A stretch of DNA of 48,932 bases from a virus. Lineage: Duplodnaviria; Heunggongvirae; Uroviricota; Caudoviricetes. Positions 1 to 48,932 of this stretch are shown here, one piece after another (positions within the stretch are counted from its first letter, which is position 1; the number at the start of each line of letters is the position of its first letter). The stretch is taken from IMG/VR virus record IMGVR_UViG_640753024_000009. One strand, 5' to 3'. The translations under genes and the position numbers were made by a program. The notes under the pieces are model-generated. The model was not told where the DNA came from. It saw only the letters and a list, made by a program, of their open reading frames with translations, and made no database searches.

Positions 1-1011
1 TCAATCATCATCAATGATCACGGGTATATAATATTTTTTATTTCCGTATGCAAAATAAAGTTTTTCGTCTCCGCTGATGAAGTAAAACGCGGTCTTAGGT
101 TCTGCTCCTGTGGGTAGTTTACTCACTACAGCTGCTGCGGGCGGGAGATGCCCATCATGAAATATTGATCGGGCAATCCTATCAGCCCCAACGTATTGCA
201 GACCATTTGCAGCACCGTAGGGAAAGTCAATTTTTAGGCTAGAGGCGTTGTGATCGTAAATCTGCAAATAAGAATTTTCCTTGCGTTCTATATATGCGTC
301 AGGAAATATTCCTCCGGGACTCCAAAATGCTAATTGACCGTTTTTTTTGACCCCGTCAACTGTAGTGGAATAAATTCGGACAGAACGACCGAAGTATAAA
401 TCAAAGTCAGTATAGCATGATGCTGTATTTGTGTTGCCTGCTGAATTTTTCCCTATCTGGATATTGTTATTAAATGTCGCCGGTGAGTCAAACGTGGCAC
501 CCAACAAAAATGTCGCCAATTTTTTGAATTTGTTTTTTTCCAGAAATTCATTTTCCTTATCGAGTTTTGCGAATTTTGACGAGTCAAGACTGGCGGCTGC
601 CGCTGCTGCTGCTGCTGCGCTGTTCGCGCTGTTAGTTTCAGATGTGTGCGCCGCACTGGCGCTGGCGTCTGCTGCTGCTGCAGCATTTTTCGCAGCCGAT
701 ACTAGCTCTTGAATCTCCGCCAACGCAGCTGGCGTCAGTTCGTCTGCGCTAAAATTAGTCAAATAGTCGTTTAACGTGCCGTCAACACTGTCCGGGTTAA
801 CGTTAATCACGCCGAGATATGCCGCACTAGCAGTGACAACGTAAACTCCGGGATTCATATCAAATTTGTACTCACCCGCCGCGCCTGTTTCTTGCTCTAC
901 AACAGTGGTCATTACTACGCGTGAACTCGTGACCCGTGCTGTTAATACTAACTGAACGCCGACAACGGGCTCGCCGACCCCATTTGCGTATACACCCGAT
1001 ATTATTGCCAT
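1..1011 (-). CDS. Distal tail fibre protein, N-terminal 336 aa only (C-terminus beyond window edge)
   Basis: N-terminus MAIISGVYANGVGEPV resembles the lambda Stf-type prophage tail fibre N-terminal domain; Ala-rich linker; GGAG 10 nt upstream of ATG at 1011; directly follows the D gene. Confidence 0.7.
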   Translation of the reverse strand: MAIISGVYANGVGEPVVGVQLVLTARVTSSRVVMTTVVEQETGAAGEYKFDMNPGVYVVTASAAYLGVINVNPDSVDGTLNDYLTNFSADELTPAALAEIQELVSAAKNAAAAADASASAAHTSETNSANSAAAAAAAAASLDSSKFAKLDKENEFLEKNKFKKLATFLLGATFDSPATFNNNIQIGKNSAGNTNTASCYTDFDLYFGRSVRIYSTTVDGVKKNGQLAFWSPGGIFPDAYIERKENSYLQIYDHNASSLKIDFPYGAANGLQYVGADRIARSIFHDGHLPPAAAVVSKLPTGAEPKTAFYFISGDEKLYFAYGNKKYYIPVIIDDD

Positions 1012-1016
1012 TTCAT

Positions 1017-2060
1017 TTACTCCAGCGACAGTCGCGCAGAGAATCCGTTTTCAGCCAGCGTCAGCGTCAACGTATTGATTGTCCAGTCTCGGTCCTCCTC
1101 TGTCCCGAACCCTTGTGTTGTGACTTTGCATTCTGCAGTCAGCGATACTAAATCGAGCGTTGCTGGCGTTGTGTACGTCATGGAAAACTCTTTTTTAGCC
1201 GCACCTCCTTTTAGCCCCGGCGCGGCCTCTTTCGCTGCGTCGAGCGACGGCTCAACTGCCGGCCATTCAATGACAGGATCACCACCACTGCCTGTGCGCA
1301 GCTCCTTGATCTGCCCTGTTGCCGTATCGTGGTATTTGATCAGATATGTCGGCTCCGAATTTTCGCCACCTCCGCCACTATCGCCGTTTTGTCCATTTCT
1401 CGAATAACCCCAGCTGGAGTTATCACGACGCGTGAGCGTGTAGTGCAGAAGCGGTGCTCCGTTAACAGATTCGCCCGCGCCACGCGGCAGGAATATCCAG
1501 TACCCTCCTGCGGGTTTGCTCACCGCATCGAATCGTGTTGCTAGTCTCGACATCAGGTGCATATCTGACTCACCGACTTGATCGAGCTGCGTGATAATGT
1601 TGTCTGCAAACCGCTTTGATACGCGAGGTTTTAGCCCGTTATCGCTCGCTATTGTCGCAACGATATCGCTGACGGTGACGTCGCTCCATGAGCGCGTCTT
1701 TTTGCTCTGAACTGTTGGAGAGCCCTTTGCCGCGTTCATCGGAGCCGCTTTTGCTGTGAAATCAACTACCCGGGGTTCACCGCCACTGCTAGCACCGTCA
1801 ACGATGTATATGCCTTTATCAATTATCTGATTACCGAAACCGAGCCCAATGCTAATTTTCACTCCACGGGCCGGAATTTTCAGAGTTTCAGAAACTATTG
1901 CTACGCGGAGTTCGTCTGTCTGTTTACTGGAACCGCCGTAATCTGTCAGCGTGATATTGATCAAACCTTTTCTTATTTTATCCGTGATGTTTTTATTATC
2001 AGCAGATATATAAAAATTAGGTTTCCACGCCTCCACGCCAGTATTTACGTAATCACTCAT
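1017..2060 (-). CDS. P2 gpD-like tail protein (late control D family)
   Basis: 347-aa product; position after U and X in a P2-like tail operon; Gly-rich central region typical of gpD-like proteins. Confidence 0.75.
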   Translation of the reverse strand: MSDYVNTGVEAWKPNFYISADNKNITDKIRKGLINITLTDYGGSSKQTDELRVAIVSETLKIPARGVKISIGLGFGNQIIDKGIYIVDGASSGGEPRVVDFTAKAAPMNAAKGSPTVQSKKTRSWSDVTVSDIVATIASDNGLKPRVSKRFADNIITQLDQVGESDMHLMSRLATRFDAVSKPAGGYWIFLPRGAGESVNGAPLLHYTLTRRDNSSWGYSRNGQNGDSGGGGENSEPTYLIKYHDTATGQIKELRTGSGGDPVIEWPAVEPSLDAAKEAAPGLKGGAAKKEFSMTYTTPATLDLVSLTAECKVTTQGFGTEEDRDWTINTLTLTLAENGFSARLSLE

Positions 2061-2063
2061 TCA

Positions 2064-2276
2064 TCAATCCCATAATTGCGTTTCTTTTTTAACCGGTTCT
2101 GGTTCGATATCGGGTAAAACAATTTTTTCTCCAGCACGAAACACGGCACACATATCAGTTACGCCGTAATTCGAAACCTGATATAAAACAGTCTCTGTCG
2201 TTTTTGACGCTCTCCCGTAGACCGCAAAGCAGATTTGATCGAGACGGTCACCGTCCCGCGTCGTATATGTAATCAT
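2064..2276 (-). CDS. P2 gpX-like tail protein
   Basis: 70-aa product of typical gpX size, located between U and D. Confidence 0.65.
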   Translation of the reverse strand: MITYTTRDGDRLDQICFAVYGRASKTTETVLYQVSNYGVTDMCAVFRAGEKIVLPDIEPEPVKKETQLWD

Positions 2277-2535
2277 GATTATGAGGCCTCAAATGGAATT
2301 ATTTGCGTGGGTTATCGCTCTGTATATATGGTTAATGGCGAACCCGTTAATATCCATCATTTTATACGTAATACCGTTAGTAATTGCTCTAATAAGGGGA
2401 CATAAAAGCTGCGCAATGGTCGTTATTCTGAATATATTATTCGGATGGATATTTTTGATGTGGATCATTCTGTTGCTGTGGTCCGCTCTCGGTGATAAAA
2501 AACCGAAAGAAGTTCAATCCAGCGAAGCTCCGTAA
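2275..2535 (+). CDS. Small two-helix membrane protein, superinfection-immunity-like; antisense insert in the tail operon
   Basis: 86-aa product with two long hydrophobic segments (WVIALYIWLMANPLISIILYVIPLVIALI and VVILNILFGWIFLMWIILLLW); opposite strand to all flanking tail genes; no clear SD. Confidence 0.45.
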   Translation: MIMRPQMELFAWVIALYIWLMANPLISIILYVIPLVIALIRGHKSCAMVVILNILFGWIFLMWIILLLWSALGDKKPKEVQSSEAP

Positions 2536-2942
2536 TATTCGAGCGTGAGTGAAAAGTCCTGCGATTTTGGGGTCCCTCCTTTCAGAAAACTGTTTTGCGT
2601 TTCTGTTAACTCCCTGATAACCCAGTACCCCTTCACCTCCCCGGTCCCCAGCACCAGTTGCTGGGGTTCTCCCGAGTTCCCCAGCGCCCGCAAATCTGTT
2701 AACAAGCCAATGCCGCACCCATCAAGGAATAAGGCATTTATTTTCCCATCGATCGTGATTGTGGGGTTCGGTCGTCCGGTTATCTGCAATGCGTCGTTTT
2801 TTCCGAACCGTGTTTGCTGAGCCCAGCGCCAGGCGTCACTACGTTGCAGTTTGTTGTACGCTACTGTTGATATAGCAAAAATGAAATCACCCACGCCTAG
2901 CATGATATCCTCAGCACCGTTTATCGCATCACTCATTGTCAC
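2514..2942 (-). CDS. P2 gpU-like tail protein
   Basis: 142-aa product immediately downstream of the tape measure gene, as in P2. Confidence 0.7.
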   Translation of the reverse strand: MTMSDAINGAEDIMLGVGDFIFAISTVAYNKLQRSDAWRWAQQTRFGKNDALQITGRPNPTITIDGKINALFLDGCGIGLLTDLRALGNSGEPQQLVLGTGEVKGYWVIRELTETQNSFLKGGTPKSQDFSLTLEYYGASLD

Positions 2943-4579
2943 CCCGCCGCCGCTGGTTTATCAAACATCGCACCACGGTTGTACGAACTCGCAACTTGTC
3001 TCAGCCCGTCGAGCACACCCGATGCAGCAGCCTGCTGTGTTGATTGTGGATCTGCCGCTCCGATAATATTGATTTCAATTTTATTGTTTTGCTCTGGCGC
3101 TGGAGTTGCGACTGCTTGTCTCAGCGCGTCAATATTCAACGTTGCTGAGTTTTGTGATTCAGGCGTTGAGCCTTTATTTATTAATCCAGTAAACGGGTTA
3201 GCAAACGAGAGCAGTGATTCAGCCTGTGATTTTGCACGAGCAAGACGTTCAGGGTGTCGCATATTATCCACGGCTTCGGCGGCTTTTGCTTTTGCAACAT
3301 TATCCGCCGCCATTCCTGGGTTTGGTGAATATTTTCCTCCGCCATCCATGAATTCCTGATACGCCTTATTATATTCTTCGTTATATACGCGCTGCTCCTC
3401 GTCTGTTTTCTCGTCCGGTATTAACCACTCCAGTTTTTTTACGACTGCCCAAATTATTTTTCCGAATTTAACGCACGCCTCGCCAAAACTGACTATCCCC
3501 TCCCACATTTTTTTCATATTTTCTGGCTTAACCCATTCTTTAATACTATCAACAACCCCCCCTTGATTCTCTTTAAACCAGGATGCCAGCCCGTCTCGCA
3601 TAGCGTCAAACGTCGGCGCGAGTTCCCCTCCGATTTTCCCGAGAGTATCTGCCAGCCCCGATGTGATTGCCCCCCACAGATTCGTGACGGATACGTGCGC
3701 GCGCGCTGCACCCTCAGCCCCTTCTTTCGTTAGCAGGTTTGATTTTTGAGCGTCCGACAGAGTCTGCTCCCAGCTTTTACCAGTCGCCCGCATATAAGTC
3801 ATTATTTTATTAGCTTCCCCCCCCATGAGCTGATCAGCCAGACTCGCCGCCTGTTGATCATCCTTCATTTCAGAGATACGCCGCATAACTTCATTGAACT
3901 GTTTTTCTCGATCCCATTTAGCCATCCGTTTTTTTGTCAGGCCAATTTGAAACAACATGGGGTTCAGGTTTTTTTCGTTTCCAACCTCCCCGATTTTATT
4001 AGTCAACTCCTCCGACAGATCTCCTACGTTTTCGCCATTCAGCCCTGCAGCTTTACCAATATTTTCCCACGCAGCGTATTTTTCGATGCCAACACCGTAG
4101 GACTTCGCCAGACCGAGTTTTTCTGACGTCTCTGCATTCATTGCCAACGCGCCAGCAGCCGCGCCGCCGAGCAGACCCACGGCCCCCAGCGTCCCCCATT
4201 TGATACCCCGTCCCGTGGCCCTCACCGCACCTGCGGCGGCTCGCCCTCCCCATTTTGCAGCACCTTTTGCGCGCCCCGTCCACTTCTCCAGCCGCTGTTT
4301 TTTGGCGAGCTGAGTATTCAGAGCTTCCTGGTCCTGTGTTGTCGCTTTTATCCGACGGTCCAGCTTTTGATACTGAGCAGATAAATCAGAAACGTCTTTA
4401 CCCGCCAGTTTCATTGCTGCGATTTTGTCTTTTAATTTATCCTGGCTTTTCGTTAATTTTCCGACAGTAGACGACGTCTGCCGAATTGCATCGTTGAGTT
4501 CTGTTGTACCGCGCCGAAACGACGGGTCTATTCTTCCCCCAAATACAACCTGCGTTTTAAAGTTTTGAGAAATAGCCAT
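2939..4579 (-). CDS. Tail tape measure protein
   Basis: 546-aa product, Ala/Gly/Lys-rich with coiled-coil-like segments; located between tail chaperone and U; GAGG upstream of ATG. Confidence 0.75.
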   Translation of the reverse strand: MAISQNFKTQVVFGGRIDPSFRRGTTELNDAIRQTSSTVGKLTKSQDKLKDKIAAMKLAGKDVSDLSAQYQKLDRRIKATTQDQEALNTQLAKKQRLEKWTGRAKGAAKWGGRAAAGAVRATGRGIKWGTLGAVGLLGGAAAGALAMNAETSEKLGLAKSYGVGIEKYAAWENIGKAAGLNGENVGDLSEELTNKIGEVGNEKNLNPMLFQIGLTKKRMAKWDREKQFNEVMRRISEMKDDQQAASLADQLMGGEANKIMTYMRATGKSWEQTLSDAQKSNLLTKEGAEGAARAHVSVTNLWGAITSGLADTLGKIGGELAPTFDAMRDGLASWFKENQGGVVDSIKEWVKPENMKKMWEGIVSFGEACVKFGKIIWAVVKKLEWLIPDEKTDEEQRVYNEEYNKAYQEFMDGGGKYSPNPGMAADNVAKAKAAEAVDNMRHPERLARAKSQAESLLSFANPFTGLINKGSTPESQNSATLNIDALRQAVATPAPEQNNKIEINIIGAADPQSTQQAAASGVLDGLRQVASSYNRGAMFDKPAAAG

Positions 4580-4687
4580 CGGTTTTCATGACCTCGTTTA
4601 CATAGAAATTAAAAACCCGATACGGCAGGTCCATTTGCGTATCGGGCGGGATGGCAAGTTTTTTCGCAATAAACGGAATCAGAATAA

Positions 4688-4969
4688 CTATATCTGATGT
4701 CGGTCTTTCGGGTGCTTTACCAGTTCGTTAAACGCGGCCTCCAGTTGATCGTAATCGCACGCGGGGAGCGCATATAAATCCTCTCTCTCCAGATTTGCCA
4801 GGCGCGCCAGCATTGTCGCTGTCCGCTCTTCAAGACCGCTTTTATCGTTACTGAACATAATGCGGTCGCGTAATTTTGGTTCGCGAATAGTAATTGTATC
4901 GCAGCTCTCGCCCTTAATAATAAACGGTCGAGAGAGCGTAATAGTCATACTGTCTAATAAGGATTCCAT
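4688..4969 (-). CDS. Tail assembly chaperone (P2 gpE-like)
   Basis: 93-aa ORF between tail tube and tape measure genes; 108-bp gap before the tape measure gene is where a frameshift extension would lie. Confidence 0.55.
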   Translation of the reverse strand: MESLLDSMTITLSRPFIIKGESCDTITIREPKLRDRIMFSNDKSGLEERTATMLARLANLEREDLYALPACDYDQLEAAFNELVKHPKDRHQI

Positions 4970-4981
4970 TTTACTTACCTT

Positions 4982-5494
4982 TTAATATACATGAAGGATT
5001 CGAGCGACGCCCGCAAGAACATCAACACCGTTGATAACGCGTTTCATTTTTGCAGGATGAATTTCGTAAATAATTCGTCCATTTTGAACTCGTTTATAAT
5101 AGCTCGGCGCAATCGTTACTGATTGCCCCACTGACGATTTTGAATCAGTCCCCTGAGCGTCATCAGTGATTGCCGTAATAAGTCCCTCGTAGGTATCAAT
5201 ACGCTCAAAATTTATTCCATAGGAGTCTGTGTACGCACTACGAATTTCAAACCGCGTCTTGACTCCCGGTATTAACCCGAAATAGCTCATAACACCAGAA
5301 TCAGAACCCGAAACTTTAAAACTGGCTGACATTTTCTCCATACCGCCATCTAATGTGATGGCTGTATCCATCGCGCCTGTTTTAAACTCGTCCTCGATTA
5401 TTTTCATATCGACAGGAGTATATTCAGTACAATTTAAAACCCGTTCGCCCTGCACGAATAGCGCAAACGCGCGGTAAGCGTTGCTGTCTGACAT
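4982..5494 (-). CDS. Contractile tail tube protein (FII-like)
   Basis: 170-aa product immediately downstream of the sheath gene. Confidence 0.8.
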   Translation of the reverse strand: MSDSNAYRAFALFVQGERVLNCTEYTPVDMKIIEDEFKTGAMDTAITLDGGMEKMSASFKVSGSDSGVMSYFGLIPGVKTRFEIRSAYTDSYGINFERIDTYEGLITAITDDAQGTDSKSSVGQSVTIAPSYYKRVQNGRIIYEIHPAKMKRVINGVDVLAGVARILHVY

Positions 5495-5511
5495 ATTTAA
5501 TCTCCGAATTA

Positions 5512-7017
5512 TCAGGCTGTTTCTTTAAAAAGGGAGGCCAGCGCTTCAACTGTATAGTCATTATTAACGCGGTACATTAACGTAATTGTTTGTGCTGGAG
5601 ATTTCGGACCAAAATCAACATTAATATAAAGATTACCAGCGGCCAGACTTTCTTTTGTATTCAGCTCACCGTCTAACCACGCTCGCCCTCCGTTAATCGC
5701 ACCCTGCTCCTCTAATTTGTGCAGATATGCGTTTATCGACTCGACAACGTCTGTTCCGAGATGCAGGTCTATCGGGCGATCAATAAAATCTGTCATCATT
5801 GCCCGGGCTATAGAATCTTCAATTACGTCAGCTGTCCGACGAACGCATTCAAACGACCATTGTGGATCCAGACTGCACAGATAGTTACCCCAGTGCCGGA
5901 ATCCATCGTAGCGAATAATGGTGCTGACCTGGCTGGCGTTCAGCAGGTTCGCCGTACAGTTTGTCTCGCCAATAATGAAATCATCAACCTGCTCAAGCCC
6001 TGTTATTCCATAAATATTTTGATTCGACTTACTCCACCAAAACCCTTTTTCATTATCAATTCTGGCTCGTAAACCAGCAGCAATGGCTGAATATGGTCTT
6101 GATTGCCCGCCTACGTCGCTAGTTGAATAAACACGGGGACGCAACAACTCAGCACGTCCGCCGAGTTTTTGCCGGCGATTCACAACGTCTGCAGGGGTAG
6201 CTGCGCGCGGAGAGTCTATATAACACACCCCCCGGAGTTTATTTGCGACCACCTCAAGCTGAGCGGCTATCGCATCAATTGCGCTAAAATCTGGTGCAAT
6301 AATAATACGCGGTGTGACTTCGGTTAACTGTTTCGATTTTTCCAGCTGTTTGACACCGTCGATAATATTTTGCTGTTGTTTTGTTGTGTCTTTGTCATCT
6401 TTTACTCGTACAACAACAAGCAAGGCGTTGTCCTGATTGAAAATATCGGCAATATCTTTCGGCAACGTGCCGCGCTCACCCAGTAAAGCGGCTTTTTTTG
6501 GACTCCCGGCAACAAGTACGGGGGTATTAATTGGGAACGCCTCATCACTGCCGCCACTTAAATATTGCAACGGTGAGGCAGTCACATTTCCCGCGTCCTC
6601 CCCGACATCTACTGCCGTAATTGTTAAAAATAATTGGTCCGGAGGCGGGTTTGCTATTGTGACTGCCTGCACGATTTCTGCTGGGGTGTATCCGTGCGAG
6701 CCGGATGCCGGTGCGACTGATATTGATAAACGTCGACTCCCGTCGGGCATATCACTCCACAGTGCCGTGCAGCCGTCCGGATCGGTTTCGAGAATCTCTA
6801 CGCTCCATGAATTGCCCCTCACCCCCTGTCCCGTCGCCGTGAATTTAAGGCGGTTTTTTAAAATAGCACTCCCTGTTATTAACTCGGAACTGGTTGATTG
6901 CGCGGAATCCGGTGCAGTACCAACAATCCCGATAACTGAAATATCTACCGCGCTGATCTCTTTTGTGCCGTCGTCGTATTCTAGCGTGCGTGGGCCGTGC
7001 AAAAAATTAGTGCTCAT
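5512..7017 (-). CDS. Contractile tail sheath protein
   Basis: 501-aa product followed by tube gene; canonical sheath-tube pair. Confidence 0.8.
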   Translation of the reverse strand: MSTNFLHGPRTLEYDDGTKEISAVDISVIGIVGTAPDSAQSTSSELITGSAILKNRLKFTATGQGVRGNSWSVEILETDPDGCTALWSDMPDGSRRLSISVAPASGSHGYTPAEIVQAVTIANPPPDQLFLTITAVDVGEDAGNVTASPLQYLSGGSDEAFPINTPVLVAGSPKKAALLGERGTLPKDIADIFNQDNALLVVVRVKDDKDTTKQQQNIIDGVKQLEKSKQLTEVTPRIIIAPDFSAIDAIAAQLEVVANKLRGVCYIDSPRAATPADVVNRRQKLGGRAELLRPRVYSTSDVGGQSRPYSAIAAGLRARIDNEKGFWWSKSNQNIYGITGLEQVDDFIIGETNCTANLLNASQVSTIIRYDGFRHWGNYLCSLDPQWSFECVRRTADVIEDSIARAMMTDFIDRPIDLHLGTDVVESINAYLHKLEEQGAINGGRAWLDGELNTKESLAAGNLYINVDFGPKSPAQTITLMYRVNNDYTVEALASLFKETA

Positions 7018-7028
7018 TTATTTTACTC

Positions 7029-8177
7029 TCAATGACCTTCGTCTATAACGGTGCCGTAAATACCATTTTTGGCGTTCTGGAAAACCTGCACACCATATTC
7101 CTCAACGTCTTTCAGATTTGACGTAAATATGATGTCATTATCTATTCCTTCAATATTACATTTAACGCAGATATAATTGTGATCATATGAGTTAACGGTT
7201 CCGTGTTTATTCGGGTAATACGGATCTCGTATATTTAACATTTTTGATATATTCCCAATGGGAATTCGCTGCGCCATCACTAACGCATTTCCACTCGTTG
7301 CCGCTAACGTCATCCACGCACCGCACAAATAAGTTTCCACATCGGCGTTTACATTGGTTGGATTTATCGCGTACGGGGATACATCATAACCTGTTACGAT
7401 TGTCATCGCAGGAGTAACACTGACGTGGTCACCGCCGTATAACATAACCAGATTAAACGCCCCATCGCCGTTTGGTTTTGCAAATCCGGAACCTGTATTT
7501 ACATTCCCAGTAGCATCAGGCTGTATATTATTTACTGTAAGAACAGGTTTTGTTTTATTTATATTATTAATATCTTCATCAATATCAGTAAATTTGCTAT
7601 CAATCTCAGTTTTATCGTAATAATCGTCTAAATCAATACCGAGATTCTCCCGCCCTGCTCGTTGAGCGGATTCGCCCTTATTTTTAATTTCAGATAAATT
7701 TTTGCTTATCTGCAAATAGCGCTTATCAGCATCTGCCTGGTTCATTCCGCTACTGTTATCAATAACTACGTTAACAGTAGATGTGCTGGACACCGCGAGG
7801 GTGTATTTATACGTGATTGAAATCAGTGCGCCGTTACTGTCCGTAGGTTTTAAAATATCCGGCGAACGCGCTACAGAGTACAGTTCACCTTTGTCGGTTA
7901 ATATTCCCACCTCACGGATAGTATAGCCGCCGGTTTCCGGTGGTACGTATAGTGTAAAAATGACTTGATTACCGCTATTTTCTGACGATTTAATATCTCC
8001 GCGATACGTCTCGTGAATTAATGCCGTTCGGGCCGGGTCTGGCGTTACGTCGTCGTTTCCGTTCGCGTCACCAATAACGAATTTATTTAGCAGTACCGGC
8101 ACTCCTGACGCCAGCGCCGCAGCTTCTAACTGCGCGCCACGATCAGTTAACACAGCGTAAATTTTATTTTCAGCCAT
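7029..8177 (-). CDS. Tail fibre protein (P2 gpH-like N-terminal domain)
   Basis: N-terminus MAENKIYAVLTDRGAQLEAAALASG with LIHETYRG and YVPPETGGYTIREVGI motifs resembles the baseplate-attachment domain of P2 H-type fibres; follows baseplate gene I. Confidence 0.75.
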   Translation of the reverse strand: MAENKIYAVLTDRGAQLEAAALASGVPVLLNKFVIGDANGNDDVTPDPARTALIHETYRGDIKSSENSGNQVIFTLYVPPETGGYTIREVGILTDKGELYSVARSPDILKPTDSNGALISITYKYTLAVSSTSTVNVVIDNSSGMNQADADKRYLQISKNLSEIKNKGESAQRAGRENLGIDLDDYYDKTEIDSKFTDIDEDINNINKTKPVLTVNNIQPDATGNVNTGSGFAKPNGDGAFNLVMLYGGDHVSVTPAMTIVTGYDVSPYAINPTNVNADVETYLCGAWMTLAATSGNALVMAQRIPIGNISKMLNIRDPYYPNKHGTVNSYDHNYICVKCNIEGIDNDIIFTSNLKDVEEYGVQVFQNAKNGIYGTVIDEGH

Positions 8178-8796
8178 TTGGGTCTATCTCCACGTTTAAA
8201 CTAACAATTGGCGAGCCTGATATATATAATCCGCCATTTAATTTCACGCCACCATCACCATCTGCCGGTATATTTACGCCTATTTTCGCGTAAGATGTAC
8301 CAGCTATAAAAAACTCACCATCGACACCCGTTTCGAAATTTATTTCCTTTAATAATGAACGACAATTTTTTGCATCAAATATTTGTGCAATAAATGTATT
8401 CAATAGCTCTAAATCTAACCCCATACTTTTTAGCAGATATATTTTAATTGCGAATGTATACGGGTCGTCCCTGGGCGCGGCTTCAAACCACTCTCTCATT
8501 TTGCTCTCAAATCCAACTGTTAATAACGCTCGTTCAACAGCTCCACGCGTTCCGCGGTGCTTGTTCTGCCACGCAGCTGCTTTAATAATTTCGCGTTTTT
8601 GCTGCTCACTCCAGTCGGGGTTCCAGTACGTAACAGCATATTCCCATGCCAGCCAGGGTAATAAATCGGCGGGACATGTGTCTGGGTTTTTGATAATTCG
8701 AATATCGCCAGGCAGATCGCCAACGTGAGATAAAACAGATTCCAGCGCTCTCTCGGGGGTTATTGCGTTCGGAGGTAATACGCTTTGACTTGTCAT
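8170..8796 (-). CDS. Baseplate/tail protein I (P2 gpI-like)
   Basis: 208-aa product between J and the fibre gene, as in P2. Confidence 0.7.
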   Translation of the reverse strand: MTSQSVLPPNAITPERALESVLSHVGDLPGDIRIIKNPDTCPADLLPWLAWEYAVTYWNPDWSEQQKREIIKAAAWQNKHRGTRGAVERALLTVGFESKMREWFEAAPRDDPYTFAIKIYLLKSMGLDLELLNTFIAQIFDAKNCRSLLKEINFETGVDGEFFIAGTSYAKIGVNIPADGDGGVKLNGGLYISGSPIVSLNVEIDPNG

Positions 8797-8798
8797 GG

Positions 8799-9719
8799 CT
8801 ACCCCATTTGCACGCTGAGTTTGATTTCTGTGCAGTGCGGGGCCTGTCCGACGCCAGCGATCACGTCCTCTGTTGGCGATATCAGAATCACACGCTCAGT
8901 GCCGTCACGGTGTATCGCATCGTAAATTCCCGACAGAGCTGCCGTCGCCCCGATTTTATGTTGTGTAGCCACGTATATAGCTAAATCGCTCTGCGCGCCG
9001 TTGAGCAACACGTTCTGGTCGGGACCGAGCCCCGCTACGATAACGGCCTCAACCCGGTAATTCAGGTTCGACGCAGGTTTTACGGTCACGAAATCAGTTA
9101 GTGGCCGAGTGTCGTCAGGAGACAGGGCCGCATTCACTGTATTCAGTAGTGATTGCGGGGGTACACCGTCGCCTGTCCGGGACAAAACGTACATATCGAC
9201 GTACCCTGGCTGAGTCACAGGCGGGCCGTATGCCTGCGCTGACAGAACATCGGGATCACTCGATAGCGCGAAATAGTTATACGCGTTTGTACTGCCGGCA
9301 GTATTACGCGCGTACCATGATAGTTGTATGCGATGACGATACTCGTCGTCACTCTCGTAAACCGCTTCAGTCGGGGGGACTGAGTCGGGATTAGCTGGCG
9401 TTATCAACAGCCGCAGGCAGTCAAAATTAGCGCCAATCTGGTCGAGGTCAGTCCCTTTTGCAAACGCGAGCAATACAGCGAGCATCCCCTGATTTACCCG
9501 AGCTGTAATAATGATTTCTCTGTATGCAACTATTTCCAGCAGTTTAACTGCCGGGTCTGACTCCAGGAGTGCGTTAAATTGTGGATATAATATCTGCAGC
9601 TCTGACAGTAGATTAGATTTAACATCTGAAAATAACGGGGTTTTAACGAATGCTGGCGGCGGCAGCAGACTCATATCAATAGTTTTCACTATCGAGTTCT
9701 GAACTGTTGATGTTATCAA
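8799..9719 (-). CDS. Baseplate protein J (P2 gpJ-like)
   Basis: 306-aa product (P2 J is about 300 aa) downstream of W. Confidence 0.8.
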   Translation of the reverse strand: MITSTVQNSIVKTIDMSLLPPPAFVKTPLFSDVKSNLLSELQILYPQFNALLESDPAVKLLEIVAYREIIITARVNQGMLAVLLAFAKGTDLDQIGANFDCLRLLITPANPDSVPPTEAVYESDDEYRHRIQLSWYARNTAGSTNAYNYFALSSDPDVLSAQAYGPPVTQPGYVDMYVLSRTGDGVPPQSLLNTVNAALSPDDTRPLTDFVTVKPASNLNYRVEAVIVAGLGPDQNVLLNGAQSDLAIYVATQHKIGATAALSGIYDAIHRDGTERVILISPTEDVIAGVGQAPHCTEIKLSVQMG

Positions 9720-10057
9720 AATATCAGCTCCATATTATTAAACTCTAATCGCTGTTGTGTTTCGATATCTGTTGCGATAATTAATATTGTTATTTTCCCG
9801 ATATCCACTGCTAACACATTTATTCTGTCAATTCTGACGCGTGGTTCCCAGCGTGCTATTGCGCCAGCGCTTTCCATAATTATCCGCATAGCAAGTGATG
9901 GATCTGTGGGATTATCAACAAGGTCAAATAATTTGCTTCCATATTCCGGCAGCATTACACGGGTTCCCAGCGGGGTCGTTAAAATATCAACGATAGACTG
10001 ACAAATGTGATCAGTCCCCGATAAAGGCTTACCGGTGTCACGGTTCATTCCAAACAT
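9716..10057 (-). CDS. Baseplate protein W (gp25/GPW family)
   Basis: 113-aa product between V and J; size and position match GPW-family baseplate wedge proteins. Confidence 0.8.
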   Translation of the reverse strand: MFGMNRDTGKPLSGTDHICQSIVDILTTPLGTRVMLPEYGSKLFDLVDNPTDPSLAMRIIMESAGAIARWEPRVRIDRINVLAVDIGKITILIIATDIETQQRLEFNNMELIF

Positions 10058-10059
10058 AT

Positions 10060-10965
10060 TTACGCCATTTGTTGATTTGGTTTATCTGTTTCGCCGTCAG
10101 GACAGGTGTGCACATGCCCGTTATATGTAATGCGCATCTCGTTCATCGTGCCTTGTCGGTCCTGCACATCTTGCCCTGCTAACACACTACCGCGAGTTGT
10201 GATATTACCGGTTCCACCGTTATCTCCAGTGACAGAAATATCGTTACGGAATGTCGCTAATTTATCTACTACTAATGTCTCGGTAATATGAGTTGGACCA
10301 GCTAGTGTTATCCCACCCGGAGCCCACGCACTGATTGTTTGAGCTGTCAGCGATATTCTGTTCGCAGCAGTAACACTAACAGAACTCGTTGCTATAACGT
10401 TCACTAAATCAGCATGTGCGTTAATTGTATCTGTCGCTGTGACATTAATAATATCAGCGTCCGCGTTAATTAATTTTCCACCGTGAATATTGACAACGTT
10501 TTCGCTATTAATAGTAACGTCTGCACGTCCGAATATTTCTATTTCAGACTCACCGAGTATTTTTACTACGCCGTCCGGTACGCCCTGCCAGGTCAGCGTG
10601 TGGTTTTTCGTGTTATACGTCAGCCTGGCCCCGTCACAATACGCAGTGACGTGATCATGGGGGTCGCTACTGGGCGGATCTACGTTGTCAATGTGCAGTC
10701 CGAGCATAACTACGCCGTTCCGCGTGTCCCCACCCTCTGAAACAACAGTAACGGGGTCACCTACTGATGGTGCGCTCCAGTCGATTCGCTCGGACGTTGC
10801 GTGAGTAAACCATTGCAGCCAACCCGACTGGTGTTCGCCGCCAAATGAGACCCGACAGCGAGGGGGTTTCATTTGAACTGCAGCTATCGTGCCGCGTTTA
10901 ACCGCGTCACGCAGCCTGCGCGCGTTCTCCGCTGCGGCGTATTCATCATCGTCCGATTGGGCCAT
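10060..10965 (-). CDS. Baseplate spike/assembly protein V
   Basis: 301-aa product with repetitive beta-rich C-terminal region (VTATDTINAHADLVNVIATSSVSVTAAN) typical of spike proteins; first gene of the V-W-J-I block. Confidence 0.7.
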   Translation of the reverse strand: MAQSDDDEYAAAENARRLRDAVKRGTIAAVQMKPPRCRVSFGGEHQSGWLQWFTHATSERIDWSAPSVGDPVTVVSEGGDTRNGVVMLGLHIDNVDPPSSDPHDHVTAYCDGARLTYNTKNHTLTWQGVPDGVVKILGESEIEIFGRADVTINSENVVNIHGGKLINADADIINVTATDTINAHADLVNVIATSSVSVTAANRISLTAQTISAWAPGGITLAGPTHITETLVVDKLATFRNDISVTGDNGGTGNITTRGSVLAGQDVQDRQGTMNEMRITYNGHVHTCPDGETDKPNQQMA

Positions 10966-11482
10966 AGTAGTCGCTCTCGTGTTCTGCGCCGATATCTGGC
11001 GCTATTCCGACGTATATATTTTTCAGGGTCCCCTGTGAGGGATAATCGAAAATATCTTGACCAACGCCTACAACCTGCGTGAACGACACGCACTGAACTG
11101 AATGCGAACCGACTGACTGCCCGTTTTTAATCCAGTCGCACGGTTCCGCGTCGCTGAATTTTGCCGGTTTAGTTCCGGGACCGAACATCCTCCCATTAAT
11201 CCAGCTCGTCATATAGAGCGCTGCATTCTGCGATTTCAGTCCGTACTGATCTGCAGCAAACTCACGCAGCAAATACAAATTACACGACAGCTCGACTGAC
11301 TGAATTGAGCCTGGAACCGCTTCGTCACTTTGTGACCAGTTTCTGATTTCCAGGAACAGAGCTGGCGTTTCAAATCCTGCCGGAATTTCTGGATAAATAC
11401 CGAATGTTTTGATGAACGGTATTTGTAAAACCGCGCCTTTAACGCGATCGAGGTATTCGTCAAATGCATCAAGTCCGCTCAT
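10946..11482 (-). CDS. Putative tail completion / virion morphogenesis protein
   Basis: 178-aa ORF between head genes and baseplate gene V; position matches P2 R/S-type genes; no recognised motif. Confidence 0.35.
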   Translation of the reverse strand: MSGLDAFDEYLDRVKGAVLQIPFIKTFGIYPEIPAGFETPALFLEIRNWSQSDEAVPGSIQSVELSCNLYLLREFAADQYGLKSQNAALYMTSWINGRMFGPGTKPAKFSDAEPCDWIKNGQSVGSHSVQCVSFTQVVGVGQDIFDYPSQGTLKNIYVGIAPDIGAEHESDYYGPIGR

Positions 11483-12159
11483 AATCGTTTACCTGTTTTA
11501 GGGTCTACGTGGACATTACCTTTCACGCGACCACGCAAATCCTGTTCAAAAAAACCCATGAACACGGTGCCAATATTTTCAAAAATATAATCATCGATAG
11601 CATCCTCCAGCGCTTCGTGCACCGGTACGCGAGCCTCTTCGATTCCTCCGCGAGCCAGTCGAATCCAGACACTTTTCGCACCGTAGCGTTTCGCTACGAA
11701 TGAATCGGGCCAGCTCAGCATCGCCAGCCCTGCACTTTTGGGTGTAAAAGTTGCCCCTCGAGCGCCTTTTTTTGTTTTCAAAAATTGACCGGTCTCAGGA
11801 TCGCGAGGCTGTTTTTGCCTCCGTGGATTTTGTAATCGCCCCTTTAGCTCAGATACCCGGAAATCATTCAGACCGTACCAGAGCTTGGCGCTGCTCAGGT
11901 CTCCTGCAGTTTCTTTTGATATGTTCCGGATTTTGACGAACGGTTTTACGCGTTTTTCTGCGGCCTTACGCCCTTTAACCGCCAGCGATTCAATGATCAT
12001 TCCCACCGAGACCCGGTGCATATGCTTTGCAGTTCGGTTCAGCGCCCTGTTGTATGCCATCAGCATCTGATGTTGCGTCGCGCTAATTTCGACTCTGAGT
12101 TGCTCCAGCGCCGAAACATCGATATCGAACATCTGCGCGTTACTACGTAAATCGGCCAC
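11479..12159 (-). CDS. Putative tail completion / virion morphogenesis protein
   Basis: 226-aa ORF, 4-nt overlap with the downstream gene; position only. Confidence 0.35.
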   Translation of the reverse strand: MADLRSNAQMFDIDVSALEQLRVEISATQHQMLMAYNRALNRTAKHMHRVSVGMIIESLAVKGRKAAEKRVKPFVKIRNISKETAGDLSSAKLWYGLNDFRVSELKGRLQNPRRQKQPRDPETGQFLKTKKGARGATFTPKSAGLAMLSWPDSFVAKRYGAKSVWIRLARGGIEEARVPVHEALEDAIDDYIFENIGTVFMGFFEQDLRGRVKGNVHVDPKTGKRL

Positions 12160-12190
12160 GGTCCCCCCTTAAGTGGGACCGCGGTCCCAC

Positions 12191-12571
12191 TTAGTATTTT
12201 GAATACTCGCTGTTTTCGCTGGACGTGTGAGGCTCTAAAAAAATATTCGTGAGACCGATGCCATCCGGTTGAGGCTCTTTAACCACGTAATCGGTCCAGC
12301 CAGACCAGGTAACAGAGCCGTCAGCAGCGATACTGCGCTGCTTTGGGACCTGGACGACGTCACGCGCAACAACGCCAGCAACGTCGTCAGAGAGCGCCGT
12401 CAGGCTCGTTACTGTGCCGGTAATAAAACCAGCGTGAGGAACGTCAACGCGCGCGTAAGGCTCGTTGAAAATAGCGATAATGGGGTCAGCTTTACCGCGT
12501 AATTTGACTGGCCGTCCCCACTCACGAATCGTCTCCTCGTCGCCGGCCCGGAGGTCGTCGTAGTAGCTCAT
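12191..12571 (-). CDS. Putative head-tail joining protein (lambda FII-like position)
   Basis: 126-aa ORF following the FI-like gene downstream of the capsid gene. Confidence 0.4.
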   Translation of the reverse strand: MSYYDDLRAGDEETIREWGRPVKLRGKADPIIAIFNEPYARVDVPHAGFITGTVTSLTALSDDVAGVVARDVVQVPKQRSIAADGSVTWSGWTDYVVKEPQPDGIGLTNIFLEPHTSSENSEYSKY

Positions 12572-12981
12572 AGAGCGTAAACGTGATCGGCTGCAATAAG
12601 GTCTGCGACCTCCGGTGAATCGACAACGATTTCACGACCAGCGGCAACAATCTCGCGAACGCGACGCGCGTTCACGTAGTGATAAATGTCCAGCGTGTTA
12701 CGCAACTTGACGCGGCGCGTAGCGGGAGACAGTTCTGATTGTGGCGTAGTACTGGCGATTGACTGTTGTTCGACACCGTCATCATCAGTTTCATCTAATG
12801 CGCTCTCATTGGTGTCGGCATCACTCGCGTCGCTGGATTGTTCGTTCAGAATATCGAGCTCTGACTCAGCGCCGGCGACGATTGATTCCAGTTCCGCAAT
12901 AGTCCCGCTGCGCGGTAATTCGCGACCAAGCTGAGCGCTCAGATCGTCAATGCGCGCCAGCAATTCTGTTTTTGTGCTCAT
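12568..12981 (-). CDS. DNA-packaging protein FI-like
   Basis: N-terminus MSTKTELLARIDDLSAQLGRELPRSGTIAELE resembles lambda gpFI (MTKDELIARLRSLGEQL...); acidic middle region; directly downstream of the capsid gene. Confidence 0.55.
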   Translation of the reverse strand: MSTKTELLARIDDLSAQLGRELPRSGTIAELESIVAGAESELDILNEQSSDASDADTNESALDETDDDGVEQQSIASTTPQSELSPATRRVKLRNTLDIYHYVNARRVREIVAAGREIVVDSPEVADLIAADHVYAL

Positions 12982-13015
12982 GTTGATTCCTTAACAAAAA
13001 AGAGCCTTTCGGCTC

Positions 13016-14050
13016 TTACGCGATTTTTACGACAACGAACGCGTCGGCGTCCGTGAGGACCATTGCTGGCGCGGATTGCGTCATTGTTTGCGTCACTGCC
13101 GGATCACCGGTAGTGGTCCAGACTTTTGGATAGCGCGTCGCTTCGCAAATACCCTCTTTCAGCGCGTCTTCGTCCTGAATTGCGCCATAAGTGCGGAGCC
13201 CGCGGTTTTTTGTGTTGCCAAGGATCATCGTGTTATCCGGCATATAACGCGTTTCAGTGCCTGTTACCGGGTCGATGTATTGCCCTTTGTAGACAAACAG
13301 CGCCGTGTCGCCGTAGTAGCCCTTAAAGCTAACGACATCGCCCAGGTTTTTCAGCGCGACTTCGAGCTGACTGTTTGAGCCGCGGCGCGTATCCAGTGCC
13401 GTCCAGAATTTTTTAAAGCGTTTAAGCTGCTTCCAGGCTTTACCGTCCATGATGATCACGTTAACCGCACCGGAGGCGAGGTCTGCATAGGATTCAATAT
13501 CGTCGCTCGGGTCATACGTTTCCGCGTCCTGAGTCGACCAGGCGGTCGAACCGGACTGAGTGACGTTATTCGTCGCGCTGCGGCTCATGTCGATCTCATA
13601 GGTCTCGATATTGCTGCCGGAAACGGTGTATTTACCGTACAGAACCGCCTGCACTGCCTGGAACTCTTCGAGCTGGCTGATGCTGAGCTCCTCGTCGAGC
13701 AAATTCTGCATGATGATTTTTGCACGACGTTCGACCGGCGTTTCTGGCTGGCCAATTTGCTCACCGGCGGCGCGCTTGATGCTCATATTCGGATTGATCG
13801 TGTGTTTCGGTTTCGTGTAACCCGGTTTAAAGTGGTTCGTTGAATAGCCGCGAGTGCGGTCAACTTTGCCGGTGATCATCGGGGCGCAATATACCGCCAT
13901 ATTGACTTTGCCCGGGATTTTATCCAGAAAAACCTCTTCGCTCGTAAACGTGTAGGTCTCACGGAAAAACAATCTTAAAAACAACGGATTGAACTTAAAT
14001 ACCTGCTGCGTTGCGGTAATCAGTTCTGACGTAGTAAACGAATCGCTCAT
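13016..14050 (-). CDS. Major capsid protein (lambda gpE family)
   Basis: Long collinear similarity to lambda E (KFNPLFLRLFFRE, PGYTKPKH, DTRRGSNS, GNTKNRGLRTYG, TTGDP motifs); 344 aa. Confidence 0.9.
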   Translation of the reverse strand: MSDSFTTSELITATQQVFKFNPLFLRLFFRETYTFTSEEVFLDKIPGKVNMAVYCAPMITGKVDRTRGYSTNHFKPGYTKPKHTINPNMSIKRAAGEQIGQPETPVERRAKIIMQNLLDEELSISQLEEFQAVQAVLYGKYTVSGSNIETYEIDMSRSATNNVTQSGSTAWSTQDAETYDPSDDIESYADLASGAVNVIIMDGKAWKQLKRFKKFWTALDTRRGSNSQLEVALKNLGDVVSFKGYYGDTALFVYKGQYIDPVTGTETRYMPDNTMILGNTKNRGLRTYGAIQDEDALKEGICEATRYPKVWTTTGDPAVTQTMTQSAPAMVLTDADAFVVVKIA

Positions 14051-14065
14051 TTATATATCCTGTAT

Positions 14066-14110
14066 AAAAAAACCGCCCGGAGGCGGCTTGTTTTGAGTTT
14101 TTTTTTTGCT
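14066..14110. terminator. GC hairpin with T-runs on both sides between decoration and capsid genes
   Basis: CCGCC-CGGA-GGCGG stem-loop flanked by A7 upstream and T-rich tract downstream on the + strand; could terminate or stabilise transcripts in either direction. Confidence 0.35.
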
Positions 14111-14111
14111 A

Positions 14112-14441
14112 TCAGCCAACGCTGACTGGCGTACCAGCAAACGCTGATTTGCGTTTAGCGACGTCAGTAACCGTACCCCAGTTAATCGCCGTATAACGAA
14201 ACGATCCTGATTTGTAGTACGAGCAGTCTGCAGAACTGGAGCCTGTATTAACTGCTGTGGCTGTGAGACCAACCGCCTTACCAATTGAGCCGTCCCAGAC
14301 TTTAAACGTCCCGGCAGTAGCGTCGAGCATAATCGGTGTCAGCCGGGGTACGTTGATCCCGCCCTGAAAATGACCGACGGTCGTCACAACAAGATCGGGT
14401 CCCAGAATAAAATCATCCGGGCTATACGTTTCTGTGGTCAT
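14112..14441 (-). CDS. Head decoration protein (lambda gpD family)
   Basis: 109 aa; LTPIMLDATAGTFKVWDG and KRKSAFAGTPVS match lambda D motifs; sits between C and E as in lambda. Confidence 0.85.
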   Translation of the reverse strand: MTTETYSPDDFILGPDLVVTTVGHFQGGINVPRLTPIMLDATAGTFKVWDGSIGKAVGLTATAVNTGSSSADCSYYKSGSFRYTAINWGTVTDVAKRKSAFAGTPVSVG

Positions 14442-15751
14442 TATTCATCCCCTAAAATTGAACGCCCTGCCGCGACCAGCATCGAGACGTTTGCGGTTGT
14501 TCCTGTTGCCGTGGTGCTGCCGGCATCCTGAATAGTTTCCGGTGATTCAGTGCTCATGAGTGTATCGAGCGCCGTTTCTGTCCGCGCCTGCGCTGTTTGC
14601 GGTGCTGCCGCGAGGACAGCCTGCGCCTGCCCGACCGTCATCCCGGGGACGGCAGCGAGCGCTTTTGCCTGCGCCTCGCGCCCAACAGCTTCGGGACAGT
14701 TGATGATGGCCATCACGCGTGCCAGTTCGCTCGATGCGGCGTCCGCGCGAATCTGCTCCGCGTTGGACTCAACCGGCGCGACCGTAGTCGTAGCCGCGGT
14801 TTGTTCTGTGGTCGTGGTCTCCGCCGTGGTTTCTGTTGTACCTGGCATAAATCGCTCCGTTTTTGGTTTCAGTGCGTCGGCCATCACTGCGATAGCGTCC
14901 GCGTAATTAACGAGTTGATCAGCGAGACCAGATTTAATCGCGTCCGCGCCGATAAATACTGCGGCCTCTGTGGCCAGCACCCTGGATTTTTTCAGCCCGG
15001 TATAATCCGAGACTTTTTGCGCGAACTGCTCGCGTGTGCTGTTAATACTCAGCTGGAATTCGTCGCGAACGTCGTCGGGCAGCTGGGAATACGGGTTCCC
15101 GTCGACTTTGTGCGCGCCGGCGTAAATCAGCGTCACGTCAACGCCGGCAATCTCCAGCGCCTTTTCGACGCAGCGGTGAGCCATCAGGACACCGATTGAA
15201 CCAACCGTGCCGGTCTGCGTTATCAGCCGGCGCGAACACGCTGACGCCAGCAAATATGCGGCGCTGCAGGCCGTATCGCTGGCCAGCGCCCACACCGGTT
15301 TTTGCTCTCGCGCCCGGGCGATTAAATCAGCGGTATCAAACGCGCCGGCGACCTCACCGCCAGGGGAATCAATATCCAGCAGGATCCCCTTAACATCGGG
15401 ATCAGAAATCGCCTGCTGCAGGCGTTTTGCGATTCCGTCGTAACCACTCATCCCGCTGACCGGATTGATATAACCCAATTTATGAACCAGCGTCCCGGTA
15501 ACCGGCAGAACGGCTATACCACGCTCCACGCGATACGATTTCTGGCGTGTTCGCTCGCTGCTGTCCCACCCCATCGCGAGCGCGTTCATTTCGTCGCTGT
15601 TCATTACCTCTCCTGACGCTGTATCAATCAGTCGCCCGGTACCGAACCGGTCGCTCAGCGCAGAAAAAAATACCCGCGCGTAGGCGGGCTCCAGCAAAAG
15701 CGGTTGATTGAACGCCCTAGCGGCGAGGTGCGGAAAATTGTTCCACGGCAT
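14441..15751 (-). CDS. Head maturation protease / scaffold (lambda gpC, S49 peptidase family)
   Basis: 436 aa (lambda C is about 439 aa); S49/ClpP-like region followed by Thr/Ala-rich scaffold-like tail; start overlaps portal stop. Confidence 0.85.
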   Translation of the reverse strand: MPWNNFPHLAARAFNQPLLLEPAYARVFFSALSDRFGTGRLIDTASGEVMNSDEMNALAMGWDSSERTRQKSYRVERGIAVLPVTGTLVHKLGYINPVSGMSGYDGIAKRLQQAISDPDVKGILLDIDSPGGEVAGAFDTADLIARAREQKPVWALASDTACSAAYLLASACSRRLITQTGTVGSIGVLMAHRCVEKALEIAGVDVTLIYAGAHKVDGNPYSQLPDDVRDEFQLSINSTREQFAQKVSDYTGLKKSRVLATEAAVFIGADAIKSGLADQLVNYADAIAVMADALKPKTERFMPGTTETTAETTTTEQTAATTTVAPVESNAEQIRADAASSELARVMAIINCPEAVGREAQAKALAAVPGMTVGQAQAVLAAAPQTAQARTETALDTLMSTESPETIQDAGSTTATGTTANVSMLVAAGRSILGDE

Positions 15752-16688
15752 CAGTTACCTCCCCAGCCGTTATCGTTGGTATTTGAGGGGTGAGATACTG
15801 ACCAGGATGGTTCGCTCAGCCCCATTTCGCGCCGGCGCTGAATTTCGTATTCCTGTTGTTCCATGACCTCCTCGTAGTCCTGCCCCTGCAGCGCGAGTTC
15901 GTTCTGATACGTGCTGAGGCCAGTCGTGATGCGCATGGCGCTCTCCTGAACCTCTTTCAGCCCATCAATCGCCATGCGACCAGCGCCGATCCAGAGCGCG
16001 TTCGTCCAGGAGTTCCGCGCTTCATAAAACGACCGGACCGCTGAGCGTGGCAGGGTGATAACTCCGCGCGCCAGAGCTTCCTCAAACCAGCAGCAGAACA
16101 TCAGTGACGCCTGTCGTGCGGCGATAAAACGTCGACGGCCCATGAAAAAACGCCAGCTCACGTTTGCGCTGGCCCGCGCGCTGGAGTAACTGACCTGGCT
16201 GTAGTCCCGACTCAGTTCCTCATATGACGCGCCGACGCCAGCGGCAACGTAACGCAGGAGTGATTTTTCCAGCGAACTGAAACCAGCATCAGCATTCTGA
16301 GCGGTCTGTAAACTGAGTTTGTCGCCGGGATGCAGGTGGGGAACTTTCACACCACCGAGCTTGATATTTGCGCCGTTGTAGTACGTCACGTAACTCTGAA
16401 TAAACGAACTCAGCGGGTTCGAGTCGATATCAGTACCCGCGCCGGCGATATATTCAAACGCCTGCTGGCTGTCGAGCTCTGATTCGATTGTGGCGGCGTA
16501 CATCGCCTTCACGATGGCGCTCTGCAGCTGTGTTTGCTGCAGCGTATCGAGCATTTTCAGCCGCTCCATTACGCTGTAAAAAATGTTATCTCCGCGGGTT
16601 TGTCCGTCCTCGAGCGGCTCGAATATGTGAATGAATGCGTGTCTGCCGCTGCTGAGTTTTGCTGGTATGCGCCGGCATTTACCAACTC
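15751..16688 (-). pseudogene. Portal protein (lambda gpB family), C-terminal fragment separated from its N-terminus by an IS element
   Basis: GRHAFIHIFEPLEDGQTRGDNIFYSVMERLKMLDTLQQTQLQSAIVKAMYAATIESELD is collinear with lambda B; reading frame continues upstream to the IS boundary at 16688. Confidence 0.85.
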
Positions 16689-16745
16689 TGTCAACGCCAA
16701 GATTATTGGCCGTTTTTCGCCATTTTTAATGTCCGCTATTGGTCA

Positions 16746-18712
<1,967 letters not shown>

Positions 18713-18813
18713 GAGTGTTCCCTTTGTGGTGTAGGAACCTTAAGGAAACAACATGTTGGGTGGAGCGGACAATCCAAATGGTGAATTACTGTCTTATATC
18801 ATTGGCGCTGACA

Positions 18814-19451
18814 ACTCCGCCGAGGGGATAGGTATCCTCGGCTATCCAGTACCCAACCGCGGCCCCGTTTTTATCGATATCAACACCGGCGCGGCGAAAT
18901 TGAGTGTCAGCTGCGTAGCCAGGATTTCGAATTCGTTTCGGTGAGACCATTTTGAATCGCGTCCGAAAAACGCTGCCGGCGCAGCTCTCCCACACCGGTT
19001 GTACGCAGGTTTCACCGTTGAACGCGTGAGTGGCCACGCCTTCGCGAATCATCATTGTGAACGTCCGTTTCCGCTCGATATCAATCGTGCAGTGAGGGTC
19101 CTCGGCGTATTCAGTCCACGCGACCTCAACGTCACGCGCCAGCGCCCTGGCGTCCTCGCGAGATATCCCGATGTAACGCCAGTTAGGGCGATAACTCAAC
19201 TTAAACAGATTGCCGACGATATGATCCTGATGCAGCTGCACGGCGTTCGACGCGACGCCGTTATTACGAACGAGATCGTCTGCTCGCGCGTTACCGCGAT
19301 AAAAATTAGGCAGCAGTGCCGCATCGGCGCTTTGCTGTGGTGCATTCCAGTCAATCAGCTGGCCACCGAAGCCGGGACCGCCGCCGTTATACCCCGCGTA
19401 ACGGCGTAGTGGCGTTTTACCGTCAGGCCCGAGCAACTGCTGAGCAGTCAT
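18814..19451 (-). pseudogene. Portal protein (lambda gpB family), N-terminal fragment truncated by the IS element
   Basis: LLGPDGKTPLRRYAGYNGGGPGFGGQL and LPNFYRGNARADDLVRNNG match the lambda B N-terminus; ORF runs into IS sequence and stops 9 codons later. Confidence 0.85.
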
Positions 19452-19681
19452 AATCGAACTCCCACGGGACGGCGGCGTCCCGTACTCAGACCGAGCTGTG
19501 ATTTCAGCTCGATAATGTACGTTCGGAGCTGTTCAATACTCGCCTGTGAGTATTGATAGCTCCGGTTATTTCCCGCTGAATCGCCGTGAGACAGCGATAC
19601 AGTCGATCTACCCGTTAATAATTTGTGCAGGGCAATTTCAGCTTCCAGCAGCCGTTCTGTTAAAACCTCGCGCGACATCAT
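19448..19681 (-). CDS. Head-tail joining protein W (lambda gpW family)
   Basis: 77 aa between terminase large subunit and portal; similarity to lambda W (LHKLLTG, YIIELKSQLG). Confidence 0.7.
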   Translation of the reverse strand: MMSREVLTERLLEAEIALHKLLTGRSTVSLSHGDSAGNNRSYQYSQASIEQLRTYIIELKSQLGLSTGRRRPVGVRL

Positions 19682-21642
19682 GAGCTCCCTCCGAGCATTC
19701 TGGCCATCTCCTCGAGAGACAGTTTGTTTTGTGATTTTTTCCGTTGCTCAGCGAGCGTCTCGAGATTGAGCTGGAAACGAATTTTACTGATACGTAGCGC
19801 TGCCAGCGCGTATACCCAGCAGTCGAGCGCCTCATTTCGCCGGCCCTGGTTGTCCCAGCGATAAACGACGCGACCGTTAATCAGTTTCGGGATCAGAACT
19901 TCAGAGACGAGCTGTTTTGCCTCTGTCGTGCCGAATATTTCGTCGTCGTTGGGAAAATGAATCGCACTTGGTGTCGCCGATTTAGAATCGGGTTCCAGCG
20001 GCAGGCGCATTGCGAGCAAATCTTTTGCCGTATCAGTACCGATTAACGACAAATAGACTTTATTCGCGTTACGTGTACGCGGCATATTTACGACTGGCTG
20101 ACCGTATGAACTCGCACCTTTAATTGGAATGACCCACAGCGGACCGAGTTTCAGCGAGCGGTTATAAACGACCTGCGCATCTATACCACCGGTATCCCAC
20201 GCCCAGCGACTGACGCCGATTGTGGTCCCGTCGCTGCGCCGGTATTGTTTGCGAATCACTCCGTCGACGCGCTGCAGCGTGTCCTCCTCGTCGTAGCGAC
20301 CGAGGACGATTGTTTTATCAATCAGCCAGCACTCCTCCTCCACTCCCCAGCCCCACACGTAACACTCGTAGCGACCGGACGTCTGAGAGTCGATGCCGCC
20401 GGTCAGATAAACAACACCGTCAGGAACCTGGCTGGCGTATTTTTCCCGGCGATTAACCAGAATATCGTGCTCCAGCTGCTCGCTGGCTACGTCACTCCAG
20501 AGTTCGCCGAGCGTCGTGTTATGAAACGTCTTTTCTTTGAGCGGATCGCCCTTCGCTTTCAGCCACTCGCTGACAATCTCGCCCCAGCCGTCGAGATTCA
20601 GCGAATACATGGCGTTTATCACGATCGCCGCGTGTTTCGGCGCGCGAACGACACCACCGTCGTGATCAAAAAAACGAATACCGTCCCGCGTCCAGGTGCA
20701 GTCCTCTGCTATCCAGCGCCCCGCGAGCTCCATTTTTTCGAGATCGCGATAGTAAAAATGCTCAGGACAGTGGCAGCACTGGTAATACGCGGACGACGAT
20801 TTCGCCTCATTTGTCTGCAGGCTATTATCCCATTTGAGGCCATATTCGATGCCGTCGAAACCAAATACCAGGACCTGCTCCTCGCCACAATGCGGACATT
20901 TCAGGTAAAAACGAAACGTCAGGTCAGCGGCATCCTCCAGCATTTCAATATGACTTTTTCCGGTGACGGTTGGCGTCGAGCCGAAAATCGCCTTCGGGTA
21001 CGCTGCCCCTTTAATTCGAACGAGCGCCAGTTCGATGGGCGAGCCCTCGCCTTTGCCTTTTTTGGCAACTTCCAGCGGCCAGCCGTCAACTTCGTCACCC
21101 TCGACAACCTGTTTCGTTAGTCGCCGGAAATTTCCTGGTGCACTCGCGCCGCGAAAATCAATAATCGCGCCGCTCATTTCTTTACGCTGGAGATTGTTAC
21201 GCTCGTTGCTTTTATCCCAGTCGGGGAAAATTTTCTGAATCACCGGCATTTCGGCGATAGCGGGGTCAACCTCGTCGGCAACAAATCCATCCGATTCGTC
21301 ATCGATAGGCTGATAGACCACGGCACTACGTTTTTTGTGCTCAGCGAAATAGAGCAGCGCCGCGACGAGTATTTTTGTATAACCGAGACGAGCTGATTTG
21401 CGAACAGACACGATTTTTATCGCGTCGTTAGTCATCATATTGAGCATCACTACCTGGACCGGCTGAGTCGTCCAGTGGCCAGCGATGTGGCTGGAGCCCT
21501 CAGGGAGATAAAAATATTTATCAGCCCACTCAACCCCCGTCATCGGTATCGTCACGCGCAAGGGATTCAACCCTGTCGAGATCGCGTTCGATATCGCTGA
21601 CATCGTAATCGCTGAAGTCGACTCGTATGTCTGCCAGTTCAT
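19678..21642 (-). CDS. Terminase large subunit (lambda gpA family)
   Basis: 654-aa ORF with lambda A-like motifs (VEWADKYFYLP, CPHCGEE, TTLGE, GIDSQ, NEALDCWVYALAALRI); true start may be an internal Met (21603 or 21543). Confidence 0.9.
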   Translation of the reverse strand: MNWQTYESTSAITMSAISNAISTGLNPLRVTIPMTGVEWADKYFYLPEGSSHIAGHWTTQPVQVVMLNMMTNDAIKIVSVRKSARLGYTKILVAALLYFAEHKKRSAVVYQPIDDESDGFVADEVDPAIAEMPVIQKIFPDWDKSNERNNLQRKEMSGAIIDFRGASAPGNFRRLTKQVVEGDEVDGWPLEVAKKGKGEGSPIELALVRIKGAAYPKAIFGSTPTVTGKSHIEMLEDAADLTFRFYLKCPHCGEEQVLVFGFDGIEYGLKWDNSLQTNEAKSSSAYYQCCHCPEHFYYRDLEKMELAGRWIAEDCTWTRDGIRFFDHDGGVVRAPKHAAIVINAMYSLNLDGWGEIVSEWLKAKGDPLKEKTFHNTTLGELWSDVASEQLEHDILVNRREKYASQVPDGVVYLTGGIDSQTSGRYECYVWGWGVEEECWLIDKTIVLGRYDEEDTLQRVDGVIRKQYRRSDGTTIGVSRWAWDTGGIDAQVVYNRSLKLGPLWVIPIKGASSYGQPVVNMPRTRNANKVYLSLIGTDTAKDLLAMRLPLEPDSKSATPSAIHFPNDDEIFGTTEAKQLVSEVLIPKLINGRVVYRWDNQGRRNEALDCWVYALAALRISKIRFQLNLETLAEQRKKSQNKLSLEEMARMLGGSS

Positions 21643-22096
21643 TCAGGGCTATCGCCAGCTCCTCTCGTAAAACACTGCTCGCCTCCTGCGGCATTTCAGG
21701 CCACACCTTTTTCAACCGTGGTGGCCACGATTCGACACGGGTACGTAATTCAACTGCGACGCGAGATACAGCGACGCTGATTAATTCAATTGGCGCGTAG
21801 CGTTTAGCAAGAATGCGGCGTTTCACGCGAGCCATCAGGATTCGCTCCTGTCGTTCCTCATTTTTCAGCCACTGCTCGCGATTTTTTTCGGGAGAATTGT
21901 CCCCCACTTCCGGTTCGTCAGTACCAACTGTGTCGCGTCTATTACTCCGGAGATAATGAATATAGAAATGGCGCCAGGCGTCTAGCTCCCAATCACCACG
22001 TCCTTGTGGGACTGGTGCTCCCGGAAGTTTTGCGAGATCGCGCAGACGACGATCTGATAGCAGTAAATGTGCTGCGACCTCAGCCTGACTTGCCAT
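21530..22096 (-). CDS. Terminase small subunit (lambda Nu1-like)
   Basis: 188 aa; N-terminal HTH-like segment loosely alignable to Nu1; overlaps terminase large start. Confidence 0.6.
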   Translation of the reverse strand: MASQAEVAAHLLLSDRRLRDLAKLPGAPVPQGRGDWELDAWRHFYIHYLRSNRRDTVGTDEPEVGDNSPEKNREQWLKNEERQERILMARVKRRILAKRYAPIELISVAVSRVAVELRTRVESWPPRLKKVWPEMPQEASSVLREELAIALNELADIRVDFSDYDVSDIERDLDRVESLARDDTDDGG

Positions 22097-22468
22097 TAAA
22101 AATCCTCACCGGAACCGGAAATACATAAAATGAAAAAATACTAAAAATGAGTGAGTTTTTGCGCGTCTACCGACCCTCGGTGTTTTGAATTTCGGAAAGG
22201 ACCCGCGACCAGGGGGGCTATATCCCTTTCAGGACAGGAATCGGGGGCTCGCATCAGGTTCATCAAACTCGACTGTAGCCTCGCGGCGTACTTGTTTGCA
22301 TACATCAGCTTTGTGTATCTCATTATCAGCGTAAGCTTTCACTTTGGCAGCGAGCCATCCTTTTGCGCTGTATCGATAGACTACCGAACAAAGTTTTCCC
22401 TATGTGTATATATCTTGAAATTATTGATATTCTTACAGAAAAGCAACAACCATGAGCACACAAAAAAA

Positions 22469-22714
22469 ATGAACAAAGAAAAAATCGAAGCCTTAATGAG
22501 CGTAATATTAAAAGAAGCTGACCCCAAAAAATTTCCTGAGAAGTTATCAGAGGACGCCATCGTATCTTTTTATCGTGCGAACTCCTCTTACCTACATTGT
22601 CCAACTTTAAGAGAATGGTTAAGCGGCGAAGCAGAGCCTTCAGATGAGATACTTGAGGAGATTATGATTCAGAACAACTGGCGTGCAACTAAATGGTCAA
22701 ATCGGTTACCTTAA
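22469..22714 (+). CDS. Hypothetical small protein (81 aa), AT-rich moron between packaging and lysis regions
   Basis: In-frame ATG at 22469 within a longer GTG-initiated track ORF; followed by a hairpin terminator; no SD. Confidence 0.3.
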   Translation: MNKEKIEALMSVILKEADPKKFPEKLSEDAIVSFYRANSSYLHCPTLREWLSGEAEPSDEILEEIMIQNNWRATKWSNRLP

Positions 22715-22728
22715 CCTGTTGAATGTGT

Positions 22729-22761
22729 GCCGCCTTAAAACAAAAAGGCGGCCTCTCGTTT
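22729..22761 (+). terminator. Putative intrinsic terminator
   Basis: GCCGCCTT / AAGGCGGC stem with 9-nt loop followed by CTCTCGTTT, 15 nt after the stop at 22714. Confidence 0.35.
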
Positions 22762-22780
22762 AAGTAAAGCGTCTCTTTCA

Positions 22781-22960
22781 TCAGCCACCAGCTCTTTGGC
22801 ACATTGCGCAGTTGTTTTTTATACGTCGGCGAGCTGTTGCGAAGCTCAGTCCCTGCGCGTCACACCATTCTTTCGGTGATACACATGATTTGACGTACTC
22901 GGATAGGAACCGCTTCTGAAGTTCAAGCCCAGTCCCGGTTTGCCATTTGGAATTTTTCAT
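22781..22960 (-). CDS. Hypothetical 59-aa protein with HTH-like segment
   Basis: ORF below the track size cutoff, found by manual translation (MKNSKWQTGTGLELQKRFLSEYVKS...ATARRRIKNN); no SD. Confidence 0.2.
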   Translation of the reverse strand: MKNSKWQTGTGLELQKRFLSEYVKSCVSPKEWCDAQGLSFATARRRIKNNCAMCQRAGG

Positions 22961-22999
22961 TAACTTGTTATTCTTAAATCAATTCTCTGGAGGCTAAAA

Positions 23000-23470
23000 A
23001 TGAATGAACTGGTTTTGACAATACTCAAACTCGCAGCAACAACTGCTACCTCGAATATCATTGGTTTTGACGTTAGAGATATTAGTGTTCGCGATACCAG
23101 AAATCCTACATTCCCAGTAGAGAGCGAGGAGATTACAGCTGAGGCTCTACATTCCTATTCAAAAATCGAGCAAGAACTTGCCATCGCCAGACGCACTTTA
23201 ATCTCTGAAACTGTCGAAATAGAAGAATATTACGGCAACTCGCTGAAGGGCGACGTAGGCGCGAAAGTTAGCGCTACCGATGTCGGTCTGGCAGCAAGCG
23301 CTGAAAAAGGAAAAGTTACGAAACGCATTATCAAATTCACTGGATTTAACTCTGAAACCGAATCAATACTTAATGCAATGGAAGCATCTCTCCTTTCGAA
23401 GTTGAAAGCTGAGCTTTCTGCCAAGAAAGATAGCGAAGCAGCAGAGTCGAGCATTATCGTCAAAGAATAA
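23000..23470 (+). CDS. Hypothetical protein (156 aa)
   Basis: GGAGG 7 nt upstream of ATG; followed by a strong hairpin terminator; opposite strand to phage backbone. Confidence 0.5.
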   Translation: MNELVLTILKLAATTATSNIIGFDVRDISVRDTRNPTFPVESEEITAEALHSYSKIEQELAIARRTLISETVEIEEYYGNSLKGDVGAKVSATDVGLAASAEKGKVTKRIIKFTGFNSETESILNAMEASLLSKLKAELSAKKDSEAAESSIIVKE

Positions 23471-23513
23471 TGATAAATGCCATTACTATATGTCTTCCCA
23501 TGGTGATGGCAAT

Positions 23514-23540
23514 AAAAACCGCCCATAGGCGGTTTGATTT
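23514..23540. terminator. Bidirectional intrinsic terminator between convergent genes
   Basis: AACCGCC-CATA-GGCGGTT perfect hairpin with A-run upstream and T-run downstream, so U-tracts follow the stem on both strands. Confidence 0.55.
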
Positions 23541-23543
23541 CAC

Positions 23544-23792
23544 TTAGCAATCGACCAGATAGTCGTCTATATTTGATACACTTGCATAATTGCGGTCATC
23601 TGGTAATGGAAACAATGGATTATAAATAACCCATTGCGCCTCAGACATTCCATCCTGGCCTTGCTCGTTCTTACAAGAGCGCAGTTTATAGTGAATAATT
23701 TGTTCTACGTTGCTATATTCATTTCTTGCATAAATCTCATACTTATTATTACCTGGCAATAGCAATGTCTTAACAAGTTTTAACTTAGGCAT
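23544..23792 (-). CDS. Hypothetical protein (82 aa)
   Basis: ORF ending at the bidirectional terminator. Confidence 0.4.
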   Translation of the reverse strand: MPKLKLVKTLLLPGNNKYEIYARNEYSNVEQIIHYKLRSCKNEQGQDGMSEAQWVIYNPLFPLPDDRNYASVSNIDDYLVDC

Positions 23793-23893
23793 AATATTTC
23801 CTTATGTCACATTAGTGAACCATATAGTTTTTCTATAATGCCAACTCGTAAACCTAATTCAAGGTACTTAATATCGAAAACAGCAAGTTACAA

Positions 23894-24085
23894 TCACTTT
23901 GACTGGCAAGCCGTTACGACACCAGTTGAATCAATACAACCACCGTCCGCAGTGGTAATTTTCGTACCCGGCGCGATCATCACGTGTTTAATGCTGCTGC
24001 CGTCAGCGCGAGTCGCTTCGGTGTATGTCGAATGTGTACAGCCTGCCATCGTGAAGAACGCGACAGCTAAGAGAAGTTTTTTCAC
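23894..24085 (-). CDS. Small lipoprotein downstream of endolysin (possible o-spanin-like)
   Basis: 63 aa; signal peptide with lipobox LAVAFFTMAGC; position immediately after the endolysin gene. Confidence 0.45.
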   Translation of the reverse strand: MKKLLLAVAFFTMAGCTHSTYTEATRADGSSIKHVMIAPGTKITTADGGCIDSTGVVTACQSK

Positions 24086-24092
24086 GTTTTAC

Positions 24093-24572
24093 CTACGCTT
24101 CTGAGATAGATTTCTCAGCATTCACGAATGGAAGTGATTGTGGAACATCAGTTTGGCCTGCTGGCCAGCGGTAGCCTGTTACGCGGGAACGAGGAAAAGC
24201 TTTGATATTTACTTCATCTGCCTGGTTACCACCCAAAATCATTAAATCCCCGGCGGCATTTTTCCCGACAACAAAGCCAACGTGACCACCGCCAGACCGA
24301 GACAGAATAGCAATGCATCCATAGGCGGGTTCCTTCAGTTCATTACCCCAATCGAGATAAGAATTCGCAGACTCAAAACGCGTTGAGCGAATACCTACAC
24401 GTTCCAGCATTGCTCCGGTGAAGGCAGCGCACCACGGGGTTTCATCATCCTTAATGCCGCCGCGTTTGATATCTTTCCAGTACTGCACAATTTCTGCAGC
24501 ATGTTGCTTCCCTTTCATTTCCCGAATGCCGAGATTTTTTCGTGCCTCAATTAGCCATTTAGGATCGGTCAT
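24093..24572 (-). CDS. Putative endolysin, papain-fold cysteine peptidase type
   Basis: 159 aa; candidate catalytic Cys (ETPWCAAF) and His (GGGHVGFVVG) with spacing typical of CHAP/NlpC-P60 folds; sits between holin and lipoprotein. Confidence 0.5.
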   Translation of the reverse strand: MTDPKWLIEARKNLGIREMKGKQHAAEIVQYWKDIKRGGIKDDETPWCAAFTGAMLERVGIRSTRFESANSYLDWGNELKEPAYGCIAILSRSGGGHVGFVVGKNAAGDLMILGGNQADEVNIKAFPRSRVTGYRWPAGQTDVPQSLPFVNAEKSISEA

Positions 24573-24755
24573 TACCTGTCTCCTGTTATTTTTGAAATAT
24601 TCCCTCGTGCCCGCCAGACAGCAATACAGATGGTGAGATTGAGAAAGAACTCTGCGGGATCAACCTGCGTATATTTCCCGTAAAAAATTCGTAGGGCTAT
24701 CCACGCAGCAGACAGATAATTGCATTGGCATTAATGAGGACAGAGTGCAGGGTCA

Positions 24756-25139
24756 TTATTTCATCCCCTTATCTGATTTCCATAAACGAGCTTGTGACAT
24801 GATCCGCAACAGTGATGTAACGCTGATTACTGATGCAACCAGTGCACCAATGGCGGGAGAGACTTTTACTGTTACGGGAGGGTTCAGGTGACTCAGCACC
24901 GCGTTCAGAATACCGGTAATGATGGCTGACGCTGTCTCAGCGCAATACACACCGCCAACAAACGAAATGAGTGCGAAAATAACCTGCTTCCAGAATCGAT
25001 GCTGCCCGGACGACAACACATAGAGAGCTGCGCCAGCCAGCGCACAGATCATCACTGCAGGTGTTGCCTCAGGAAATAACGCAGCAAACGTCACCCCCGC
25101 CGAGCCAGCAGCAACGCCAGCGGTTAGAGGTTCAGACAT
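24756..25139 (-). CDS. Putative holin
   Basis: 127 aa from internal ATG at 25139 (AGGA 7 nt upstream); multiple hydrophobic helices and charged C-terminus; immediately downstream of Q. Confidence 0.5.
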   Translation of the reverse strand: MSEPLTAGVAAGSAGVTFAALFPEATPAVMICALAGAALYVLSSGQHRFWKQVIFALISFVGGVYCAETASAIITGILNAVLSHLNPPVTVKVSPAIGALVASVISVTSLLRIMSQARLWKSDKGMK

Positions 25140-25251
25140 GATTTTTCCTGATTCAGAAACGACAAAACCCCGCCGTGGCGAGGTTCTTAGAAATTTGGCA
25201 ACATACCAAATTAGCGTTAAATATGGTCTATTTTGTTCGGTTTTGCAAGCA

Positions 25252-25923
25252 TTATACGCAAACATCGTCTAAATGGTTCTGATAGTGATGCAAAGTTGCA
25301 AGAAGTGCCATTTCATCAAGTGCTCTCACCGCCTCTTTCATTCCTGCCCAGTGCGGGGAGTATGTTTCGCACCAGGTGGAACGAGAAACAGACAACATTC
25401 CAGCTAGCGCAGACCCGGCCATCTCCTTAAAATCCTCGCGTTTATTTGCTGCTGCAACCGCCTGCACGGACAACCACACCAACGAAAGCAGGCGCTTAAC
25501 TACTTTTCTCTGAGTTGACGCGGGGATGTGTCCTTTATAGCGACTCCAGGCAGCCTCACAAATAGCTGTTTGGTGTTTGAATGCCAGGTTACCACCGTAG
25601 CAATAACGCAACCACGCTTGCTGACTTGCATCCAGCGAGTTCACAGAACGCCGCCAGGATGAATCAGCAAATTCAAAATCATTCATCGGCGGCGCGGGGC
25701 GACGTCTGCTAAAACTTTCCAGAGCGTAAACTGGCGTAACCAGAGCATCAACGGTCCGGTCCTCCAGTTGCACACGATGAATATGTTTGCGTGGGTATGC
25801 GTTTTTATCTGCCGGTGGGTGCTCACACAATGCTTCCAGTTGCCCCTTAGAACCACCAGACAAATCCCGCAATACAGCGCGCAGTTTTATGCGGGTATAT
25901 TCCAATAAATACTCGTTACTCAT
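25252..25923 (-). CDS. Late-gene antiterminator, Q-like
   Basis: 223-aa protein immediately upstream of the lysis cassette and downstream of YbcO-like gene; assignment by position and size. Confidence 0.5.
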   Translation of the reverse strand: MSNEYLLEYTRIKLRAVLRDLSGGSKGQLEALCEHPPADKNAYPRKHIHRVQLEDRTVDALVTPVYALESFSRRRPAPPMNDFEFADSSWRRSVNSLDASQQAWLRYCYGGNLAFKHQTAICEAAWSRYKGHIPASTQRKVVKRLLSLVWLSVQAVAAANKREDFKEMAGSALAGMLSVSRSTWCETYSPHWAGMKEAVRALDEMALLATLHHYQNHLDDVCV

Positions 25924-26216
25924 CAGATAAACTCCTCATCGCGCCAGATAGCCAGTGTTCTGAAAACTCCCTCAGCGTGCATCAACAACAATGAGTCGTG
26001 CTCGTAATCCGTTTTTGTACGTCCGTCGATGGCATCGTGACACGCACTACAGGCGATAGCGCCCTGCATATCGTGAGGTTTGATGGCTGTGCCGCACGTT
26101 CCGGCGAGACGATAATGAGCCAGTACGCTGGTTTCAGGATTGTGATTGCACACACCGGGGATACGCACAGTACAAGCGCGACCACGTGCAGCTTTTCTCA
26201 GGTCGATTTTTTTCAT
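25923..26216 (-). CDS. YbcO-like Cys-rich protein (DUF1364 family, nin region)
   Basis: 97 aa; LRKAARGRACTVRIPGVCNHNPETSVLAHYRL...ACSACHD matches the YbcO family of lambdoid prophages. Confidence 0.75.
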   Translation of the reverse strand: MKKIDLRKAARGRACTVRIPGVCNHNPETSVLAHYRLAGTCGTAIKPHDMQGAIACSACHDAIDGRTKTDYEHDSLLLMHAEGVFRTLAIWRDEEFI

Positions 26217-26809
26217 GATGTGTAATCCAGCAGCTGCGCGGCAGCATTTTCAGCAGCCTCCTGAGAGGCAAACGTGCGGAACAAAATATAATTCCACAGC
26301 ACATCTAAAACGGCTGAATACAGTTGACCGAACTCAAGATCGTCCATCGCAGCAAACGAGATTGAACGAGGTACGCGCATCAAACTGCCGTCTGGCATCT
26401 GATGAACGTCATAAAACCCAGCTTCCATAATCGCCCATGCGCGAAACGCCTCGAACGACTTCACCGCACTGATATTCCCCGCGCGCTTTTCCGACTCATC
26501 GAGAAGATACTGATCAGCCAGCTCTGCCATGACATCACCGTGTCCACCGTAATACGCCAGTAACTTAACGTAGCCGTGAACCAGTTCGCGCTCCGCAGGA
26601 GAAATAGCCCCTCCGGACGGATGCCAGTAATCAAAGCCCAGGTTGAGAAGTGAGAAAAATTTACGGTGAAACGCGGGATTGCGTGCCTGTTTGAAATCTG
26701 CATACACAACAGCACCTGGTTTGACTCGTTCAGTCAACCAGCGTTGCGTGTCTGGTGTCGCGGGTATTAGCGAACCGCCGGATACCCTGATAAATGAATG
26801 CTGCGCCAT
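26213..26809 (-). CDS. Conserved nin-region phage protein, function unknown
   Basis: 198-aa ORF with 4-nt overlap to the YbcO-like gene. Confidence 0.45.
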   Translation of the reverse strand: MAQHSFIRVSGGSLIPATPDTQRWLTERVKPGAVVYADFKQARNPAFHRKFFSLLNLGFDYWHPSGGAISPAERELVHGYVKLLAYYGGHGDVMAELADQYLLDESEKRAGNISAVKSFEAFRAWAIMEAGFYDVHQMPDGSLMRVPRSISFAAMDDLEFGQLYSAVLDVLWNYILFRTFASQEAAENAAAQLLDYTS

Positions 26810-26886
26810 GGTTAACTCCAGGTGGCGCGGCAGTGTTCAGAAAATGGTGCCGGGTGTTCAATCCAGCACCGATATTATACCGTGTT

Positions 26887-27066
26887 TTACGCGTCAGGGG
26901 GTGTAATAGTATATCCAGCTATTTCTGCCAACTCGAGAAACGCCATCAGGCTGGCAATCCGTTCATCATCAGTCAGAACACGCACACCAACGATGTGTCC
27001 GTCCTTACGCTTGATAACAGCCCGGCATGTTTCCGGTAGTTCGCCTATAGATTCTTGAATATTCAT
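26887..27066 (-). CDS. Hypothetical small protein (59 aa)
   Basis: Below track cutoff; found by manual translation (MNIQESIGELPETCRAVIKRKDGHIVGVRVLTDDERIASLMAFLELAEIAGYTITPPDA); strong SD GGGGGAAG upstream of ATG at 27066. Confidence 0.35.
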   Translation of the reverse strand: MNIQESIGELPETCRAVIKRKDGHIVGVRVLTDDERIASLMAFLELAEIAGYTITPPDA

Positions 27067-27217
27067 GTCTTCCCCCTAACGCCATTACCTGTACATTTAT
27101 ACAGTATTTTATGGCATTTGTCATAACGCCAGATACAATGAGGGAATAATGAACAATTATATTCACGTCGTGAATTTTATTAAACGGTTTTATAGGGGAT
27201 TAAACCGTTTATGGTCA

Positions 27218-27859
27218 TTATTTATCACTCCTGTAAATTGAAATTAACCATTTTCTAATCGTCGACGCTGCAGGTGGGTCAGAGTATTTCGCCACAAAAA
27301 TACCGGATATGTATTGCACACCACGCGATAATGGCGCTGTCGGGTTTTCAGTAAAAAAACGATCAGCCAGTTCAATGGCTTCGCTTTTTAATCTGTGCTG
27401 TGGTCGTCCTCCGCCCTTAGTGCCAAGGTAACGCGCCAGTTGTTTGAAACGGTAGGCGATGATTAACGGTCGCATCATCATATTGAAAAAATCGCGGGCA
27501 TCGTTGTCAGCGCCTTGCGCTATCAACAGTGCAAAAAACAGATACGGGATTGTGTACACTTCAGGAGATATACGAACCCGTTCACAAGTTGGTGGAGCCA
27601 ACTCAATAAGTAAGTCAGCCAGCGGATTCCCCTTTTCTCCACGTTTGTAATAGCGATACAGCGGCCCGATATCAAGTTCACTCGCGTCGATTTCAGGATG
27701 CCTGGTAACGGCTGTACGTATCTCTTCTGCCAGAGCGTCAAATATTGCCCCGGTCCGCTCAAGATAGAGCCTCCGGGTCGAGCCGCGATCATCCAGAGCT
27801 CGTAACATATCTAATCGGCTAACGAAAGTTTCAGGCCAGTCCTCATAGAGGGTTTTCAT
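27218..27859 (-). CDS. Hypothetical protein (213 aa), first backbone-strand gene after the accessory island
   Basis: GAGG 6 nt upstream of ATG at 27859; preceded by an intrinsic terminator; no recognised motif. Confidence 0.5.
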   Translation of the reverse strand: MKTLYEDWPETFVSRLDMLRALDDRGSTRRLYLERTGAIFDALAEEIRTAVTRHPEIDASELDIGPLYRYYKRGEKGNPLADLLIELAPPTCERVRISPEVYTIPYLFFALLIAQGADNDARDFFNMMMRPLIIAYRFKQLARYLGTKGGGRPQHRLKSEAIELADRFFTENPTAPLSRGVQYISGIFVAKYSDPPAASTIRKWLISIYRSDK

Positions 27860-27927
27860 AATTACCTCGAATAATAAAACTGCATTATTTGCACAATTTA
27901 TTATTCGTTTTCACATCGTGAAGTCTA

Positions 27928-27954
27928 TAAAAAAGAAGACCCGCCGAAGCGGGT
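27928..27954 (-). terminator. Intrinsic terminator (minus strand)
   Basis: ACCCGC-TTCG-GCGGGT hairpin followed by CTTCTTTTTT on the minus strand. Confidence 0.5.
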
Positions 27955-28368
27955 TAGTAAATCATTTGTGCCAAATTATAAGACCACACCGTAAGCTTTT
28001 ATATGCGTCCTATGGTTATAGCTCATATTATATGCTTCAAAAATATCTATTCTTTTGTTCTAACGTCAACACCTACCCTTAAAAGATTAATTCTCTAAGA
28101 ATGAGAGAATGTTGTGTGTATTAGATAAGATATGAGCTGACACATCTATGGCGTGAAGACAAATTTAATCTGACAGTCTACTTTGTTGCCAGAGCGGATA
28201 TCGCAAGCGTTAAGTCAGATATTTGAAAACGCATCGTTATCCTGGTTGGGATACTTGCACTACTTTTAGGCGTACTGCTATCTTGCACAGTTATTCAAAG
28301 GTAATTTTTTCTTTATTAGTAGCCTACTTCCAGGGGCTTGTACAACTGACAAAACGAGGGAGATCCCC

Positions 28369-29148
28369 ATGAGCAACAAAGATTTTTCACTTTTTTATTT
28401 TGCAACCATTGATCGGTCTTACTTCCTCGACAAACACAATTTTTATGTTGCTGAAGCCAGAAAGCGTCTATTTTCGCAGTTTAGCGATTCTGATCTTGAA
28501 GCTGAAGCCAGGCAGAGAGAACAAGATTACTATGAGGCCGCCGGTAAGCGTTTTGACCCCGATTATGACGACGAAGGGGCTATCTGTGAACAGGCTCATG
28601 ATGAAGGAATTTCACATTGGATTGCTCTCAGTGATATGAAAAATACGGTTTCACTTGCTCTGACAGCAGGAATGTTTCATCAGTTCGACAAGGAACTTAG
28701 AGAGAAGTGTATCAGAGAATTCAGCCATTGGCTCGACGCTAAATCCGTAACATCGATGATCTGGGACATTAGCTTCCCAAGGCTAATTGAAATTCTAGAA
28801 TGGATTGGGATGGATATCACCAGCAAGGCTTATTACGAAAAAATCGATGCCTGTCGCCAAGTGGTTAATGTTTATAAGCACGGTGATGGCCATGCCCATC
28901 GGGTGCTTTCCGTCGCGCATCCTGAGTATTATCAGGATATCAATATTCCAAGAGGCTACAGATTTAGTCTACGTCATGAGCAACTTGAGGTTACAGAAAC
29001 ACAGTTTATAGAGTTTGCAGATGCGATTACAGCTTTCTGGAATGATATCCCAACATACTGTATGCGCTCAGCTATTCGGGAAGAACCTGAATGGATAAAA
29101 GGCGAATATAAAAAACATGAGAAGAAAGTTAAAATGCTTCAGGACTAA
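28369..29148 (+). CDS. Hypothetical protein (259 aa), accessory island cargo
   Basis: SD GAGGGA 8 nt upstream of ATG at 28369; opposite strand to phage backbone; no recognised domain. Confidence 0.55.
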   Translation: MSNKDFSLFYFATIDRSYFLDKHNFYVAEARKRLFSQFSDSDLEAEARQREQDYYEAAGKRFDPDYDDEGAICEQAHDEGISHWIALSDMKNTVSLALTAGMFHQFDKELREKCIREFSHWLDAKSVTSMIWDISFPRLIEILEWIGMDITSKAYYEKIDACRQVVNVYKHGDGHAHRVLSVAHPEYYQDINIPRGYRFSLRHEQLEVTETQFIEFADAITAFWNDIPTYCMRSAIREEPEWIKGEYKKHEKKVKMLQD

Positions 29149-29233
29149 AATTCTTGATAATAGCAAGTGTATCCTACATGTAGACATTTGCCTGCCGTGT
29201 CTTTTAGCTACCCTAGCTGCGAGAACAATTACG

Positions 29234-29339
29234 AACTTCCGCTCCTCGCTCACAGCGAACTTTCAACTCAGTTAGCTTGCCCGCTTCGTACCAAAAGCGG
29301 GCATTGCTAACATCTATCTCCATCAATCTGTGGGAACAG
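29234..29339 (+). repeat. Structured island repeat, copy 1
   Basis: Shares CTCGCTCACAGCG box (29245-29257), hairpin GCCCGCTT...AAGCGGGC (29279-29302), GCTAACA and GTGGGAACAG boxes with copies 2 and 3. Confidence 0.7.
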
Positions 29340-29626
29340 CTCGCCGTAATAGCACATTGAATCCTATGTCTAAAAGCAGATGTTCTGGTTTGCCGGGAAA
29401 TTTACAAAATGACGGCGTCTCTTGTTAGAGGTTCTCCCTGCTTCACACTGCTGATTCTTCATGGATTTTAGTATAATTAGTGAAAAAAATTTTTTTGGTT
29501 GTTATCATATACATGAGGACTTCTTCAGAAGAACTGAGAAAAATTCGGGGTTCACTTAACACAATGACAATTAAGAAGATTAACTGTCTGGTAAGTGATT
29601 ATTTTATTCATTAAAAAACAAACATC

Positions 29627-30289
29627 ATGATAATTGACTTTATAAAAAGCAAGGAAGCCTTGCTAATATTGGCAATAACTGTTCTATCTTATATGTCTGC
29701 AATTTCATTTGAATATGGCTATGCATATCATTTTGATTATCCTATGGAGTTTATAACGTTAGATTCTAAATTTTTATTCGTGGGTATGTCATATTTATTT
29801 TTTAATATAATTTGTGTTATGTTGATGTTTTTTACTCCATGGCCTGAAAGTAAAGTAAAAGCAGTTAAAGTTACTGCAGTTACAGTTTTTATCATGATTG
29901 TTTTTATTGTTCAGTCTTATAGACATAAGACTGAATATGGTGGTTTTTTCGTTTTAAGTTTATCGATAGCAACAGTTACTTATATTATATACAAAATTGT
30001 TAAAAATCATAAACGTAATCCAAGTTATTTAATTTGGTCTGCAACCCTTCCCCTTATTGCCATAATGACATTTAGTTTCTTAATTGGTTTACAACAAGCG
30101 TCATTAAAAAAAGAATTTAGTTACTTTCATGATCAATCTAAAGACTACGTGATTATTAGGTTGTATGACGGTAACCTTGTCGCTAAAGAAGTAAATATAA
30201 AAGAGCGCAAGCTAGGGAGTGAGATATTATATATACCTAGCTATAACCCAGCCCCTATAACGTTAAATAAAATTAAAATAGAACAATAG
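29627..30289 (+). CDS. Multi-pass membrane protein (220 aa), very AT-rich
   Basis: At least four hydrophobic helices; low-GC coding sequence; flanked by repeat copies 1 and 2. Confidence 0.6.
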   Translation: MIIDFIKSKEALLILAITVLSYMSAISFEYGYAYHFDYPMEFITLDSKFLFVGMSYLFFNIICVMLMFFTPWPESKVKAVKVTAVTVFIMIVFIVQSYRHKTEYGGFFVLSLSIATVTYIIYKIVKNHKRNPSYLIWSATLPLIAIMTFSFLIGLQQASLKKEFSYFHDQSKDYVIIRLYDGNLVAKEVNIKERKLGSEILYIPSYNPAPITLNKIKIEQ

Positions 30290-30432
30290 ATTCATATAGT
30301 GGCCTTATGAAAAATAGGTCACTATCGTTGATATTTCATATGAATTTTTAACGACCTTGGTAGTAAAATTATCGTAAATCCCCTACATAACAAGACCATT
30401 TACTATAGATCTGTTTTACTCTCAATAAAATC

Positions 30433-30532
30433 AACTTCCGCTCCTCGCTCACAGCGGACCTTCAGTTTTTGTCCGCTTCGTGTCAGAAGCGGAAGTAGCT
30501 AACAACAGCCTATGTTGATTCAAGGGGAACAG
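30433..30532 (+). repeat. Structured island repeat, copy 2
   Basis: AACTTCCGCTCCTCGCTCACAGCG block identical to copy 1; hairpin TCCGCTTC...GAAGCGGA (30472-30493); GCTAACA; GGGGAACAG (30524-30532). Confidence 0.7.
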
Positions 30533-30611
30533 GTCACTGGGTTAATCTAATTATGTCCCTTTAGAACCATCTTTCTTAAGTGAATATATTTTCACTTTAT
30601 TTTCTACTGCC

Positions 30612-31991
30612 TCAGTCATAAGGTTTGTTTTTGGCTTTTGACATCATGAGAAGGAAATATGAAGGGTGGCTCTTTATTTCTGAAGAATGGCTTGTAATAT
30701 TAAAGACATCTTTTAGAATCGTAAAAGCTCCTGTAGCCAACGACACTGGATTTGGTGCACCAATAAAACCTATCAATGAAGGCACACTGTTAAGAAAAAG
30801 TTCTTTTTTACTCTTCCGCTTATAGGCTTGTATTTTTTGCTCAATATCTGTCAATCCTTCATCCCACACCCGCTCGACAAAATGTTGATTTATTAGTTGT
30901 CTCTTATATGGATCACTTTCTGCTTCTATATCATACGCAGCTTCACGTAGTACAGAGCGGAAAGAATTAAAACTCGGCTCGTAGTCAGTTCTAATTTTGT
31001 AGAGTTCACTTGGAGTCAGTCCCTCTAAGAATGGAACGTCTATAGAGAGTTTAACCCTCTGAACTTCATTCTTTTGATCAAGTTTACGAAGAATCTCTCC
31101 ATGAAACGGGCAATATGCCCCCAGGGATGCTCTACATGAATGCGCTTGGTTAAGGTCAGTAATAAGGTTTTTATAATGAAAGAGAACCGTACGGTTTTTT
31201 GCTCCCTGCACCCACCGTTCATAACTTTTTTTTCCGCTATGATTTCCCATGACAAGCTCCATAGATATGGAGCCATCATCATTATCAATGGCATTTTTTA
31301 TATGTTGATACATATATCCATTTGTATATAAACTTTCACAGTCTTTAATTTCCAACATAATTTCATTAGATAAAACATTTTTGTTTAATAACCGAATTTT
31401 ATTTGTATTACCTAGACGTTCTATATTCTTTACGGATAGTCTATTTTCATAAAGACGGGCAATGTTAGGAGGGAGATATCGATATATAAAATTAGCATCA
31501 GAGTTATCGTCTAAAATTCCATTGGCCCTCTCCGAATCTTTAATAGAAGATTCGCTGCGTACAAAAACGATAAACTCACCACGGATAAGATCAAAGTTTT
31601 CTTTAGCAAACCTGATAAATCTAGCAATTTCCTTCCTGAGATGTTCAACCTTCTCTTTTCTATCGCTTACAATAATTTTTTCAAATGCATTTTCTGTTAG
31701 ACTCACTCTGTATCGTAGGCTCAATGAATACAGAACATCATCAAGAATGACTCTGTCCATTGAAAACAGTCCACTCTTATACCTTTCAATATTACGATTT
31801 CCCGCCATGTAAACATTTAGCCGAGACTCCTGTACAGAATTTGCTTGCTCGATAATCAGTGAATCTATTCTTTTATTATATTCATCTAACTCAATTAGCA
31901 ATTCATTCAATCCAATATTTTCATATTCCTGATCTAAAAGTCGATCAACCCAGAAAAGGCTTTCTGTGAGGGCATAGAGGTTGTTGTACAT
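30612..31991 (-). CDS. Hypothetical protein (459 aa), AT-rich
   Basis: AGGA 7 nt upstream of ATG at 31991; convergent with the membrane protein gene; flanked by repeat copies 2 and 3; no recognised domain. Confidence 0.6.
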   Translation of the reverse strand: MYNNLYALTESLFWVDRLLDQEYENIGLNELLIELDEYNKRIDSLIIEQANSVQESRLNVYMAGNRNIERYKSGLFSMDRVILDDVLYSLSLRYRVSLTENAFEKIIVSDRKEKVEHLRKEIARFIRFAKENFDLIRGEFIVFVRSESSIKDSERANGILDDNSDANFIYRYLPPNIARLYENRLSVKNIERLGNTNKIRLLNKNVLSNEIMLEIKDCESLYTNGYMYQHIKNAIDNDDGSISMELVMGNHSGKKSYERWVQGAKNRTVLFHYKNLITDLNQAHSCRASLGAYCPFHGEILRKLDQKNEVQRVKLSIDVPFLEGLTPSELYKIRTDYEPSFNSFRSVLREAAYDIEAESDPYKRQLINQHFVERVWDEGLTDIEQKIQAYKRKSKKELFLNSVPSLIGFIGAPNPVSLATGAFTILKDVFNITSHSSEIKSHPSYFLLMMSKAKNKPYD

Positions 31992-32150
31992 ATCAGTTCC
32001 TTTTTACCAGGCTTCAGTCAGAGTACACTATCATTTTACATTTAAATGTACTTCCAAGCATCATGCTGTTAGTGCCGGATTATAACACTTGGCACCCGTA
32101 TGTTTGGATAACAAACTGCGTATAATCCTTGTGAGTTGTGATGTCTGTTT

Positions 32151-32250
32151 CTCGCTCACAGCGGGTCTTCAGTTGTTCGTCCACTCTGTGCCAGGAGCGG
32201 ACATTGATTATTCCTCACTGTAAAAATCTTAATGCTAACTAGTGGGAACT
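32151..32250 (+). repeat. Structured island repeat, copy 3
   Basis: CTCGCTCACAGCG (32151-32163); hairpin GTCCACTC...GAGCGGAC (32179-32202); GCTAACT and GTGGGAAC (32242-32249). Confidence 0.65.
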
Positions 32251-32271
32251 ATAAGTTGTCAATTGACATGA

Positions 32272-33123
<852 letters not shown>

Positions 33124-33203
33124 CCAATATATGGCAGTAATGAATATTTCGGGGATCGTGTTTGCTGCGGTCATGGTTACCATTATTAGTGTGCTGAACT
33201 GAA

Positions 33204-34439
33204 ATGACTAAGCGAAATAAAACCCCAAAATTTAACTTGGACAAAGCTCGCAAAAAAGAGATTCGCGCAGCCTTAACCAGCGTGGGTATGACCCCTCAAC
33301 ATGATGGCTGGGCGGATTTGTTTATGTACGCTTATACAGATGGCAGCAATTTAAACGGTTTGCAATTGGCCAAAGCCTTATCAGTGCATCCAACACTGAT
33401 AAATGGTTTATCGCGCGGCATCAAATTAAAACCAGAGAAAGCGCTCTCCAAAAAACGACCATCAAAACCTACGCTGGCCGATAAACGCCGCGAGGCCAAA
33501 CAGAAGGTCAATATGGGCTGGGAAGCGCTGATTCGCACTATGCCTATGCAAAAGCCAGGCGCACGCAAAAACCCTGAAACAGAAGCCCTTTGGGAGAATG
33601 CCCGTCGCCGTGGCACGTCCCAGGCCAGCACGCCAGCATTTACGCCGACAATCATCCCGCGCAAGGTTTCCGCTCAAATCAACACCGAATTACCAGGCCT
33701 GCAATCAACGCAGATGGAAACACCGAAACGGTATGATTCTGTGAGCATGACATCAAAAGTTACGACAAAGCTGGATAATCGCGTCCTACAGGATTTTCTG
33801 GCAAAACACATTCCAGCCAGCCAGCGTCGTGATGTTGAGCTTTATATCCACAAACACCAGCATGAAGCCACCACGACCATTGAACTGGTGCAGCGGTACC
33901 TGGATGATCAGGAAGAAAAGCAAATCATCCGAGAAGCCGAGAAGCTGGCCGACGTTGTTCCGGAACTGGTAGCCGATGATCGAATCATCATGTCGCAGGA
34001 AGTAGTGGTCGTCGTGGAGGAAGAGAAACCCGCGCCCGCGCTTGGCCAACCTGTCAAACTCCACAGTACCCGAACCGCGCAGCGCATCGTTGAGCAGCGC
34101 GACACGACGGCGCATATGCAGTTTGTTGAATGGGTATGGAATAATTTTGCTGGCCGTTGCGCGGTGACTGGCTGGCAGAACGGCGAACGATTGCAAGCGG
34201 CGCACATTGAGCCAGCTACCTCAGGCAATTTTAGCGCTGATAATGGCCTGTTGTTGACTCCAACGATACACGACTTACTAGACGCAGAGCTGATGGCCGT
34301 CAACCCTGAAACAATGACCGTACATTTTGCCCCAGGTATTGAGCTCGGCGCGATGTTTGAAGGCAAAGTGATTGAGCCTAAATTATGGCCGCTGAACATG
34401 GCCGCGTTGGTTAAACGCTGGAAAGAACGGAAATTCTGA
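33204..34439 (+). CDS. HNH nuclease domain protein (411 aa)
   Basis: C-terminal CAVTGWQNGERLQAAHIEPATSGNFSADNGLLLTPTIHDLLD fits an HNH motif; basic N-terminal 300 aa unassigned; 80 bp downstream of the GIY-YIG gene on the same strand. Confidence 0.6.
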   Translation: MTKRNKTPKFNLDKARKKEIRAALTSVGMTPQHDGWADLFMYAYTDGSNLNGLQLAKALSVHPTLINGLSRGIKLKPEKALSKKRPSKPTLADKRREAKQKVNMGWEALIRTMPMQKPGARKNPETEALWENARRRGTSQASTPAFTPTIIPRKVSAQINTELPGLQSTQMETPKRYDSVSMTSKVTTKLDNRVLQDFLAKHIPASQRRDVELYIHKHQHEATTTIELVQRYLDDQEEKQIIREAEKLADVVPELVADDRIIMSQEVVVVVEEEKPAPALGQPVKLHSTRTAQRIVEQRDTTAHMQFVEWVWNNFAGRCAVTGWQNGERLQAAHIEPATSGNFSADNGLLLTPTIHDLLDAELMAVNPETMTVHFAPGIELGAMFEGKVIEPKLWPLNMAALVKRWKERKF

Positions 34440-34570
34440 TTAAATATTTTAATCACCATCGTGCTGGCTGCCATCGCCTATATGGCGTTGCCTCATCACT
34501 CGAATCCGAATGCATAATCTTATCCGAGTGGGGAAAGTGCACCACCAAAACATCGAAACAGGAATAGAAA

Positions 34571-35131
34571 ATGAACGGAATATCAAAAATCATCTTAGCA
34601 CTGACCGCTGGATTTACGCTGTCCGGATGTGTAAGCCATACCCAAAAAAATTCACAACCAGATCCGGCTGCAATCGAGGCGGCAAAACTTGCGCAGTACA
34701 CCGATTCACAGCTTTGCCAGGCAGAAGATAATATAGAGCCATTGCTCAACCTTAATCCATCATCTCATCCTGAATTTAATGAAAATTATCGCCGCGCCCA
34801 GGCTATTAAAAAGGTGATCGCCTCTCGTAATTTAAGCTGCTACCGCCTGAAAATGGAGAGGGCAGAACAGGCCACACCAGCACGCCCGTTAAGCCCACGA
34901 CAAAAACAAGCGAGGGCATCCGCTGTTTGCCAGGCTTACGCCCAGCGTACCCGATTTGCGGATCCGACAGTCACATTTCAGATGTGCGGGAAAGGATTCC
35001 AGTCTACTTCGGCAAAATGTAAGGAAGATTTGGCGAGTTTTGAACGTGAGTCTCAGAAACTTAGAGGTACGGCCAGAGCGGAATATGTTGAAATTAGCAG
35101 TGCATTTCGGGCAGGCTGTACTTTAAAATAA
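34571..35131 (+). CDS. Lipoprotein (186 aa)
   Basis: Signal peptide with lipobox LTAGFTLSGC; AGGA upstream of ATG. Confidence 0.6.
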   Translation: MNGISKIILALTAGFTLSGCVSHTQKNSQPDPAAIEAAKLAQYTDSQLCQAEDNIEPLLNLNPSSHPEFNENYRRAQAIKKVIASRNLSCYRLKMERAEQATPARPLSPRQKQARASAVCQAYAQRTRFADPTVTFQMCGKGFQSTSAKCKEDLASFERESQKLRGTARAEYVEISSAFRAGCTLK

Positions 35132-35583
35132 AAAATGAAGTAATATTAATAACGCAATTGAATTTAAAAAAATCAATGCCTACTCGGTGCCATATACAGC
35201 CATTGTTATTAACAGCAGGGAATAATTCCACACTGAAATTAAATGTCTACCTTTTACAGTAGAAATAGTTCCTCCAGGACACTATCCATTGCCGGGCACA
35301 ATCACTCGGGGTATAACGATATAAAATATGTTCATGATAGTGCAGGTTCGTATATTAAGTTCAGCAGCGAAAACATGCCCTGCAGGTTTCCGGTTTTGGG
35401 AGCGTCGTTACAGGATCCTGTGCATACCGTTCCCATCTGTTGAATTAAAGGTTTCACAGCCTTTGCCGATATCACCTTTTACCTTGCCTGTGATGCGTTC
35501 AGTGCTCAGCGTTGTTTACTGTAGCTCTCGGAACTGATTACAGACCGCGTCTTAAAAACCAATCCTTACTCTAAAGGGAATTC

Positions 35584-36507
35584 ATGAGATTAAAATACTC
35601 AGTACTCTTACTCGCCATTGCCCTTACAGGCTGTGATAACAAAAAAGATGAGATCGGTTGTTCTTCGGAAATGACCCAATCAGCTCTCATGGATTTATTA
35701 AAAAAATCTGCTTATGAAGGACTCTCTGAACAGGTCGATAAATACCCTGATGTCACTAATCAGACCAAACGAAGCACACTGGACAAGATCAAACTAGCCG
35801 TCTCTGAAATCTCCACAACATCAAGTGACACGGGCAGCACAATGAAAACTTGTGAAGGGACCGTGACGATGACTCTACCTGCGAACGAGTACGTCCAGCT
35901 TTCTGATGCTTACAGAAAGAATTTTAATCGTAATCTCGATAAGCAAATGGAAAATCTGTTTTTGGAGAACAACGCAAACGCCTTTTCAAAACGTATCACC
36001 TACACCGTGCAGGCGACCGACGATCAGAAAAACGTTTTTGTAAAAACCTCTTCTGATAATCCGATATCAGTGGGCGCCGCTTTACTGACATCGCTTTCCA
36101 TTATCAACCCGATCGTTGAGCAGCAGAAAATCCAGCAGGCTAAGGATGCCCAACAGAGTCAAATTGAAGCGGAACAACAGGTGCAACTCAGGGCACAGGA
36201 ACAGGCCAGGTATGAGGCGGAGAAGCAAAAAGAGAGGCAGGCACAACTTCAGCCGCAAAAATCTGAAAGCCTTGATCAGTCCCGAATGGCATTTGCAAAT
36301 GCTGACTCTGATTTGAATACCGTCTGGAGCAAGTTAACCCCGGCGAAGAAAAAAGAGTTGCTGCCTTCTCAGCGCCAGTGGATCAAAACTAAGGATGCTA
36401 TGTGCGGTAAAGTTTCAATGCAGGGAACAGATGCTGAAGTCAAGAAAATGGTCGACTGCCAGACGCAAATGACCCTTTCAAGAATCGCTTTCCTCAGAAA
36501 CCAATAA
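35584..36507 (+). CDS. Lipoprotein with C-terminal LprI-like (DUF1311) domain
   Basis: Lipobox LLAIALTGC; Gln/Glu-rich coiled region; C-terminal LNTVWSKL...QRQWIKTKDAMCG...QTQMTLSRIAFL resembles DUF1311. Confidence 0.6.
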   Translation: MRLKYSVLLLAIALTGCDNKKDEIGCSSEMTQSALMDLLKKSAYEGLSEQVDKYPDVTNQTKRSTLDKIKLAVSEISTTSSDTGSTMKTCEGTVTMTLPANEYVQLSDAYRKNFNRNLDKQMENLFLENNANAFSKRITYTVQATDDQKNVFVKTSSDNPISVGAALLTSLSIINPIVEQQKIQQAKDAQQSQIEAEQQVQLRAQEQARYEAEKQKERQAQLQPQKSESLDQSRMAFANADSDLNTVWSKLTPAKKKELLPSQRQWIKTKDAMCGKVSMQGTDAEVKKMVDCQTQMTLSRIAFLRNQ

Positions 36508-36521
36508 CTGAAGTTTCCTTC

Positions 36522-36555
36522 AAGCTGGCGCCTGGTGTTAACCTGGTGCCAGCTT
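36522..36555. terminator. Long hairpin between convergent genes, possible terminator
   Basis: AAGCTGGCGCC...GGTGCCAGCTT stem of about 10 bp just after the stop at 36507; no clear U-tract. Confidence 0.3.
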
Positions 36556-36684
36556 AGTCATCAAGTACATACGTTACAGTTTTACATGGGCGGTACTTTG
36601 ACAGAGTATTCGGCCTCGTGCTGGTTGTGACTAAATACCTTTTTAAGCGCAAATAGAGTATAACCGCGCCAAACATTCAACCTG

Positions 36685-37479
36685 TCAAAATGCTGAATCA
36701 GCAACAGATACAGCCGACTTTTCCCCCATTAGCATCAATTTATCCAGCGTCATACTTCGCAGGTTGTCGCTGTGGATCACCAGATACCCTGCCCGCTCAG
36801 CGATCTCTTTGAAAGCGTCAAAAGTCATCAGATGTTCGCCTTTGGCAACATGGCGCATCCTGGTCACTTTTCCATTTTTGATAGTGGTGATAAAAGAAAA
36901 ATCTGGAATGGTTGGCTGCTTTTCATCGAGCAGCAGGCAGTGGATGTATTCAATCGCTTCTAACATTTGCGCCTGTGACAGTTGTTCTATGTGAGAGACG
37001 GCGAAGCGTTGATGAATCATGGTATAAGCATCGGGATACATCATGCCTTTCTTGCCGACCAGCATATTAACGGCATCACGTAAGGGGGTGCGGTCATCGG
37101 TGGTTGTACTCCGCCTCTCTGGACGCTGGCTAAAATAGCAATCTTCAAGCTTTTCGAAAACTTCCCAGGCCTGTTCTGTTTCCAGCATTTTGGCATGGCG
37201 AGCTGCGCCGCATTCTGTCCAGAGGATGAGAGAGCGGACATTTCTGGCGATTTTCACAGGAGGTCTTAAAGACATGCTGTGCTTAAATTCGCGCAACTCC
37301 TCACCTTCGAGCAAAAAGTAATGCTTCCCGACCACGAATCGCTCTGAGTTCCGGTTATGGTTTTTACGAATGTAATCCGGCTCTGTGCCATAGAGGTTCG
37401 CGAGTAATTCGGTGGTGAGGACGGGAAGTTGGTTGTGGATAATCGGGGAGATGGCTGCTGCGGATACTTGAGTTGTCAT
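36685..37479 (-). CDS. Antirepressor-like protein with N-terminal ORF6N/KilA-N-type DNA-binding domain
   Basis: LTTELLANLYGTEPDYIRKNHNRNSERFVVGKHYFLLEGEELREFK resembles the ORF6N domain of phage antirepressors; AGGA upstream of ATG at 37479. Confidence 0.55.
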   Translation of the reverse strand: MTTQVSAAAISPIIHNQLPVLTTELLANLYGTEPDYIRKNHNRNSERFVVGKHYFLLEGEELREFKHSMSLRPPVKIARNVRSLILWTECGAARHAKMLETEQAWEVFEKLEDCYFSQRPERRSTTTDDRTPLRDAVNMLVGKKGMMYPDAYTMIHQRFAVSHIEQLSQAQMLEAIEYIHCLLLDEKQPTIPDFSFITTIKNGKVTRMRHVAKGEHLMTFDAFKEIAERAGYLVIHSDNLRSMTLDKLMLMGEKSAVSVADSAF

Positions 37480-37636
37480 AGCGATTTCCTTTTAGTCGGA
37501 TAATCACCCCCCTCAGGTGCAAATCTTTGGGTGGTGAGACATGCAGGGTTTGCACTACCGGCTAAAAGGACCCGGCGAGCCTTTCGACTCCCCTACACGC
37601 CCCACCATAAATCGCGGATGTGGCTGTGCGCACGAC

Positions 37637-37659
37637 AATAAAAAAGACGCTGGCGCGTC
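37637..37659 (-). terminator. Intrinsic terminator ending the rightward early (replication/nin) transcript
   Basis: Palindrome GACGCTGGCGCGTC followed on the minus strand by TTTTTTATTG. Confidence 0.5.
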
Positions 37660-37751
37660 GTTGTCGCCTTTTAGATATCCGGGGTGCAAATCCCGGCAAC
37701 CGATTTTGCGGCTGCGCGGAAACTATAGCCCCGGGCTTTTTCTAAGTCAAT

Positions 37752-37973
37752 TCAATCAACTTCAAACCTCCGGTGTTCACATTCCATACACTCAACGGGA
37801 ACATCATCGCGATGCAAGTCCACATATCCGACCCGCTTATACAACTCAATAATGTCCGGTAACGTGACCAGATGTTTTTCCGGTTCCAACACCTCAGCCT
37901 TGGTTACTTTGTAATCTGAAATATAGAGCACTATCCGCCCGTTCCGTGGTAACTCCAGTTTATCGCCAAACAT
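37752..37973 (-). CDS. Hypothetical nin-region protein (73 aa)
   Basis: ORF on backbone strand in the small-gene cluster downstream of the replication genes. Confidence 0.35.
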   Translation of the reverse strand: MFGDKLELPRNGRIVLYISDYKVTKAEVLEPEKHLVTLPDIIELYKRVGYVDLHRDDVPVECMECEHRRFEVD

Positions 37974-38160
37974 GTCCTTTCCCTCCGGGAAACCAATGAT
38001 ATTGACGATATTACACCCACAACGATTCGTTTTACGTCACTCCGCAATCACCATACATACGTACCAATCCGTACATTCCCACCACAAAAATGGCATTCGG
38101 CGGGCACTGGTAATGGATTTTTAACGCGTGCTATTGCCTTGCGACGTATTTTCAATTCAC

Positions 38161-38385
38161 TCATACAGCCTCCCTGCTCTCAAACGGGCGAATATTTGTT
38201 GGTTCTCCACACGGAATGGCCCAACCCAGCCAGGTGAATATTTTCAGGTCACACATCGCGTCATACTGCTCACCGGGGATAATGTCGATCATGCTGCATA
38301 CAATTTCGTATTGATCATTAACGGCACTCAACGCCACTTTGTCGTTAATAAATCGTGGAATAAATGCGAGTAAAATTTCGTTCAT
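38161..38385 (-). CDS. Hypothetical nin-region protein (74 aa)
   Basis: 4-nt overlap with upstream gene; backbone strand. Confidence 0.35.
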   Translation of the reverse strand: MNEILLAFIPRFINDKVALSAVNDQYEIVCSMIDIIPGEQYDAMCDLKIFTWLGWAIPCGEPTNIRPFESREAV

Positions 38386-38615
38386 TTTTCTCGTTCCCCT
38401 CTCCAGTAATTCAGTCGGTCCCTGAAAAACTCCCGGTAATTATCAGGAGTATTTTTCAACGCCTCTGTAACCGTGCCGCGTGGTATTCGTTTTTCGTATA
38501 ACTGGCGAATCAGCCCGGCGGCGCGCAAATCGTAATGTTCCAGTATTTGATACTCCTGCGGCCATGCTGCCCTGTTGTGTGGCAACCCAGCCGGGAGATA
38601 ATCTGCGCCAGTCAT
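38382..38615 (-). CDS. Hypothetical nin-region protein (77 aa)
   Basis: Start overlaps stop of upstream gene; backbone strand. Confidence 0.4.
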   Translation of the reverse strand: MTGADYLPAGLPHNRAAWPQEYQILEHYDLRAAGLIRQLYEKRIPRGTVTEALKNTPDNYREFFRDRLNYWRGEREK

Positions 38616-39016
38616 TATTTTTTGCCCTTCTTCCTGATGGGCTTCACGGTGTCGAGTAACAACCGGGTGCTGCCTGATGCGCCTAAGCGGTAACCTGTTT
38701 TTTTATCGTAGTTCTCCCTTACACCCGCAGACCACGCAGTCGCTGTTTCGCGGAGTTTTACTGTGCGCTCGCCAGTATTTTTAATAACAACGCCGGTATG
38801 TGTTTTGGCGGTCCCTGAGGTTATTTCTGCCGGGCGAATAACTGCTACGTGCTCAGGTTTTGCAATTACCACAACGTCAGTGTTTTTAGGTGGCGGGCAA
38901 TATGTCGAGCGGGTACGTGCTCGCGCGGCTGCGTTCATGTGCCACAGAATTGAATCCAGGTAGTTTTTACCGTCGTCACTATAGTGTGCACTCGTGTGGT
39001 TAATTAATTGGGTCAT
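38615..39016 (-). CDS. Hypothetical protein (133 aa) following the helicase gene
   Basis: GAGGAAAG SD in the duplicated junction motif upstream of ATG at 39016. Confidence 0.45.
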   Translation of the reverse strand: MTQLINHTSAHYSDDGKNYLDSILWHMNAAARARTRSTYCPPPKNTDVVVIAKPEHVAVIRPAEITSGTAKTHTGVVIKNTGERTVKLRETATAWSAGVRENYDKKTGYRLGASGSTRLLLDTVKPIRKKGKK

Positions 39017-39054
39017 TGGTCTTTCCTCGGTTATTTCACGCTGGTCAGGCGTGG

Positions 39055-40446
39055 TTAAAATGGGTCCGTATTAAAGTTTTTGTTTGAACACCGTTTTTCA
39101 CGTTTTCTCGGTTGCTCTGCCTCCTTCTGGATGCGTATTTTTTCGCGCGCTACGTGTTGATCAACTGGCAGGAAATGCCCATTCCTGAATTCCTGATAAA
39201 TAATTTCACCTGCCCCGCCAGAACGGTTTTTACCAATAATCACCTCAGCGATACCCTTTGCAGGTGAATCAGGTGTGTAAACGTCATCGCGATACAAAAA
39301 CAAAATGCTGTCAGCATCCTGCTCAACACTGCCGGAATCGCGCAGGTCCGACATCACCGGGCGACGCTGGCCAGCAGGTCGAGAATCCACCTGGCGGGAA
39401 AGCTGGCTAAGAGCAAAAACAGGGGTATGCAGACGCATGGCCATAGTCTTCATGTTGCGGGAGATATGCCCCACAGCGAGATCGTGGCGCTCGGCCTTCG
39501 GTTTTTTGATCAGGCCCATGTAATCAACACCAATCAGCTTCAGGTGCGGATAACGGCGTTTATGAGTCTCTGCAATGGCGCGGATCTGCTCAATCGTCAA
39601 ATCAGTGGCATCAACAATCCAGATATCGCGATCCTGCATGATTGCAAGCGCGGCGGTTAATCGAGACCAGTCCTCATCGTCCATTTCTTTTGGATTACGC
39701 AGACGCGATGAGGACATATTCCCAGCCCCGGCAACGGTACGTTCAACAATCTGCTGAGCGCCCATTTCCATGCTGAAAAACAGTGCGCCGCCACCATCTG
39801 CGGTAACGCCATCGATAATCTTCAGGGTAAATTCCGTTTTCCCCATGCCTGGACGACCGGCAACCACAACAAGGTCGGTCATGTTGATACCGCCCAGGGC
39901 GACATCCAGATCCTCGACTCCGGTTTTCAGCATCATTTCCTGCGCGTCACCAGACATCCGTTTATCAACGGTGTCAATGTAGAGCGGTAACAGCTCTTTG
40001 ATGTGTACCGGCTGGACTGTGCCGGTAGCGGCGCTCATATCCAGCACCTGAGCAACATGAGATTCAATAACCTCATCACGCTGACTCTGGTTTACAGCGT
40101 TACGGATACCATCCGCGCCAGATTGCAACAATGCCGCCATTTTGCGGCTCCGCCATGCCCGCACCATTTTCCCGGCATAGCCTTTCAGATTCGGTACCGT
40201 TGCCGGGATCCGGGATATTTGAGACAGATCCGCAAGGCTGGAACCGCCCAGCGCTTCGCTGATAAACAACATGTCGATCATGCCGTTCGCCAGTGCCTGC
40301 TTTTTGATTTCGCTGAAAGCGCGACGGTGAAACACGATGCTGAAGGCTTCCTCCGGAGTAGTGGCAATCACATCAAACGCGTCAGGCGTCGCGCCACCGT
40401 TAATCAGACCAGCGAGAACGATCGCTTCCAGTTCTTCTGGATTCAT
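39055..40446 (-). CDS. Replicative DNA helicase, DnaB-like
   Basis: 463 aa; Walker A GRPGMGKT, Walker B region LIGVDYMGL; RecA-like C-terminal domain; follows the O-like gene. Confidence 0.85.
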   Translation of the reverse strand: MNPEELEAIVLAGLINGGATPDAFDVIATTPEEAFSIVFHRRAFSEIKKQALANGMIDMLFISEALGGSSLADLSQISRIPATVPNLKGYAGKMVRAWRSRKMAALLQSGADGIRNAVNQSQRDEVIESHVAQVLDMSAATGTVQPVHIKELLPLYIDTVDKRMSGDAQEMMLKTGVEDLDVALGGINMTDLVVVAGRPGMGKTEFTLKIIDGVTADGGGALFFSMEMGAQQIVERTVAGAGNMSSSRLRNPKEMDDEDWSRLTAALAIMQDRDIWIVDATDLTIEQIRAIAETHKRRYPHLKLIGVDYMGLIKKPKAERHDLAVGHISRNMKTMAMRLHTPVFALSQLSRQVDSRPAGQRRPVMSDLRDSGSVEQDADSILFLYRDDVYTPDSPAKGIAEVIIGKNRSGGAGEIIYQEFRNGHFLPVDQHVAREKIRIQKEAEQPRKREKRCSNKNFNTDPF

Positions 40447-41507
40447 AATGCTCCTTCCCTGGTTTTACGCAGTGTTTCTGGCTTCATCAGGTAATCAAAC
40501 CCTGCCCGCCAGCCGGTGCGATATTCGCCGCCGAAATAGAAGTCTGGGGCGTTATCGCGGAATTTTTCGAAGTAGCCGATAAATGCGCCAAGAGTTTGCG
40601 TGCGCATATGTGCCAGCAGGCGCAGGATTGCCCGACGGCGGTCAGTATCAATTTCAGCTATAGGTAGCAGGTCGCCCAGAATCTCGTTGTAGCCCTTCAC
40701 AACTTCAGCAGGGTCAACGGCAGCCTCAGCAGTGGCCCACGCCTCAGCGTCAGCCAGATATCCGTCAAACCGGTTTACGCGGCAAATGTTCGCAGGTTTC
40801 GGCACGCTTCCGCTACGACGGCGCCATGTCGCAATAACCCAACGAATTACTAACTGAATCTCAGCCACGCTGTAACCAGCGCGGGTGGTGGTGGCAGTCA
40901 GCAGCATGACAAACGGTTTAACGTCGCGGCAGCGTGTACCGACTTTCTCGTTGTAGTAGTTCAGAGCTTTTTGAGCGTCAGCGAGAATGATTTCCTCGCC
41001 CTCCCCCTTTTGGGGGTAAGGGGGATCTTTTATCTCTGTAGTACTCTCTGTTGTATTCTCTGTAAGAGATTGGGTCATTTTGACCCTAGCGCATGGGTCA
41101 ACTTGACCTGATGCTTGGGTCACATTGACCTCTTCGATTGGGTCAACTTGACCTAATCGATTGGCCACAGGGAATGTTGTCTCTTCAATCTTACATAACT
41201 GGGCATAATTGATTGAATACCACTTGGTTTTATCCCAGGCATCACTGTTAAAGTTCCCAGTAAATACCACATTCAATTTTTCCAGATTGGCCAGCACGCG
41301 TTTTATTGTCGACTCGCTCCAGAACGGGAATTGTTCTTGCCAATCGGTCACACTGTTGTACACCCAGTGGCGATTTTCGAAGAAATTTTGAGATGAATTC
41401 AGCCAGTAGTGGATTTGCTGTAGAACGATGGCTTCATTCAACCCTATAGTGCATGCCAACGTGGGCAGGACCTGAAGGGGGTTTTCGTTAATCAGCAAAC
41501 GACTCAT
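40443..41507 (-). CDS. Replication initiator (lambda O-like replisome organiser), contains the origin
   Basis: ATG at 41507 with GGAG SD (track ORF starts at an upstream TTG); N-terminal HTH-like domain; iteron array embedded in the coding sequence. Confidence 0.7.
   Translation of the reverse strand: MSRLLINENPLQVLPTLACTIGLNEAIVLQQIHYWLNSSQNFFENRHWVYNSVTDWQEQFPFWSESTIKRVLANLEKLNVVFTGNFNSDAWDKTKWYSINYAQLCKIEETTFPVANRLGQVDPIEEVNVTQASGQVDPCARVKMTQSLTENTTESTTEIKDPPYPQKGEGEEIILADAQKALNYYNEKVGTRCRDVKPFVMLLTATTTRAGYSVAEIQLVIRWVIATWRRRSGSVPKPANICRVNRFDGYLADAEAWATAEAAVDPAEVVKGYNEILGDLLPIAEIDTDRRRAILRLLAHMRTQTLGAFIGYFEKFRDNAPDFYFGGEYRTGWRAGFDYLMKPETLRKTREGAL
41070..41154. repeat. Origin iterons: four 17-bp palindromic repeats at 22-23 bp spacing
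   Basis: TTGGGTCATTTTGACCC (41070), ATGGGTCAACTTGACCT (41093), TTGGGTCACATTGACCT (41115), TTGGGTCAACTTGACCT (41138); A/T-richer tract at 41030-41069. Confidence 0.65.
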
Positions 41508-41509
41508 AC

Positions 41510-41734
41510 TCAGATCTCCAGAGCTTCGGCTATCTGACGACAACCGGCTTCATAGTCCGCATTGCTCAGCCCTTTGTCGCGCAACTCGACCTTCCTGGAT
41601 TCATACTGCTCCCACACCGAAAGCGCGGCAGCCATACGCCCATCAAAAATAGGTTGGATCTCTGCAACATGTGCCGGGCGCCCATTCAGGTGCCAGCCGT
41701 TACGCCAGGTAATGCGGTCAATATGTCTTAACAT
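41510..41734 (-). CDS. Hypothetical protein (74 aa) between CII-like and O-like genes
   Basis: Stop 2 nt before the O-like ATG; SD in duplicated junction motif. Confidence 0.4.
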   Translation of the reverse strand: MLRHIDRITWRNGWHLNGRPAHVAEIQPIFDGRMAAALSVWEQYESRKVELRDKGLSNADYEAGCRQIAEALEI

Positions 41735-41773
41735 CGGTCTTTCCTCGGTATAAGTTAAACGCTGGTCAGGCGC

Positions 41774-42250
41774 TCATGCATGGTGGTCTTGCGCAGTGCG
41801 TATCACTGCTCCTCGCGTCGCTACCAGCGCCGCTATTGCTTCGTCAATTTCCTGGATAGTTAACTCTGGCGCGAAGTGGAGATGTACAGCGTTAATCGCT
41901 TCCACCCCTTCTTTTGCCGCCAGCGTTGCCAGCAAAACGGGATCGCCCGGCGACTCCAGACGCGCCCGCCGTTCTGCGGGTAGCACGGCTTTCATCACAC
42001 TGGCCAGCACCTGAGTTTTTCGGCGCGCCGCCGTTGTCTCGCCACGTAACCAGCGAAAGATTTTCTGCCGATTGTTGTTGATGGCTCTCCAGTCCACATT
42101 GCCGTCCGCGTCCTCAAATTCATGTAGTCTCAACTCATCATTGCGTCCCTGACTGAACCAGGCCCGGCAGATTTCAATCGTGACGAGTTCCTGCCCAGCC
42201 CTTGCCGCCCAGGTCAAAATCTCTTTTTGTAATTCCTCTGGGTTTTCCAT
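41774..42250 (-). CDS. Putative early regulator in the CII position (CII-like or YdaT-like)
   Basis: 158-aa ORF immediately downstream of cro-like gene; assignment by position. Confidence 0.35.
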   Translation of the reverse strand: MENPEELQKEILTWAARAGQELVTIEICRAWFSQGRNDELRLHEFEDADGNVDWRAINNNRQKIFRWLRGETTAARRKTQVLASVMKAVLPAERRARLESPGDPVLLATLAAKEGVEAINAVHLHFAPELTIQEIDEAIAALVATRGAVIRTAQDHHA

Positions 42251-42309
42251 AGCGTCTCCTGTCGCTAAAAATTGATTACGCTTAATCAGATGTAATAAGC
42301 CGCCCTTTG

Positions 42310-42507
42310 CTAAGCTTTTTCATGTTTTGGAACATCGTAAAAAGTCGGGTCATATTTCAGTGCTCCGTTAGTGATATGGTCGAGTCGAGCAGCTCGCTTT
42401 TCAGGAACTGTTGCCCCCCAACGAGTAACCGCCACTTGAGATATACCCAGCACCTTGGCTGTGGCTGTCTTTGAACCAAAAAAACTAATAACCGTCTCTG
42501 TTTTCAT
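42310..42507 (-). CDS. Cro-like HTH regulator
   Basis: 65 aa; HTH TATAKVLGISQVAVTRWG; divergent from the repressor gene across the operator region; GGAGGG SD. Confidence 0.65.
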   Translation of the reverse strand: MKTETVISFFGSKTATAKVLGISQVAVTRWGATVPEKRAARLDHITNGALKYDPTFYDVPKHEKA

Positions 42508-42519
42508 AATCCCTCCACG

Positions 42520-42556
42520 TAACTTTTGTTAGCAAAATAAATACTAACGAAAGTTA
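42520..42556. promoter_or_regulatory. Operator sites O1 and O2 (TAAC-N4-GTTA) in the cro/repressor intergenic region
   Basis: TAACTTTTGTTA at 42520-42531 and TAACGAAAGTTA at 42545-42556; adjacent GTTAAC at 42563-42568. Confidence 0.5.
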
Positions 42557-42562
42557 TGTCAA
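42534..42562 (-). promoter_or_regulatory. Putative PR-like promoter for the cro/replication operon
   Basis: Minus-strand -35 TTGACA (42562-42557), 17-nt spacer containing O2, -10 TATTTT (42539-42534), about 30 nt upstream of cro ATG. Confidence 0.45.
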
Positions 42563-42575
42563 GTTAACTTATATT

Positions 42576-42989
42576 ATGAGGATGAAGAATTTGATGCTTA
42601 GCGACCGTTTATCTCAAAGACGCAAACAGCTTGGTCTAACCCAACAACAGCTTGCTGATATGGTTGGAAGATCGAGTGTGAGCGTTTTTAAATGGGAAAG
42701 CGGACAAAATGAACCAAAAGGTCAGAACTTGCTGGCTTTGGCCAATGCACTTAAGTGTTCTGCCACATGGCTGCTTTTTGGTGACGAAGACCAGGCGCCA
42801 ACTCCGGTAGACGAATTACCAACAGAGCTGGATTCACGTCAAAAAAGATTGTTAGAGTTATTTGATTCATTACCCGAGTCAGAAAAAGAAAAGCAACTAA
42901 TTGAATTAGAAGATAAAGTTGAAAACTTTAATCGTTTATTTGAAGAGTTACTGGTTACCAGAAAGAAACTAACCCCCATCAAAAAATAA
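42576..42989 (+). CDS. CI-like prophage repressor (HTH, no obvious S24 peptidase domain)
   Basis: HTH LTQQQLADMVGRSSVSVFKWESG; start may be 42576 (leaderless-like), 42582 or 42594; strong terminator follows. Confidence 0.65.
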   Translation: MRMKNLMLSDRLSQRRKQLGLTQQQLADMVGRSSVSVFKWESGQNEPKGQNLLALANALKCSATWLLFGDEDQAPTPVDELPTELDSRQKRLLELFDSLPESEKEKQLIELEDKVENFNRLFEELLVTRKKLTPIKK

Positions 42990-42993
42990 AATA

Positions 42994-43028
42994 AAGGCAA
43001 TGTTTTCAATGCATTGCCTTTATTTTTA
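42994..43028 (+). terminator. Intrinsic terminator after the repressor gene
   Basis: AAGGCAATG...CATTGCCTT 9-bp stem followed by TATTTTT. Confidence 0.6.
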
Positions 43029-43038
43029 CCCCAAATAC

Positions 43039-43050
43039 TAACTTTTGTTA
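43039..43050. promoter_or_regulatory. Third operator copy (TAACTTTTGTTA)
   Basis: Exact repeat of O1 core, located after the repressor terminator and upstream of the next early genes. Confidence 0.4.
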
Positions 43051-43168
43051 TAAAACACCTTGCGCATAAAATTACCTTTAGTTATATTCATTCCATCAAC
43101 AACGCTTACCCAGCGGCAGTTGTTCAGAAAAACGTTCCGCTACCCGGCGTTAAGGGAAAGGAGAAGAG

Positions 43169-43393
43169 ATGGAACTTCGTAAGGTTTCAATTGCGGCAGG
43201 AAGTGCCGTTGGTCCAGTAGCTTTGGCCTTGGTCGAGAATCTTCGCAAGATCTCAGGTGAACTCAACGCTAAGGATGCAGGTGATGTTCTTGCGATATTA
43301 AGTGGCGCCATCGATAAGTTTGATGGCGCGCAAATGGATGAGGCTACTTTCTGGGAATCGGTTTGTAATCAGTTACTAGAAGCAACTTATTGA
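43169..43393 (+). CDS. Hypothetical protein (74 aa)
   Basis: AAGGAGAAG SD 6 nt upstream of ATG. Confidence 0.4.
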   Translation: MELRKVSIAAGSAVGPVALALVENLRKISGELNAKDAGDVLAILSGAIDKFDGAQMDEATFWESVCNQLLEATY

Positions 43394-43577
43394 ATATTCC
43401 CAGGCTGAAATCATCACCCGGATAAAGCTCTGATTTAGCTTTTGCAACATGCTTTGATAGGTCGGATTTCTCCTCGTAGCTCATACGACCAACCAACGCA
43501 GACAGTATTACCTGGTGAGACTTTAGCTCCTTTTTAAGTAAAGCCAGTTCATCTTTAAGTTGTTCAAGCTCTGACAT
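43344..43577 (-). CDS. Hypothetical coiled-coil protein (77 aa)
   Basis: AAGGA SD upstream of ATG at 43577; 3-prime end overlaps the convergent 74-aa ORF by 50 nt. Confidence 0.3.
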   Translation of the reverse strand: MSELEQLKDELALLKKELKSHQVILSALVGRMSYEEKSDLSKHVAKAKSELYPGDDFSLGIFNKLLLVTDYKPIPRK

Positions 43578-43673
43578 AAGAAAATCCTTTTTTGTTGTGT
43601 GGGCATTAAAGGTAGCACGACCGGGCGTGTTGAAAAATCCCGGAACTTAATTCTTCGGGTCGCCGACAGCACG

Positions 43674-45665
43674 ATGACAGAGGGAAAGACTTCACCGGCA
43701 TATGGCACATGTGTCGAAGCGGTCTGGATGGAAGCGGAGCCTTGCAGTTCAGCAGATATCTCACAGGTTAGCGACCTGATGAAACTGCCTGCTCGTGAAC
43801 GCTTCGCCGCCGTCCTGCTGTTCAGCCACGATGCCAACGAAGTCGACAGTGAATTGCTTGCGCAGACGCGTGAATACCTGGAGATGCTCGACAACAGTGA
43901 TACTGACAGTGAGGATGAGGTTGACGCGTTTAACCGCATCGTTCTTGATGCCATGGTGGCGTGTAAGCCCATCGAGTACATGCATATTGCTGGATTGAAT
44001 AATCTGGTACATGCAATTTTGGCAAGTTGCGATACCCAGGAACAAAACCCGACCAGTTGGACTATCTCCAAATTTATAAAAAAATGGGTAGAGAATCCCG
44101 GTAAACGCGATGAAATGCTGCCGGAGGTAAAACCAGAAACAGCATCCGCACGTCCTTACCAACAGACTCACGCCACACTGGATCGTGAAATTGCCTGCGC
44201 CCTGTTACCCGTTGGCCCGGAAAAAATCACCCCCAGCATCCTGAAAGCGGCAGACGAAATAATCAGTCAGGACAGGGAAGATTTTAAACGCTGGTCAATG
44301 GCCTTGCGCACAACGGATCAGATCCTTGCCTATGACCGTGCATCAGTATTCGGTGTTATTCAGAGCGCCCCCGCAAAAGACACGTACCACTTCCCACAAT
44401 CCCTGCGCAGTCACATCGACAACTGGCTGCAAGCTAACGGGCAGCGTGATGCAAATGCTGTTGAAGAGAAGCCAAAGGAAGCAGCACCAAAGGATGATGT
44501 AAAAGTCACCAACCACGGCGGCGGACGATTCTCAATTGATGGGATGATGTCAGAAACACCCTCAAATCAGGGCGAAAAAAGCGAAGCTGCAAATGCTGGA
44601 GAACGTAGTTTGCAGCAGTTGCGTGAGCAGTTTGTCACGCCTCGCCATGTGTATGACGTACCTGAAAATAACGCCGTATCACAGAGGGAACCTGCAGCAA
44701 TTACCCTGGCAGAAGAGACTCCTCCACAAGAAAAACTTAGCGAGCAGGTAAAGGATCTGGTGCAGAACGTTGACGCGCTGGTTGAGCGGGTCCATACCGA
44801 AGAGCACAAGCGGCAGAATGCAATCTCAGCTATCGAAACGGAGTTAAAGGACTCCGACGACACAGATAACCTGGCATTGTGGAAGAACGTATTCAAAACC
44901 GATGAGCGCTTCACCAGTGCTTTCTCTCAGAACGGCGGCGGCACATCCATCAACGGCACTTATATAGCGATGAAAGCGACTCGCGAATTTGGGCCGTTTG
45001 GTATTGGCTGGGGTGTAGAGGTGGTGGAAGAGCGTTTTGATAAAGGCGCACCGATAGTTCGCAAAAAACAGGTTGGTGAAAAAATAGAATGGGATCTGAT
45101 TCAAGACGGTGTTGGCGGGTACCTATGTGAAATGCACCACACCATGAAAGTTAGAGTCTGGTACATATTGAATGGAGTGCGCGGTGAGTCCGAGGCTTAC
45201 GGATGCACACCTTATATCTACGACACTAAATACGGACCAACAAGCGACGGCGAAGCGCCGAAGAAATCCTGGACGGATGCTGTTAAGAAAGCGCTATCCC
45301 CTCTCGGATTCAGCGCCGATATTTTCATGGGCCTGTACGACAATCCGGAATACCGCCAGAGGAATAAAGCTGAGTTTGATATCAAGAATGCCAGCGAAAA
45401 TGCGGAAGATGCTACCCGTCTGCGTAAGGAACTGGATGAGAAGCTTATCAACGTTGCCAATACGCTGGCCGCCGCGGTAACCGCCAACGAAGTAAACAAG
45501 GTATTTGGCCTCATCGCCCGCGAAGTGGATGTACACAGGAAAGCAGCGGAAGCCAAAGGCGATAAAGAATATTCATCGTATCTGGGATCACGTCTGCGCC
45601 GTATCACCGACATCAAAACTGAACGCCTCGCCGCCCTCACCGCTGCACAGGAGCAAACCGCATGA
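43674..45665 (+). CDS. Large protein with C-terminal Rad52-family single-strand annealing domain
   Basis: C-terminal REFGPFGIGWGVEVVEE and KKSWTDAVKKALSPLGFSADIF resemble conserved Rad52/Sak motifs; N-terminal about 400 aa acidic and unassigned; start uncertain (track GTG 43599, first ATG 43674). Confidence 0.5.
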   Translation: MTEGKTSPAYGTCVEAVWMEAEPCSSADISQVSDLMKLPARERFAAVLLFSHDANEVDSELLAQTREYLEMLDNSDTDSEDEVDAFNRIVLDAMVACKPIEYMHIAGLNNLVHAILASCDTQEQNPTSWTISKFIKKWVENPGKRDEMLPEVKPETASARPYQQTHATLDREIACALLPVGPEKITPSILKAADEIISQDREDFKRWSMALRTTDQILAYDRASVFGVIQSAPAKDTYHFPQSLRSHIDNWLQANGQRDANAVEEKPKEAAPKDDVKVTNHGGGRFSIDGMMSETPSNQGEKSEAANAGERSLQQLREQFVTPRHVYDVPENNAVSQREPAAITLAEETPPQEKLSEQVKDLVQNVDALVERVHTEEHKRQNAISAIETELKDSDDTDNLALWKNVFKTDERFTSAFSQNGGGTSINGTYIAMKATREFGPFGIGWGVEVVEERFDKGAPIVRKKQVGEKIEWDLIQDGVGGYLCEMHHTMKVRVWYILNGVRGESEAYGCTPYIYDTKYGPTSDGEAPKKSWTDAVKKALSPLGFSADIFMGLYDNPEYRQRNKAEFDIKNASENAEDATRLRKELDEKLINVANTLAAAVTANEVNKVFGLIAREVDVHRKAAEAKGDKEYSSYLGSRLRRITDIKTERLAALTAAQEQTA

Positions 45666-46231
45666 GCACCGCTATCGCTATTGCAAAAGAATATGCCAGC
45701 CTGATTGACCTGCTGGAAACCTCCGACGAACTGACGCCAGAGATGATCGCCGACACGCTTGAAGGTATGGAAGGAGAACTGGGAGACAAACTGGACGCCA
45801 TGATGGTCATCTGCCGCAATTTACAGGGCAATGCCAATACCTGCGCTCAAGAAATGTCTCGCCTGGCTACCCGTAAGACGTCATTTGAAGGCAAGGAAAA
45901 AGCAATTCGGAAGCATATGCTCACCTGCCTGCAAGCTGCTGGCCTGGATAAACTGAAAACCGCAAAAAACACATTTACTGATGCACAGGGGGCTATCCGG
46001 GTAATTATCGATAGCGAAGATAAGATCCCGGATGAGTATGAAGGCGTGTCACTTGTTGATGTAGAAACGGTTATTACACCAAACAAGCGAGCCATTAAAG
46101 AAGTGATTGAATCTGCGGGGGCGGTTGCCGCCGAAATACTGGCGCGTGGAGAAACACCACCTGCCGAGTTATTAAACCCGGTACCAGGCGCACATCTGGA
46201 ACGCGGCGAACGTTCACTGAGGGTACGCTAA
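45662..46231 (+). CDS. Gp157-like protein
   Basis: 189 aa; AGGAG SD; start overlaps stop of upstream gene; family assignment from N-terminal MSTAIAIAKEY signature recalled from Gp157 proteins. Confidence 0.45.
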   Translation: MSTAIAIAKEYASLIDLLETSDELTPEMIADTLEGMEGELGDKLDAMMVICRNLQGNANTCAQEMSRLATRKTSFEGKEKAIRKHMLTCLQAAGLDKLKTAKNTFTDAQGAIRVIIDSEDKIPDEYEGVSLVDVETVITPNKRAIKEVIESAGAVAAEILARGETPPAELLNPVPGAHLERGERSLRVR

Positions 46232-46413
46232 TGCTTAAACTCACATTAAAGCGTGGTGACGCGGTTCACCTGGTACTTGCCGATGGAACCAACGGCATTA
46301 TTGAAGCACGGAGCCGCTGCGAACTTGGGCTACACCTGCCAGAAAACATTAAGGTCACGCGGGAGAAATCGGCATTCCCCCCACCAGAACTGATTACGCC
46401 TAATCAGAAATAA
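46231..46413 (+). CDS. Hypothetical protein (60 aa)
   Basis: GAGGG SD 8 nt upstream; start overlaps stop of Gp157-like gene. Confidence 0.4.
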   Translation: MLKLTLKRGDAVHLVLADGTNGIIEARSRCELGLHLPENIKVTREKSAFPPPELITPNQK

Positions 46414-46462
46414 AAACTCACCATCGCTAGCATTGCGATTCACCAGTAACCGGAGGATCACA

Positions 46463-46657
46463 ATGCTGCGATGGCAACCGGGAGCAACTCTGCTCTCCGC
46501 ATTTGATATCAAAATTGGCCGACTGTCGGCCAGCGTCAGGAAACAGACTTTGACCGAGTCTGATATTGCCCGTGCCTGCAAGGCGGCAGATGACCTGATT
46601 TACCGCATTATGAGGAAAGACCATGAACGACCTGCTAACAGACCAGGAACTGGTTGA
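46463..46657 (+). CDS. Hypothetical protein (64 aa)
   Basis: GGAGGA SD 5 nt upstream of internal ATG at 46463; 3-prime end overlaps the excisionase-like gene. Confidence 0.4.
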   Translation: MLRWQPGATLLSAFDIKIGRLSASVRKQTLTESDIARACKAADDLIYRIMRKDHERPANRPGTG

Positions 46658-46838
46658 ACTGACCGGTTACCAGTTCCCGTCAAAACAATGCGGTGCCCTG
46701 ACCCGTGCCGGGATCTCTTATGTAAAACGCCGCGACGGGCGACCTCGCGTCACGTGGACGCATGTAAACGCCGCGCTGTCCGGAGCAAGGTCCGTGCAGA
46801 TTGCCGAAGAAGAACAACCTAATTTTGATGCAATCTGA
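46623..46838 (+). CDS. xis: Excisionase-like DNA-binding protein
   Basis: 71 aa; LLTDQELVELTGYQFPSKQ motif; GAGGA SD; stop overlaps the integrase start. Confidence 0.55.
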   Translation: MNDLLTDQELVELTGYQFPSKQCGALTRAGISYVKRRDGRPRVTWTHVNAALSGARSVQIAEEEQPNFDAI

Positions 46839-47866
46839 TGAGCAGAACACGAAAAAGCGCGGAAGATAATAAGCTGCCACCCCGCGTTTATAAAAACAAA
46901 TACAGCTATTATTTCAAACCAACGCCCCGAGAGTGTATTACGCTGGGTAAAATTAATGATCTGTCAATTGCTCAGGTATGGGTGAAATACGAAGAGATCC
47001 TGAATGATGCTATTGATGTCATGACGTTCAGTAAACTCTGGAACAAATTTCTCAACAGCACCTACTATCTGGAACTCGGTCAGCGTACACAAAAGGATTA
47101 TCTGCAGCACCAGAAGAAATTACTCGCCGCGTTCGGGAAAATGAAAGCCGACAACGTAAAACCTGCTCACGTGCGGCTGTATATGGACAAGCGGGGGCTG
47201 AAAAGCAAAACACAGGCGAACCATGAAAAAGCCAGTATGTCGCGAGTATTCCGCTGGGGATACGAACGCGGATACGTAAAAGGGAATCCATGCCAGGGCG
47301 TCAGTAAATTTTCCCTCAAGCCCCGCGACTACTATTTCACGGACGAGGAATATATCGCAATTTATCAGGAGGCATCTCCCGTTTTACAGTGCGCGATGGA
47401 GATCGCCTATCTGTGCGCCACGCGGATCGGCGATATACGAAAGCTGACGTGGGATCAGGTAATGAGTAAGGGGTTGTTTATCCAACAGGGTAAGACTGGC
47501 AAAAAGCAGATCAAACAGTATTCAGAGCGACTGACGTTCGCACTTGAGCAGGCGAAATCGTTGGGAGGACAACATTTCGTGGTCTGTAACAAATATGGCG
47601 GGCAATACAGCTATACCGGATTTAACGATATCTGGCGTAAAGCCAGGGCGGCGGCAAGTGAAAAGCTGGGCTACCCGATTACGGGAACGTTTCACGATTT
47701 AAAAGCGAAGGGGATCTCAGACTACGACGGAAGCAGTAAAGAAAAGCAGTTGTTCTCTGGTCACAAAACAGAGGCGCAAGTGCTGACGTATGATCGCAAA
47801 CCCGCAGTAACTCCAACTCTGGATATTCCGGTGCTGGATGTCACAGTTCTGAGCAGAAACCCGTGA
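46838..47866 (+). CDS. int: Tyrosine integrase (lambda Int family)
   Basis: 342 aa; catalytic-domain motifs (CATRIGDIRKLTW, HDLKAKG, GHKTEAQVLTY); adjacent to the tRNA gene. Confidence 0.9.
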   Translation: MSRTRKSAEDNKLPPRVYKNKYSYYFKPTPRECITLGKINDLSIAQVWVKYEEILNDAIDVMTFSKLWNKFLNSTYYLELGQRTQKDYLQHQKKLLAAFGKMKADNVKPAHVRLYMDKRGLKSKTQANHEKASMSRVFRWGYERGYVKGNPCQGVSKFSLKPRDYYFTDEEYIAIYQEASPVLQCAMEIAYLCATRIGDIRKLTWDQVMSKGLFIQQGKTGKKQIKQYSERLTFALEQAKSLGGQHFVVCNKYGGQYSYTGFNDIWRKARAAASEKLGYPITGTFHDLKAKGISDYDGSSKEKQLFSGHKTEAQVLTYDRKPAVTPTLDIPVLDVTVLSRNP

Positions 47867-47951
47867 CGGTCTAATTCTAAGTGAATATTCTAAGTCCGTT
47901 CTAACAGGGGGATCGACGGTGAAAAGTGAGTGACGTAAGTCATTGATAAAG

Positions 47952-48041
47952 TGGCGGAGAGAGGGGGATTTGAACCCCCGGTAGAGTTGCCCCTACTCCG
48001 GTTTTCGAGACCGGTCCGTTCAGCCGCTCCGGCATCTCTCC
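47952..48041 (-). tRNA. serU: tRNA-Ser (anticodon CGA), serU-like; prophage attachment site
   Basis: 90-nt sequence folds as class II tRNA: acceptor GGAGAGA/TCTCTCC plus GCCA, anticodon stem CCGGT/ACCGG with loop CTCGAAA, long variable arm, T-loop GGTTCAAATCC. Confidence 0.9.
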
Positions 48042-48134
48042 GTTCAGATGGTTGCCATGATGCCAGGAAATTTGGCATTTTAACAGTCCCTGTCCGTGCA
48101 ATTTTGTTCAAGTGACGAGTTTGCGAGCAAAACG

Positions 48135-48932
48135 ATGATTAAGTGGCCCTGGAAAGTACAAGAATCAGCACATCAAACTGCCCTTCCCTGGCAGGAAGCA
48201 CTATCGATCCCCCTTTTAACGTGTCTGACGGAACAGGAACAAAGCAAATTAGTCACTCTTGCCGAACGTTTTTTACAGCAAAAGCGGCTTGTTCCTTTAC
48301 AGGGCTTTGAACTGGATTCATTAAGAAGCTGCCGGATAGCACTTCTATTTTGCCTACCCGTTCTGGAGTTAGGACTGGAATGGCTGGATGGTTTTCATGA
48401 AGTCTTAATTTATCCTGCGCCATTTGTGGTCGATGATGAATGGGAAGACGATATCGGTCTGGTGCATAACCAACGTATTGTTCAGTCAGGTCAGAGCTGG
48501 CAGCAAGGGCCTATCGTTTTGAACTGGTTGGATATACAAGATTCTTTTGATGCTTCTGGTTTTAACCTGATTATTCATGAAGTCGCTCATAAGCTGGACA
48601 CCCGTAACGGCGATCGCGCCAGCGGAGTTCCCTTTATTCCGTTGCGTGAGGTTGCTGGCTGGGAACACGATCTTCATGCTGCAATGAACAACATTCAGGA
48701 AGAAATCGAATTAGTTGGCGAGAATGCGGCGAGCATTGATGCTTATGCTGCCAGTGATCCTGCTGAATGTTTTGCCGTACTTTCTGAATATTTCTTTAGC
48801 GCCCCAGAACTTTTTGCTCCTGGTTTCCCTTCATTGTGGCAACGTTTCTGCCAATTTTATCAACAAGATCCTTTGCAGAGACTGCATCGCACTAATGATA
48901 CAGACTCGTTTTCGGCGACGAATGTTCATTAA
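48135..48932 (+). CDS. mtfA: Mlc titration factor MtfA (host chromosomal gene)
   Basis: Protein from ATG 48135 begins [28 protein letters not shown] and contains zinc-peptidase-like HEVAH; matches enterobacterial MtfA; track ORF starts at an upstream GTG. Confidence 0.9.

Follow-up and report, generated by a model that had tools for sequence, protein, structure and literature searches.

The locus studied here raises the question of whether a short open reading frame that points against a prophage tail operon is a genuine gene, what its product would do, and from which transcript it would be made. The window, that is, the whole stretch of 48,932 nucleotides that was analysed, is E. coli chromosome with a prophage, and over positions 1900-3000 it matches E. 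coli SE11 and ten further complete genomes at 100% identity. A preliminary description had placed a membrane-protein gene on the opposite strand between tail genes X and U. The genes surrounding this frame were as follows.

Positions 1-1011, minus strand: tail fibre N-terminal domain protein.
Positions 1017-2060, minus strand: gpD-like late control or baseplate hub protein (weak PF05954 match; 'phage late control protein' in PGAP).
Positions 2064-2276, minus strand: tail protein X, LysM-like (PF05489, 56.4 bits), divergent from the antisense gene.
Positions 2514-2936, minus strand: tail protein gpU (PF06995, 112.8 bits; PGAP coordinates), convergent with the antisense gene.
Positions 2939-4579, minus strand: tape measure.

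The genes for the assembly chaperone, tube and sheath were also found on the minus strand, upstream of the tape measure, U, X and D. The tail module is of the P2-type contractile kind and the prophage is lambdoid, the remainder of which encodes a Q antiterminator, two holins, a lambda-type head, and cro/cI-like and integrase genes. On the P2 map, X does not lie between U and D. The order of the tail genes and the lambdoid layout of the prophage indicate that X and D are the distal genes of one long late transcription unit, and late transcription must traverse the gap between U and X to reach the gpD-like gene.

An 86-codon open reading frame was present at 2275-2535 on the plus strand, filling the 237-bp gap between X and U. 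The following features were recognised within it.

Positions 2275-2292, plus strand: in-frame upstream extension MIMRPQ, missing from all homologs and probably untranslated.
Positions 2283-2290, both strands: perfect palindrome GAGGCCTC, which holds a GAGG for each of the two divergent genes.
Positions 2293-2535, plus strand: imm-like coding sequence of 80 aa, T4 Imm/PF14373 family (assigned by Pfam, PHROG 1039, homolog starts, and pN versus pS).
Positions 2514-2535, both strands: convergent 22-nt overlap of the 3' ends of imm (..QSSEAP and stop) and U (..YYGASLD and stop), read from the sequence.

Initiation at the ATG at 2275 would give a product of 86 aa, as the preliminary description had it, and would share 2 nt with the start codon of X (complement of 2274-2276). 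All 16 full-length homologs open with MELFAW or MEIFAW, which corresponds to the window ATG at 2293, and the Salmonella allele (L004) contains no counterparts of the ATGs at 2275 and 2281; the start at 2275 was rejected on these two grounds. A GAGG is located at 2283-2286, 6 nt 5' of the ATG at 2293. Because of the homolog starts, this GAGG and the ATGs missing in Salmonella, the imm product is most likely a protein of 80 aa (2293-2535) whose gene is clear of X. The opposite-strand gene between X and U was thus confirmed in frame and position, while its length had to be reduced and the overlap with the X start codon proved to be an artefact of mechanical ORF calling. The spacing from the GAGG of GAGGCCTC to the start codon is 6 nt for imm on the plus strand and 10 nt for X on the minus strand. 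A GAGG or AAGGA was kept before imm in L004 and in a further locus, L007, and the palindrome itself was not conserved in the other lineages compared. The RefSeq protein WP_224695433.1 (SE11 and others) starts at 2335 and has 66 aa, and other records hold the 80-aa form; the PGAP start at 2335 was rejected in favour of 2293, as it would drop the conserved N-terminal helix. At the other end of the gene, the overlap with the stop codon of U that had been described was indeed present, with 22 nt shared at 2514-2535, and an overlap of 19-22 nt was kept in L004 and L007.

The imm protein matched PF14373 (Imm_superinfect) with 42.5 bits, above the gathering threshold of 27.9; the alignment took in positions 1-41 of the 42 in the profile and residues 30-70 of the 86-aa frame, and this was the sole Pfam match at E <= 0.01. 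T4 Imm, used as a control, matched the same family with 58.2 bits. PHROG 1039, 'immunity to superinfection', was matched at 3e-14, and BLASTP against T4 Imm returned 34% identity and 62% positives over 65 aa (pairwise E 5e-13). The imm protein had no match in NCBIfam and none among the PADLOC defence models at E <= 1, and no holin or toxin family of Pfam or NCBIfam was matched. A tblastn search with the 80-aa protein against 50,697 phage records gave nothing at E <= 0.01, which is likely to reflect low-complexity masking of this hydrophobic sequence and is not read as absence. Close relatives were found in E. coli, Salmonella enterica and E. whittamii by a search of 5.8 billion proteins, and a profile scan of genome contigs with the gpU alignment returned one locus, from E. 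whittamii, which was too few for a survey; the slot survey drew on viral and metagenome collections and on exact-protein look-ups. By all of the sequence criteria tested, the imm gene is a member of PF14373, and the earlier guess at a superinfection-immunity family was well founded, a putative function being assigned by homology. The identity of the protein is already known, as RefSeq labels the exact protein "superinfection immunity protein"; genome E62 annotates the product merely as a hypothetical protein.

Hydropathy analysis of the 80-aa form showed two long hydrophobic segments, the first at about residues 2-35 and the second at about 40-66, with a basic RGHKS loop between them, and a location in the inner membrane is predicted from this hydrophobicity. 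The same plan was found in T4 Imm, with an arm of about 32 residues, an RGxKS loop, an arm of about 27 residues and a short polar tail with KK. The two proteins resemble each other in length (T4 Imm has 83 aa), in their two hydrophobic arms, loop and basic C-terminal tail, and in the motifs Y..P..IA..R and GW....W.....W. The AlphaFold model, built with 36 homologs, had a mean pLDDT of 84.8 and contained helices at residues 2-16, 18-25, 27-35, 40-50 and 54-66, the arms being kinked at the conserved N17/P18, P28 and G51/W52. The family motif residues P28, G51, W52 and W57 were invariant. A two-helix membrane protein, as first described, is therefore right at coarse grain, and each of the two arms is broken by kinks in the model. 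The best fold matches of this model among viral models were all named superinfection immunity protein, and no solved structure was matched by sequence or fold.

T4 Imm is reported in reviews to prevent DNA injection and is an early product of the lytic cycle (PMC7677548), and the account in PMC11436027, citing Lu and Henning 1989, reports that it does so by altering the translocation site. It was the only PF14373 member with an experimental study in the literature searched, in which no experimental study of a prophage Imm homolog was found. Since PF14373 is very large (2925 cluster representatives at 50% identity, E <= 0.001) and T4 Imm is the sole studied member found, carrying its function over to the window protein at 34% identity is uncertain. 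The two genes also differ in setting. T4 is virulent and expresses imm as an early gene during infection, whereas the window imm belongs to a temperate prophage, lies antisense amid late tail genes and is presumably expressed in the lysogen. A parallel in genome position is gp15 of HK97, a moron of the tail operon that encodes an inner-membrane exclusion protein expressed from the prophage (PMC3594210). This protein blocks genome entry and leaves the receptor untouched, and its specificity is set by the incoming tail (PMC3594210). Both gp15 and imm are genes for small inner-membrane proteins, predicted to be such in the case of imm, placed between tail genes of a lambdoid prophage, but gp15 belongs to the YebO family, of which no match was found for the window protein (Pfam, E <= 0.01). 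By analogy, we infer that imm would work like gp15 from outside the YebO family. SieA of P22 is likewise described, in PMC10883804, as an inner-membrane protein expressed from the prophage that blocks entry of superinfecting DNA; it is considered an unrelated, larger protein at another genome position.

The explanation that we favour, and consider probable, is that imm is a moron of the U-X gap whose product, a T4 Imm-family protein of 80 aa in the inner membrane, would be made in the lysogen and would exclude the DNA of superinfecting phages. Translation would begin at the ATG at 2293, and the product would be inserted into the inner membrane as a kinked helical hairpin with the short basic RGHKS loop. 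As with T4 Imm, superinfecting DNA would then be barred from crossing the inner membrane, and the lysogen would be protected while keeping its surface receptor.

It is possible, though unlikely, that imm is a real membrane protein of this family with a role other than the exclusion of phage DNA. The protein could serve in membrane stress or host fitness, modulate lysis timing in the manner of a holin or antiholin, or act as a small toxic membrane peptide. According to PMC6832632, T4 Imm is holin-like and influences lysis inhibition; thousands of PF14373 members have no tested function, and imm fits none of the PADLOC defence-system models. However, the one characterised family member works in superinfection exclusion, and the holins of the prophage are encoded in a lysis cassette of their own. 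The protein matched no holin or toxin family of Pfam or NCBIfam, and, being antisense, imm is not expressed together with the late genes for lysis and morphogenesis.

The surroundings of imm were examined in related tail modules, and the gap between U and X was found to be occupied by different genes in different prophages.

Positions 2277-2513, both strands: variable cargo slot from the X start codon to the U stop codon, recognised by flank identity around unrelated contents.

The U and X flanks were about 93-96% identical to those of loci L002 and L003, the slot contents of which were unrelated to imm. The GC content was 0.38 in the slot, 0.51 in U and D, 0.44 in X and 0.435 in the tube gene, the low value of the slot being due in part to its many Ile, Leu and Phe codons. 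The imm cassette was present at >= 99% identity in 17 of 5426 complete E. coli genomes, while 435 of the same 5426, including JJ1886, carried an unrelated insert of 173 bp between flanks about 93-96% identical. This insert (L002 3378-3550), left unannotated by PGAP, is the commonest occupant of the slot in E. coli and encodes an antisense peptide of 44 aa (MRINFSSRRG...) with one transmembrane helix. The peptide shares 60% identity with the N-terminal end of a membrane-anchored protein of 176 aa in L024, and the 44-aa frame, which may be a truncated remnant of that protein, is frameshifted in L021, L035, L038 and L040. In L024 (3423-4685), a more distant relative, the slot contained antisense genes for the 176-aa protein and for one of 220 aa, each with an N-terminal hydrophobic segment. 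In L023 (3391-4012) it contained antisense frames of 105 and 66 aa, the latter with a signal-peptide-like start. The cargoes of L002, L023 and L024 gave no significant Pfam or PHROG match, and the sub-threshold matches were limited to TcaA for the 44-aa frame and WCOB for the 220-aa frame. In L042, L029 and L030 the slot was empty, and U abutted or overlapped X. Because U and X are adjacent in these three loci, against 237 bp here, imm is by position a moron in the Hendrix/Juhala sense.

Alleles of imm itself were found antisense in the same U-X slot at 81% amino acid identity in E. coli, 71% in Salmonella, 73-75% in P0011 (a Logan contig) and 58% in a metagenome contig, and the prophages that bear these alleles occupy different chromosomal sites. 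A homolog of 47% identity adjoins X divergently. Conservation at this position in related tail modules, which the preliminary description had proposed as a check, was therefore found, and it extended to diverged modules. More distant Imm homologs of 108-112 aa, with 38-43% identity and a charged C-terminal extension, were located in L029 (5001-5327) and L030 (5001-5339), directly after gpD of a like tail module and antisense, that is, convergent with D. To judge from these loci, the Imm family is persistently tied to the U-X-D end of this tail type. Cargo regions of P2-family phages are known as Z/fun, orf30 and the TO region with old and tin, and like the U-X gap they have fixed positions within or beside P2-type morphogenesis genes and contain varying, horizontally acquired genes; several genes of the P2-family regions exclude other phages (PMC3091744). 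The U-X gap lies outside these three classical regions and shows the same behaviour (PMC3091744). It is a cargo-exchange site that has not been described elsewhere as far as we have seen.

The distance from the X start codon to the imm ATG is 16 nt, and the other cargoes of the slot likewise begin straight after X. Because the cassette leaves no room, a promoter must sit in the antisense of X or further upstream. This sets imm apart from the HK97 moron, which is described with its own promoter and terminator, whereas imm lies on the opposite strand with no space for a promoter in its cassette. A consensus scan of the plus strand at 1900-3000 detected no sigma-70 promoter and no terminator; there was no intrinsic terminator 3' of imm, folding at 2500-2660 being no better than that of shuffled sequences (z = +1.09), and no Rfam family was matched within 1500-3300. 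A position-weight scan returned equally mediocre sites at 1974, 1994 and 2182, the last of which corresponds to the following feature.

Positions 2179-2187, plus strand: candidate extended -10 TGATATAAA, antisense of X codons 32-35 and 95 nt inside X.

The -35 of this candidate is weak (GTTACG, 2158-2163), and transcription is predicted to start near 2194. In all eight loci, the site at 2182 was one of the six best-scoring promoter-like sites, which held for no other site, and it ranked first in three lineages, reading TATAAA in L004 and TATAGT in L023 and L024; the window copy reached only the 99.6th percentile and is without the T at the last -10 position. The extended -10 was kept in 10 of 10 cargo-bearing loci of this tail lineage, while in the two readable loci with an empty slot, L042 and L029, a Gln-to-Leu change in X removes the TG. 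Among the 36 degenerate, amino-acid-invariant codons of X, three were codon-invariant in all eight sequences, and two of these, Tyr33 TAT and Val35 GTT, lie within the candidate -10. As the motif overlaps the codons for the conserved VLYQV peptide, its conservation cannot count as independent evidence; the sample is also small and phylogenetically structured, and the site was picked out by conservation. The case for a promoter embedded in X at 2179-2187 is suggestive and falls short of proof. In the favoured explanation, imm would be transcribed alone in the lysogen, probably from this extended -10. Because the gene points against the Q-antiterminated late operon, imm would not be made from the late transcript, and on induction Q-modified polymerase would express X and D by running through the slot against imm.

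A broader interpretation, which we regard as rather doubtful, is that the U-X gap is a dedicated antisense expression site, in which an X-embedded TGnTATAAA would serve any envelope-targeted cargo, and that Imm would block phages with tails of its own type. The cargo would be Imm, the 176-aa protein or its 44-aa remnant, or other membrane or secreted frames. The linkage of Imm to the tail module spans identities from 81% to about 38% and two positions. If it were true, the matched pairs of Imm and tail would offer a way to study how Imm proteins work.

An action of imm in lytic growth and not in the lysogen, by which the induced or newly infected cell would be guarded from released progeny, is improbable. 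T4 Imm does act as an early lytic product (PMC7677548), and no strong constitutive promoter was found for the window gene. Against this, imm opposes the only late transcript and lies a long way from the early region at about 42-43 kb, no lytic promoter is placed to drive it, and late transcription would collide with its own.

The length of the frame is no better than chance, as many antisense frames of >= 90 aa occur in the window. The reality of the gene rests on homology and selection. Between lineages, pN of imm was 0.10-0.23 and pS was 0.77-0.92, with synonymous sites saturated, and X, U and D gave similar values. Amino acid identity between lineages was 71-81% for imm, 84-86% for X, 65-85% for U and 74-87% for D. 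Because pN is far below pS and the identity of imm tracks that of X, U and D, the comparison indicates that purifying selection acts on imm, that the gene has diverged in step with the tail module and that it is not a recent insertion. The gene occupies an intergenic gap, which together with pN being far below pS removes the concern, raised in the preliminary description, of an antisense artefact of the tail genes. On this sequence evidence, imm is a real gene, a member of PF14373 and a long-term resident of the slot.

The selection on the protein also bears on a reading in which the transcript and not the protein matters, an antisense RNA over the 5' end of X and the 3' end of U damping any leaky or late production of X and D. 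If transcription began at about 2194, the RNA would be complementary to the ribosome-binding site of X and to its codons 1-27 and would run into U without a terminator, and the differing cargoes all share one orientation. This reading is nevertheless very improbable, as purifying selection on the protein is strong, with P28, G51, W52 and W57 invariant, and the tail genes are no different in relatives whose slot is empty. A chance antisense frame, produced artefactually by AT-rich intergenic DNA or by the tail genes, has in its favour the abundance of long antisense frames in the window and the AT-richness of the region, but it is refuted by the Pfam match above the gathering threshold, the homolog starts, pN versus pS, and an allele kept at 58% amino acid identity in the same slot with synonymous change saturated, and the frame sits in a gap and not within a tail gene.

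As a discovery, imm carries little weight, for it is an ordinary accessory gene of a named family and already annotated. Small exclusion genes within tail operons have been known since HK97 gp15. The practical value of the analysis lies in fixing the start codon, which gives 80 aa as against 86 in the mechanical frame or 66 in some PGAP records. Beyond this, imm could be shown to be an old, selected resident of the tail module and the U-X gap to be a site of cargo exchange. As far as we have seen, three modest points are undescribed, namely that cargo is swapped in this slot, that X may contain a promoter and that Imm has long been linked to this tail module. Which phages such prophages may exclude is relevant to host range in phage therapy.

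Two further observations were made on the prophage. The lambda-family portal gene of the window was split into a C-terminal part at 15751-16569 and an N-terminal part at 18786-19451 by an IS21-family element of about 2.13 kb (about 16570-18785), which encodes IstB at 16746-17543 and IstA at 17540-18712. Both portal parts, IstB and IstA were all on the minus strand, and the portal gene of SE11 was unbroken, with 1572 nt. The window prophage is probably unable to make virions, though its imm slot is intact. The Q/lysis region is separated from the replication genes by a block of genes on mixed strands, at about 27200-37500. The SE11 copy of this block encodes a LEM-3-like GIY-YIG protein, a protein with an HNH endonuclease motif, an LprI-family lysozyme inhibitor, an ORF6N-domain protein and several hypothetical proteins, and the block may represent further accessory or defence cargo.

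Follow-up and report, generated by a model that had tools for sequence, protein, structure and literature searches.

A probable lambda/N15-type cos site upstream of the terminase genes of an Escherichia coli prophage

The packaging site of an Escherichia coli prophage very likely lies just upstream of its terminase genes, at 22109-22204 on the minus strand of the window (the whole stretch of DNA that we analysed, 48,932 nt, IMG/VR record IMGVR_UViG_640753024_000009). We read this segment, probably together with an accessory site at 21907-21919, as a cos of the lambda/N15 design, and these two intervals are its probable functional core. The reading follows from the genes that succeed the segment (a gpA-family TerL and a Nu1-homologous TerS, then lambda-type gpW, portal, protease, decoration, capsid and FI proteins), from a cosQ identical to that of lambda within a 13-nt match, with similarity among relatives setting in at GGGTCCT and with the physical ends of those relatives, and from a TTTCCG at position 55, a conserved inverted copy inside terS and variation of the predicted overhang that is restricted, in close relatives, to the central 4 nt. 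The features are listed in Table 1, and on the minus strand they follow one another as ...GGTCGC GGGTCCT TTCCGAAATTCAAAACACCGAG GGTCGGTAGACG CGCAAAAACTCACTCATTTTTAGTATTTTTTCATTTTATGTA TTTCCGGTTCCGG TGAGGATTTTTA ATG.

Table 1. Predicted elements of the cos region and neighbouring genes, in window coordinates
Feature	Position	Strand	Basis
cosQ heptamer GGGTCCT, putative packaging-termination subsite	22198..22204	-	Identical to lambda 48473-48479
cosQ-to-cosN spacer, 22 nt in the preferred register	22176..22197	-	Alignment with relatives
cosN, predicted 12-nt 5' cohesive end GGTCGGTAGACG	22164..22175	-	MAFFT alignment
Conserved right flank CGCAAAAACTCACTC and A/T-tract-rich spacer, from cosN to the R3-like site	22122..22163	-	Alignment blocks
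cosB R3-like site TTTCCGGTTCCGG, tandem TTCCGG	22109..22121	-	Position and conservation
terS, small terminase subunit, Nu1 homologue, 188 aa	21530..22096	-	PHROG 57 and profile-profile match
Remote inverted R3-core copy CTTCCGGTTCGTC inside terS	21907..21919	+	Inverted repeat, conservation
terL, large terminase subunit, gpA family, 654 aa	19678..21642	-	Pfam
Portal gene halves flanking the IS21-family element	18786..19451 and 15751..16569		
IstA-like transposase, within the IS21-family element	17540..18712		
IstB, within the IS21-family element	16746..17543		

The genes relevant to this site are encoded on the minus strand (188-aa ORF, 22096..21530; terL, 21642..19678), and both terminase subunits belong with those of lambda. 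TerL carries the two domains of gpA (Pfam GpA_ATPase, E = 3e-47; GpA_nuclease, E = 4e-63), and is 44-46% identical to the proteins of phage 21, lambda-like phages and Gifsy-1 (about 44% for lambda itself), 53% identical to that of phiARM81ld and 59% identical to that of Valp1. TerS matches PHROG 57 (terminase small subunit; E = 1e-38), and its residues 3-157 align with Nu1 of lambda, N15, Gifsy-1 and 21 at 95% probability (E = 2e-8) in a profile-profile comparison with hhalign. Its homology to Nu1 is detected by profile comparison alone: TerS had no match in Pfam, NCBIfam or the PDB when these were searched directly, and a direct sequence search gave no significant similarity of its N-terminal domain to Nu1. 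As in lambda-like phages, the candidate site stands where the late morphogenesis operon begins, immediately upstream of a terS of the Nu1 type and a terL of the gpA type.

The annotation of terS differs between genomes. RefSeq gives the SE11 gene as a truncated 306-nt CDS (ECSE_RS29295, L006 21166-21471, equivalent to window 21530-21835), but the full 567-nt reading frame from window position 22096 is intact and conserved despite this shortened annotation, and other genomes label the gene “hypothetical protein” or “DNA packaging protein”. In Enterobacter mori LMG 25706 (L028), terS is frameshifted after about residue 72, with the upstream cos elements intact.

The initial annotation had tentatively placed a cos region at 22150-22260, upstream of the Nu1-like gene, on account of a G/C-rich motif resembling sequence near the lambda ends. 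A candidate cos is indeed found there, in that cosQ, a cosN-like segment and a repeat at the R3 position are present upstream of terS and are conserved in distant relatives. The interval itself holds in part: it includes cosQ and cosN, but it misses cosB, and its upper half (22205-22260) is unconserved outside the E. coli lineage. The quoted motif, CGGAAAGGACCCGCGACCAGGGGGGC, is real (22193-22218, plus strand), and of its letters AGGACCC, which is the reverse complement of cosQ, and the flanks of this heptamer are informative, while the G-run is not. Both of the lambda fragments cited there exist in lambda as reverse complements (CGGGTCCTTTCCGG at 48472-48485 and TCGCGGG at 12-18). The likeness of CCCGCGA to lambda is coincidental and non-homologous, the bases before cosQ being unconserved in relatives; the caution that order and spacing depart from those of lambda was well placed for this element, which adjoins cosQ on the upstream side in the window and lies just right of the cohesive end in lambda. 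CCCGCGA and the G-run upstream of cosQ were rejected as parts of cos because they are unconserved outside the E. coli lineage.

The putative cosQ, GGGTCCT, is the same heptamer that is annotated as cosQ in the phage 21 record, a 7-bp element that varies very little from one lambda-like phage to another (Feiss et al., PMC4669245). In the window it lies within an exact 13-mer, CGGAAAGGACCCG, that is shared with the right end of lambda and is found, correctly oriented, about 100 nt upstream of terS. The 13-mer has a single site in the window at 0 mismatches, and two sites when 1 mismatch is allowed (0.05 expected). GGGTCCT alone occurs at chance frequency (3 copies, 2.7 expected), and the part of the cosQ signal that goes beyond chance is its position, flanks and conservation, not the heptamer by itself.

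Conservation was assessed by comparing the terS upstream regions of 24 related loci (IMG/VR and GTDB genomes) and 19 more distant loci. The alignment with relatives, whose TerS proteins are 30-86% identical, starts exactly at GGGTCCT and runs through terS, and the DNA upstream of this point is unrelated. This boundary is shared by loci from Enterobacter mori, Aeromonas, Vibrio, Photobacterium and Microbulbifer and by IMG/VR contigs (TerS identities of 82-86% for L019-L023 and Enterobacter mori L028, 49% for Microbulbifer L029 and 36% for Photobacterium L030), and phiARM81ld and Valp1 show the same boundary. So sharp an edge is what one expects at the left margin of a packaging module.

Apart from near-identical predicted E. 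coli prophages, the closest terminases in the phage collection are those of Aeromonas phage phiARM81ld, PhAER-5 and Vibrio phage Valp1 (OR500391; L031/L032), which are HAP1/VP882-like myoviruses (TerL 53-59% and TerS about 46-57% identical to those of the window). These phages share with the window cosQ, the R3-like TTTCCGGTTCCGG and an inverted AACCGGAA in terS, as well as the combination of a lambda-type head with a P2-type contractile tail. They differ in that cosN of the window is 1 nt closer to cosQ, and phiARM81ld replicates as a linear plasmid prophage, whereas the lambdoid prophage in the window is integrated in E. coli.

The records of these relatives reveal physical DNA ends. Valp1, with a TerL identity of 59%, is the closest relative whose ends are known. 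Its record has Illumina TruSeq adapter sequences at both termini, and at each terminus the adapter abuts the 12-mer GGGGCATGACCT, which stands 23 nt after GGGTCCT. Adapters next to a duplicated 12-mer are the signature of a filled-in 12-nt 5' overhang; this “complete genome” is an adapter-contaminated record, yet it documents cohesive ends. The PhAER-5 record repeats GGGCGTTAGACC at both ends, and in that of N15 the annotated 12-nt sticky end is likewise present twice. In the phiARM81ld record, GGGCGTTAGACC forms the first 12 nt, 78 nt ahead of terS, and the final base lies 23 nt beyond GGGTCCT. The virion or record ends of these homologous phages align to the predicted cosN of the window.

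Scans of IMG/VR and of JGI/ENA metagenome contigs for the cosN right flank yielded no contig with its start or its end at the predicted nick (67 matches in the metagenome scan, most by chance). One IMG/VR contig (L021/L056) ends 4 nt into cosQ and was rejected as a DNA end; since related contigs diverge at exactly this point, we take it for an assembly branch point. The only close phage-database matches are vB_EcoM-705R4 and related records, of which three of four stop inside terL. They stem from work on prophages in the genomes of clinical isolates (bioRxiv 10.1101/2022.06.29.498070), and are uninformative about termini. No cos data for this phage group are given in the HY01 paper or in the linear-plasmid phage papers that were checked.

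The predicted cosN was placed by alignment, in which GGTCGGTAGACG lies ungapped opposite the first 12 nt of the phiARM81ld record and the adapter-flanked 12-mer of Valp1. The nicks are predicted to fall between 22176 and 22175 on the top strand and between 22164 and 22163 on the bottom strand, with a register of plus or minus about 1 nt. GGTCGGTAGACG is identical to the phiARM81ld end at 9 of 12 positions (3 differences), and differs from that of Valp1 at 8 of 12. With lambda it agrees at 6 of 12, of which five fall in the left half (5/6) and one in the right half (1/6), a distribution that fits the published remark that bases 7-12 hold most of the differences (PMC4669245). The right flank CGC is common to lambda, 21, N15, Gifsy-1, phiARM81ld, Valp1, the Photobacterium locus and the window, and among the sequences compared is missing only in Microbulbifer L029. 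Close relatives vary at the central four overhang bases only (GGTC-NNNN-GACG, where NNNN is GGTA, GGGA, CCAG or TGCA), which leaves two symmetric, conserved half-sites, as would be expected for a site read in this way.

Every phage with known ends (lambda, 21, N15, phiARM81ld and Valp1) has a spacer of 23 nt between cosQ and the top-strand nick, and that of the window and its close relatives is 1 nt shorter (22 nt; 21 or 23 nt in other registers). The position of GGGTCCT, 22 nt upstream of the nick in the preferred register, agrees with that in a lambda-like cos, which is about 23 bp upstream. The GGTCGGTAGACG register has two costs, namely this 22-nt spacer and an overhang that starts with GGT rather than GGG, and a cos that is cut in some other register is a possibility of some weight, though less likely than not. 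The overhang might then be GGGTCGGTAGAC (22176..22165), with the initial GGG that all known lambda-like ends have, or GTCGGTAGACGC (22173..22162), which keeps the canonical 23-nt cosQ spacing seen in all known ends of the family, or it might have a length other than 12 nt. The window cannot combine a GGG start, a 23-nt spacer and a CGC right flank, and its distance of 76 nt from cosQ to TTTCCG equals that of phiARM81ld. A 5-bp inverted repeat, ACCGA/TCGGT, also straddles cosN, but it is lost in L023 and L028. We favour GGTCGGTAGACG over the other registers because it gives the ungapped alignment with phiARM81ld and Valp1, the CGC flank, a centred variable tetrad and an R3-like site at position 55. 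The ACCGA/TCGGT repeat also accounts for a “terminator” scored at 22168-22182, which we discarded as unconserved.

To the right of the predicted cohesive end, an A/T-tract-rich spacer, comparable to the TC(A/G)CT...TTTT spacer of lambda, 21, N15 and Gifsy-1, leads to TTTCCGGTTCCGG, a probable TerS binding site. Counted from base 1 of the predicted overhang, this tandem repeat occupies positions 55-67, and so is located as the R3 site of a lambda-like cos is, about 50-65 bp right of the nick: the TTTCCG core of lambda is at 55-60, the annotated R3 of phage 21 at 50-65, and R3 of N15 at 48-59 (PMC4669245). TTTCCGGTTCCGG recurs unchanged in phiARM81ld and with hardly any change in all relatives, the more distant lineages having two or three TTCCGG units. 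It occurs once in the window at 0 mismatches, and no further copy with up to 3 mismatches was found upstream of terS or nearby; nor was an IHF consensus with up to 1 mismatch found in 21900-22210. The distance from cosN to the ATG of terS is only about 80 bp. With neither extra R copies nor an IHF consensus, the lambda-type complex cosB (R3-I1-R2-R1) is absent.

Two types of cosB serve for comparison. In the complex type of lambda, 21 and Monarch, R3, an inverted R2, R1 and the IHF site I1 all lie upstream of terS, and the window lacks R2, R1 and I1. [quoted passage not shown] The simple type is that of N15, with R3 at 48-59 and, within gene 1, an inverted site (rR2) at 249-260 (Feiss et al., PMC4669245); both are confirmed in the N15 sequence, where they match each other at 9 of 12 positions. 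The window has this second arrangement: a single R site at about 50-65, a terS that begins about 80-90 bp from the nick, the lack of an IHF site, and a second, inverted R copy about 200 bp distal in terS (sites at 55-67 and 257-269). It differs from N15 in the R sequence, which is unrelated (TTCCGG repeats in the window, GAGGTTGTTGTT in N15), in the TerS recognition helix, and in the overhang, which is unlike the GGGCGGCGTCCG of N15.

The inverted copy in terS forms a 9-nt exact inverted repeat, TTCCGGTTC (plus strand, 21908-21916), with the R3-like site, the two arms being separated by 195 nt. A single 9-mer inverted repeat is weak evidence alone, as that kilobase holds four such pairs. Its conservation is more telling. 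Of the 16 lineages checked, 15 have (A)ACCGGAA between +193 and +227 from R3, down to TerS proteins that are about 30% identical, and only L078, the most distant of the 16, lacks it; this copy is nearly always the sole one in 1.3 kb of each lineage. The inverted copy encodes Pro-Glu in an otherwise variable acidic linker of TerS, and when the codons of 12 lineages are aligned, P62-E63 is encoded as CCG-GAA throughout, save for one misaligned row. All other conserved TerS residues that lie outside the terS/terL overlap are each encoded by two to five different codons in these 12 lineages. The codon invariance points to a constraint on the DNA itself, that is, to conservation of the inverted copy at the nucleotide level beyond what the protein requires, but the two residues could also be conserved for protein reasons. 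That the inverted AACCGGAA in the Glu-Pro-Glu linker codons is a real second TerS site, with the simple cosB being an old, widespread design rather than a peculiarity of N15, is in our estimate somewhat short of an even chance. The layout as such, an R3-like site plus a remote inverted site in terS, appears to be conserved across a wide group of gammaproteobacterial phages.

The conserved block might instead be a leader of the late operon that carries the transcription and translation signals of terS, the real cos being elsewhere in the prophage. The block does lie directly before the ribosome-binding site of terS, its TTCCGG repeat ends 12 nt before the ATG, and the physical ends are those of homologues and not of this phage. 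We hold this to be very improbable, since conservation sets in at a sequence identical to lambda cosQ, and since the homologous positions in Valp1, PhAER-5, phiARM81ld and N15 are actual record or virion ends. The signals that a leader would contain are also wanting: promoter and terminator scans of the cos region gave results at chance level, and an Rfam search of 21900-22800 gave no match. A 60-aa open reading frame across cos (22141..22323) was set aside as spurious, having no family match and overlapping the conserved non-coding elements. Headful packaging from a pac site, with the likeness to cos being vestigial, hardly merits consideration, as it has nothing specific in its favour beyond the absence of mapped ends and runs against a TerL of the gpA family, fixed 12-nt cohesive ends in every compared relative with known DNA ends, and the maintenance of cosQ, cosN and R3-like elements across genera.

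If the segment is the cos of the prophage, the lambda and N15 systems (PMC4669245) suggest by analogy the following use. Once the prophage has excised and replicated as a rolling circle, TerS would bind the TTCCGG tandem that lies about 55 bp right of the cut site. It might also contact the inverted copy within terS, about 200 bp beyond the tandem, and may bridge the two sites through its dimeric DNA-binding domain. Bound TerS would position TerL to make two nicks 12 nt apart at cosN, giving a 5' cohesive end with the predicted sequence GGTCGGTAGACG. Packaging into the prohead would then start with terS and terL and proceed towards lower window coordinates, and at the next cos on the concatemer, cosQ (GGGTCCT), just upstream of cosN, would be needed for the terminating cut.

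The 1.5 kb around cos are 100% identical in E. coli SE11 and three other listed strains, and this cos-region prophage sequence is present in 465 of 5426 complete E. coli genomes. The SE11 prophage, whose cos region is identical to that of the window, is annotated as lambdoid, with Q, holins and endolysin followed by terS, terL, gpW and portal, and then by an S49 protease, a decoration protein, the major capsid protein, FI and a P2-type contractile tail module. In the window, the lambda-family portal gene is interrupted by an IS21-family element of about 2.12 kb (16689-18811), which is absent from SE11; the sequences that flank it overlap by 6 nt there, which looks like a target-site duplication. 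Since the portal gene is split, the copy in the window is packaging-defective, and its cos could be used only with a helper. The proposal in the initial annotation that termini be mapped in a complemented lysogen agrees with this lesion.

Several other features of the prophage were observed. Its structural module (window 1-14050; L006 28713-40865) is a mosaic of a lambda-type head and a P2-type contractile tail, the tail genes being those for baseplate V/W/J/I, sheath, tube, X and D; this is the combination of the HAP1/VP882-like myoviruses, here carried by a lambdoid prophage that has integrated. Relative to SE11, 89 nt of the second holin gene are missing from the window, at about 24701-24716, with a 16-nt repeat flanking the deletion. 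Since its length is not divisible by three, this is likely to be a second inactivating lesion. An 81-aa open reading frame on the opposite strand (22469-22714, plus), which has the lysis genes on one side and cos on the other, is probably a moron gene; it matches nothing in Pfam, is hypothetical in the SE11 annotation, and precedes a strong hairpin terminator (22729-22752). The SE11 helix-turn-helix gene ECSE_RS11705 (L006 1-331), which is divergent from a Cro/CI-family gene and is annotated as frameshifted, is probably the prophage repressor. The prophage may plausibly have integrated at a tRNA-Ser gene (anticodon CGA; 47952-48041, minus strand) that lies close to the end of the window. An accessory block (28369-35131, per the SE11 annotation, L006) separates the replication region from the late region. 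Its genes, which may be defence or moron cargo, encode among others a protein with an HNH endonuclease motif, a LEM-3-like GIY-YIG protein and a member of the lysozyme-inhibitor LprI family.

The site is an ordinary and expected feature of such a prophage, and the current understanding of cos packaging is unchanged by it. Its identification fixes the probable genome ends and the packaging direction for a prophage family carried by those 465 complete E. coli genomes, which is of use for prophage annotation, for terminus prediction and for judging whether cos-bearing elements could be mobilised by this terminase. If the inverted copy in terS is a true second site, the simple cosB would be shared by phages with a lambda-type head and a contractile tail, with a recognition sequence unlike that of N15, in a design that spans phages of E. 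coli, Enterobacter, Aeromonas, Vibrio, Photobacterium and Microbulbifer, and a protein-coding linker would be constrained by a DNA site for its own product. In its layout, the site carries the N15-style cosB over to a second group of phages that is much broader and whose recognition sequence differs, and this gives a comparative handle on how TerS positions TerL.

Follow-up and report, generated by a model that had tools for sequence, protein, structure and literature searches.

Composite repeats in the variable region of a lambdoid prophage as probable recombination sites of an orphan mobile-cassette array

Composite sites and cassettes in the prophage array

Analysis of the repeats in the variable (moron/defence) region of a lambdoid prophage indicates, with a probability that we put at about 80%, that they are composite site-specific recombination sites and that the window, i.e., the whole stretch of 48,932 nucleotides analysed here, carries an orphan mobile-cassette array. 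The array begins with a simple site and ends with a terminal half-site, and between these lie four cassettes, one of which contains the gene for the anti-phage defence protein PD-T4-3 (Table 1).

The initial annotation had described three same-strand copies of a repeat located at the boundaries of AT-rich cargo genes, and this was borne out by the presence of an exact 13-mer, CTCGCTCACAGCG, at positions 29245, 30444 and 32151 (0.00 expected, 100 shuffles) and by the position of the copies between genes of 34-35% GC. Of the shared boxes named there, GCTAAC(A/T) is found in all three copies, and the box given as G(T/G)GGGAAC reads GTGGGAAC in copies 1 and 3 and AGGGGAAC in copy 2. The start given for copy 3 corresponds to its conserved box, while a degenerate left box begins earlier, at 32143, and two further sites of the window, the simple site S0 and the terminal half-site, had been overlooked.

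Table 1. Sites, cassette genes and flanks of the array (positions in the window; the extents of the repeat copies are approximate).
Feature	Position	Strand	Details
Conserved leader 5' of first array site	28037..28171	+	two CTGACA(C/G) direct repeats
Simple R-type site S0, array start	28172..28199	+	GACA-GTCTACT / TTGTTGCCAG / AGCGGAT; degenerate core GTTGCCA
Cassette A gene, 259 aa	28369..29148	+	ORF and RefSeq CDS
Repeat copy 1	29234..29339	+	composite L+R site; family HMM E=6e-16; core-to-core 42 nt
Copy 1, L half			TTCCGCT 29237-43, core TCGCTCA 29246-52, AGCGAAC 29254-60
Copy 1, R half			GCCCGCT 29279-85, core GTACCA 29288-93, AGCGGGC 29296-302
Copy 1, downstream boxes			GCTAACA 29306-12, GTGGGAAC 29330-37
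Cassette B gene, 220 aa, predicted multi-pass membrane protein	29627..30289	+	ORF and RefSeq CDS
Repeat copy 2	30433..30535	+	composite L+R site; core-to-core 35 nt, spacer shortened
Copy 2, L half			TTCCGCT 30435-41, core TCGCTCA 30444-50, AGCGGAC 30452-58
Copy 2, R half			GTCCGCT 30470-76, core GTGTCA 30479-84, AGCGGAA 30487-93
Copy 2, downstream boxes			GCTAACA 30497-503, GGGGAACAGGTCA 30523-35
Cassette C gene, 459 aa	30612..31991	-	opposite strand
Repeat copy 3	32140..32250	+	composite L+R site; core-to-core 36 nt
Copy 3, L half			GTCTGTT 32143-49 (degenerate), core TCGCTCA 32152-58, AGCGGGT 32160-66
Copy 3, R half			GTCCACT 32179-85, core GTGCCA 32188-93, AGCGGAC 32196-202
Copy 3, downstream boxes			GCTAACT 32234-40, GTGGGAAC 32242-49
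Cassette D first gene, PD-T4-3, GIY-YIG anti-phage defence protein	32317..33123	+
Rest of last cargo block	33204..35131	+	HNH-domain protein 33204-34439; 186-aa protein 34571-35131
Terminal R half-site, right junction to phage backbone	35178..35201	+	GCCTACT / CGGTGCCATA / TACAGCC

Regarding the flanks, the leader is 87% identical to those found before the simple sites in L110 and in the ST131-type prophage L088 and can also be aligned to that of the Providencia island L087. The simple site S0 is homologous to the simple site of L088 (GACAGTCCGCT-CTGTGCCATA-AGCGGACTGTC), with homology to L088 ending at 28198, within S0. At the other end of the array, homology to L088 and L089 resumes at 35175/35183, the same junction ends their terminal repeats, and 462 genomes share the right flank from CCATATACAG onward. 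Megablast of the region against a phage database found similarity only to the left flank, over 956 nt.

Regarding the cargo, the cassette A gene has no match in Pfam, PADLOC or NCBIfam and the sole match of the cassette B protein, to 7TMR-DISM_7TM, is sub-threshold, while a copy of cassette C with 91% identity is present in the O157:H7 genomic island L210, where homology stops within the L core of copy 3 (32162). The assignment of PD-T4-3 is based on matches to the PADLOC PD-T4-3 family (E=3e-136) and to Pfam LEM-3_GIY-YIG, and a repeat copy likewise precedes this gene in L110 (97% identity) and L172 (82%); no family site was detected between PD-T4-3 and the remaining genes of the last cargo block. 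Among cassette proteins of other arrays, 7 of 20 match PADLOC families (ThsB, PDC-S32, PDC-S33, PDC-S39 and PDC-M60). Homing by GIY-YIG or HNH proteins was considered as the source of the repeats and dropped, since sites of this family border many cassettes that are unrelated to each other.

Anatomy and distribution of the site family

A total of 77 distinct full-length copies of the repeat were collected from enterobacterial islands and IMG/VR prophage contigs. The composite site consists of two core-type sites in inverse orientation, L (box1-TCGCTCA-box2) and R (box3-GTGCCA-box4), and its four boxes are versions of a single 7-mer, GTCCGCT/AGCGGAC, which alternate in orientation and thus form inverted pairs around a centre of 6-7 nt. 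The columns TCGCTC and GTGCCA show little or no variation in the family alignment. The two cores are 42 nt apart in 41 of 61 copies and 40-43 nt apart in 57 of them; the 42-nt spacing, equivalent to four helical turns, is typical even where the spacer sequence is unrelated. Inverted boxes around an overlap of 6-8 bp are the classic layout of tyrosine-recombinase core sites, and the inverted 7-nt boxes of this family, surrounding a near-invariant core that holds the exchange points, have the general features predicted for such sites. A GGRGCAGRTCA box is found in a quarter of the family members at a fixed distance of 37-40 nt past the R core.

The family is carried by 420 of 5,426 E. coli genomes (8%), at one to three places per genome, and all mapped copies are located in islands or prophages. 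Arrays with 2-4 site-delimited cassettes occur, with genes on either strand, and some cassettes have several genes.

Breakpoints within the cores

Loci that have one flank in common but not the other diverge exactly inside the cores. For the R core, L084 and L087 diverge after ...CCCTGTGCCA, with further breakpoints seen in the pairs L207/L113, L093/L098 and L098/L150. For the L core, breakpoints were found between copy 3 of the window and L110:5247, which are identical from the L core rightwards and have different cassettes upstream, as well as in the comparisons L134/L163, L004/L005 and L160/L005/L098. In addition, homology to the Nissle array begins or ends at R sites across E. coli. The prophages L088, L089 and L110 share one backbone with differing cargo that is delimited by the same site family, so that homologues do flank different cargo in related prophages, the check which the initial annotation had proposed.

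An unoccupied and an occupied state could be compared in one pair of E. coli genomes. The empty site of Nissle has the form leader-GTCCGCTCTGTGCCAG|GAGCGGACTGTCC, while FDAARGOS_536 has the same leader followed by a 3.2-kb insertion of two cassettes at GTGCCA and a composite site, from which onward it is 99.7% identical to Nissle over 1500 nt. An empty site for the prophage hotspot of the window was not found in the 5,426 E. coli genomes using a chimeric query of leader and right junction. Some cassette edges lie off the sites: compared to O157, cassette C has its left edge at 30565, and compared to L110, PD-T4-3 has its right edge at 33185.

As read from these junctions, exchange has happened within either core, so that each cassette is passed on together with a composite site as its downstream end; arrays begin with a simple R site and finish with a hybrid R site. 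Among the three roles that had been offered for the repeats, that of recombination joints allowing cassettes to be swapped is supported by the breakpoints in two invariant cores, by the precise insertion in the occupied/unoccupied pair and by the differing cargo of related prophages, while those of a small RNA family and of cis-regulatory leaders are very improbable. Under the preferred reading, duplex DNA would undergo ordinary strand exchange within the overlap of 6-7 bp, and cassettes would be excised, inserted or swapped among prophages, islands and, probably, transient circles through events of the type R x R or L x L.

Folding of the sites and single-strand recombination

Recombination sites can also act as folded single strands, as do integron attC or CTX-phage attP(+), in which case the L half would pair with the R half, the boxes would form a pseudo-duplex core and conserved central mismatches would set the choice of strand. 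The element, of approximately 80 nt, is quasi-palindromic, matches itself on the opposite strand and is able to fold, so a single-strand pathway is conceivable, although we consider it unlikely. Copy 2 forms the long L:R hairpin (z -4.1), which is the minimum-energy fold in 27 of 61 copies, 5 of the 7 positions of the L and R centres are complementary, the two mismatched positions being constant among copies, a GC-rich hairpin that abuts the core at integrase-proximal sites differs in sequence between taxa with pairing kept, and some copies have an unrelated perfect hairpin in place of box2/box3 (e.g., AGCTGCCC/GGGCAGCT in L005:2536). However, the pairing of box1 with box4 and of box2 with box3 in this long hairpin shows no covariation, 100 of 500 shuffles of the 61 copies being as high, and pairing between the two central regions is at 48.5% compared to 50.8% under shuffles. 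Furthermore, breakpoints were seen in the L as well as in the R core, whereas attC has a single crossover point, the distance between the cores is constant at about 42 nt, with no variable loop, and simple, duplex-type R sites with perfect 12-bp arms exist and are in use.

Selection on secondary structure had been proposed in the initial annotation because the hairpin stems differ between copies and seemed to stay paired by compensatory substitution. This does not hold for copy 3, the stem of which has an A.C mismatch (GTCCACTC vs GAGCGGAC), and it fails at the level of the family: among 61 non-identical copies the proposed hairpins are 81.1% paired, compared to 80.2% in shuffles (15 of 500 shuffles as high), with 26 double-change cells vs 16.2 in shuffles (18 of 500), and separate permutation tests gave z of at most 1.9. 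The single-stranded folds also differ by copy, with a local hairpin in copy 1 (z -6.4), the long hairpin in copy 2 and a fold no better than shuffles in copy 3 (z -0.7). The complementarity within the repeat arises because one box occurs four times in alternating orientation. An extension of the copy 1 hairpin by GCTAAC/GTTAGC was rejected, being unconserved in the family and having its halves split by the R crossover.

A small tyrosine recombinase associated with the sites

The repeats are located less than 10 kb from the gene of a small integrase in loci L002-L009, L016 and L019, nearly all of them on the integrase strand. The protein, merely annotated as 'site-specific integrase' in the source, is a 200-aa tyrosine recombinase that consists of the catalytic domain only and is found in at least 546 species; it matches Pfam Phage_integrase and has the usual catalytic residues R..K..HxxR..H..Y, as read by eye from the translated sequence. 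In Enterobacterales an R-type half-site lies directly 3' of its stop codon, and loci diverge past the GTGCCA of these integrase-proximal sites, with variable gene content from there on. The recombinase gene itself is situated inside a cassette-like module. The cores of the sites shift in step with the clades of the small integrase, with CGGCCA in Pseudomonas and Halomonas and TGTACG in Alteromonadaceae-type loci; counts of CGGCCA-type patterns in GC-rich genomes (47 on the plus strand, 42 on the minus strand) carried no information by themselves, and only individual sites read in context were used. Co-location and the correspondence of sites and clades suggest that this small recombinase would be the dedicated enzyme of the sites.

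The statement that no recombinase lies near the repeats is true of the window, the sole recombinase of which is the prophage integrase (46838-47866), not adjacent to the repeats, but it is misleading with regard to the family, which elsewhere is tightly linked to the 200-aa tyrosine recombinase. No homologue of the small integrase was detected in the window by tblastn, and a chimeric query of cassette gene and integrase matched only one place on the host chromosome NZ_CP042969.1, from which the small integrase is absent. The array of the window would therefore be mobile only with an enzyme provided in trans. Of its five R cores, three are rare variants (GTTGCCA, GTACCA and GTGTCA) and two of its spacers are shortened, and for these reasons the array is probably partly frozen.

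Other enzymes, either host XerC/XerD, as proposed for Acinetobacter pdif, or the large P4-type and phage integrases, appear to be improbable as the recombinases of these sites. The small integrase is often missing from arrays (it is present within the fetched stretch in 2 of 39 viral loci, and many arrays, including that of the window, have no such gene nearby), a simple R site in Providencia lies just 3' of a P4-type integrase gene, and the nearest named relatives of the small integrase are, weakly, Xer proteins. On the other hand, the site cores track the clades of the small integrase, the R half-site abuts the stop codon of that integrase in dozens of genera, and P4-type or phage integrases are missing beside most sites. 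The boxes (GTCCGCT) and cores are also presumably unlike dif.

RNA and dispersed-repeat readings

It is very improbable that the repeats are structured RNAs, whether as a small RNA family, as terminators or insulators, or as leaders regulating the downstream cassettes in cis. The folds of copies 1 and 2 would fit such a role, and the GGRGCAGRTCA box might act as a leader or in ribosome binding, but a scan of the region gave no Rfam family on the repeats at the gathering threshold or at E<=1, covariation is not significant, copy 3 is unstructured and the copies have no terminator-like T-run; downstream genes are on either strand and breakpoints lie inside the element. With two pairing models, permutations and per-copy folds giving no convincing signal, structured RNA and covariation were rejected as the organising principle of the repeats.

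An origin from MITEs, IS-end remnants or classical intergenic repeats (REP, ERIC) can practically be dismissed, since despite inverted repeats at the termini (AACTTCCGCT...AGCGGAAGTT) and a MITE-like size of about 80-110 bp the copies occupy few places per genome, are confined, as far as mapped, to islands and prophages, have a constant orientation relative to the integrase, break homology within the element and not at its ends, and show no visible target-site duplications in the sequences read.

Comparison with known systems

The recombination-site reading invites comparison with integrons, with which the system has in common a tyrosine recombinase that appears to be dedicated and has a primary site beside its gene, cassettes that appear to be arranged in tandem and have an imperfectly palindromic site at the downstream end of each, a simple first site followed by composite ones, defence-rich cargo, and orphan arrays that have no integrase (cf. 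CALINs, the attC clusters lacking integrase). It differs from integrons in the recombinase, which has 200 aa and the catalytic domain only whereas IntI has about 320 aa and an extra IntI-specific domain, and which scores 15.9 bits against the TIGR02249 integrase_gron cutoff of 265. The primary site is located at the 3' end of the gene with cassettes running in the direction of the gene, while attI is upstream and divergent, and the recombinase gene sits in a cassette-like module. The sites, as read, have no RYYYAAC/GTTRRRY signature and contain two crossover cores (TCGCTCA and GTGCCA) at a fixed spacing of about 42 nt, compared to one crossover point and a variable loop in attC; the cassettes contain 1-4 genes, which may point either way and have upstream regions of their own.

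Acinetobacter pdif modules are also bounded by inversely oriented core sites, share junction sites and move between replicons. However, pdif are XerC/XerD sites used by the host Xer, one per junction, while a dedicated recombinase is implied here, with a presumably unrelated site sequence and two heterospecific cores 42 nt apart. The attP(+) of CTX phage likewise has two inverse core-like sites that can pair as a hairpin with a mismatched centre, but CTX integrates a single-stranded DNA phage genome at dif via the host Xer, whereas here both cores are duplex-type breakpoints. FimB and FimE resemble the small recombinase in having about 200 aa and no N-terminal core-binding domain; similarity is weak (25.5 bits against a cutoff of 222), and enzymes of the FimB/FimE type invert a promoter segment and move no cassettes. 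In the recombinase-associated acquired interbacterial defence clusters (rAID-1) of Bacteroidales, which contain T6SS immunity genes, a tyrosine recombinase other than IntI also heads arrays of small, unrelated protective genes (bioRxiv 10.1101/471110). The rAID-1 clusters belong to another phylum and have other cargo.

Possible significance for gene turnover in prophages and islands

A wider and more tentative proposal, to which we give somewhat less than even odds, is that the array belongs to an undescribed capture system parallel to integrons and widespread in Gamma- and Betaproteobacteria, in which a minimal 200-aa recombinase acting on a double-core site (TCGCTCA/GTGCCA, 42 nt) would shuffle cassettes, including anti-phage defence systems and entire operons, e.g., the UPEC fbp iron-uptake locus, among islands and prophages, with orphan arrays as its footprints. 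The small recombinase and its site system are apparently undescribed, as no published description of the recombinase or of the sites was found in open-access papers and bioRxiv.

If true, this would be a second, independent case of integron-like gene capture, occurring in E. coli, Proteus, Providencia, Pseudomonas and many environmental taxa. Since they lend themselves to sequence searches, the sites may serve as markers in the discovery of new defence genes; of the cassette proteins sampled, about a third match defence or candidate-defence families. The 200-aa recombinase and two heterospecific 24-bp sites would also be an attractive tool for cassette exchange. Regarding the ever-changing defence and fitness genes in prophage and island hotspots, the turnover of which has so far been known only as a pattern, the model, if it holds, would provide a concrete mechanism in terms of enzyme, sites and exchange points and would help to account for the assembly of orphan prophage arrays.

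Prophage Setting and Organization of the Array

The window is a piece of the E. coli CFSAN061769 chromosome (NZ_CP042969.1, reverse strand) and corresponds to a lambdoid-type prophage with tail, head, terminase, and lysis genes, the probable attachment end of which is marked by an integrase, a tRNA and a Peptidase_M90 gene at 46838-48932. The array stretch has a GC content of 34-35% (vs. about 50%), is flanked by Q-side genes and an LprI-family/ORF6N block, and consists of four blocks of unrelated genes (cassettes A to D) set apart by three copies of a repeat. As described in the initial annotation, the copies share one orientation: all lie on the + strand, and CTCGCTCACAGCG occurs exactly three times, compared to 0.00 expected (100 shuffles).

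Just past the ORF6N-domain gene (36685-37479) lies a C4/isrK pair, an arrangement resembling the P1/P7-type antisense immunity/anti-repressor control module within a lambdoid-type prophage.

Features of the window and corresponding leaders at other loci
Feature	Location	Strand	Remarks
Antiterminator Q	25252-25923	-	
Leader ahead of simple R site	28037-28171		Conserved
Simple R site	28172-28199		Revealed by same-backbone prophage comparison
Block 1 (cassette A)	28369-29148	+	259-aa protein
Repeat copy 1	about 29234-29339	+	Degenerate GGRGCAGRTCA box at 29330-29337
Block 2 (cassette B)	29627-30289	+	220-aa membrane protein
Repeat copy 2	about 30433-30535	+	GGRGCAGRTCA box at 30523-30535
Block 3 (cassette C)	30612-31991	-	459-aa protein; strand opposite to the other blocks' genes
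Repeat copy 3	about 32140-32250	+	Degenerate GGRGCAGRTCA box at 32242-32249
Block 4 (cassette D)	from 32317		PD-T4-3 first (GIY-YIG anti-phage defence protein; PADLOC E=3e-136), then HNH protein and 186-aa protein
Terminal R half-site	35178-35201		Revealed by same-backbone prophage comparison
isrK/C4 antisense-RNA region	37527-37715	-	Rfam: C4 antisense RNA 73.6 bits and isrK 76.2 bits, side by side
Prophage integrase	46838-47866		342 aa
tRNA	47955-48041	-	Adjoins prophage integrase
Peptidase_M90 gene	48096-48932		
Leader, L088 (ST131-type prophage)	13747-13885		
Leader, L087	~4040-4105		
Leader, L002 (E. coli Nissle 1917)	~1700-1783		

Anatomy of the Repeat

Of 5,426 complete E. coli genomes, 420 carried homologs of copy 1, each at 1-3 places. 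The window copies served to build an HMM, which was iterated over the retrieved loci (80 genomes with a small recombinase described below, and IMG/VR contigs from a pattern scan) and yielded 77 distinct full-length family copies. Rather than a single hairpin, each copy comprises four versions of one 7-nt box (GTCCGCT, complement AGCGGAC) in alternating orientation, forming two inverted pairs, of which the left (L site) surrounds CCTCGCTCAC and the right (R site) surrounds YYGTGCCAGR. Conservation is strictest at the centres: TCGCTC does not vary in the family alignment, and the columns of GTGCCA are conserved at 92-98% each. A tyrosine-recombinase core site classically takes this form, with inverted boxes on either side of an invariant centre of 6-7 nt. 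The two centres lie 42 nt apart in 41 of 61 copies, and in 57 the distance falls within 40-43 nt, even with unrelated spacer sequences, and this constant four-turn spacing would fit a duplex protein-DNA complex better than a hairpin loop. Of 72 family copies, 18 have a further box, GGRGCAGRTCA, frequently preceded by TTAATCAAY, at a fixed position 37-40 nt past the R core, compared to 0 of 72 upstream controls; the G(T/G)GGGAAC box noted initially is a version of it.

Hairpin Pairing in the Family

The initial annotation had interpreted the hairpin stems as covarying under selection on secondary structure. The repeat matches itself on the opposite strand and, since all four boxes carry one motif, is compatible with two local hairpins as well as with one long hairpin; stem complementarity arises because both arms resemble a single consensus. 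Among the 61 copies with unambiguously cut boxes, pairing was near shuffle level and selection on it was not demonstrated. The local-hairpin model gave 81.1% paired cells vs. 80.2% in shuffles (15 of 500 as high) and 26 double-change cells vs. 16.2 (18 of 500), and the long-hairpin model 83.4% vs. 82.8% (100 of 500) with no excess of compensatory changes. In permutations box3:box4 reached z=1.9 and the remaining pairings z <1, departures from consensus were mostly one-sided, and the correlation of the R-centre flanks (T:A vs. C:G among the window copies) was not significant (29 Watson-Crick pairs, 24.7 expected). Single-stranded DNA folding favored a local hairpin in copy 1 (z -6.4) and the long hairpin in copy 2 (z -4.1), with copy 3 no better than shuffles (z -0.7); across the family the preferred fold was local in 32 copies and long in 27. 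No Rfam family matched the repeat region. The initial observation is real except for the covariation claim.

Breakpoints and Occupied Sites

Comparison of family members with one flank in common and the other different placed breakpoints in the centres of both sites. Regarding the L site, copy 3 and its counterpart at L110:5247 have identical sequence running right from the L centre and through the PD-T4-3 gene but different left boxes and upstream cassettes, the same pattern being found for L134/L163 and L004/L005; in L160, L005, and L098 a common left cassette extends to TCGCTCA, beyond which the three diverge, and cassette C, present at 91% identity in an O157:H7 island, loses homology in the L centre of copy 3. 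Regarding the R site, the switch point lies at GTGCCA in L207/L113, L093/L098, and L098/L150, four Providencia loci have everything in common up to CAGCCCTGTGCCA and different genes thereafter, and homology to the Nissle 1917 array begins or ends at R sites across E. coli, one example being the widespread fbp TonB-receptor/ABC operon, which opens with an R site.

An unoccupied and an occupied site were also found. Nissle 1917 has a simple site (R alone) in which the leader is followed by GTCCGCTCTGTGCCAG joined to GAGCGGACTGTCC. In FDAARGOS_536 this same leader runs into GTCCGCTCTGTGCCAG joined to TAGCGGACGTTAC, followed by 3.2 kb of two cassettes (DUF2971; GNAT and a hypothetical gene) with a composite (L+R) site in between; the R part of the final composite site continues from GTGCCAG into GAGCGGACTGTCC, 99.7% identical to Nissle over the next 1500 nt. 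This arrangement is the expected outcome of insertion via R-core recombination. The breakpoints and this pair bear out the third of the initial suggestions, that the repeats are recombination joints for cassette swapping.

The Prophage Hotspot

The same-backbone prophages L088 (ST131-type strain), L089 (strain S42), and L110 have the flanks of the window, on the left up to 27955 or 28042 and on the right from 35175 or 35183, and carry other cargo likewise delimited by family sites. Conservation at the right junction starts at CCATATACAG and holds in 462 genomes; an empty version of this hotspot was not found among the 5,426 E. coli genomes. Ahead of simple R sites runs a conserved leader, about 70-160 nt long, which ends in AATCTAAYCTGACAG and contains a pair of CTGACA(C/G) direct repeats spaced by about 32 nt; the leader could provide accessory binding sites or a promoter. 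One leader type occurs both in a prophage of E. coli and in an island of Providencia. A strong terminator-like hairpin at 27939-27954 (- strand; ACCCGCTTCGGCGGGT followed by a T-run) ends exactly where homology to the ST131-type prophage stops (27955) and marks the left edge of the variable region.

The Small Recombinase

In Nissle 1917, WP7-S17, and every Enterobacterales locus fetched via that protein, the repeats have as a neighbour, at most a few kb away, a gene for a 200-aa protein assigned to Pfam Phage_integrase (E=5e-19), with weak Xer-/FimB-like scores and XerD and XerA as nearest PDB structures (E of about 1e-3). Its translation, read by eye, contains the usual set of catalytic residues, and the catalytic domain starts after only some 35 residues. 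Relatives with 60-98% identity span at least 546 gamma- and betaproteobacterial species and are annotated at source only as 'site-specific integrase.' The repeats are nearly all on the integrase strand, upstream as well as downstream of the gene, which itself lies inside a site-bounded module. The stop codon is directly followed by a GC-rich hairpin, an R centre and a right box, in Enterobacterales CAGGGCTGC-AACA-GCAGCCCTG followed by TGCCAGAAGCGGAC; other clades keep this architecture with clade-specific hairpin sequence and centre (CGGCCA in Pseudomonas/Halomonas, TGTACG in Alteromonadaceae-type loci), and further sites with these centres lie nearby. Strong circumstantial evidence thus points to the small recombinase as the cognate enzyme.

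The post-stop hairpin (first 50 nt, L004-L083), always adjoining the crossover core, differs wholly in sequence between taxa with pairing kept, e.g., CAGGGCTGC/GCAGCCCTG, AGCGACGGTC/GRCCGTCGCT, and CCTCGACCC/GGGTCGAGG; by eye this covariation appears genuine, in an element distinct from the repeats of the window. A Providencia locus (L085:16832-20077) carries a GInt/RIT-type trio of tyrosine-recombinase genes in a row (425, 322, and 337 aa). At this position its sister loci, L084 and L086, contain a DUF932 gene that is intact; in L085 the DUF932 gene comes only after the trio, at 20228.

No homolog of the small recombinase was detected in the window or on the host chromosome. The R centres of the window are, in order, GTTGCCA, GTACCA, GTGTCA, GTGCCA, and GTGCCA, the first three being rare variants of the near-invariant core; two spacers are shortened (35 and 36 nt) and all three L centres are intact. 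Tyrosine recombinases generally require overlap identity, and if this applies here, the variant centres would block most R x R events inside the array.

Cassette Cargo

Seven of 20 proteins sampled from cassettes of other arrays match PADLOC families (ThsB, PDC-S32, PDC-S33, PDC-S39, and PDC-M60), and one cassette protein has an LA2681-like HEPN domain. The study that introduced the PDC families (10.1101/2024.01.29.577857) defined them as genes lying inside other defence systems; it contains no discussion of a recombination mechanism. Further cargo includes iron uptake, a DHFR-family protein, GNAT, and hydrolases.

Family sites bound an iron-uptake operon of Nissle 1917, also present in ST131-type genomes (L002:6045-11636; TonB-dependent receptor and ABC transporter), which we take to be the UPEC fbp locus. 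In many genomes that lack the small integrase, the region homologous to this operon starts exactly at the left box of an R site; a whole virulence-associated operon thus behaves as a cassette. Downstream of the array with the cassette C homolog in E. coli O157:H7 17B6-2 lies a type I restriction-modification system (L210:9609-15381) in which darT/darG sits between the genes for the S and R subunits; the surroundings of this darT/darG pair showed no family sites.

Relation to Known Systems

Functionally, the window array is similar to an integron, as a CALIN-like orphan array. It does not qualify as an integron: the associated recombinase is not IntI, and the family sites have two crossover cores and no attC signature. 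The family arrays are also reminiscent of Acinetobacter pdif modules and Bacteroidales rAID-1 clusters (10.1101/471110). No earlier description of the recombinase or its sites was found in open-access papers and bioRxiv, including searches with literal site sequences and protein accessions. The repeats point to a cassette system that seems both uncharacterised and widespread.

Follow-up and report, generated by a model that had tools for sequence, protein, structure and literature searches.

Two adjacent AT-rich genes in a prophage of Escherichia coli E24377A, which encode a 220-aa membrane protein and a 459-aa protein, travel independently of each other, and the copies of a palindromic repeat that flank them mark cassette junctions. 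We consider it fairly probable that the two are independent single-gene cassettes, each a candidate anti-phage gene, in a repeat-delimited cargo array. They would then be adjacent items of cargo in a variable array and not a two-gene system.

The cargo array and its junction element

The window, that is, the whole 48,932-nt stretch of DNA that was analysed, is a defective lambdoid prophage in which, according to its annotation, the portal gene is interrupted by an IS21-family element. An initial annotation had assigned the two genes to a prophage accessory locus, and this locus is a nin-like region, with the replication genes on one side and the gene for the Q antiterminator on the other. It holds a multi-cassette array of approximately 9 kb with PD-T4-3 among its cargo, arranged in the order 259 aa, R1, 220-aa membrane protein, R2, 459 aa, R3, PD-T4-3, where R1 to R3 are copies of the repeat. 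The features are as follows.

28369-29148, + strand: neighbouring cassette to the left of R1, gene for a 259-aa protein (PHROG 19541, unknown function, 3e-127)
29223-29318, + strand: repeat R1, between the 259-aa and membrane-protein cassettes (covariance model 81.8 bits, E 7e-21; direct-repeat families D1/D2)
29394-30433, no strand assigned: membrane-protein cassette (cassette A), the stretch common to Klebsiella P4-like satellites
29627-30289, + strand: 220-aa ORF, WP_000582583.1, with five predicted transmembrane (TM) helices and a predicted C-terminal beta domain of approximately 60 aa
30422-30510, + strand: repeat R2, between the convergent genes (covariance model 86.1 bits, E 4e-22)
30537-32164, no strand assigned: 459-aa cassette (cassette B), the stretch common to the E. 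coli CP4-like island, Pectobacterium and Serratia
30612-31991, - strand: 459-aa ORF, WP_000282641.1, a member of a large unannotated family
32129-32218, + strand: repeat R3, between the 459-aa and PD-T4-3 cassettes (covariance model 79.2 bits, E 4e-20)
32317-33123, + strand: neighbouring cassette, gene for the PD-T4-3 GIY-YIG protein (PADLOC PD-T4-3, 6.9e-138; Pfam LEM-3_GIY-YIG, 7e-13; RefSeq annotation)

The initial annotation had described two convergent ORFs in the most AT-rich stretch of the window, each bracketed by structured repeat copies, and all of this agreed with our results. The minimum GC content in 1-kb windows was 0.308 at 29501-30500, and the GC contents of the membrane gene, the 459-aa gene and the whole window were 28.8%, 35.8% and 48.1%, respectively. 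Its statement that the genes run opposite to the phage backbone applied to the membrane gene only, because the 459-aa gene is on the (-) strand, as are the flanking Q/nin and replication genes. Similarly, the ribosome-binding sites that it gave to both genes were reduced to one: AAGGA is located 6 nt 5' of the ATG of the 459-aa gene, whereas no Shine-Dalgarno match was found before the membrane gene, the start of which is preceded by AAAAAACAAACATC.

In lambda, the nin region is a dispensable variable segment from the replication genes to Q, and 'moron' genes are independently transcribed AT-rich foreign genes. The window array occupies the same position and also contains AT-rich foreign genes, but differs in its size and multiple cassettes, in its validated defence gene and in its conserved palindromic junction elements. 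The 259-aa protein matched nothing in Pfam or PADLOC. The PD-T4-3 cassette is shared with a related prophage (L038) that has the same flanks as the window, and the other single-gene cassettes of that prophage encode a 125-aa protein, a DUF6650 protein and a 251-aa protein; its cassettes are delimited by three co-oriented copies of the element. The DNA shared by the two PD-T4-3 cassettes begins with the first base of the R3 palindrome, at 32141 (blastn).

The repeat is an imperfect palindrome of approximately 96 nt, and its three copies in the window are co-oriented on the + strand. The outer arms are (A)CTTCCGCT...AGCGGAAG(T), with the optional extension TGTTAGCAA...TTGCTAACA. Matches to the core pattern numbered three in the window versus none expected from shuffles; a candidate fourth copy near 35140-35211 was rejected, as it was not recovered by the covariance model. 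The DNA fold of R1 had an energy of -20.1 kcal/mol (z -5.8), and that of R2, which has 26-nt arms that are 77% complementary, had a z of -5.0. Paired cells in the hairpin amounted to 92% compared with 32-49% in slid controls. Covariation did not exceed that of shuffles and therefore the repeat cannot be called a selected RNA structure. A scan for Rho-independent terminators predicted none at R1, R2 or R3, and we rejected this reading; the sequences after the hairpins are AGCTAACAAC and TTGATTATTCC. With Rfam covariance models, nothing reached the gathering score, and the sole match was a chance-level one to CRISPR-DR28 (E 0.62). A literature search yielded no mention of either protein accession or of the repeat core, and no match for an attC-like prophage-defence arrangement.

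Shared cassette DNA breaks at the repeats at positions 30433, 32141 and 32156-32164, and the last of these intervals, inside the left arm of R3, is the upstream end of cassette B in three independent contexts. Because the shared DNA of each cassette ends at or in the copies, they mark cargo-swap junctions. Judged solely from the positions of the breakpoints, the repeat probably also promotes cargo exchange there by recombination. The element family adjoins many different cargos in four unrelated kinds of mobile element, with one to three copies per genome. In the O157 island, the covariance model detected a copy 5' of the 459-aa gene, and the MS 115-1 island carries three copies between OLD-TOPRIM, a hypothetical gene, IS30/DinB and LmuB. 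A 461-aa cargo protein that adjoins the element in phage 899 is not a homologue of the 459-aa protein.

Occurrence of the two genes in other genomes

To be one module, as the initial annotation had it, the genes should occur together, and the co-occurrence across genomes that it named as its own check was essentially absent outside one prophage lineage. Among 5426 E. coli genomes, the membrane gene was present in six and the 459-aa gene, by a gene-specific search, in 57. The two were found together only in the six genomes of this lineage, at an identity of at least 99.7%. The remaining 51 of the 57 genomes carried the 459-aa gene without the membrane gene, in copies that were 90-95% identical; every inspected one of these had it in a CP4-like island, in the order GTPase, 172-aa AbiU2-like protein, 459 aa, type I restriction-modification (RM) system. 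The O157 version of the island additionally carries DarTG beside the type I RM system. Conversely, Klebsiella satellites carried the membrane gene without the 459-aa gene.

The shared DNA showed the same separation. Cassette A was 79.7% identical over 1045 nt to the Klebsiella loci (L003-L009; blastn); it takes in approximately 230 nt 5' of the ATG, and its right end (30433) is the start of R2. The blastn end points of cassette B were 30565-32162 for the O157 island, 30537-32156 for Pectobacterium and 30628-32164 for Serratia, and those for a P2-like locus of Morganella were 30636-32084, reaching only approximately 32084. Thus, the transferable DNA of each gene ends at R2 itself or at a distance of approximately 30 nt. 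The genes are convergent, with R2 between them, and therefore do not form one operon; neither a shared transcription unit nor a shared mobile unit was found.

A two-gene abortive-infection or exclusion module bounded by the outer repeat copies, with a soluble sensor and a membrane effector, is consistent with the adjacency of the genes, with their low GC contents and with their position in a defence-rich accessory locus. Further, a membrane effector with a soluble partner is common in systems of P4 and P2 hotspots (PMC9122126). However, the confinement of the pair to a single lineage, the 51 genomes and the Klebsiella satellites with one gene each, the end of the transferable DNA of each at R2, and the variable partners of 459-aa homologues (a kinase, a ribbon-helix-helix (RHH)-like protein or nothing) make such a module very unlikely. 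Each cassette by itself, and not a two-gene module, is accordingly the unit to consider.

Products and relatives of the two cassettes

The 220-aa protein has five hydropathy peaks above 1.6, in agreement with its initial description as a multi-pass membrane protein. The AF2 secondary structure comprised five long helices followed by a C-terminal four-strand beta domain, at low confidence; with a pLDDT of 45 the model was unreliable and too poor for a fold search. The positive-inside rule suggests an N-in/C-out topology, and the beta domain is, for this reason, probably periplasmic. No family match above threshold was obtained in Pfam, NCBIfam or PHROG, and none in PADLOC-DB v2.0.0 at E<=1; the best Pfam match, to 7TMR-DISM_7TM, scored 19.7 bits, below the cut-off of 29. 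Relatives were restricted to four protein clusters among 5.8 billion sequences. Those at 85% amino acid identity were found only in Klebsiella P4-like satellites, after the primase gene, and the dN/dS relative to the Klebsiella copy was 0.119. The satellite copy is convergent with an unrelated 261-aa gene, which was rejected as a shared partner because its product has no relationship to the 459-aa or the 259-aa protein of the window. A convergent gene follows the membrane gene in each of its two known contexts, and a loose functional tie with that following gene is conceivable.

The product of cassette A would span the inner membrane five times and carry a small beta domain, probably on the periplasmic side. 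Considering this topology and that its only other home is a Klebsiella P4-like antiviral hotspot, the protein most likely acts alone, as a superinfection-exclusion or a membrane-acting abortive-infection protein. Prophages encode membrane proteins with such roles, including HK97 gp15, SieA and SieB of P22 and RexB of lambda. The 220-aa protein resembles these in being a small multi-pass inner-membrane protein that is encoded by a temperate element in a cassette of its own, and in having no enzymatic domain. It differs in that it resembles no Pfam, PHROG or PADLOC family and has a predicted topology of five TM helices plus a beta domain and, unlike RexB, it has no conserved RexA-like partner.

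The 459-aa protein has no TM-grade segment (maximum KD19 1.18, around residues 398-425), and its description as soluble was upheld. The AF2 model had an N-terminal alpha/beta region, a central beta-sheet at approximately residues 185-250 and a helical C-terminal half, and was confident enough to indicate a folded protein. The C-terminal tail is moderately hydrophobic, with low model confidence and an invariant HPSYF motif. Structural comparison returned no match in the PDB, and profile searches against PDB sequences gave nothing credible. The 459-aa protein matched nothing in Pfam, NCBIfam or PHROG, and nothing in PADLOC-DB v2.0.0 at E<=1. For 60 diverse members of its family there was likewise no Pfam, NCBIfam or PHROG match, and no PADLOC-DB v2.0.0 match at E<=0.01. 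The absence of an assignable motif that had been noted for both proteins therefore stood.

The family of the 459-aa protein comprises at least 444 clusters at 50% identity, and full-length conservation extends over hundreds of clusters from 91% down to about 18% identity. Only three residues (Y38, D85 and W260) are invariant across the broad family, and its alignment contains no recognisable catalytic motif; therefore the mechanism of the family cannot be read from its sequence. With the close 459-aa alignment, a related-locus search returned one species-representative genome.

Several relatives are single genes. The Pectobacterium copy stands alone, with a radical-SAM/HemN-like gene on one side and an IS3 element on the other, and the Cronobacter copy is solo within a small integrase islet. 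P2-like loci of Morganella (L012-L014) carry a 455-aa homologue between gpA and the portal gene. In Morganella and Serratia this homologue is followed by a kinase that resembles PD-T4-6 (E 2.6e-30) and mad6; no kinase adjoins the E. coli 459-aa copy, and none was found in the window by tblastn. A 361-aa RHH-like upstream partner occurs only in a clade of the family at approximately 38-40% identity; its gene lies 10-13 nt upstream of the homologue in Pantoea, Yersinia and the Klebsiella plasmid pBckp067. Of two plasmids examined, the other, Klebsiella pP35B, has an upstream gene of only 206 aa, 264 nt away. The RHH-like protein was rejected as a relative of the kinase, to which it is unrelated.

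The 459-aa gene repeatedly appears on its own in defence hotspots and islands, and its product is therefore most likely an anti-phage protein that needs no partner and serves as both sensor and effector. It would be cytoplasmic, and in other lineages it is coupled to the PD-T4-6-like Ser/Thr kinase or to the 361-aa RHH-like protein; such coupling suggests a core module with an extendable output or control. A type II toxin-antitoxin pair was considered for this protein and rejected, since no small antitoxin gene was found in an operon with the 459-aa gene in the window, the E. coli island, Pectobacterium or Cronobacter.

Possible defence role and rival explanations

Since recognised antiviral hotspots and islands repeatedly harbour both genes and their relatives, defence or exclusion is a reasonable hypothesis. 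A defence role is plausible for each gene, and what the initial annotation had proposed for the pair is retained for the genes singly. Known antiviral genes adjoin these genes or their relatives in at least seven independent contexts. For the 459-aa family, the neighbours are PD-T4-3 in the window and type I RM and DarTG in the O157 island; members in the P2 gpA-portal hotspot are followed by the PD-T4-6/mad6-like kinase. The homologues on Klebsiella plasmids adjoin Ppl, a HEPN nuclease and DUF4238, and a distant member adjoins an NB-ARC STAND protein. Neither protein showed homology to defence families, and both were absent from 50,697 isolated phage genomes. Further, genes outside defence are also found among element-flanked cargo (NUDIX, DinB and DJ-1 neighbours), and this weakens the argument from genomic association.

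Antiviral systems are known to accumulate in P2 and P4 hotspots, which are specifically enriched for them (PMC9122126), and six of eight randomly chosen unknown P4-hotspot loci protected against phages (PMC13586616), in a study that also named the system Bandua (nuclease and kinase). Relatives of both genes are located in exactly these hotspots (in the Klebsiella and Morganella loci, respectively), and the cargo described there (Rousset et al., 2022, PMC9122126; PMC13586616) is likewise AT-rich, quickly swapped and often of a single gene. In contrast, the window copies belong to a lambdoid prophage, in its segment from the replication genes to Q, and neither protein matches any PADLOC v2 model. 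PD-T4-3 and PD-T4-6 are single-gene systems from an E. coli pangenome screen (Vassallo et al., 2022, PMC9519451). The former is the next cassette of the window array and the latter resembles the Morganella/Serratia kinase, but neither is homologous to either window protein, and the E. coli 459-aa copy has no adjacent kinase. Accordingly, the 459-aa family, with at least 444 unannotated clusters and no recognisable fold, is a concrete candidate for a new anti-phage protein: it recurs in P2 hotspots, defence islands and plasmid defence loci, with a PD-T4-6-like kinase in some lineages.

As in integron attC arrays, single-gene cassettes in the window are divided by imperfect palindromes (about 60-100 nt) that share one orientation; the homology of a cassette is lost at or in the palindrome, and one site family serves many cargos. 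Unlike in these arrays, RYYYAAC/GTTRRRY core sites are missing from the repeat consensus, genes occur in both orientations and with upstream regions of their own, the 27 kb inspected contains no integron integrase as judged by annotation, and the element is present in four unrelated kinds of mobile element at one to three copies per genome. It is a rather improbable but conceivable extension of these results that the palindrome is the site of an undescribed integron-like exchange that proceeds with no linked dedicated integrase and shuttles single genes, many of them anti-phage, among Enterobacterales elements (lambdoid prophages, P2-like phages, CP4-like islands and others). Both proteins would then represent new single-gene anti-phage families, and the 459-aa protein would form a modular core, able to recruit a PD-T4-6-like kinase or an RHH-like regulator. 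If the junction element truly promotes exchange, it would offer a mechanistic handle on the rapid swapping of defence cargo between unrelated mobile elements, a mechanism left open by both hotspot studies (PMC9122126, PMC13586616).

Against independent anti-phage cassettes we weighed cargo with no relation to phage defence, a less probable explanation that we nevertheless take seriously. The membrane protein could function in lysogenic conversion or host fitness, and the 459-aa protein could serve element maintenance or addiction, counter-defence or induction control. Such roles are consistent with the NUDIX, DinB, DJ-1/PfpI and AraC neighbours among element-delimited genes elsewhere, with the frequency of the 459-aa family on conjugative Klebsiella plasmids near replication and integrase genes, and with the resemblance of the closely spaced RHH-like gene in Pantoea, Yersinia and pBckp067 to a toxin-antitoxin or addiction pair. 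However, the repeated adjacency of known antiviral genes and the specific enrichment of P2/P4 hotspot positions for antiviral systems favour defence. Further, the E. coli, Pectobacterium and Cronobacter copies have no antitoxin-like partner yet are intact and under purifying selection, which argues against an unconditional toxin.

Independent cassettes also have to be distinguished from decaying remnants or spurious ORFs in the AT-rich DNA of a defective prophage, to which the IS21-family element in the portal gene and the lack of a Shine-Dalgarno match at the membrane gene could be attributed. Some island copies of the 459-aa gene are, moreover, broken by IS2 or frameshifts, which is usual for costly accessory genes. 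Decay is nevertheless a negligible prospect in view of the wide full-length conservation of the 459-aa family and an AF2 model that indicates a folded protein. In addition, both genes are under purifying selection, with dN/dS of 0.11-0.14 over a synonymous divergence of 0.3-0.95.

Setting of the two genes within the prophage

Over the 3.3 kb around the membrane gene (a 220-aa ORF) and the 459-aa gene, identity was 100% both with E. coli O139:H28 E24377A (NC_009801.1, at about 2.20 Mb) and with five other complete E. coli genomes. The RefSeq annotation identified a lambdoid prophage, whose gene order on the minus strand was terminase, lysis genes, Q, DUF1364/DUF1367, accessory block, replicative helicase and cro/cI-like regulators; both genes sit in the accessory block, which has the Q/nin-like genes on one side and the replication genes on the other. 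The prophage is defective because its portal gene is broken by an IS21-family element, and it is probably unable to form particles. The presence of PD-T4-3, an HNH-domain protein and further cargo makes the accessory block a multi-gene defence-type island within the prophage. At the right edge of this variable block, C4 antisense RNA, isrK and the adjoining ORF6N-domain gene form an antirepressor-type regulatory module.

Features of the window
16746-18712 and about 18825-19451: IS21-family element (istB/istA, ISEc62 family), inside the portal gene, which is annotated incomplete
29223-29318 (+): R1, first copy of the repeat
29627-30289 (+): membrane gene, 220 aa
30422-30510 (+): R2, second copy of the repeat
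30612-31991 (-): 459-aa gene
32129-32218 (+): R3, third copy of the repeat
32317-33123: PD-T4-3 (GIY-YIG) defence gene
33204-34439: 411-aa HNH-domain protein, after PD-T4-3 (PHROG 23050; weak PADLOC HNH match)
34571-35131: 186-aa cargo protein
35584-36507: 307-aa LprI-domain protein, cargo
36685-37479 (-): ORF6N-domain gene, adjoining the C4 antisense RNA and isrK matches
37527-37612 (-): C4 antisense RNA (Rfam, 73.6 bits)
37640-37715 (-): isrK (Rfam, 76.2 bits)

What the initial annotation had observed is largely real. Both ORFs were recovered, in the lowest-GC part of the window (1-kb minimum 0.308; 28.8% and 35.8% for the membrane and 459-aa genes, 48.1% for the window), and repeat copies flanked each gene. 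The small protein was multi-pass, as proposed, with five hydropathy peaks over the transmembrane threshold, and neither protein belonged to any described family among those tested. An orientation against the phage backbone had been assigned to both genes and applied to the membrane gene only, as the 459-aa gene lies on the backbone strand. Similarly, of the ribosome-binding sites attributed to each, one was found for the 459-aa gene (Shine-Dalgarno-like AAGGA, 6 nt upstream) and none for the membrane gene. Both ORFs are genuine coding genes: comparison with relatives whose synonymous distances were 0.3-0.95 gave dN/dS of 0.11-0.14.

The reading of both genes as a pair, namely one abortive-infection or exclusion module, is wrong. 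They co-occurred only in this prophage (6/5426 complete E. coli genomes), and each was found elsewhere without the other; a lack of wider co-occurrence is an outcome that the initial annotation itself had listed as refuting. The membrane gene was present in those 6 genomes, every one with this prophage, and the 459-aa gene in 57/5426, comprising the same 6 and 51 with a copy about 91% identical. All inspected copies among the 51 lay in a CP4-like island without the membrane gene, in the order GTPase, 172-aa AbiU2-like HEPN protein, 459-aa gene and type I RM; the O157 island carried DarTG in addition to type I RM. Solo homologues of the 459-aa gene were located between a radical-SAM/HemN-like gene and IS3 in Pectobacterium and in an integrase islet in Cronobacter.

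The membrane protein formed only four clusters among 5.8 billion proteins. The clusters outside E. coli (85% identity) came from P4-like satellites of Klebsiella, in which the membrane gene immediately follows the primase gene, a site that is the antiviral hotspot of these satellites. There (L003-L009, 6001-7625), the membrane gene was convergent with an unannotated 261-aa gene unrelated to the window content and without a Pfam or PADLOC match. In the P0035 lineage of these satellites, the C-terminus of the membrane gene was frameshifted.

Single-gene cassettes and the palindromic junction element

The most unusual feature of the region is a palindromic element and the cassette-array architecture that it marks. 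When the locus was compared with all fetched loci using blastn, the DNA common to the Klebsiella satellites began at 29394 and stopped at 30433, the first base of R2. The DNA common to the O157 island (30565-32162), Pectobacterium (30537-32156) and Serratia (30628-32164) stopped, in these three independent contexts, within 10 nt of each other in the R3 left arm. Further, similarity collapsed mid-element in alignments across R3, and the PD-T4-3 cassette common to the related prophage L038 started at 32141, the first base of R3. These limits give the order 259 aa, R1, membrane, R2, 459 aa, R3, PD-T4-3, with one unit per gene. Thus, the repeats set the two genes apart and do not enclose both as one unit. 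Prophage L038 possessed the same backbone flanks with different cargo, in which three co-oriented element copies delimited cassettes of one gene each in either orientation (125 aa, 158 aa (DUF6650), 251 aa and PD-T4-3).

Element copies in comparison loci
L038 (related prophage): 3112-3207, 4011-4106, 5237-5326
L021: 1391-1486, 3009-3104, 4991-5086
L002: 9599-9694
L020: 3989-4084

The element is an imperfect palindrome of ~75-96 nt. Its left half, TCCGCTCCTCGCTC(A/T)CAGCGGACCTTCA, is almost invariant, and its right half varies more. Its 21-nt core pattern matched three times in the window versus 0 in 100 shuffles. The potential to form a hairpin is real: 92% of cells were paired versus 32-49% in slid controls, and for two of the window's three copies folding was far better than in shuffles. 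Covariation was not above shuffles, and a selected RNA structure therefore cannot be called. The element matched no Rfam family, showed no terminator signature with a T-run and was not found in the literature searched.

The element was detected in 542/5426 E. coli genomes (1-3 copies each) and 19 IMG/VR loci, hosted by lambdoid prophages, a P2-like phage, CP4-like islands and other islands, and in every context inspected it lay between accessory genes. In P2-like phage 899 it lay between two cargo genes of the tail-fibre/sheath hotspot, in the MS 115-1 island three copies separated OLD-TOPRIM, a hypothetical gene, IS30/DinB and LmuB from one another, and in the O157 island a copy sat upstream of the 459-aa gene. 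Other neighbours were a restriction endonuclease, a DEAD/DEAH helicase, and NUDIX and DinB genes with the element between them. Cassette homology broke at or within the element. This arrangement is similar to that of an integron array, but without attC core sites, without an integrase alongside and without a uniform direction of the cassettes. The element may drive exchange, for example by site-specific or by Red-type short-homology recombination, or may just travel with the cargo.

The 459-aa family and its partners

The 459-aa protein had no transmembrane-grade segment (hydropathy maximum 1.18, C-terminal, around residues 398-425). It had 31 close clusters in Enterobacterales, and a profile search of 1.84 billion representatives yielded 444 clusters at E<=1e-3, almost all of them close to 450 aa long and matched over their whole length. 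Only Y38, D85 and W260 were invariant in 60 diverse members, for which there were 0 matches in Pfam, PADLOC and PHROGs; PDB sequence profiles returned nothing for the 459-aa protein. Its AF2 model was reasonable (pLDDT 72, pTM 0.70), with an N-terminal alpha/beta region, a central beta-sheet, a helical C-terminal half and a low-confidence hydrophobic tail. An extended -10-like site, TGTTATAAT (32079-32087, -), lies within the cassette about 90 nt upstream of the start codon and is a candidate for the gene's own promoter; copies from the O157 island, Pectobacterium and Serratia conserved it only in part.

Partners of 459-aa homologues
L012-L014 (Morganella), 6001-9033: 455-aa homologue then 534-aa kinase, 66 nt apart, same strand
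L011 (Serratia), 6001-9038: the same arrangement
L015/L016 (Pantoea), 4905-7374: 361-363-aa protein and 455-aa gene
L017-L019 (Yersinia), 4896-7365: the same two genes
L053 (Klebsiella plasmid pBckp067), 3905-6374: the same two genes

A 534-aa Ser/Thr kinase resembling PD-T4-6 and mad6 was encoded downstream of the homologue in a Serratia integrase islet and in a P2-like prophage of Morganella, where the location was the gpA-portal interval. Because the pairing was kept in two different mobile elements, with kinases diverged to 65% identity, homologue and kinase are a candidate two-gene system. A relationship between this pair and Bandua, which consists of a nuclease and a kinase (PMC13586616), is possible. 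In the clade that shares about 38-40% identity with the window protein, a 361-363-aa protein with a ribbon-helix-helix-like N-terminus (weak DUF6364 match) was encoded 10-13 nt upstream of the 455-aa gene. The Pantoea and Yersinia partners were only 40% identical, and this pairing is therefore old. We read the kinase and the ribbon-helix-helix-like protein as lineage-specific add-ons. The 459-aa gene probably works alone in E. coli, because the solo gene is intact and under purifying selection.

Candidate roles of the two genes

An undescribed defence or exclusion function, as initially suggested, is plausible for each gene separately. P2 and P4 hotspots are experimentally established reservoirs of antiviral systems (Rousset et al.; PMC9122126), and in one study 6/8 unknown loci picked at random from P4 hotspots gave protection from phages (PMC13586616). 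Both genes have relatives in such hotspots. Further, neighbours of the 459-aa family included PD-T4-3 (6.9e-138), the kinase resembling PD-T4-6 and mad6, type I RM with DarTG, an NB-ARC STAND protein and, on Klebsiella plasmids, Ppl, a HEPN nuclease and DUF4238. On the basis of these locations and neighbours, defence is our best guess. Element-flanked cargo also includes non-defence genes, and a non-defence 'moron' role therefore keeps an appreciable probability. Neither homology nor motif supported a mechanism for either protein.

The 220-aa protein was predicted to have five transmembrane helices, with a beta domain of about 60 aa at its C-terminus, and had no family match at threshold; its AF2 model was unreliable (pLDDT 45). 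The charge distribution (loop 29-48 acidic, loops around 70-78 and 125-134 basic) points to an N-in/C-out topology, which would place the beta domain in the periplasm. Envelope exclusion or a membrane-acting abortive mechanism would be the most natural reading. A hairpin with a 9-bp stem, ATAGTGGCC...GGTCACTAT (30296-30325), starts seven bases past the membrane-gene stop codon. For want of a clear T-run it went unreported in the terminator scan; it lies inside the cassette common to Klebsiella and may be the membrane gene's own terminator.

Follow-up and report, generated by a model that had tools for sequence, protein, structure and literature searches.

What are the two genes that close the cargo island of a lambdoid prophage in Escherichia coli SE11, and what might their products do in the envelope of the lysogen? 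In our study we analyzed a stretch of 48,932 nucleotides (the window) from this strain (NC_011415.1), in which the prophage is located at tRNA-Ser/mtfA. Its cargo island spans positions 28369-36507 and has a GC content of 41.7%, compared with 48.1% for the window. The two genes, here called A and B, are the final + strand genes of this island, which is flanked by phage genes on the - strand; the initial annotation of this DNA had placed both at the right end of the accessory island, and its coordinates proved to be exact. The relevant features are the following:

33204..34439, + strand: HNH_2 endonuclease-like gene (411 aa; Pfam PF13391), immediately upstream of A
34560..34563, + strand: Shine-Dalgarno sequence AGGA, located 7 nt ahead of the start codon of gene A, read from the sequence
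34571-35131, + strand: gene A, 186 aa
35350..35583, + strand: upstream region travelling with B, which can be aligned with the sequence ahead of the Citrobacter homologue on the chromosome; presumably the native promoter/5' UTR of B
35574..35579, + strand: Shine-Dalgarno sequence AAGGGA, located 4 nt ahead of the start codon of gene B, read from the sequence and conserved in Citrobacter
35584-36507, + strand: gene B, 307 aa
35584..35634, + strand: signal peptide of B and lipid Cys17, after which come Asp18-Asn19, a Lol-avoidance type of signal
35656..36063, + strand: N-terminal alpha/beta domain of B (approximately aa 25-160), in which Cys26 and Cys90 are invariant and two motifs occur, S-x-D-x-x-S-x-x-K-x-C and Y-T-x-Q-x-T-D-D
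36061..36267, + strand: Gln/Glu-rich helical stalk of B (approximately aa 160-228), whose length varies between species
36271..36495, + strand: C-terminal DUF1311/LprI three-helix domain of B (aa 230-304), in which Cys274 and Cys292 are invariant
36523..36554, strand not assigned: strong hairpin in the interval where gene B and the ORF6N anti-repressor gene converge

Lipoprotein signals and genetic setting of A and B

Lipoprotein signals were evaluated in all 187 open reading frames of at least 60 aa in the six frames of the whole window, with a test that combines a K or R in the n-region, the absence of acidic residues ahead of the cysteine, a hydrophobic h-region, the pattern [LVI][ASTVI][GAS]C, and a cysteine located at position 13-36. 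The full signal was found in only two of the 187, A and B, which had been described initially as prophage lipoproteins with clear lipoboxes and their own Shine-Dalgarno sequences; both descriptions held. The N-terminus of A reads MNGISKIILALTAGFTLSG-C20 (signal peptide aa 1-19, lipobox LSGC) and that of B reads MRLKYSVLLLAIALTG-C17 (signal peptide aa 1-16, lipobox LTGC), and in each case the ATG is the earliest possible start codon of its open reading frame. The lipid-bearing cysteine is invariant in the homologues of both proteins (25 of 25 for B, 6 of 6 for A), and a strict lipobox is present in 85 of 124 full-length distant relatives of B. Purifying selection acts on both genes, with dN/dS values of 0.18-0.27 overall and for B, and of 0.22 for A compared with its 91% identical copy. 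At the level of sequence, these results confirm A and B as real lipoprotein genes, whose products are predicted to be exported, lipid-anchored and periplasmic.

The residue that follows the lipid cysteine suggests different destinations for the two proteins. Asp at position +2 is a Lol-avoidance signal (PMC9595528), which in B predicts inner-membrane retention in E. coli. Within the B family Asp is the commonest +2 residue without being universal, since Gly, Ser and Asn also occur, and the picture of an inner-membrane stalk may therefore fit some members only. In A the +2 residue is Val, which corresponds to default outer-membrane sorting, and we infer that A is probably sent to the outer membrane.

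Regarding expression, the promoter scan detected no promoter for gene A or gene B. The 452-bp spacer between them, analyzed by promoter scan, Rfam search and six-frame translation, yielded no promoter, no element and no hidden gene, and the upstream region of B contained neither a + strand sigma-70 site nor an Rfam family in these searches. B is oriented against phage transcription, and its own upstream region comes along with it. The hairpin beyond B (fold energy -28.2 kcal/mol; z = -4.9 compared with shuffled sequences) is a probable transcript end or stabiliser; a U-tract is absent on both strands and the terminator scan made no call. A relationship between A and B themselves was considered and rejected, given that the profile comparison aligned their signal peptides only. 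Neither gene was found in 50,697 isolated phage genomes. A and B look like functional, self-contained cargo genes of the lambdoid prophage ("morons"), and to that extent the earlier proposal that they are candidates for lysogenic conversion is plausible, while the lysozyme, exclusion and serum-resistance roles proposed with it are not supported or have been weakened.

Architecture and distribution of protein B

Protein B corresponds to RefSeq entry WP_001237643.1, which carries the name 'lysozyme inhibitor LprI family protein'. Its residues 230-304 match Pfam PF07007 (LprI/DUF1311) with an E-value of 5.9e-8 and 33.5 bits against a cut-off of 22; no such match exists in A. Residues 176-229 consist of 31% Gln and 15% Glu, and the AlphaFold model, which is confident (pLDDT 85) and in which the N-domain, stalk and head are visible, contains a single helix (H160-221) in this region. 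The combination of a Gln/Glu-rich segment and a C-terminal LprI-like domain that had been proposed for B was thus borne out, including the DUF1311 helical fold and its conserved cysteine pair. In the alignment of the B family the stalk region (columns 200-290) is rich in indels. The N-terminal domain has no Pfam family, and its structural matches are weak and NTF2-like. Three observations on B go beyond the initial annotation, namely this conserved N-terminal domain, the Asp+2 signal, and the mainly chromosomal location of the family outside E. coli.

Gene B is present in approximately 441 of 5426 complete E. coli genomes (~8%), where it is phage-borne and belongs to one prophage family. A further 120 genome matches correspond to CRISPR spacers and were excluded from the 441. 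The idea that these spacers are aimed specifically at B was rejected: one array has six spacers spread over the whole prophage, which indicates that B is targeted only along with the rest of the phage. Flanks were examined for three E. coli prophages (SE11, E62 and GF43), and in all of them B has the same place next to the ORF6N gene while the nearby cargo differs; in our wider search, the match fell on the LprI/ORF6N pair in every sampled row that bore genes. A close copy of B is carried by Klebsiella SSU5-like phage-plasmids. Given that B is so common, any change that it causes in the cell wall would be widespread.

The family to which B belongs is large and consists mostly of lipoproteins. 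In Citrobacter freundii the gene occupies one conserved chromosomal locus, and in Proteus it is chromosomal and lies among core genes. As these copies are not linked to phages, the core role of the family need not involve phages or competitors.

Relatives and candidate roles of protein B

ScwA (SL1344_0490) of Salmonella Typhimurium is the closest characterized relative of B and the sole studied protein whose architecture appears to be the same. It is a periplasmic, disulfide-stabilised cell-wall regulator that raises the levels of the lytic transglycosylase MltD, leads to lysis when overproduced, and affects murein hydrolases and virulence in Salmonella (PMC7933661). The C-terminal PF07007 domains of ScwA and B are 35% identical over 72 residues (E 3e-12); this comparison was made with fragment P0319, whose identity is confirmed by its ybaP/ybaK/ushA context, and the contigs read that carry P0319 all break inside the gene. 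Searching with concatenated ScwA peptides derived from primers recovered the C-terminal fragment and a deletion variant only, and scans of the genome collection with the published scwA cloning primer and with a degenerate C-terminal pattern gave no match. The four cysteines have the same layout in both proteins (C30/C100/C237/C259 in ScwA and C26/C90/C274/C292 in B), and the primer-derived peptide around Cys100, NANLRTCSATVAM, is identical in 9 of 13 residues to NSTLRTCSATVSL of a B-family member. The N-terminal cysteines are 70 residues apart in ScwA and 64 in B, the comparison of the N-domains being drawn from short primer-derived peptides only. Both are low-GC, horizontally acquired genes with a periplasmic product.

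The two proteins also differ in several respects. ScwA is soluble and has a signal of the signal-peptidase-I type, with an N-terminus (P0312) that lacks a lipobox, in contrast to the lipoprotein B with its Asp+2. The length is 275-278 aa in ScwA and its orthologues, 307 aa in B and 300-333 aa in most close homologues of B; the Gln/Glu stalk is longer in B; and the gene for ScwA has a constant place in the chromosome (ybaP-copA), while B is located in a prophage.

Other DUF1311 proteins provide two further points of comparison. LprI of M. tuberculosis (Rv1541c), which gives PF07007 its name, is like B a lipoprotein with a DUF1311 domain, but it contains an MliC domain that B lacks, and B for its part has an unrelated alpha/beta N-domain as well as a long stalk. 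DUF1311 proteins have also been described as predicted or cognate immunity proteins that adjoin lysozyme-like or transglycosylase-type type VI effectors. Those of Salmonella Dublin (SED_RS06230), EHEC (Etsi4) and Pantoea (orphan immunity genes) share with B a periplasmic DUF1311 helical head, and TsiV3 of Vibrio cholerae also resembles this head, although the similarity is not specific.

Our best guess is that B would bind a murein glycosidase, either foreign or endogenous. This proposal draws on the control of MltD by ScwA and on the single-domain DUF1311 proteins that have been proposed or reported as type VI immunity proteins. In the arrangement that we infer, from membrane location and disulfides to stalk geometry and binding partner, B would be anchored in the inner membrane with its N-terminal alpha/beta domain next to the anchor, and the Gln/Glu-rich helix of ~60 residues (~9 nm if straight) would extend the disulfide-containing DUF1311 head towards the murein layer, where the head would bind a lytic transglycosylase or a lysozyme-like muramidase. 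A phage-carried B could in this manner alter the response of the lysogen wall to foreign enzymes (phage tail or type VI muramidases) or to its own. As a joint explanation of the locus, we tentatively prefer, at somewhat less than even confidence, that A and B are functional exported cargo lipoproteins and that B is a stalked protein whose head binds a murein glycan-cleaving enzyme. The lysin of the prophage itself gives a borderline match to a CHAP domain (25.9 bits against a cut-off of 26); CHAP enzymes are not known to be glycosidases, so B is probably not a regulator of this lysin.

More specific roles are each less probable. B might be an orphan immunity or exclusion factor that protects its host by neutralizing, in the periplasm, type VI lysozyme-like effectors or the tail-tip lysozymes and transglycosylases of superinfecting phages, which we consider unlikely. 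The predicted or reported partnership of DUF1311 proteins with cell-wall type VI effectors and the resemblance of the head to TsiV3 are consistent with such a factor, as are the recurrence of the gene on temperate phages and phage-plasmids and the presence of the known defence gene PD-T4-3 in the prophage hotspot that carries B. However, the DUF1311 immunity protein SED_RS06230 has 146 aa, a single domain and an adjoining putative effector, while B has approximately 300 aa, two domains and a lipid anchor, and no binding partner, effector or type VI gene flanks it in any of the contexts examined (SE11, E62, GF43, Citrobacter, Proteus and the Klebsiella phage-plasmid). In addition, PADLOC and the exclusion families gave no match for B, and the chromosomal, non-mobile copies of Citrobacter and Proteus point to an origin in housekeeping.

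It is also unlikely that B acts as ScwA does, adjusting how abundant or how stable the endogenous murein hydrolases (e.g., MltD) are for envelope homeostasis in the lysogen, with no direct role against phages or competitors. The shared cysteine pattern of B and its closest characterized relative speaks for this possibility, together with the strong purifying selection and the chromosomal position of the family in Proteus and Citrobacter freundii. Against it, ScwA is soluble and, at 275 aa, lacks both the lipid anchor and the longer stalk of B, the identity reaches only 35% in the sole domain compared, and there is no evident reason for temperate phages to carry such a regulator repeatedly.

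Doubtful to a greater degree is that B represents a new class of phage-carried envelope guard, that is, an inner-membrane stalked DUF1311 protein that blocks an incoming phage-tail or type VI-spike muramidase. If this were true, B would be the prophage counterpart of T4 Spackle, derived from a domestic ScwA-like cell-wall regulator, and the label 'lysozyme inhibitor' would be right in spirit, with microbial rather than animal enzymes as the target.

We do not think that B inhibits animal c-type lysozyme, and the possibility that it shields the lysogen from the host enzyme, conferring innate-immune resistance by lysogenic conversion, is highly improbable: in its favor are the Pfam and RefSeq names, periplasmic export to the place where known inhibitors act, and the lysozyme inhibition reported for M. 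tuberculosis LprI (cited in PMC7933661), whereas B showed no MliC/PliC (PF09864), Ivy, PliG or further inhibitor domain with Pfam and NCBIfam at E-values up to 0.1, the authors of the ScwA study attribute the inhibition by LprI to its MliC domain, which they regard as sufficient for it, and argue that no experiment links PF07007 to inhibition, and deletion of scwA left lysozyme sensitivity unchanged (PMC7933661). The lysozyme resistance suggested by the initial annotation is accordingly not supported, since its only basis is the Pfam family name. The database name "lysozyme inhibitor" is probably misleading for B, and it is important to note that "lysozyme inhibitor LprI family protein", as an automatically assigned name, should not be taken for evidence of lysozyme resistance; the tie between a common prophage gene and ScwA offers instead a concrete and testable lead.

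Protein A and its relatives on conjugative plasmids

Several small envelope lipoproteins are expressed from mobile elements, among them T5 Llp, phi80/N15 Cor, lambda Bor, TraT and TrbK. Serum resistance and entry exclusion had also been suggested for the products of this locus, and the comparison with these proteins and with other known exclusion or serum-resistance lipoproteins gave no meaningful sequence match for A or B in four libraries (Pfam, NCBIfam, PHROGs and PADLOC). The only traces were a match of TrbK to the signal peptide of B and a signal-peptide match of VirB7, with E-values of ~0.08, far under the cut-offs.

Protein A (RefSeq WP_001013409.1, a hypothetical protein) belongs to no family in the same four libraries. 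Its mature part is all-helical and contains six invariant cysteines (49, 90, 120, 139, 150 and 183), and the fold search was uninformative, returning non-specific helical bundles with high rmsd. The gene is rare, as it occurs in 5 of 5426 E. coli genomes. A and the HNH gene can move as a cassette, as observed in another assembly where a 91% identical pair lies next to an integrase beside icd. The HNH gene was nevertheless rejected as a conserved partner of A, being absent beside a 47% homologue and in IncN plasmids.

Beyond the initial annotation, our tblastn searches identified homologues of A on 169 plasmids, of which 121 are conjugative; both plasmids that were examined are of the IncN type. 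The plasmid homologue shares 55% identity with A across residues 19-185 (E 4e-49), or 90% of the length. This hypothetical lipoprotein (WP_101972615.1 / WP_001567334.1) keeps the lipobox and the six cysteines, and differs in being a plasmid backbone gene rather than prophage cargo beside an HNH gene. By sequence, A is a member of an unstudied lipoprotein family common to IncN conjugative plasmids, which is also mobile on phage-type elements.

An envelope binding or exclusion function for A is only a guess. That A is an exclusion lipoprotein, blocking an envelope step of DNA entry during conjugation or phage adsorption and injection, seems to us quite unlikely. Such a function would account for the retention of the gene by IncN conjugative plasmids and prophage-type elements, and it agrees with the many conjugative plasmids among the carriers, with the presence of A on integrative elements as well, and with the properties of the protein, given that known exclusion lipoproteins are likewise small, disulfide-rich and of default outer-membrane sorting. 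On the other hand, the sequence of A matches neither TrbK, Eex, TraT, Llp or Cor nor a PHROG or PADLOC model, its fold matches are not specific, and the gene is rare in E. coli. Moreover, in the second IncN plasmid the homologue stands first in a series of small hypothetical genes next to that of the relaxase, away from the mating-pair genes. The identification of A with FipA, the IncN fertility inhibition protein that acts on the coupling protein TraG, was also considered and is unlikely: TraG presumably faces the cytoplasm, and the published position of fipA is the end of the transfer region.

Two lipoprotein genes at the edge of a prophage island

The window derives from the E. coli SE11 chromosome and contains a lambdoid prophage at tRNA-Ser, beside mtfA, whose replication, Q, lysis and morphogenesis genes are encoded on the minus strand. 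Between these genes lies a mostly plus-strand block (28369-36507) with a GC content of 41.7%, compared with 48.1% for the window. The initial annotation had singled out 34571-36507, which runs from the start of ORF A to the end of ORF B, both on the plus strand, and had placed the pair at the right end of an accessory island; they are indeed the last two genes of the block. The main features are as follows.

24093-24572, minus strand: prophage lysin, RefSeq TIGR02594 family; CHAP match borderline (25.9 bits, cut-off 26)
Within 28369-31991, plus strand: 259-aa ORF, matching only a PHROG of unknown function
Within 28369-31991, plus strand: 220-aa ORF, sub-threshold 7TMR-DISM membrane-domain match
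Within 28369-31991, minus strand: 459-aa ORF, no informative family
32272-33123, plus strand: PD-T4-3 anti-phage gene, GIY-YIG (LEM-3-like), PADLOC E 6.9e-138
34571-35131, plus strand: ORF A, 186-aa lipoprotein precursor
35584-36507, plus strand: ORF B, 307-aa lipoprotein precursor

The block also includes an HNH_2 gene (Pfam), and the presence of PD-T4-3 marks the island as a prophage defence/cargo hotspot. B adjoins an ORF6N anti-repressor gene in all three E. coli prophages whose flanks were examined, the cargo to the left of B varies, and the sampled rows of a broader search likewise had the B/ORF6N pair at the matched position; B marks the fixed border of a hotspot in which the cargo changes. 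Between the convergent B and ORF6N genes we observed a very stable hairpin (36523-36554; -28 kcal/mol, z -4.9) that lacks a U-tract. Elsewhere in the prophage, a helix-turn-helix gene divergent from cro (approximately 42582-42990; L001 28183-28591), presumably the prophage repressor, is frameshifted in the SE11 annotation and intact in strain E62.

The N-termini of A and B read MNGISKIILALTAGFTLSG-C and MRLKYSVLLLAIALTG-C, and in both genes the ATG is the earliest possible start codon in frame, preceded at the proper distance by its own Shine-Dalgarno sequence, as had been claimed. As a control, a simple lipoprotein-signal test was run on every ORF of 60 aa or more across the window's six frames (187 in total), and only these two passed. 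In addition, the lipid cysteine is invariant across every aligned homologue of either protein, and dN/dS values of 0.18-0.27 against relatives 87-99% identical indicate purifying selection. These results confirm the reading of two lipoprotein genes with clear lipoboxes.

Protein B and its relationship to ScwA

Pfam LprI/DUF1311 (PF07007) matches residues 230-304 of B above threshold, and the RefSeq name already follows this family. AlphaFold modelling from 25 homologues gave a confident structure (mean pLDDT 85) in which an alpha/beta domain (about residues 25-160) is followed by a single long helix (160-221), whose length differs among species, and a three-helix head. The helix is rich in Gln and Glu, so that the description of a Gln/Glu-rich segment joined to a C-terminal LprI region was accurate. 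The N-terminal domain matches no Pfam family; its weak but consistent fold matches tentatively suggest an NTF2-like domain. The four non-lipid cysteines (C26, C90, C274 and C292) are invariant in the alignment of homologues and would form two intradomain disulfides. The lipid cysteine is followed by Asp at +2 and then Asn; in E. coli, Asp in the +2 position combined with a suitable residue at +3 constitutes the Lol-avoidance signal (PMC9595528), and B is therefore predicted to be retained in the inner membrane. Not all family members have this signal.

The family name derives from M. tuberculosis LprI. It has been reported that LprI also has an MliC domain, that this domain suffices for lysozyme inhibition, and that no experiment links PF07007 itself to inhibition (PMC7933661). 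Unlike LprI, B contains neither MliC nor any other inhibitor domain (Pfam, NCBIfam). At the sequence level, B belongs to the DUF1311 family, and its closest studied relative is ScwA. This 275-aa periplasmic protein from Salmonella carries an LprI domain at its C-terminus and has conserved cysteines at four positions (30, 100, 237 and 259); its deletion leaves lysozyme sensitivity unchanged (PMC7933661). Full-length ScwA was not found in the protein and genome collections searched, and comparison relied on a C-terminal 85-residue fragment (35% identity to B, E 3e-12), its identity confirmed by the ybaP/ybaK/ushA neighbourhood, and on the Cys100 peptide deduced from published mutagenesis primers (NANLRTCSATVAM), which agrees at 9 of 13 positions with a B-family member (NSTLRTCSATVSL). 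Together with the similar cysteine spacing, the relationship probably extends over both domains. ScwA is soluble and shorter than B, which places B outside the ScwA orthologue group. In all four contigs shown with the scwA C-terminus (L012-L015), the sequence ends at one and the same position within the gene, so that only the 85-codon fragment is present.

Possible targets of B

The model that we tentatively propose builds on the observed export signal, lipobox, domains, homology and distribution. B would be anchored in the inner membrane with its N-terminal domain close to the anchor; the helix of ~62 residues (~9 nm at 0.15 nm/residue) would place the DUF1311 head near the murein, where it may bind a glycan-cleaving enzyme. 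A foreign target, either a phage tail or a type VI muramidase, is rather unlikely taken by itself, and the narrower proposal that the phage supplies B as a stalked inhibitor against incoming muramidases is distinctly improbable. ScwA increases the amount of the lytic transglycosylase MltD, and its overproduction causes lysis (PMC7933661); an MltD-like enzyme of the cell itself is about as likely a target as a foreign enzyme. Against all of these readings, a partner gene is not adjacent to B in any examined context, and the prophage's own lysin matches CHAP, if borderline, rather than a glycosidase. CHAP enzymes are neither lysozymes nor transglycosylases, and regulation of the phage's own lysis enzyme by B is unlikely for this reason. 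Inhibition of animal lysozyme, to which the same two objections apply, is very improbable: the missing inhibitor domain and the ScwA deletion phenotype leave that inference unsupported. The broader idea of envelope cargo is reasonable.

Distribution of B and A, and CRISPR spacers

An exhaustive profile search for B recovered 233 cluster representatives (E < 1e-10), most of them ~300 aa long, matching end to end and carrying a lipobox. The gene is present in ~441 of 5426 complete E. coli genomes, every examined neighbourhood being the SE11-type prophage family, and is absent from a collection of isolated phage genomes (50,697 records). Homologues are chromosomal in Citrobacter freundii and Proteus vulgaris, where no phage genes lie close by, and a Klebsiella copy (85-86% identical) resides on plasmids of ~110 kb; phage tail, primase and dnaE genes identify the one examined as a phage-plasmid. 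Roughly 230 bp upstream of B are common to the E. coli prophage and Citrobacter copies, which suggests that B was captured with its own control region.

Protein A has no match in Pfam, NCBIfam, PHROGs or PADLOC, nor a PDB sequence match, and a word-indexed search of proteins yielded no more than five clusters. By tblastn, homologues 55% identical occur on 169 plasmids (121 conjugative), both of the two examined being IncN; in one, the homologue is the first of several consecutive small hypothetical genes close to the relaxase gene. The plasmid homologue keeps the lipobox and all six cysteines, and by homology A is assigned to an unstudied plasmid lipoprotein family. Its model is all-helical, of moderate confidence (pLDDT 75, pTM 0.38), with generic fold matches, and Val at +2 leads us to expect default sorting to the outer membrane. 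Only 5 of the 5426 complete E. coli genomes contain A. A and the HNH_2 gene upstream of it travel as a pair, which recurs at 91% identity in another assembly, alongside an integrase at icd. More distant A homologues lack the HNH gene as a neighbour, and the association is thus physical without being demonstrably functional. An envelope exclusion role for A is a guess, and quite an unlikely one.

We also observed 32-nt type I-E spacers in other E. coli strains identical to two sites in gene B. In strain GCM39-10-2-9-3-1 (locus L016), two arrays yielded 52 spacers, six of which match the prophage.

35584-35615: gene B site 1; PAM 35616-35618, ATG on the minus strand, correct
36170-36201: gene B site 2, also a GCM39-10-2-9-3-1 target; PAM 36167-36169, AAG, correct
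8465-8496: GCM39-10-2-9-3-1 target
9216-9247: GCM39-10-2-9-3-1 target
14448-14479: GCM39-10-2-9-3-1 target
23600-23631: GCM39-10-2-9-3-1 target
44111-44142: GCM39-10-2-9-3-1 target

The site 1 spacer is present in ~120 of the 5426 complete genomes and co-occurs with gene B in at most one, against roughly 10 expected if independent, a near-absence that shared ancestry could explain. Five of the six GCM39-10-2-9-3-1 spacers directly follow one another in their array, a pattern resembling primed adaptation. The target is the whole phage and not gene B, which implies that this phage family has been actively infectious.

Follow-up and report, generated by a model that had tools for sequence, protein, structure and literature searches.

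How lysogeny is kept, and how it is given up, is the question raised by a prophage whose repressor seems unable to cleave itself. The sequence analyzed here (the window, 48,932 nucleotides in all) carries an apparently complete lambdoid prophage of Escherichia coli, integrated beside tRNA-Ser(CGA). Its immunity region is most likely, with a probability that we put at roughly 0.7, a DicA-type switch in which repression would be exerted at five predicted sites and induction would be brought about by an antirepressor of the Rem family. The features on which this reading is built are collected in Table 1.

Table 1. Predicted elements of the immunity switch and candidate antirepressor genes (positions in the window)
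Feature	Position	Strand	Sequence or elements	Basis
Operator A (OR, cro side)	42520..42531		TAACTTTTGTTA	Predicted
Operator B (OR, middle)	42545..42556		TAACGAAAGTTA	Predicted
Operator C (OR, repressor side)	42565..42576		TAACTTATATTA	Predicted; one mismatch
Operator OL1	43039..43050		TAACTTTTGTTA	Predicted; directly upstream of PL -35
Operator OL2	43073..43084		TACCTTTAGTTA	Predicted; one mismatch
PR	42534..42562	-	TTGACA (42562..42557), 17 nt, TATTTT (42539..42534)	Promoter scan, 10/12 matches
PL	43060..43088	+	TTGCGC (43060-43065), 17 nt, TATATT (43083-43088)	Conserved in relatives; predicted
Repressor gene, DicA family	42582..42989	+	135 aa	NCBIfam NF007257
Intrinsic terminator of repressor gene	42988..43026	+	Perfect 15-nt arms	Fold -19.3 kcal/mol, z = -6.4
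Cro-like gene, first in PR operon	42310..42507	-		P22_Cro PF14549, 71 bits (cut-off 30.2); phrog_409
CII-like/YdaT-family gene, second in PR operon	41774..42250	-		PF06254, 57.4 bits; phrog_163 "CII-like transcriptional activator," E 3e-42
Rem-family gene inside PR operon	37752..37973	-	73 aa	phrog_340, E 4.2e-21, profile positions 17-84
RNA control region of ORF6N gene	37527..37750	-		
Promoter of RNA region	37750..37722	-	TTGACT-17-TATAGT	
isrK RNA with terminator	37715..37640	-		Rfam RF01394, 76.2 bits (gathering score 50)
C4 antisense RNA	37612..37527	-		Rfam RF01695, 73.6 bits (gathering score 45)
ORF6N antirepressor gene	36685..37479	-		PF10543, 64.8 bits; phrog_4792 "anti-repressor," E 4e-148
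LexA box	27089..27104		CTGTACATTTATACAG	Perfect box
Promoter of 59-aa gene		-	ATGACA (27124..27119), 17 nt, TATAAA (27101..27096)	
Rem-family gene, candidate SOS-controlled antirepressor	26887..27066	-	59 aa	phrog_340, E 1.6e-20
irsA/DUF1367 homologue, downstream of 59-aa gene	26213..26809	-	198 aa	56% identical to Gifsy-2 STM1020, E 9e-83

The longest reading frame of the repressor gene opens at 42576 and would give 137 aa; the start kept in relatives is the second ATG, at 42582. The product scored 199 bits against the NF007257 profile "transcriptional repressor DicA" (cut-off, 101), with residues 3 to 132 matching profile positions 1 to 132 of 135, and was 31% identical to GtgR of Gifsy-2 (E 2e-11). 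Only helix-turn-helix families were found in Pfam, the best being HTH_3 at residues 13 to 66, and among PDB matches, which apart from a weak one reaching residue 103 are confined to the N-terminal 70 to 75 residues, the closest was the DNA-binding domain of P22 C2 (E 5e-15). The C-terminal domain is short (70 aa) and helical and bears the motif LPESEK...FEELL. The absence of an obvious S24 autoprotease domain, remarked upon in the original prediction, held up on closer analysis, as Pfam, NCBIfam and PDB matches revealed no cryptic S24 domain and a protein of 135 to 137 aa is too short to accommodate one. No Ala-Gly cleavage site occurs anywhere in the sequence either, which sets the protein apart from the SOS-cleavable lambda and P22 type, defined by S24 with its Ser/Lys dyad together with Ala-Gly. 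As in DicA-type switches, the divergent partner gene is of the DicC/P22_Cro type (PF14549). A PADLOC search of the genes in the low-GC island gave no matches.

The studied system that this arrangement recalls is that of the Qin prophage of K-12 (DicA, DicC and Rem). The two share the repressor family NF007257 (50 to 52% identity), a divergent P22_Cro-type gene, the absence of S24, an antirepressor of phrog_340 and three OR sites plus two at a PL-type promoter (dicBp) at the same positions. On the other hand, the recognition helix is SSVSVFKWE here and SHVSVSQWE in K-12, the operator is CTAAC-N4-GTTAG here and TGTTAG-N6-CTAACA there, and the present prophage looks complete, holds two further Rem-like modules and has a LexA box at its Rem-family gene, of which none was seen upstream of K-12 rem.

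An antirepressor had been proposed as the route of induction, with the ORF6N gene as the candidate. The first part of that proposal agrees with the relatives that have been studied, K-12 DicA and the Gifsy repressors; Rem is an experimentally shown antirepressor of DicA and derepresses dicBp 165-fold (PMC10448788). The second part needs revision, as the ORF6N gene is one of three candidates and the candidate tied to SOS is the 59-aa gene behind the LexA box. This box (CTGTATAAATGTACAG in minus-strand orientation) overlaps the promoter's -10 and is one of the two exact CTGT-N8-ACAG sequences in the window as well as its sole A+T-rich CTG-N10-CAG match. The 59-aa protein covers positions 13 to 70 of the phrog_340 profile, annotated as "unknown function," to which K-12 Rem aligns at positions 12 to 68 (E 4.4e-21); the homology of the two proteins is visible solely through this profile, because a direct BLASTP comparison gave no alignment. 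Pfam and NCBIfam assigned no significant family to the small ORFs, the sole match being that of Rem to SocB_toxin (14.9 bits against a cut-off of 210).

The surroundings of the 59-aa gene resemble the LexA-controlled operons of the Gifsy prophages, in which GfoR, GtgR/GftR and GfhR of Gifsy-1, -2 and -3 are opposed by GfoA, GftA and GfhA and the order in Gifsy-2 is dinI-gftA-irsA (PMC3121763). Here too, a short noncleavable repressor is accompanied by a small (<100 aa) nin-region gene whose promoter is overlapped by a LexA box and which is followed by an irsA homologue, the place of gftA in Gifsy-2. In contrast to Gifsy, the operon does not begin with dinI (no ORF separates the LexA box from the 59-aa gene), the small protein is a phrog_340 member, and both Cro and the operators differ in type. 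Membership of GftA itself in phrog_340 was considered and rejected, as the Gifsy-2 protein falls in phrog_4847. A point against an SOS route comes from K-12, where mitomycin C fails to induce dicBp and no signal for rem is known (PMC10448788).

The main inducer might instead be the ORF6N-Rem fusion (37479..36685), acting like AnrP in Gifsy-1 under the control of isrK and C4 and responding to stationary-phase or stress signals, with some other role for the 59-aa gene. The gene is indeed of the ORF6N type, as had been claimed, and besides its strong "anti-repressor" PHROG match its product has a Rem-like C terminus (about residues 198 to 240; phrog_340, E 2.9e-12, profile positions 30 to 72). 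Directly upstream, behind a promoter of their own, lie isrK and C4 RNAs, the arrangement of isrK-orf45-anrP and of c4-ant in P1 immI. In Gifsy-1, where an isrK locus is likewise found upstream of the larger antirepressor gene, AnrP supplied from a plasmid brings about prophage induction, and translation of anrP is activated by IsrK (PMC4825925). However, no LexA box was found before or near the ORF6N gene, yet the closest phage of the same operator type is UV-inducible (phiES15, of this type, was isolated by UV induction), and it is the 59-aa gene that sits where the Gifsy LexA operon has its proven antirepressor. As an account of the main inducer we consider this explanation unlikely, although by no means negligible, and the two routes are compatible with each other. 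The third candidate, the 73-aa protein, was aligned to the 59-aa one by BLASTP with an E value of 4e-5.

It is also conceivable that no antirepressor is needed, the prophage switching by repressor-Cro bistability or by loss of binding under temperature or other stress, as in the defective Qin. In K-12, about 1% of cells turn on dicBp spontaneously, with neither rem nor recA being required, and the response of this promoter to urea and high temperature depends on DicC (PMC10448788); DicA binding is temperature dependent (PMC3441716). Such a scheme seems improbable for an apparently complete prophage with three Rem-family modules, one of them behind a perfect LexA box. A perfect box is also found upstream of a diverged homologue of the 59-aa gene, an ORF of the phrog_340 type, in phage BUCT708, followed by DUF1367, in a genome that has a DicA-family repressor too, and the Gifsy prophages, with related repressors, require an antirepressor for induction (PMC3121763).

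The sites at which the repressor would act were predicted by comparison with about 90 related immunity regions. The original prediction had listed three TAAC-N4-GTTA palindromes, A, B and OL1, all of which lie where it had placed them; the one-mismatch sites C and OL2 had escaped it, so that the predicted operators are five, three in OR (42520, 42545 and 42565) and two in OL (43039 and 43073), not three. Site A spans the region where PR is predicted to start and is the positional counterpart of Oc of K-12; it is kept, with variable flanks, in the class with S(S/G)VS..KWE helices. Site B lies wholly inside the 17-nt spacer of PR, the minus-strand promoter already proposed, which was recovered by our scan and whose -35, CTTGAC(A/T), is conserved throughout the DicA family, always equally far from the repressor start. 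Site C overlaps a candidate -10, TATATT (42570-42575), of the repressor promoter, and in other operator classes the same position carries a class-specific palindrome; its assignment is less certain because the PR -35 and the repressor-promoter -10 also constrain the same stretch.

The repressor terminator noted earlier was found as a hairpin, whose stem has changed in both arms in phiES15 and E. coli strain 44. The palindrome beyond it, suggested to control the leftward genes, does belong to the predicted operator of the PL type. Within OL1, TAAC and TTA are invariant among 19 unique sequences of the class. The -35 of PL has only 3/6 consensus matches in the window, but its TTGC is invariant in the class alignment, and the promoter aligns with the hexamers TTGACC-17-TAATCT read upstream of K-12 ydfA, where dicBp is located (PMC10448788). 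An alternative PL, the promoter-scan hit TTGTTA-16-TAAAAT, was rejected, as it is not kept in phiES15 or strain 44. OL2 lies in the PL spacer and extends over the first two -10 bases, an architecture seen also at K-12 dicBp and in other operator classes.

To judge how far these sites stand out, we counted exact matches to TAACNNNNGTTA, of which the window contains four against 0.58 expected, a number reached in 1/100 shuffles. Three fall within 531 bp around the repressor gene, a clustering for which our Poisson estimate is ~4e-8; the fourth, at 19174, has a G+C-rich center and a low score with a weight matrix built solely from relatives with <98% identity. With this matrix the five predicted sites are the top five scores in the window (OL1 first, OL2 fourth and C fifth), and on shuffled windows the best score averages 13.3 with a maximum of 19.0. 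A literature search for the operator strings returned nothing relevant.

The relatives came from an alignment-based scan of viral contigs. Megablast of the immunity region against a phage collection gave no match, and a single-protein scan of genome contigs yielded one near-identical locus of E. whittamii, the rest being distant or partial helix-turn-helix matches (25 to 51% identity) that were left out of the analysis. Three OR and two OL sites were readable in most inspected regions, including K-12 Qin, and the same sites occupy the same positions in phiES15 (repressor 69.5% identical) and E. coli strain 44 (repressor 78 to 80% identical, DNA about 75%). When the 17 to 19 unique OR and OL sequences of this class are compared, variation falls in the central four bases and the flanks and spares the half-sites. 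The core, CTAAC-N4-GTTAG, is preserved in 21 loci that share the recognition helix S(S/G)VS(V/I)(F/Y/L)KWE, and where the helix differs other palindromes replace it. Over 89 loci, TAAC-N4-GTTA is present in all eight helix variants that fit this pattern, recurs elsewhere only as single OR matches in two (Y/H)VT(V/I)YRWE variants (3 loci) and is never found with ..SQWE or SHVT(I/V)FKWE helices, while TTAG-N6-CTAA goes with ..SQWE helices only and TGAG-N4-CTCA with SGSSISLWE only. In position, conservation and covariation with the recognition helix, the palindromes are operator-like, which favors the immunity-switch interpretation of the original prediction.

It is very improbable that they represent chance symmetry of A+T-rich promoters (single exact matches come at about 0.6 per window, and shuffled best scores span the range given above), or that the true operator is a composite TTGTTAG-N11-CTAACGA over sites A and B, which are a 16-nt inverted repeat of each other, comparable to K-12 Oc, TTGTTAG-N6-CTAACAA, since the sites are clustered, recur in diverged relatives and covary with the helix, and the composite GTTAG-N11-CTAAC was rejected because its spacing is mismatched at OL and strain 44 loses the left arm and keeps site B. 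Moreover, when TAAC-N4-GTTA sites are counted from the dyad, T-A stands at -6/-5, which we read as common to these sites, Oc and three of the four other operator classes, and the "inverted half-site" mismatch with Oc disappears.

In the DicA-type switch that we favor, the 135-aa repressor would most likely bind as a dimer to five dyad sites of 14 bp. Sites A and B together would block PR and with it the cro, cII-like and replication genes, whereas OL1 at the -35 and OL2 in the spacer of PL would silence the operon of recE-like, gam, xis and int genes. Site C, over the likely -10 of the repressor promoter and just before the start codon, could give negative autoregulation, and the repressor transcript may lack a leader. 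Cro, the P22_Cro-family product of PR, probably acts at these operators too, preferring them in reverse order. Binding in K-12 is known for Oc, which binds DicA in vivo and was the only one of three predicted OR sites to do so, Om and Oa remaining unbound (PMC3441716), so that among the present sites B, C or OL2 could be weak or serve Cro alone. The K-12 dicBp promoter is under DicA repression (PMC10448788). As the repressor is without self-cleavage, induction would most likely follow from its being bound by Rem-family (phrog_340) antirepressors. After DNA damage, LexA would leave its box at the promoter of the 59-aa gene and the 59-aa protein would inactivate the repressor; once PR fires, the 73-aa paralogue could reinforce the switch, and the ORF6N-Rem fusion may provide a second, SOS-independent input under the control of isrK and C4 RNAs.

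The parallels extend to the classical switches. With P22 c2/cro it shares a repressor N-domain closest to the C2 DNA-binding domain and a Cro of the P22_Cro family, and the dyad geometry of CTAAC-N4-GTTAG is also that of the P22 operator half-site, TTAAG-N4-CTTAA. However, C2 is a 216-aa protein with an S24 autocleavage domain, in the place of which a helical C-domain of 70 aa is found here. Divergent PR and repressor promoters with three operators, and a PL with operators of its own beyond the repressor gene, are as in lambda CI/Cro, and a leaderless repressor mRNA would be a further likeness. Unlike lambda, the C-domain shows no sequence relationship to that of CI and would not undergo RecA-stimulated cleavage, and two OL sites are recognizable instead of three.

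The switch thus extends the known Gifsy and DicA paradigm and contains nothing conceptually new. Its interest lies in that work on DicA and Rem has so far been confined to the defective prophage of K-12, while here members of both families occur in an apparently complete one; the consensus LexA box ahead of its Rem-family gene suggests a way in which DNA damage fed into the ancestral circuit. In addition, the pairing of recognition helices with operator cores across the family, in at least five classes, is a candidate specificity code.

A more speculative idea, which we hold to be possible but doubtful, is that the three Rem-like modules integrate three signals, all directed at the LPESEK...FEELL C-domain: the 59-aa protein gated by LexA, the 73-aa protein encoded from PR as positive feedback and the ORF6N-Rem fusion gated by small RNAs. 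The LexA-Rem cassette could then act in trans on heteroimmune prophages, and, if so, might co-induce them throughout E. coli; Gifsy phages of Salmonella have been shown to behave in this way. Possible cross-induction between prophages is also suggested by the frequency of the cassette, which was present in 443 of 5,426 E. coli genomes (about 8% of complete genomes), ST131 included. There it adjoins repressors that have unrelated DNA-binding domains but the same C-domain, an ST131 prophage being one example.

The gene content on either side of the immunity switch identifies the window as a lambdoid prophage. A CII-like/YdaT gene, replication genes and a DnaB-type helicase lie 3' of the cro-like gene, and 3' of the repressor, on the same strand, come a 74-aa ORF, a recE-like exonuclease, a Gam-like gene and an integrase, followed by tRNA-Ser(CGA). 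At 199 bits against NCBIfam NF007257, the repressor passes the curated NCBI cut-off of 101 and so counts as a DicA-family protein. Pfam matched it to helix-turn-helix families only (best, HTH_3) and found no S24 domain, as originally predicted; the P22 C2 DNA-binding domain was the nearest to its N-terminal domain. It lacks the defining feature of the cleavable lambda/P22-type repressors and cannot act by autoproteolysis. Relatives conserve the second ATG (42582) as the start codon, giving 135 aa, the same as DicA. A conserved TATATT (42570-42575) precedes this codon by 6 nt, and no usable Shine-Dalgarno sequence accompanies it, so the mRNA may be leaderless, like the lambda cI mRNA from PRM.

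Features of the immunity switch and of the candidate antirepressor loci
Feature	Sequence or elements	Position	Strand	Remarks
Site A (OR)	TAACTTTTGTTA	42520-42531		palindrome; next to cro, over PR start
Site B (OR)	TAACGAAAGTTA	42545-42556		palindrome; fills PR spacer
Site C (OR)	TAACTTATATTA	42565-42576		one mismatch; directly before repressor start
OL1	TAACTTTTGTTA	43039-43050		palindrome; upstream of PL -35
OL2	TACCTTTAGTTA	43073-43084		one mismatch; in spacer and -10 of PL
PR	TTGACA, 17 nt, TATTTT	42562..42557, 42539..42534	-	toward cro
PL (conserved)	TTGCGC, 17 nt, TATATT	43060-43065, 43083-43088	+	OL2 within spacer
Repressor, DicA family	NF007257	42576/42582..42989	+
Repressor terminator	hairpin	42988-43026		-19.3 kcal/mol, z = -6.4 (fold)
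P22_Cro-family gene		42507..42310	-	divergent from repressor
59-aa ORF	phrog_340	27066..26887	-	behind LexA box
73-aa ORF	phrog_340	37973..37752	-	within PR operon
ORF6N gene	phrog_340 module	37479..36685	-	module at residues 198-240
Promoter and RNA region	TTGACT-17-TATAGT	37527-37750	-	upstream of ORF6N gene
isrK Hfq-binding RNA	Rfam, 76 bits	37715..37640	-
C4 antisense RNA	Rfam, 74 bits	37612..37527	-

The three palindromes of the original prediction were found at the same coordinates, and the minus-strand TTGACA/TATTTT promoter proposed with them was the top promoter match of the region in the scan. TAACNNNNGTTA matched four times in the 48.9-kb window (0.58 expected). Three of these matches surround a single gene within 531 bp, and the remaining one, at 19174, is G+C-rich in its centre. 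That the palindromes are operators is supported by comparison in three ways. In Cronobacter phage phiES15 (repressor 69.5% identical) and E. coli strain 44 (78-80%; DNA identity about 75%), TAAC-N4-GTTA recurs with other central bases at matching positions of OR and past the terminator, which also supports the suggestion that the palindrome beyond the strong repressor terminator is an operator. A second downstream site, TACCTTTAGTTA or TATCTTTGGTTA, was present in both.

An alignment-based scan of viral contigs, supplemented with annotated phages, yielded 89 DicA-family loci; in 21 of them the recognition helix was of the class S(S/G)VS(V/I)(F/Y/L)KWE, and these contributed 17 unique sequences for OR and 19 for OL. 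Their alignment keeps TAAC and GTTA but varies in the central four bases and in the flanks, giving the extended consensus CTAAC-N4-GTTAG. The core occurred in 8/8 helix variants of this class; the only other hits were in two (Y/H)VT(V/I)YRWE variants (3 loci), as a single match in OR.

Recognition helices and operator cores in the DicA family
Helix	Operator core
S(S/G)VS(V/I)(F/Y/L)KWE	TAAC-N4-GTTA
..SQWE (K-12 DicA included)	NTTAG-N6-CTAAN
SHVT(I/V)FKWE	CTTAAC-N4-GTTAAG
SGSSISLWE (mEp460)	TTGAG-N4-CTCAA

The K-12-class site Oc (TTGTTAGTCATAACTAACAA) is bound by DicA in vivo (PMC3441716). T-A at -6/-5 from the dyad is common to all tabulated classes except that of mEp460, pointing to the same operator geometry. 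When a weight matrix was derived solely from relatives of <98% identity, the five window sites took its top five scores in the window. In most regions inspected, the cro-proximal OR site covers the PR start, another occupies the PR spacer next to a conserved CTTGAC(A/T) and a third comes immediately before the repressor start; of two PL sites, one is upstream of the -35 and the other in the spacer and -10. The TTGC of PL was invariant across the TAAC-N4-GTTA class alignment, and its position lines up with promoter hexamers seen 5' of ydfA in K-12, the location of dicBp; the scan's own candidate for PL, TTGTTA-16-TAAAAT, was not conserved and was dropped. In the PL leader (43089-43168), a stretch with catcaac and gttccgctacccggcgttaaggg recurs in most DicA-family regions inspected, K-12 dicBp included; it matched no Rfam family and may act as an RNA signal, nut-like or of another type.

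Of the relatives studied by experiment, K-12 DicA is inactivated by Rem, with dicBp derepressed 165-fold (PMC10448788), and the Gifsy repressors by the small proteins GfoA, GftA and GfhA, encoded in LexA-controlled dinI-ant-irsA operons (PMC3121763). The switch would work in the manner of both systems. The window repressor shares 31% identity with Gifsy-2 GtgR and has the C-terminal LLxLFxxLPExEK motif in common with it. K-12 Rem was assigned to phrog_340, the family of three modules in the window. Only this profile relates Rem to the 59-aa protein, and GftA belongs to a different family. The LexA box before the 59-aa ORF is one of two exact CTGT-N8-ACAG matches in the window and the only A+T-rich one; read on the minus strand, it overlaps the -10 of ATGACA-17-TATAAA. 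No dinI gene was found here, and the gene after the ORF is 56% identical to the irsA homologue following gftA in Gifsy-2. Phage BUCT708, whose DicA-family repressor falls in another operator class, has a perfect LexA box, a phrog_340-type ORF (40% identity) and a DUF1367 gene arranged alike. In phiES15, an unannotated phrog_340 ORF lies at 10173-10475, and the SOS link may be wired otherwise.

The ORF6N gene has no LexA box; isrK and C4 RNAs lie between its promoter and the gene, the arrangement of the Gifsy-1 isrK-orf45-anrP locus and the type of RNA control found in P1 immI and Gifsy-1 IsrK-AnrP. Expression of AnrP induces Gifsy-1 (PMC4825925). A three-part scheme appears most likely, in which LexA cleavage would turn on the 59-aa candidate antirepressor and release the repressor, the 73-aa paralogue would then possibly reinforce the switch, and the RNA-gated ORF6N fusion would be a second input. 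Compared with K-12 Qin, operator specificity differs, the prophage is apparently complete, its Rem-family gene carries a LexA box and there are three Rem-like modules. The window appears to offer an intact, SOS-wired form of a circuit for which studies in E. coli have so far had only a remnant to work with; the comparison also yields a helix-to-operator table for the family. A 77-aa ORF of the PR operon (38382-38615, minus strand) matches phrog_1105, "DNA polymerase III theta subunit."

The LexA box and 59-aa cassette (26880-27180), annotated only as "hypothetical protein," occurs in 443/5426 E. coli genomes. One ST131 prophage examined shares the ydaT flank and has a repressor with another helix-turn-helix DNA-binding domain and a homologous C-terminal LPESEK domain. 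Together with the cassette's frequency, this makes cross-induction in trans between prophages possible.

Between nin-region genes, an island at 28000-32000 has 34-41% GC (about 50% in the flanks); its ORFs (28369..29148, 29627..30289 and 30612..31991) gave no PADLOC match and may be moron or defence genes. The integrase gene (46838..47866) adjoins tRNA-Ser(CGA) (48041..47952, minus strand), and the next ORF, from 48096 onward, is one that we take to resemble E. coli mtfA, so 46838-48111 probably marks where the prophage ends and attaches. E. coli D217-5 and three further strains have the window sequence at 100% identity, SE11 and E62 have it at 99.9%, and the immunity region was found in only about 11/5426 complete E. 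coli genomes. A CRISPR spacer matching 42980-43012, the 3' end of the repressor gene and left arm of the terminator (ATG PAM, minus strand), is carried by about 60 of these 5426; the prophage itself is in 11 genomes other than the spacer carriers.
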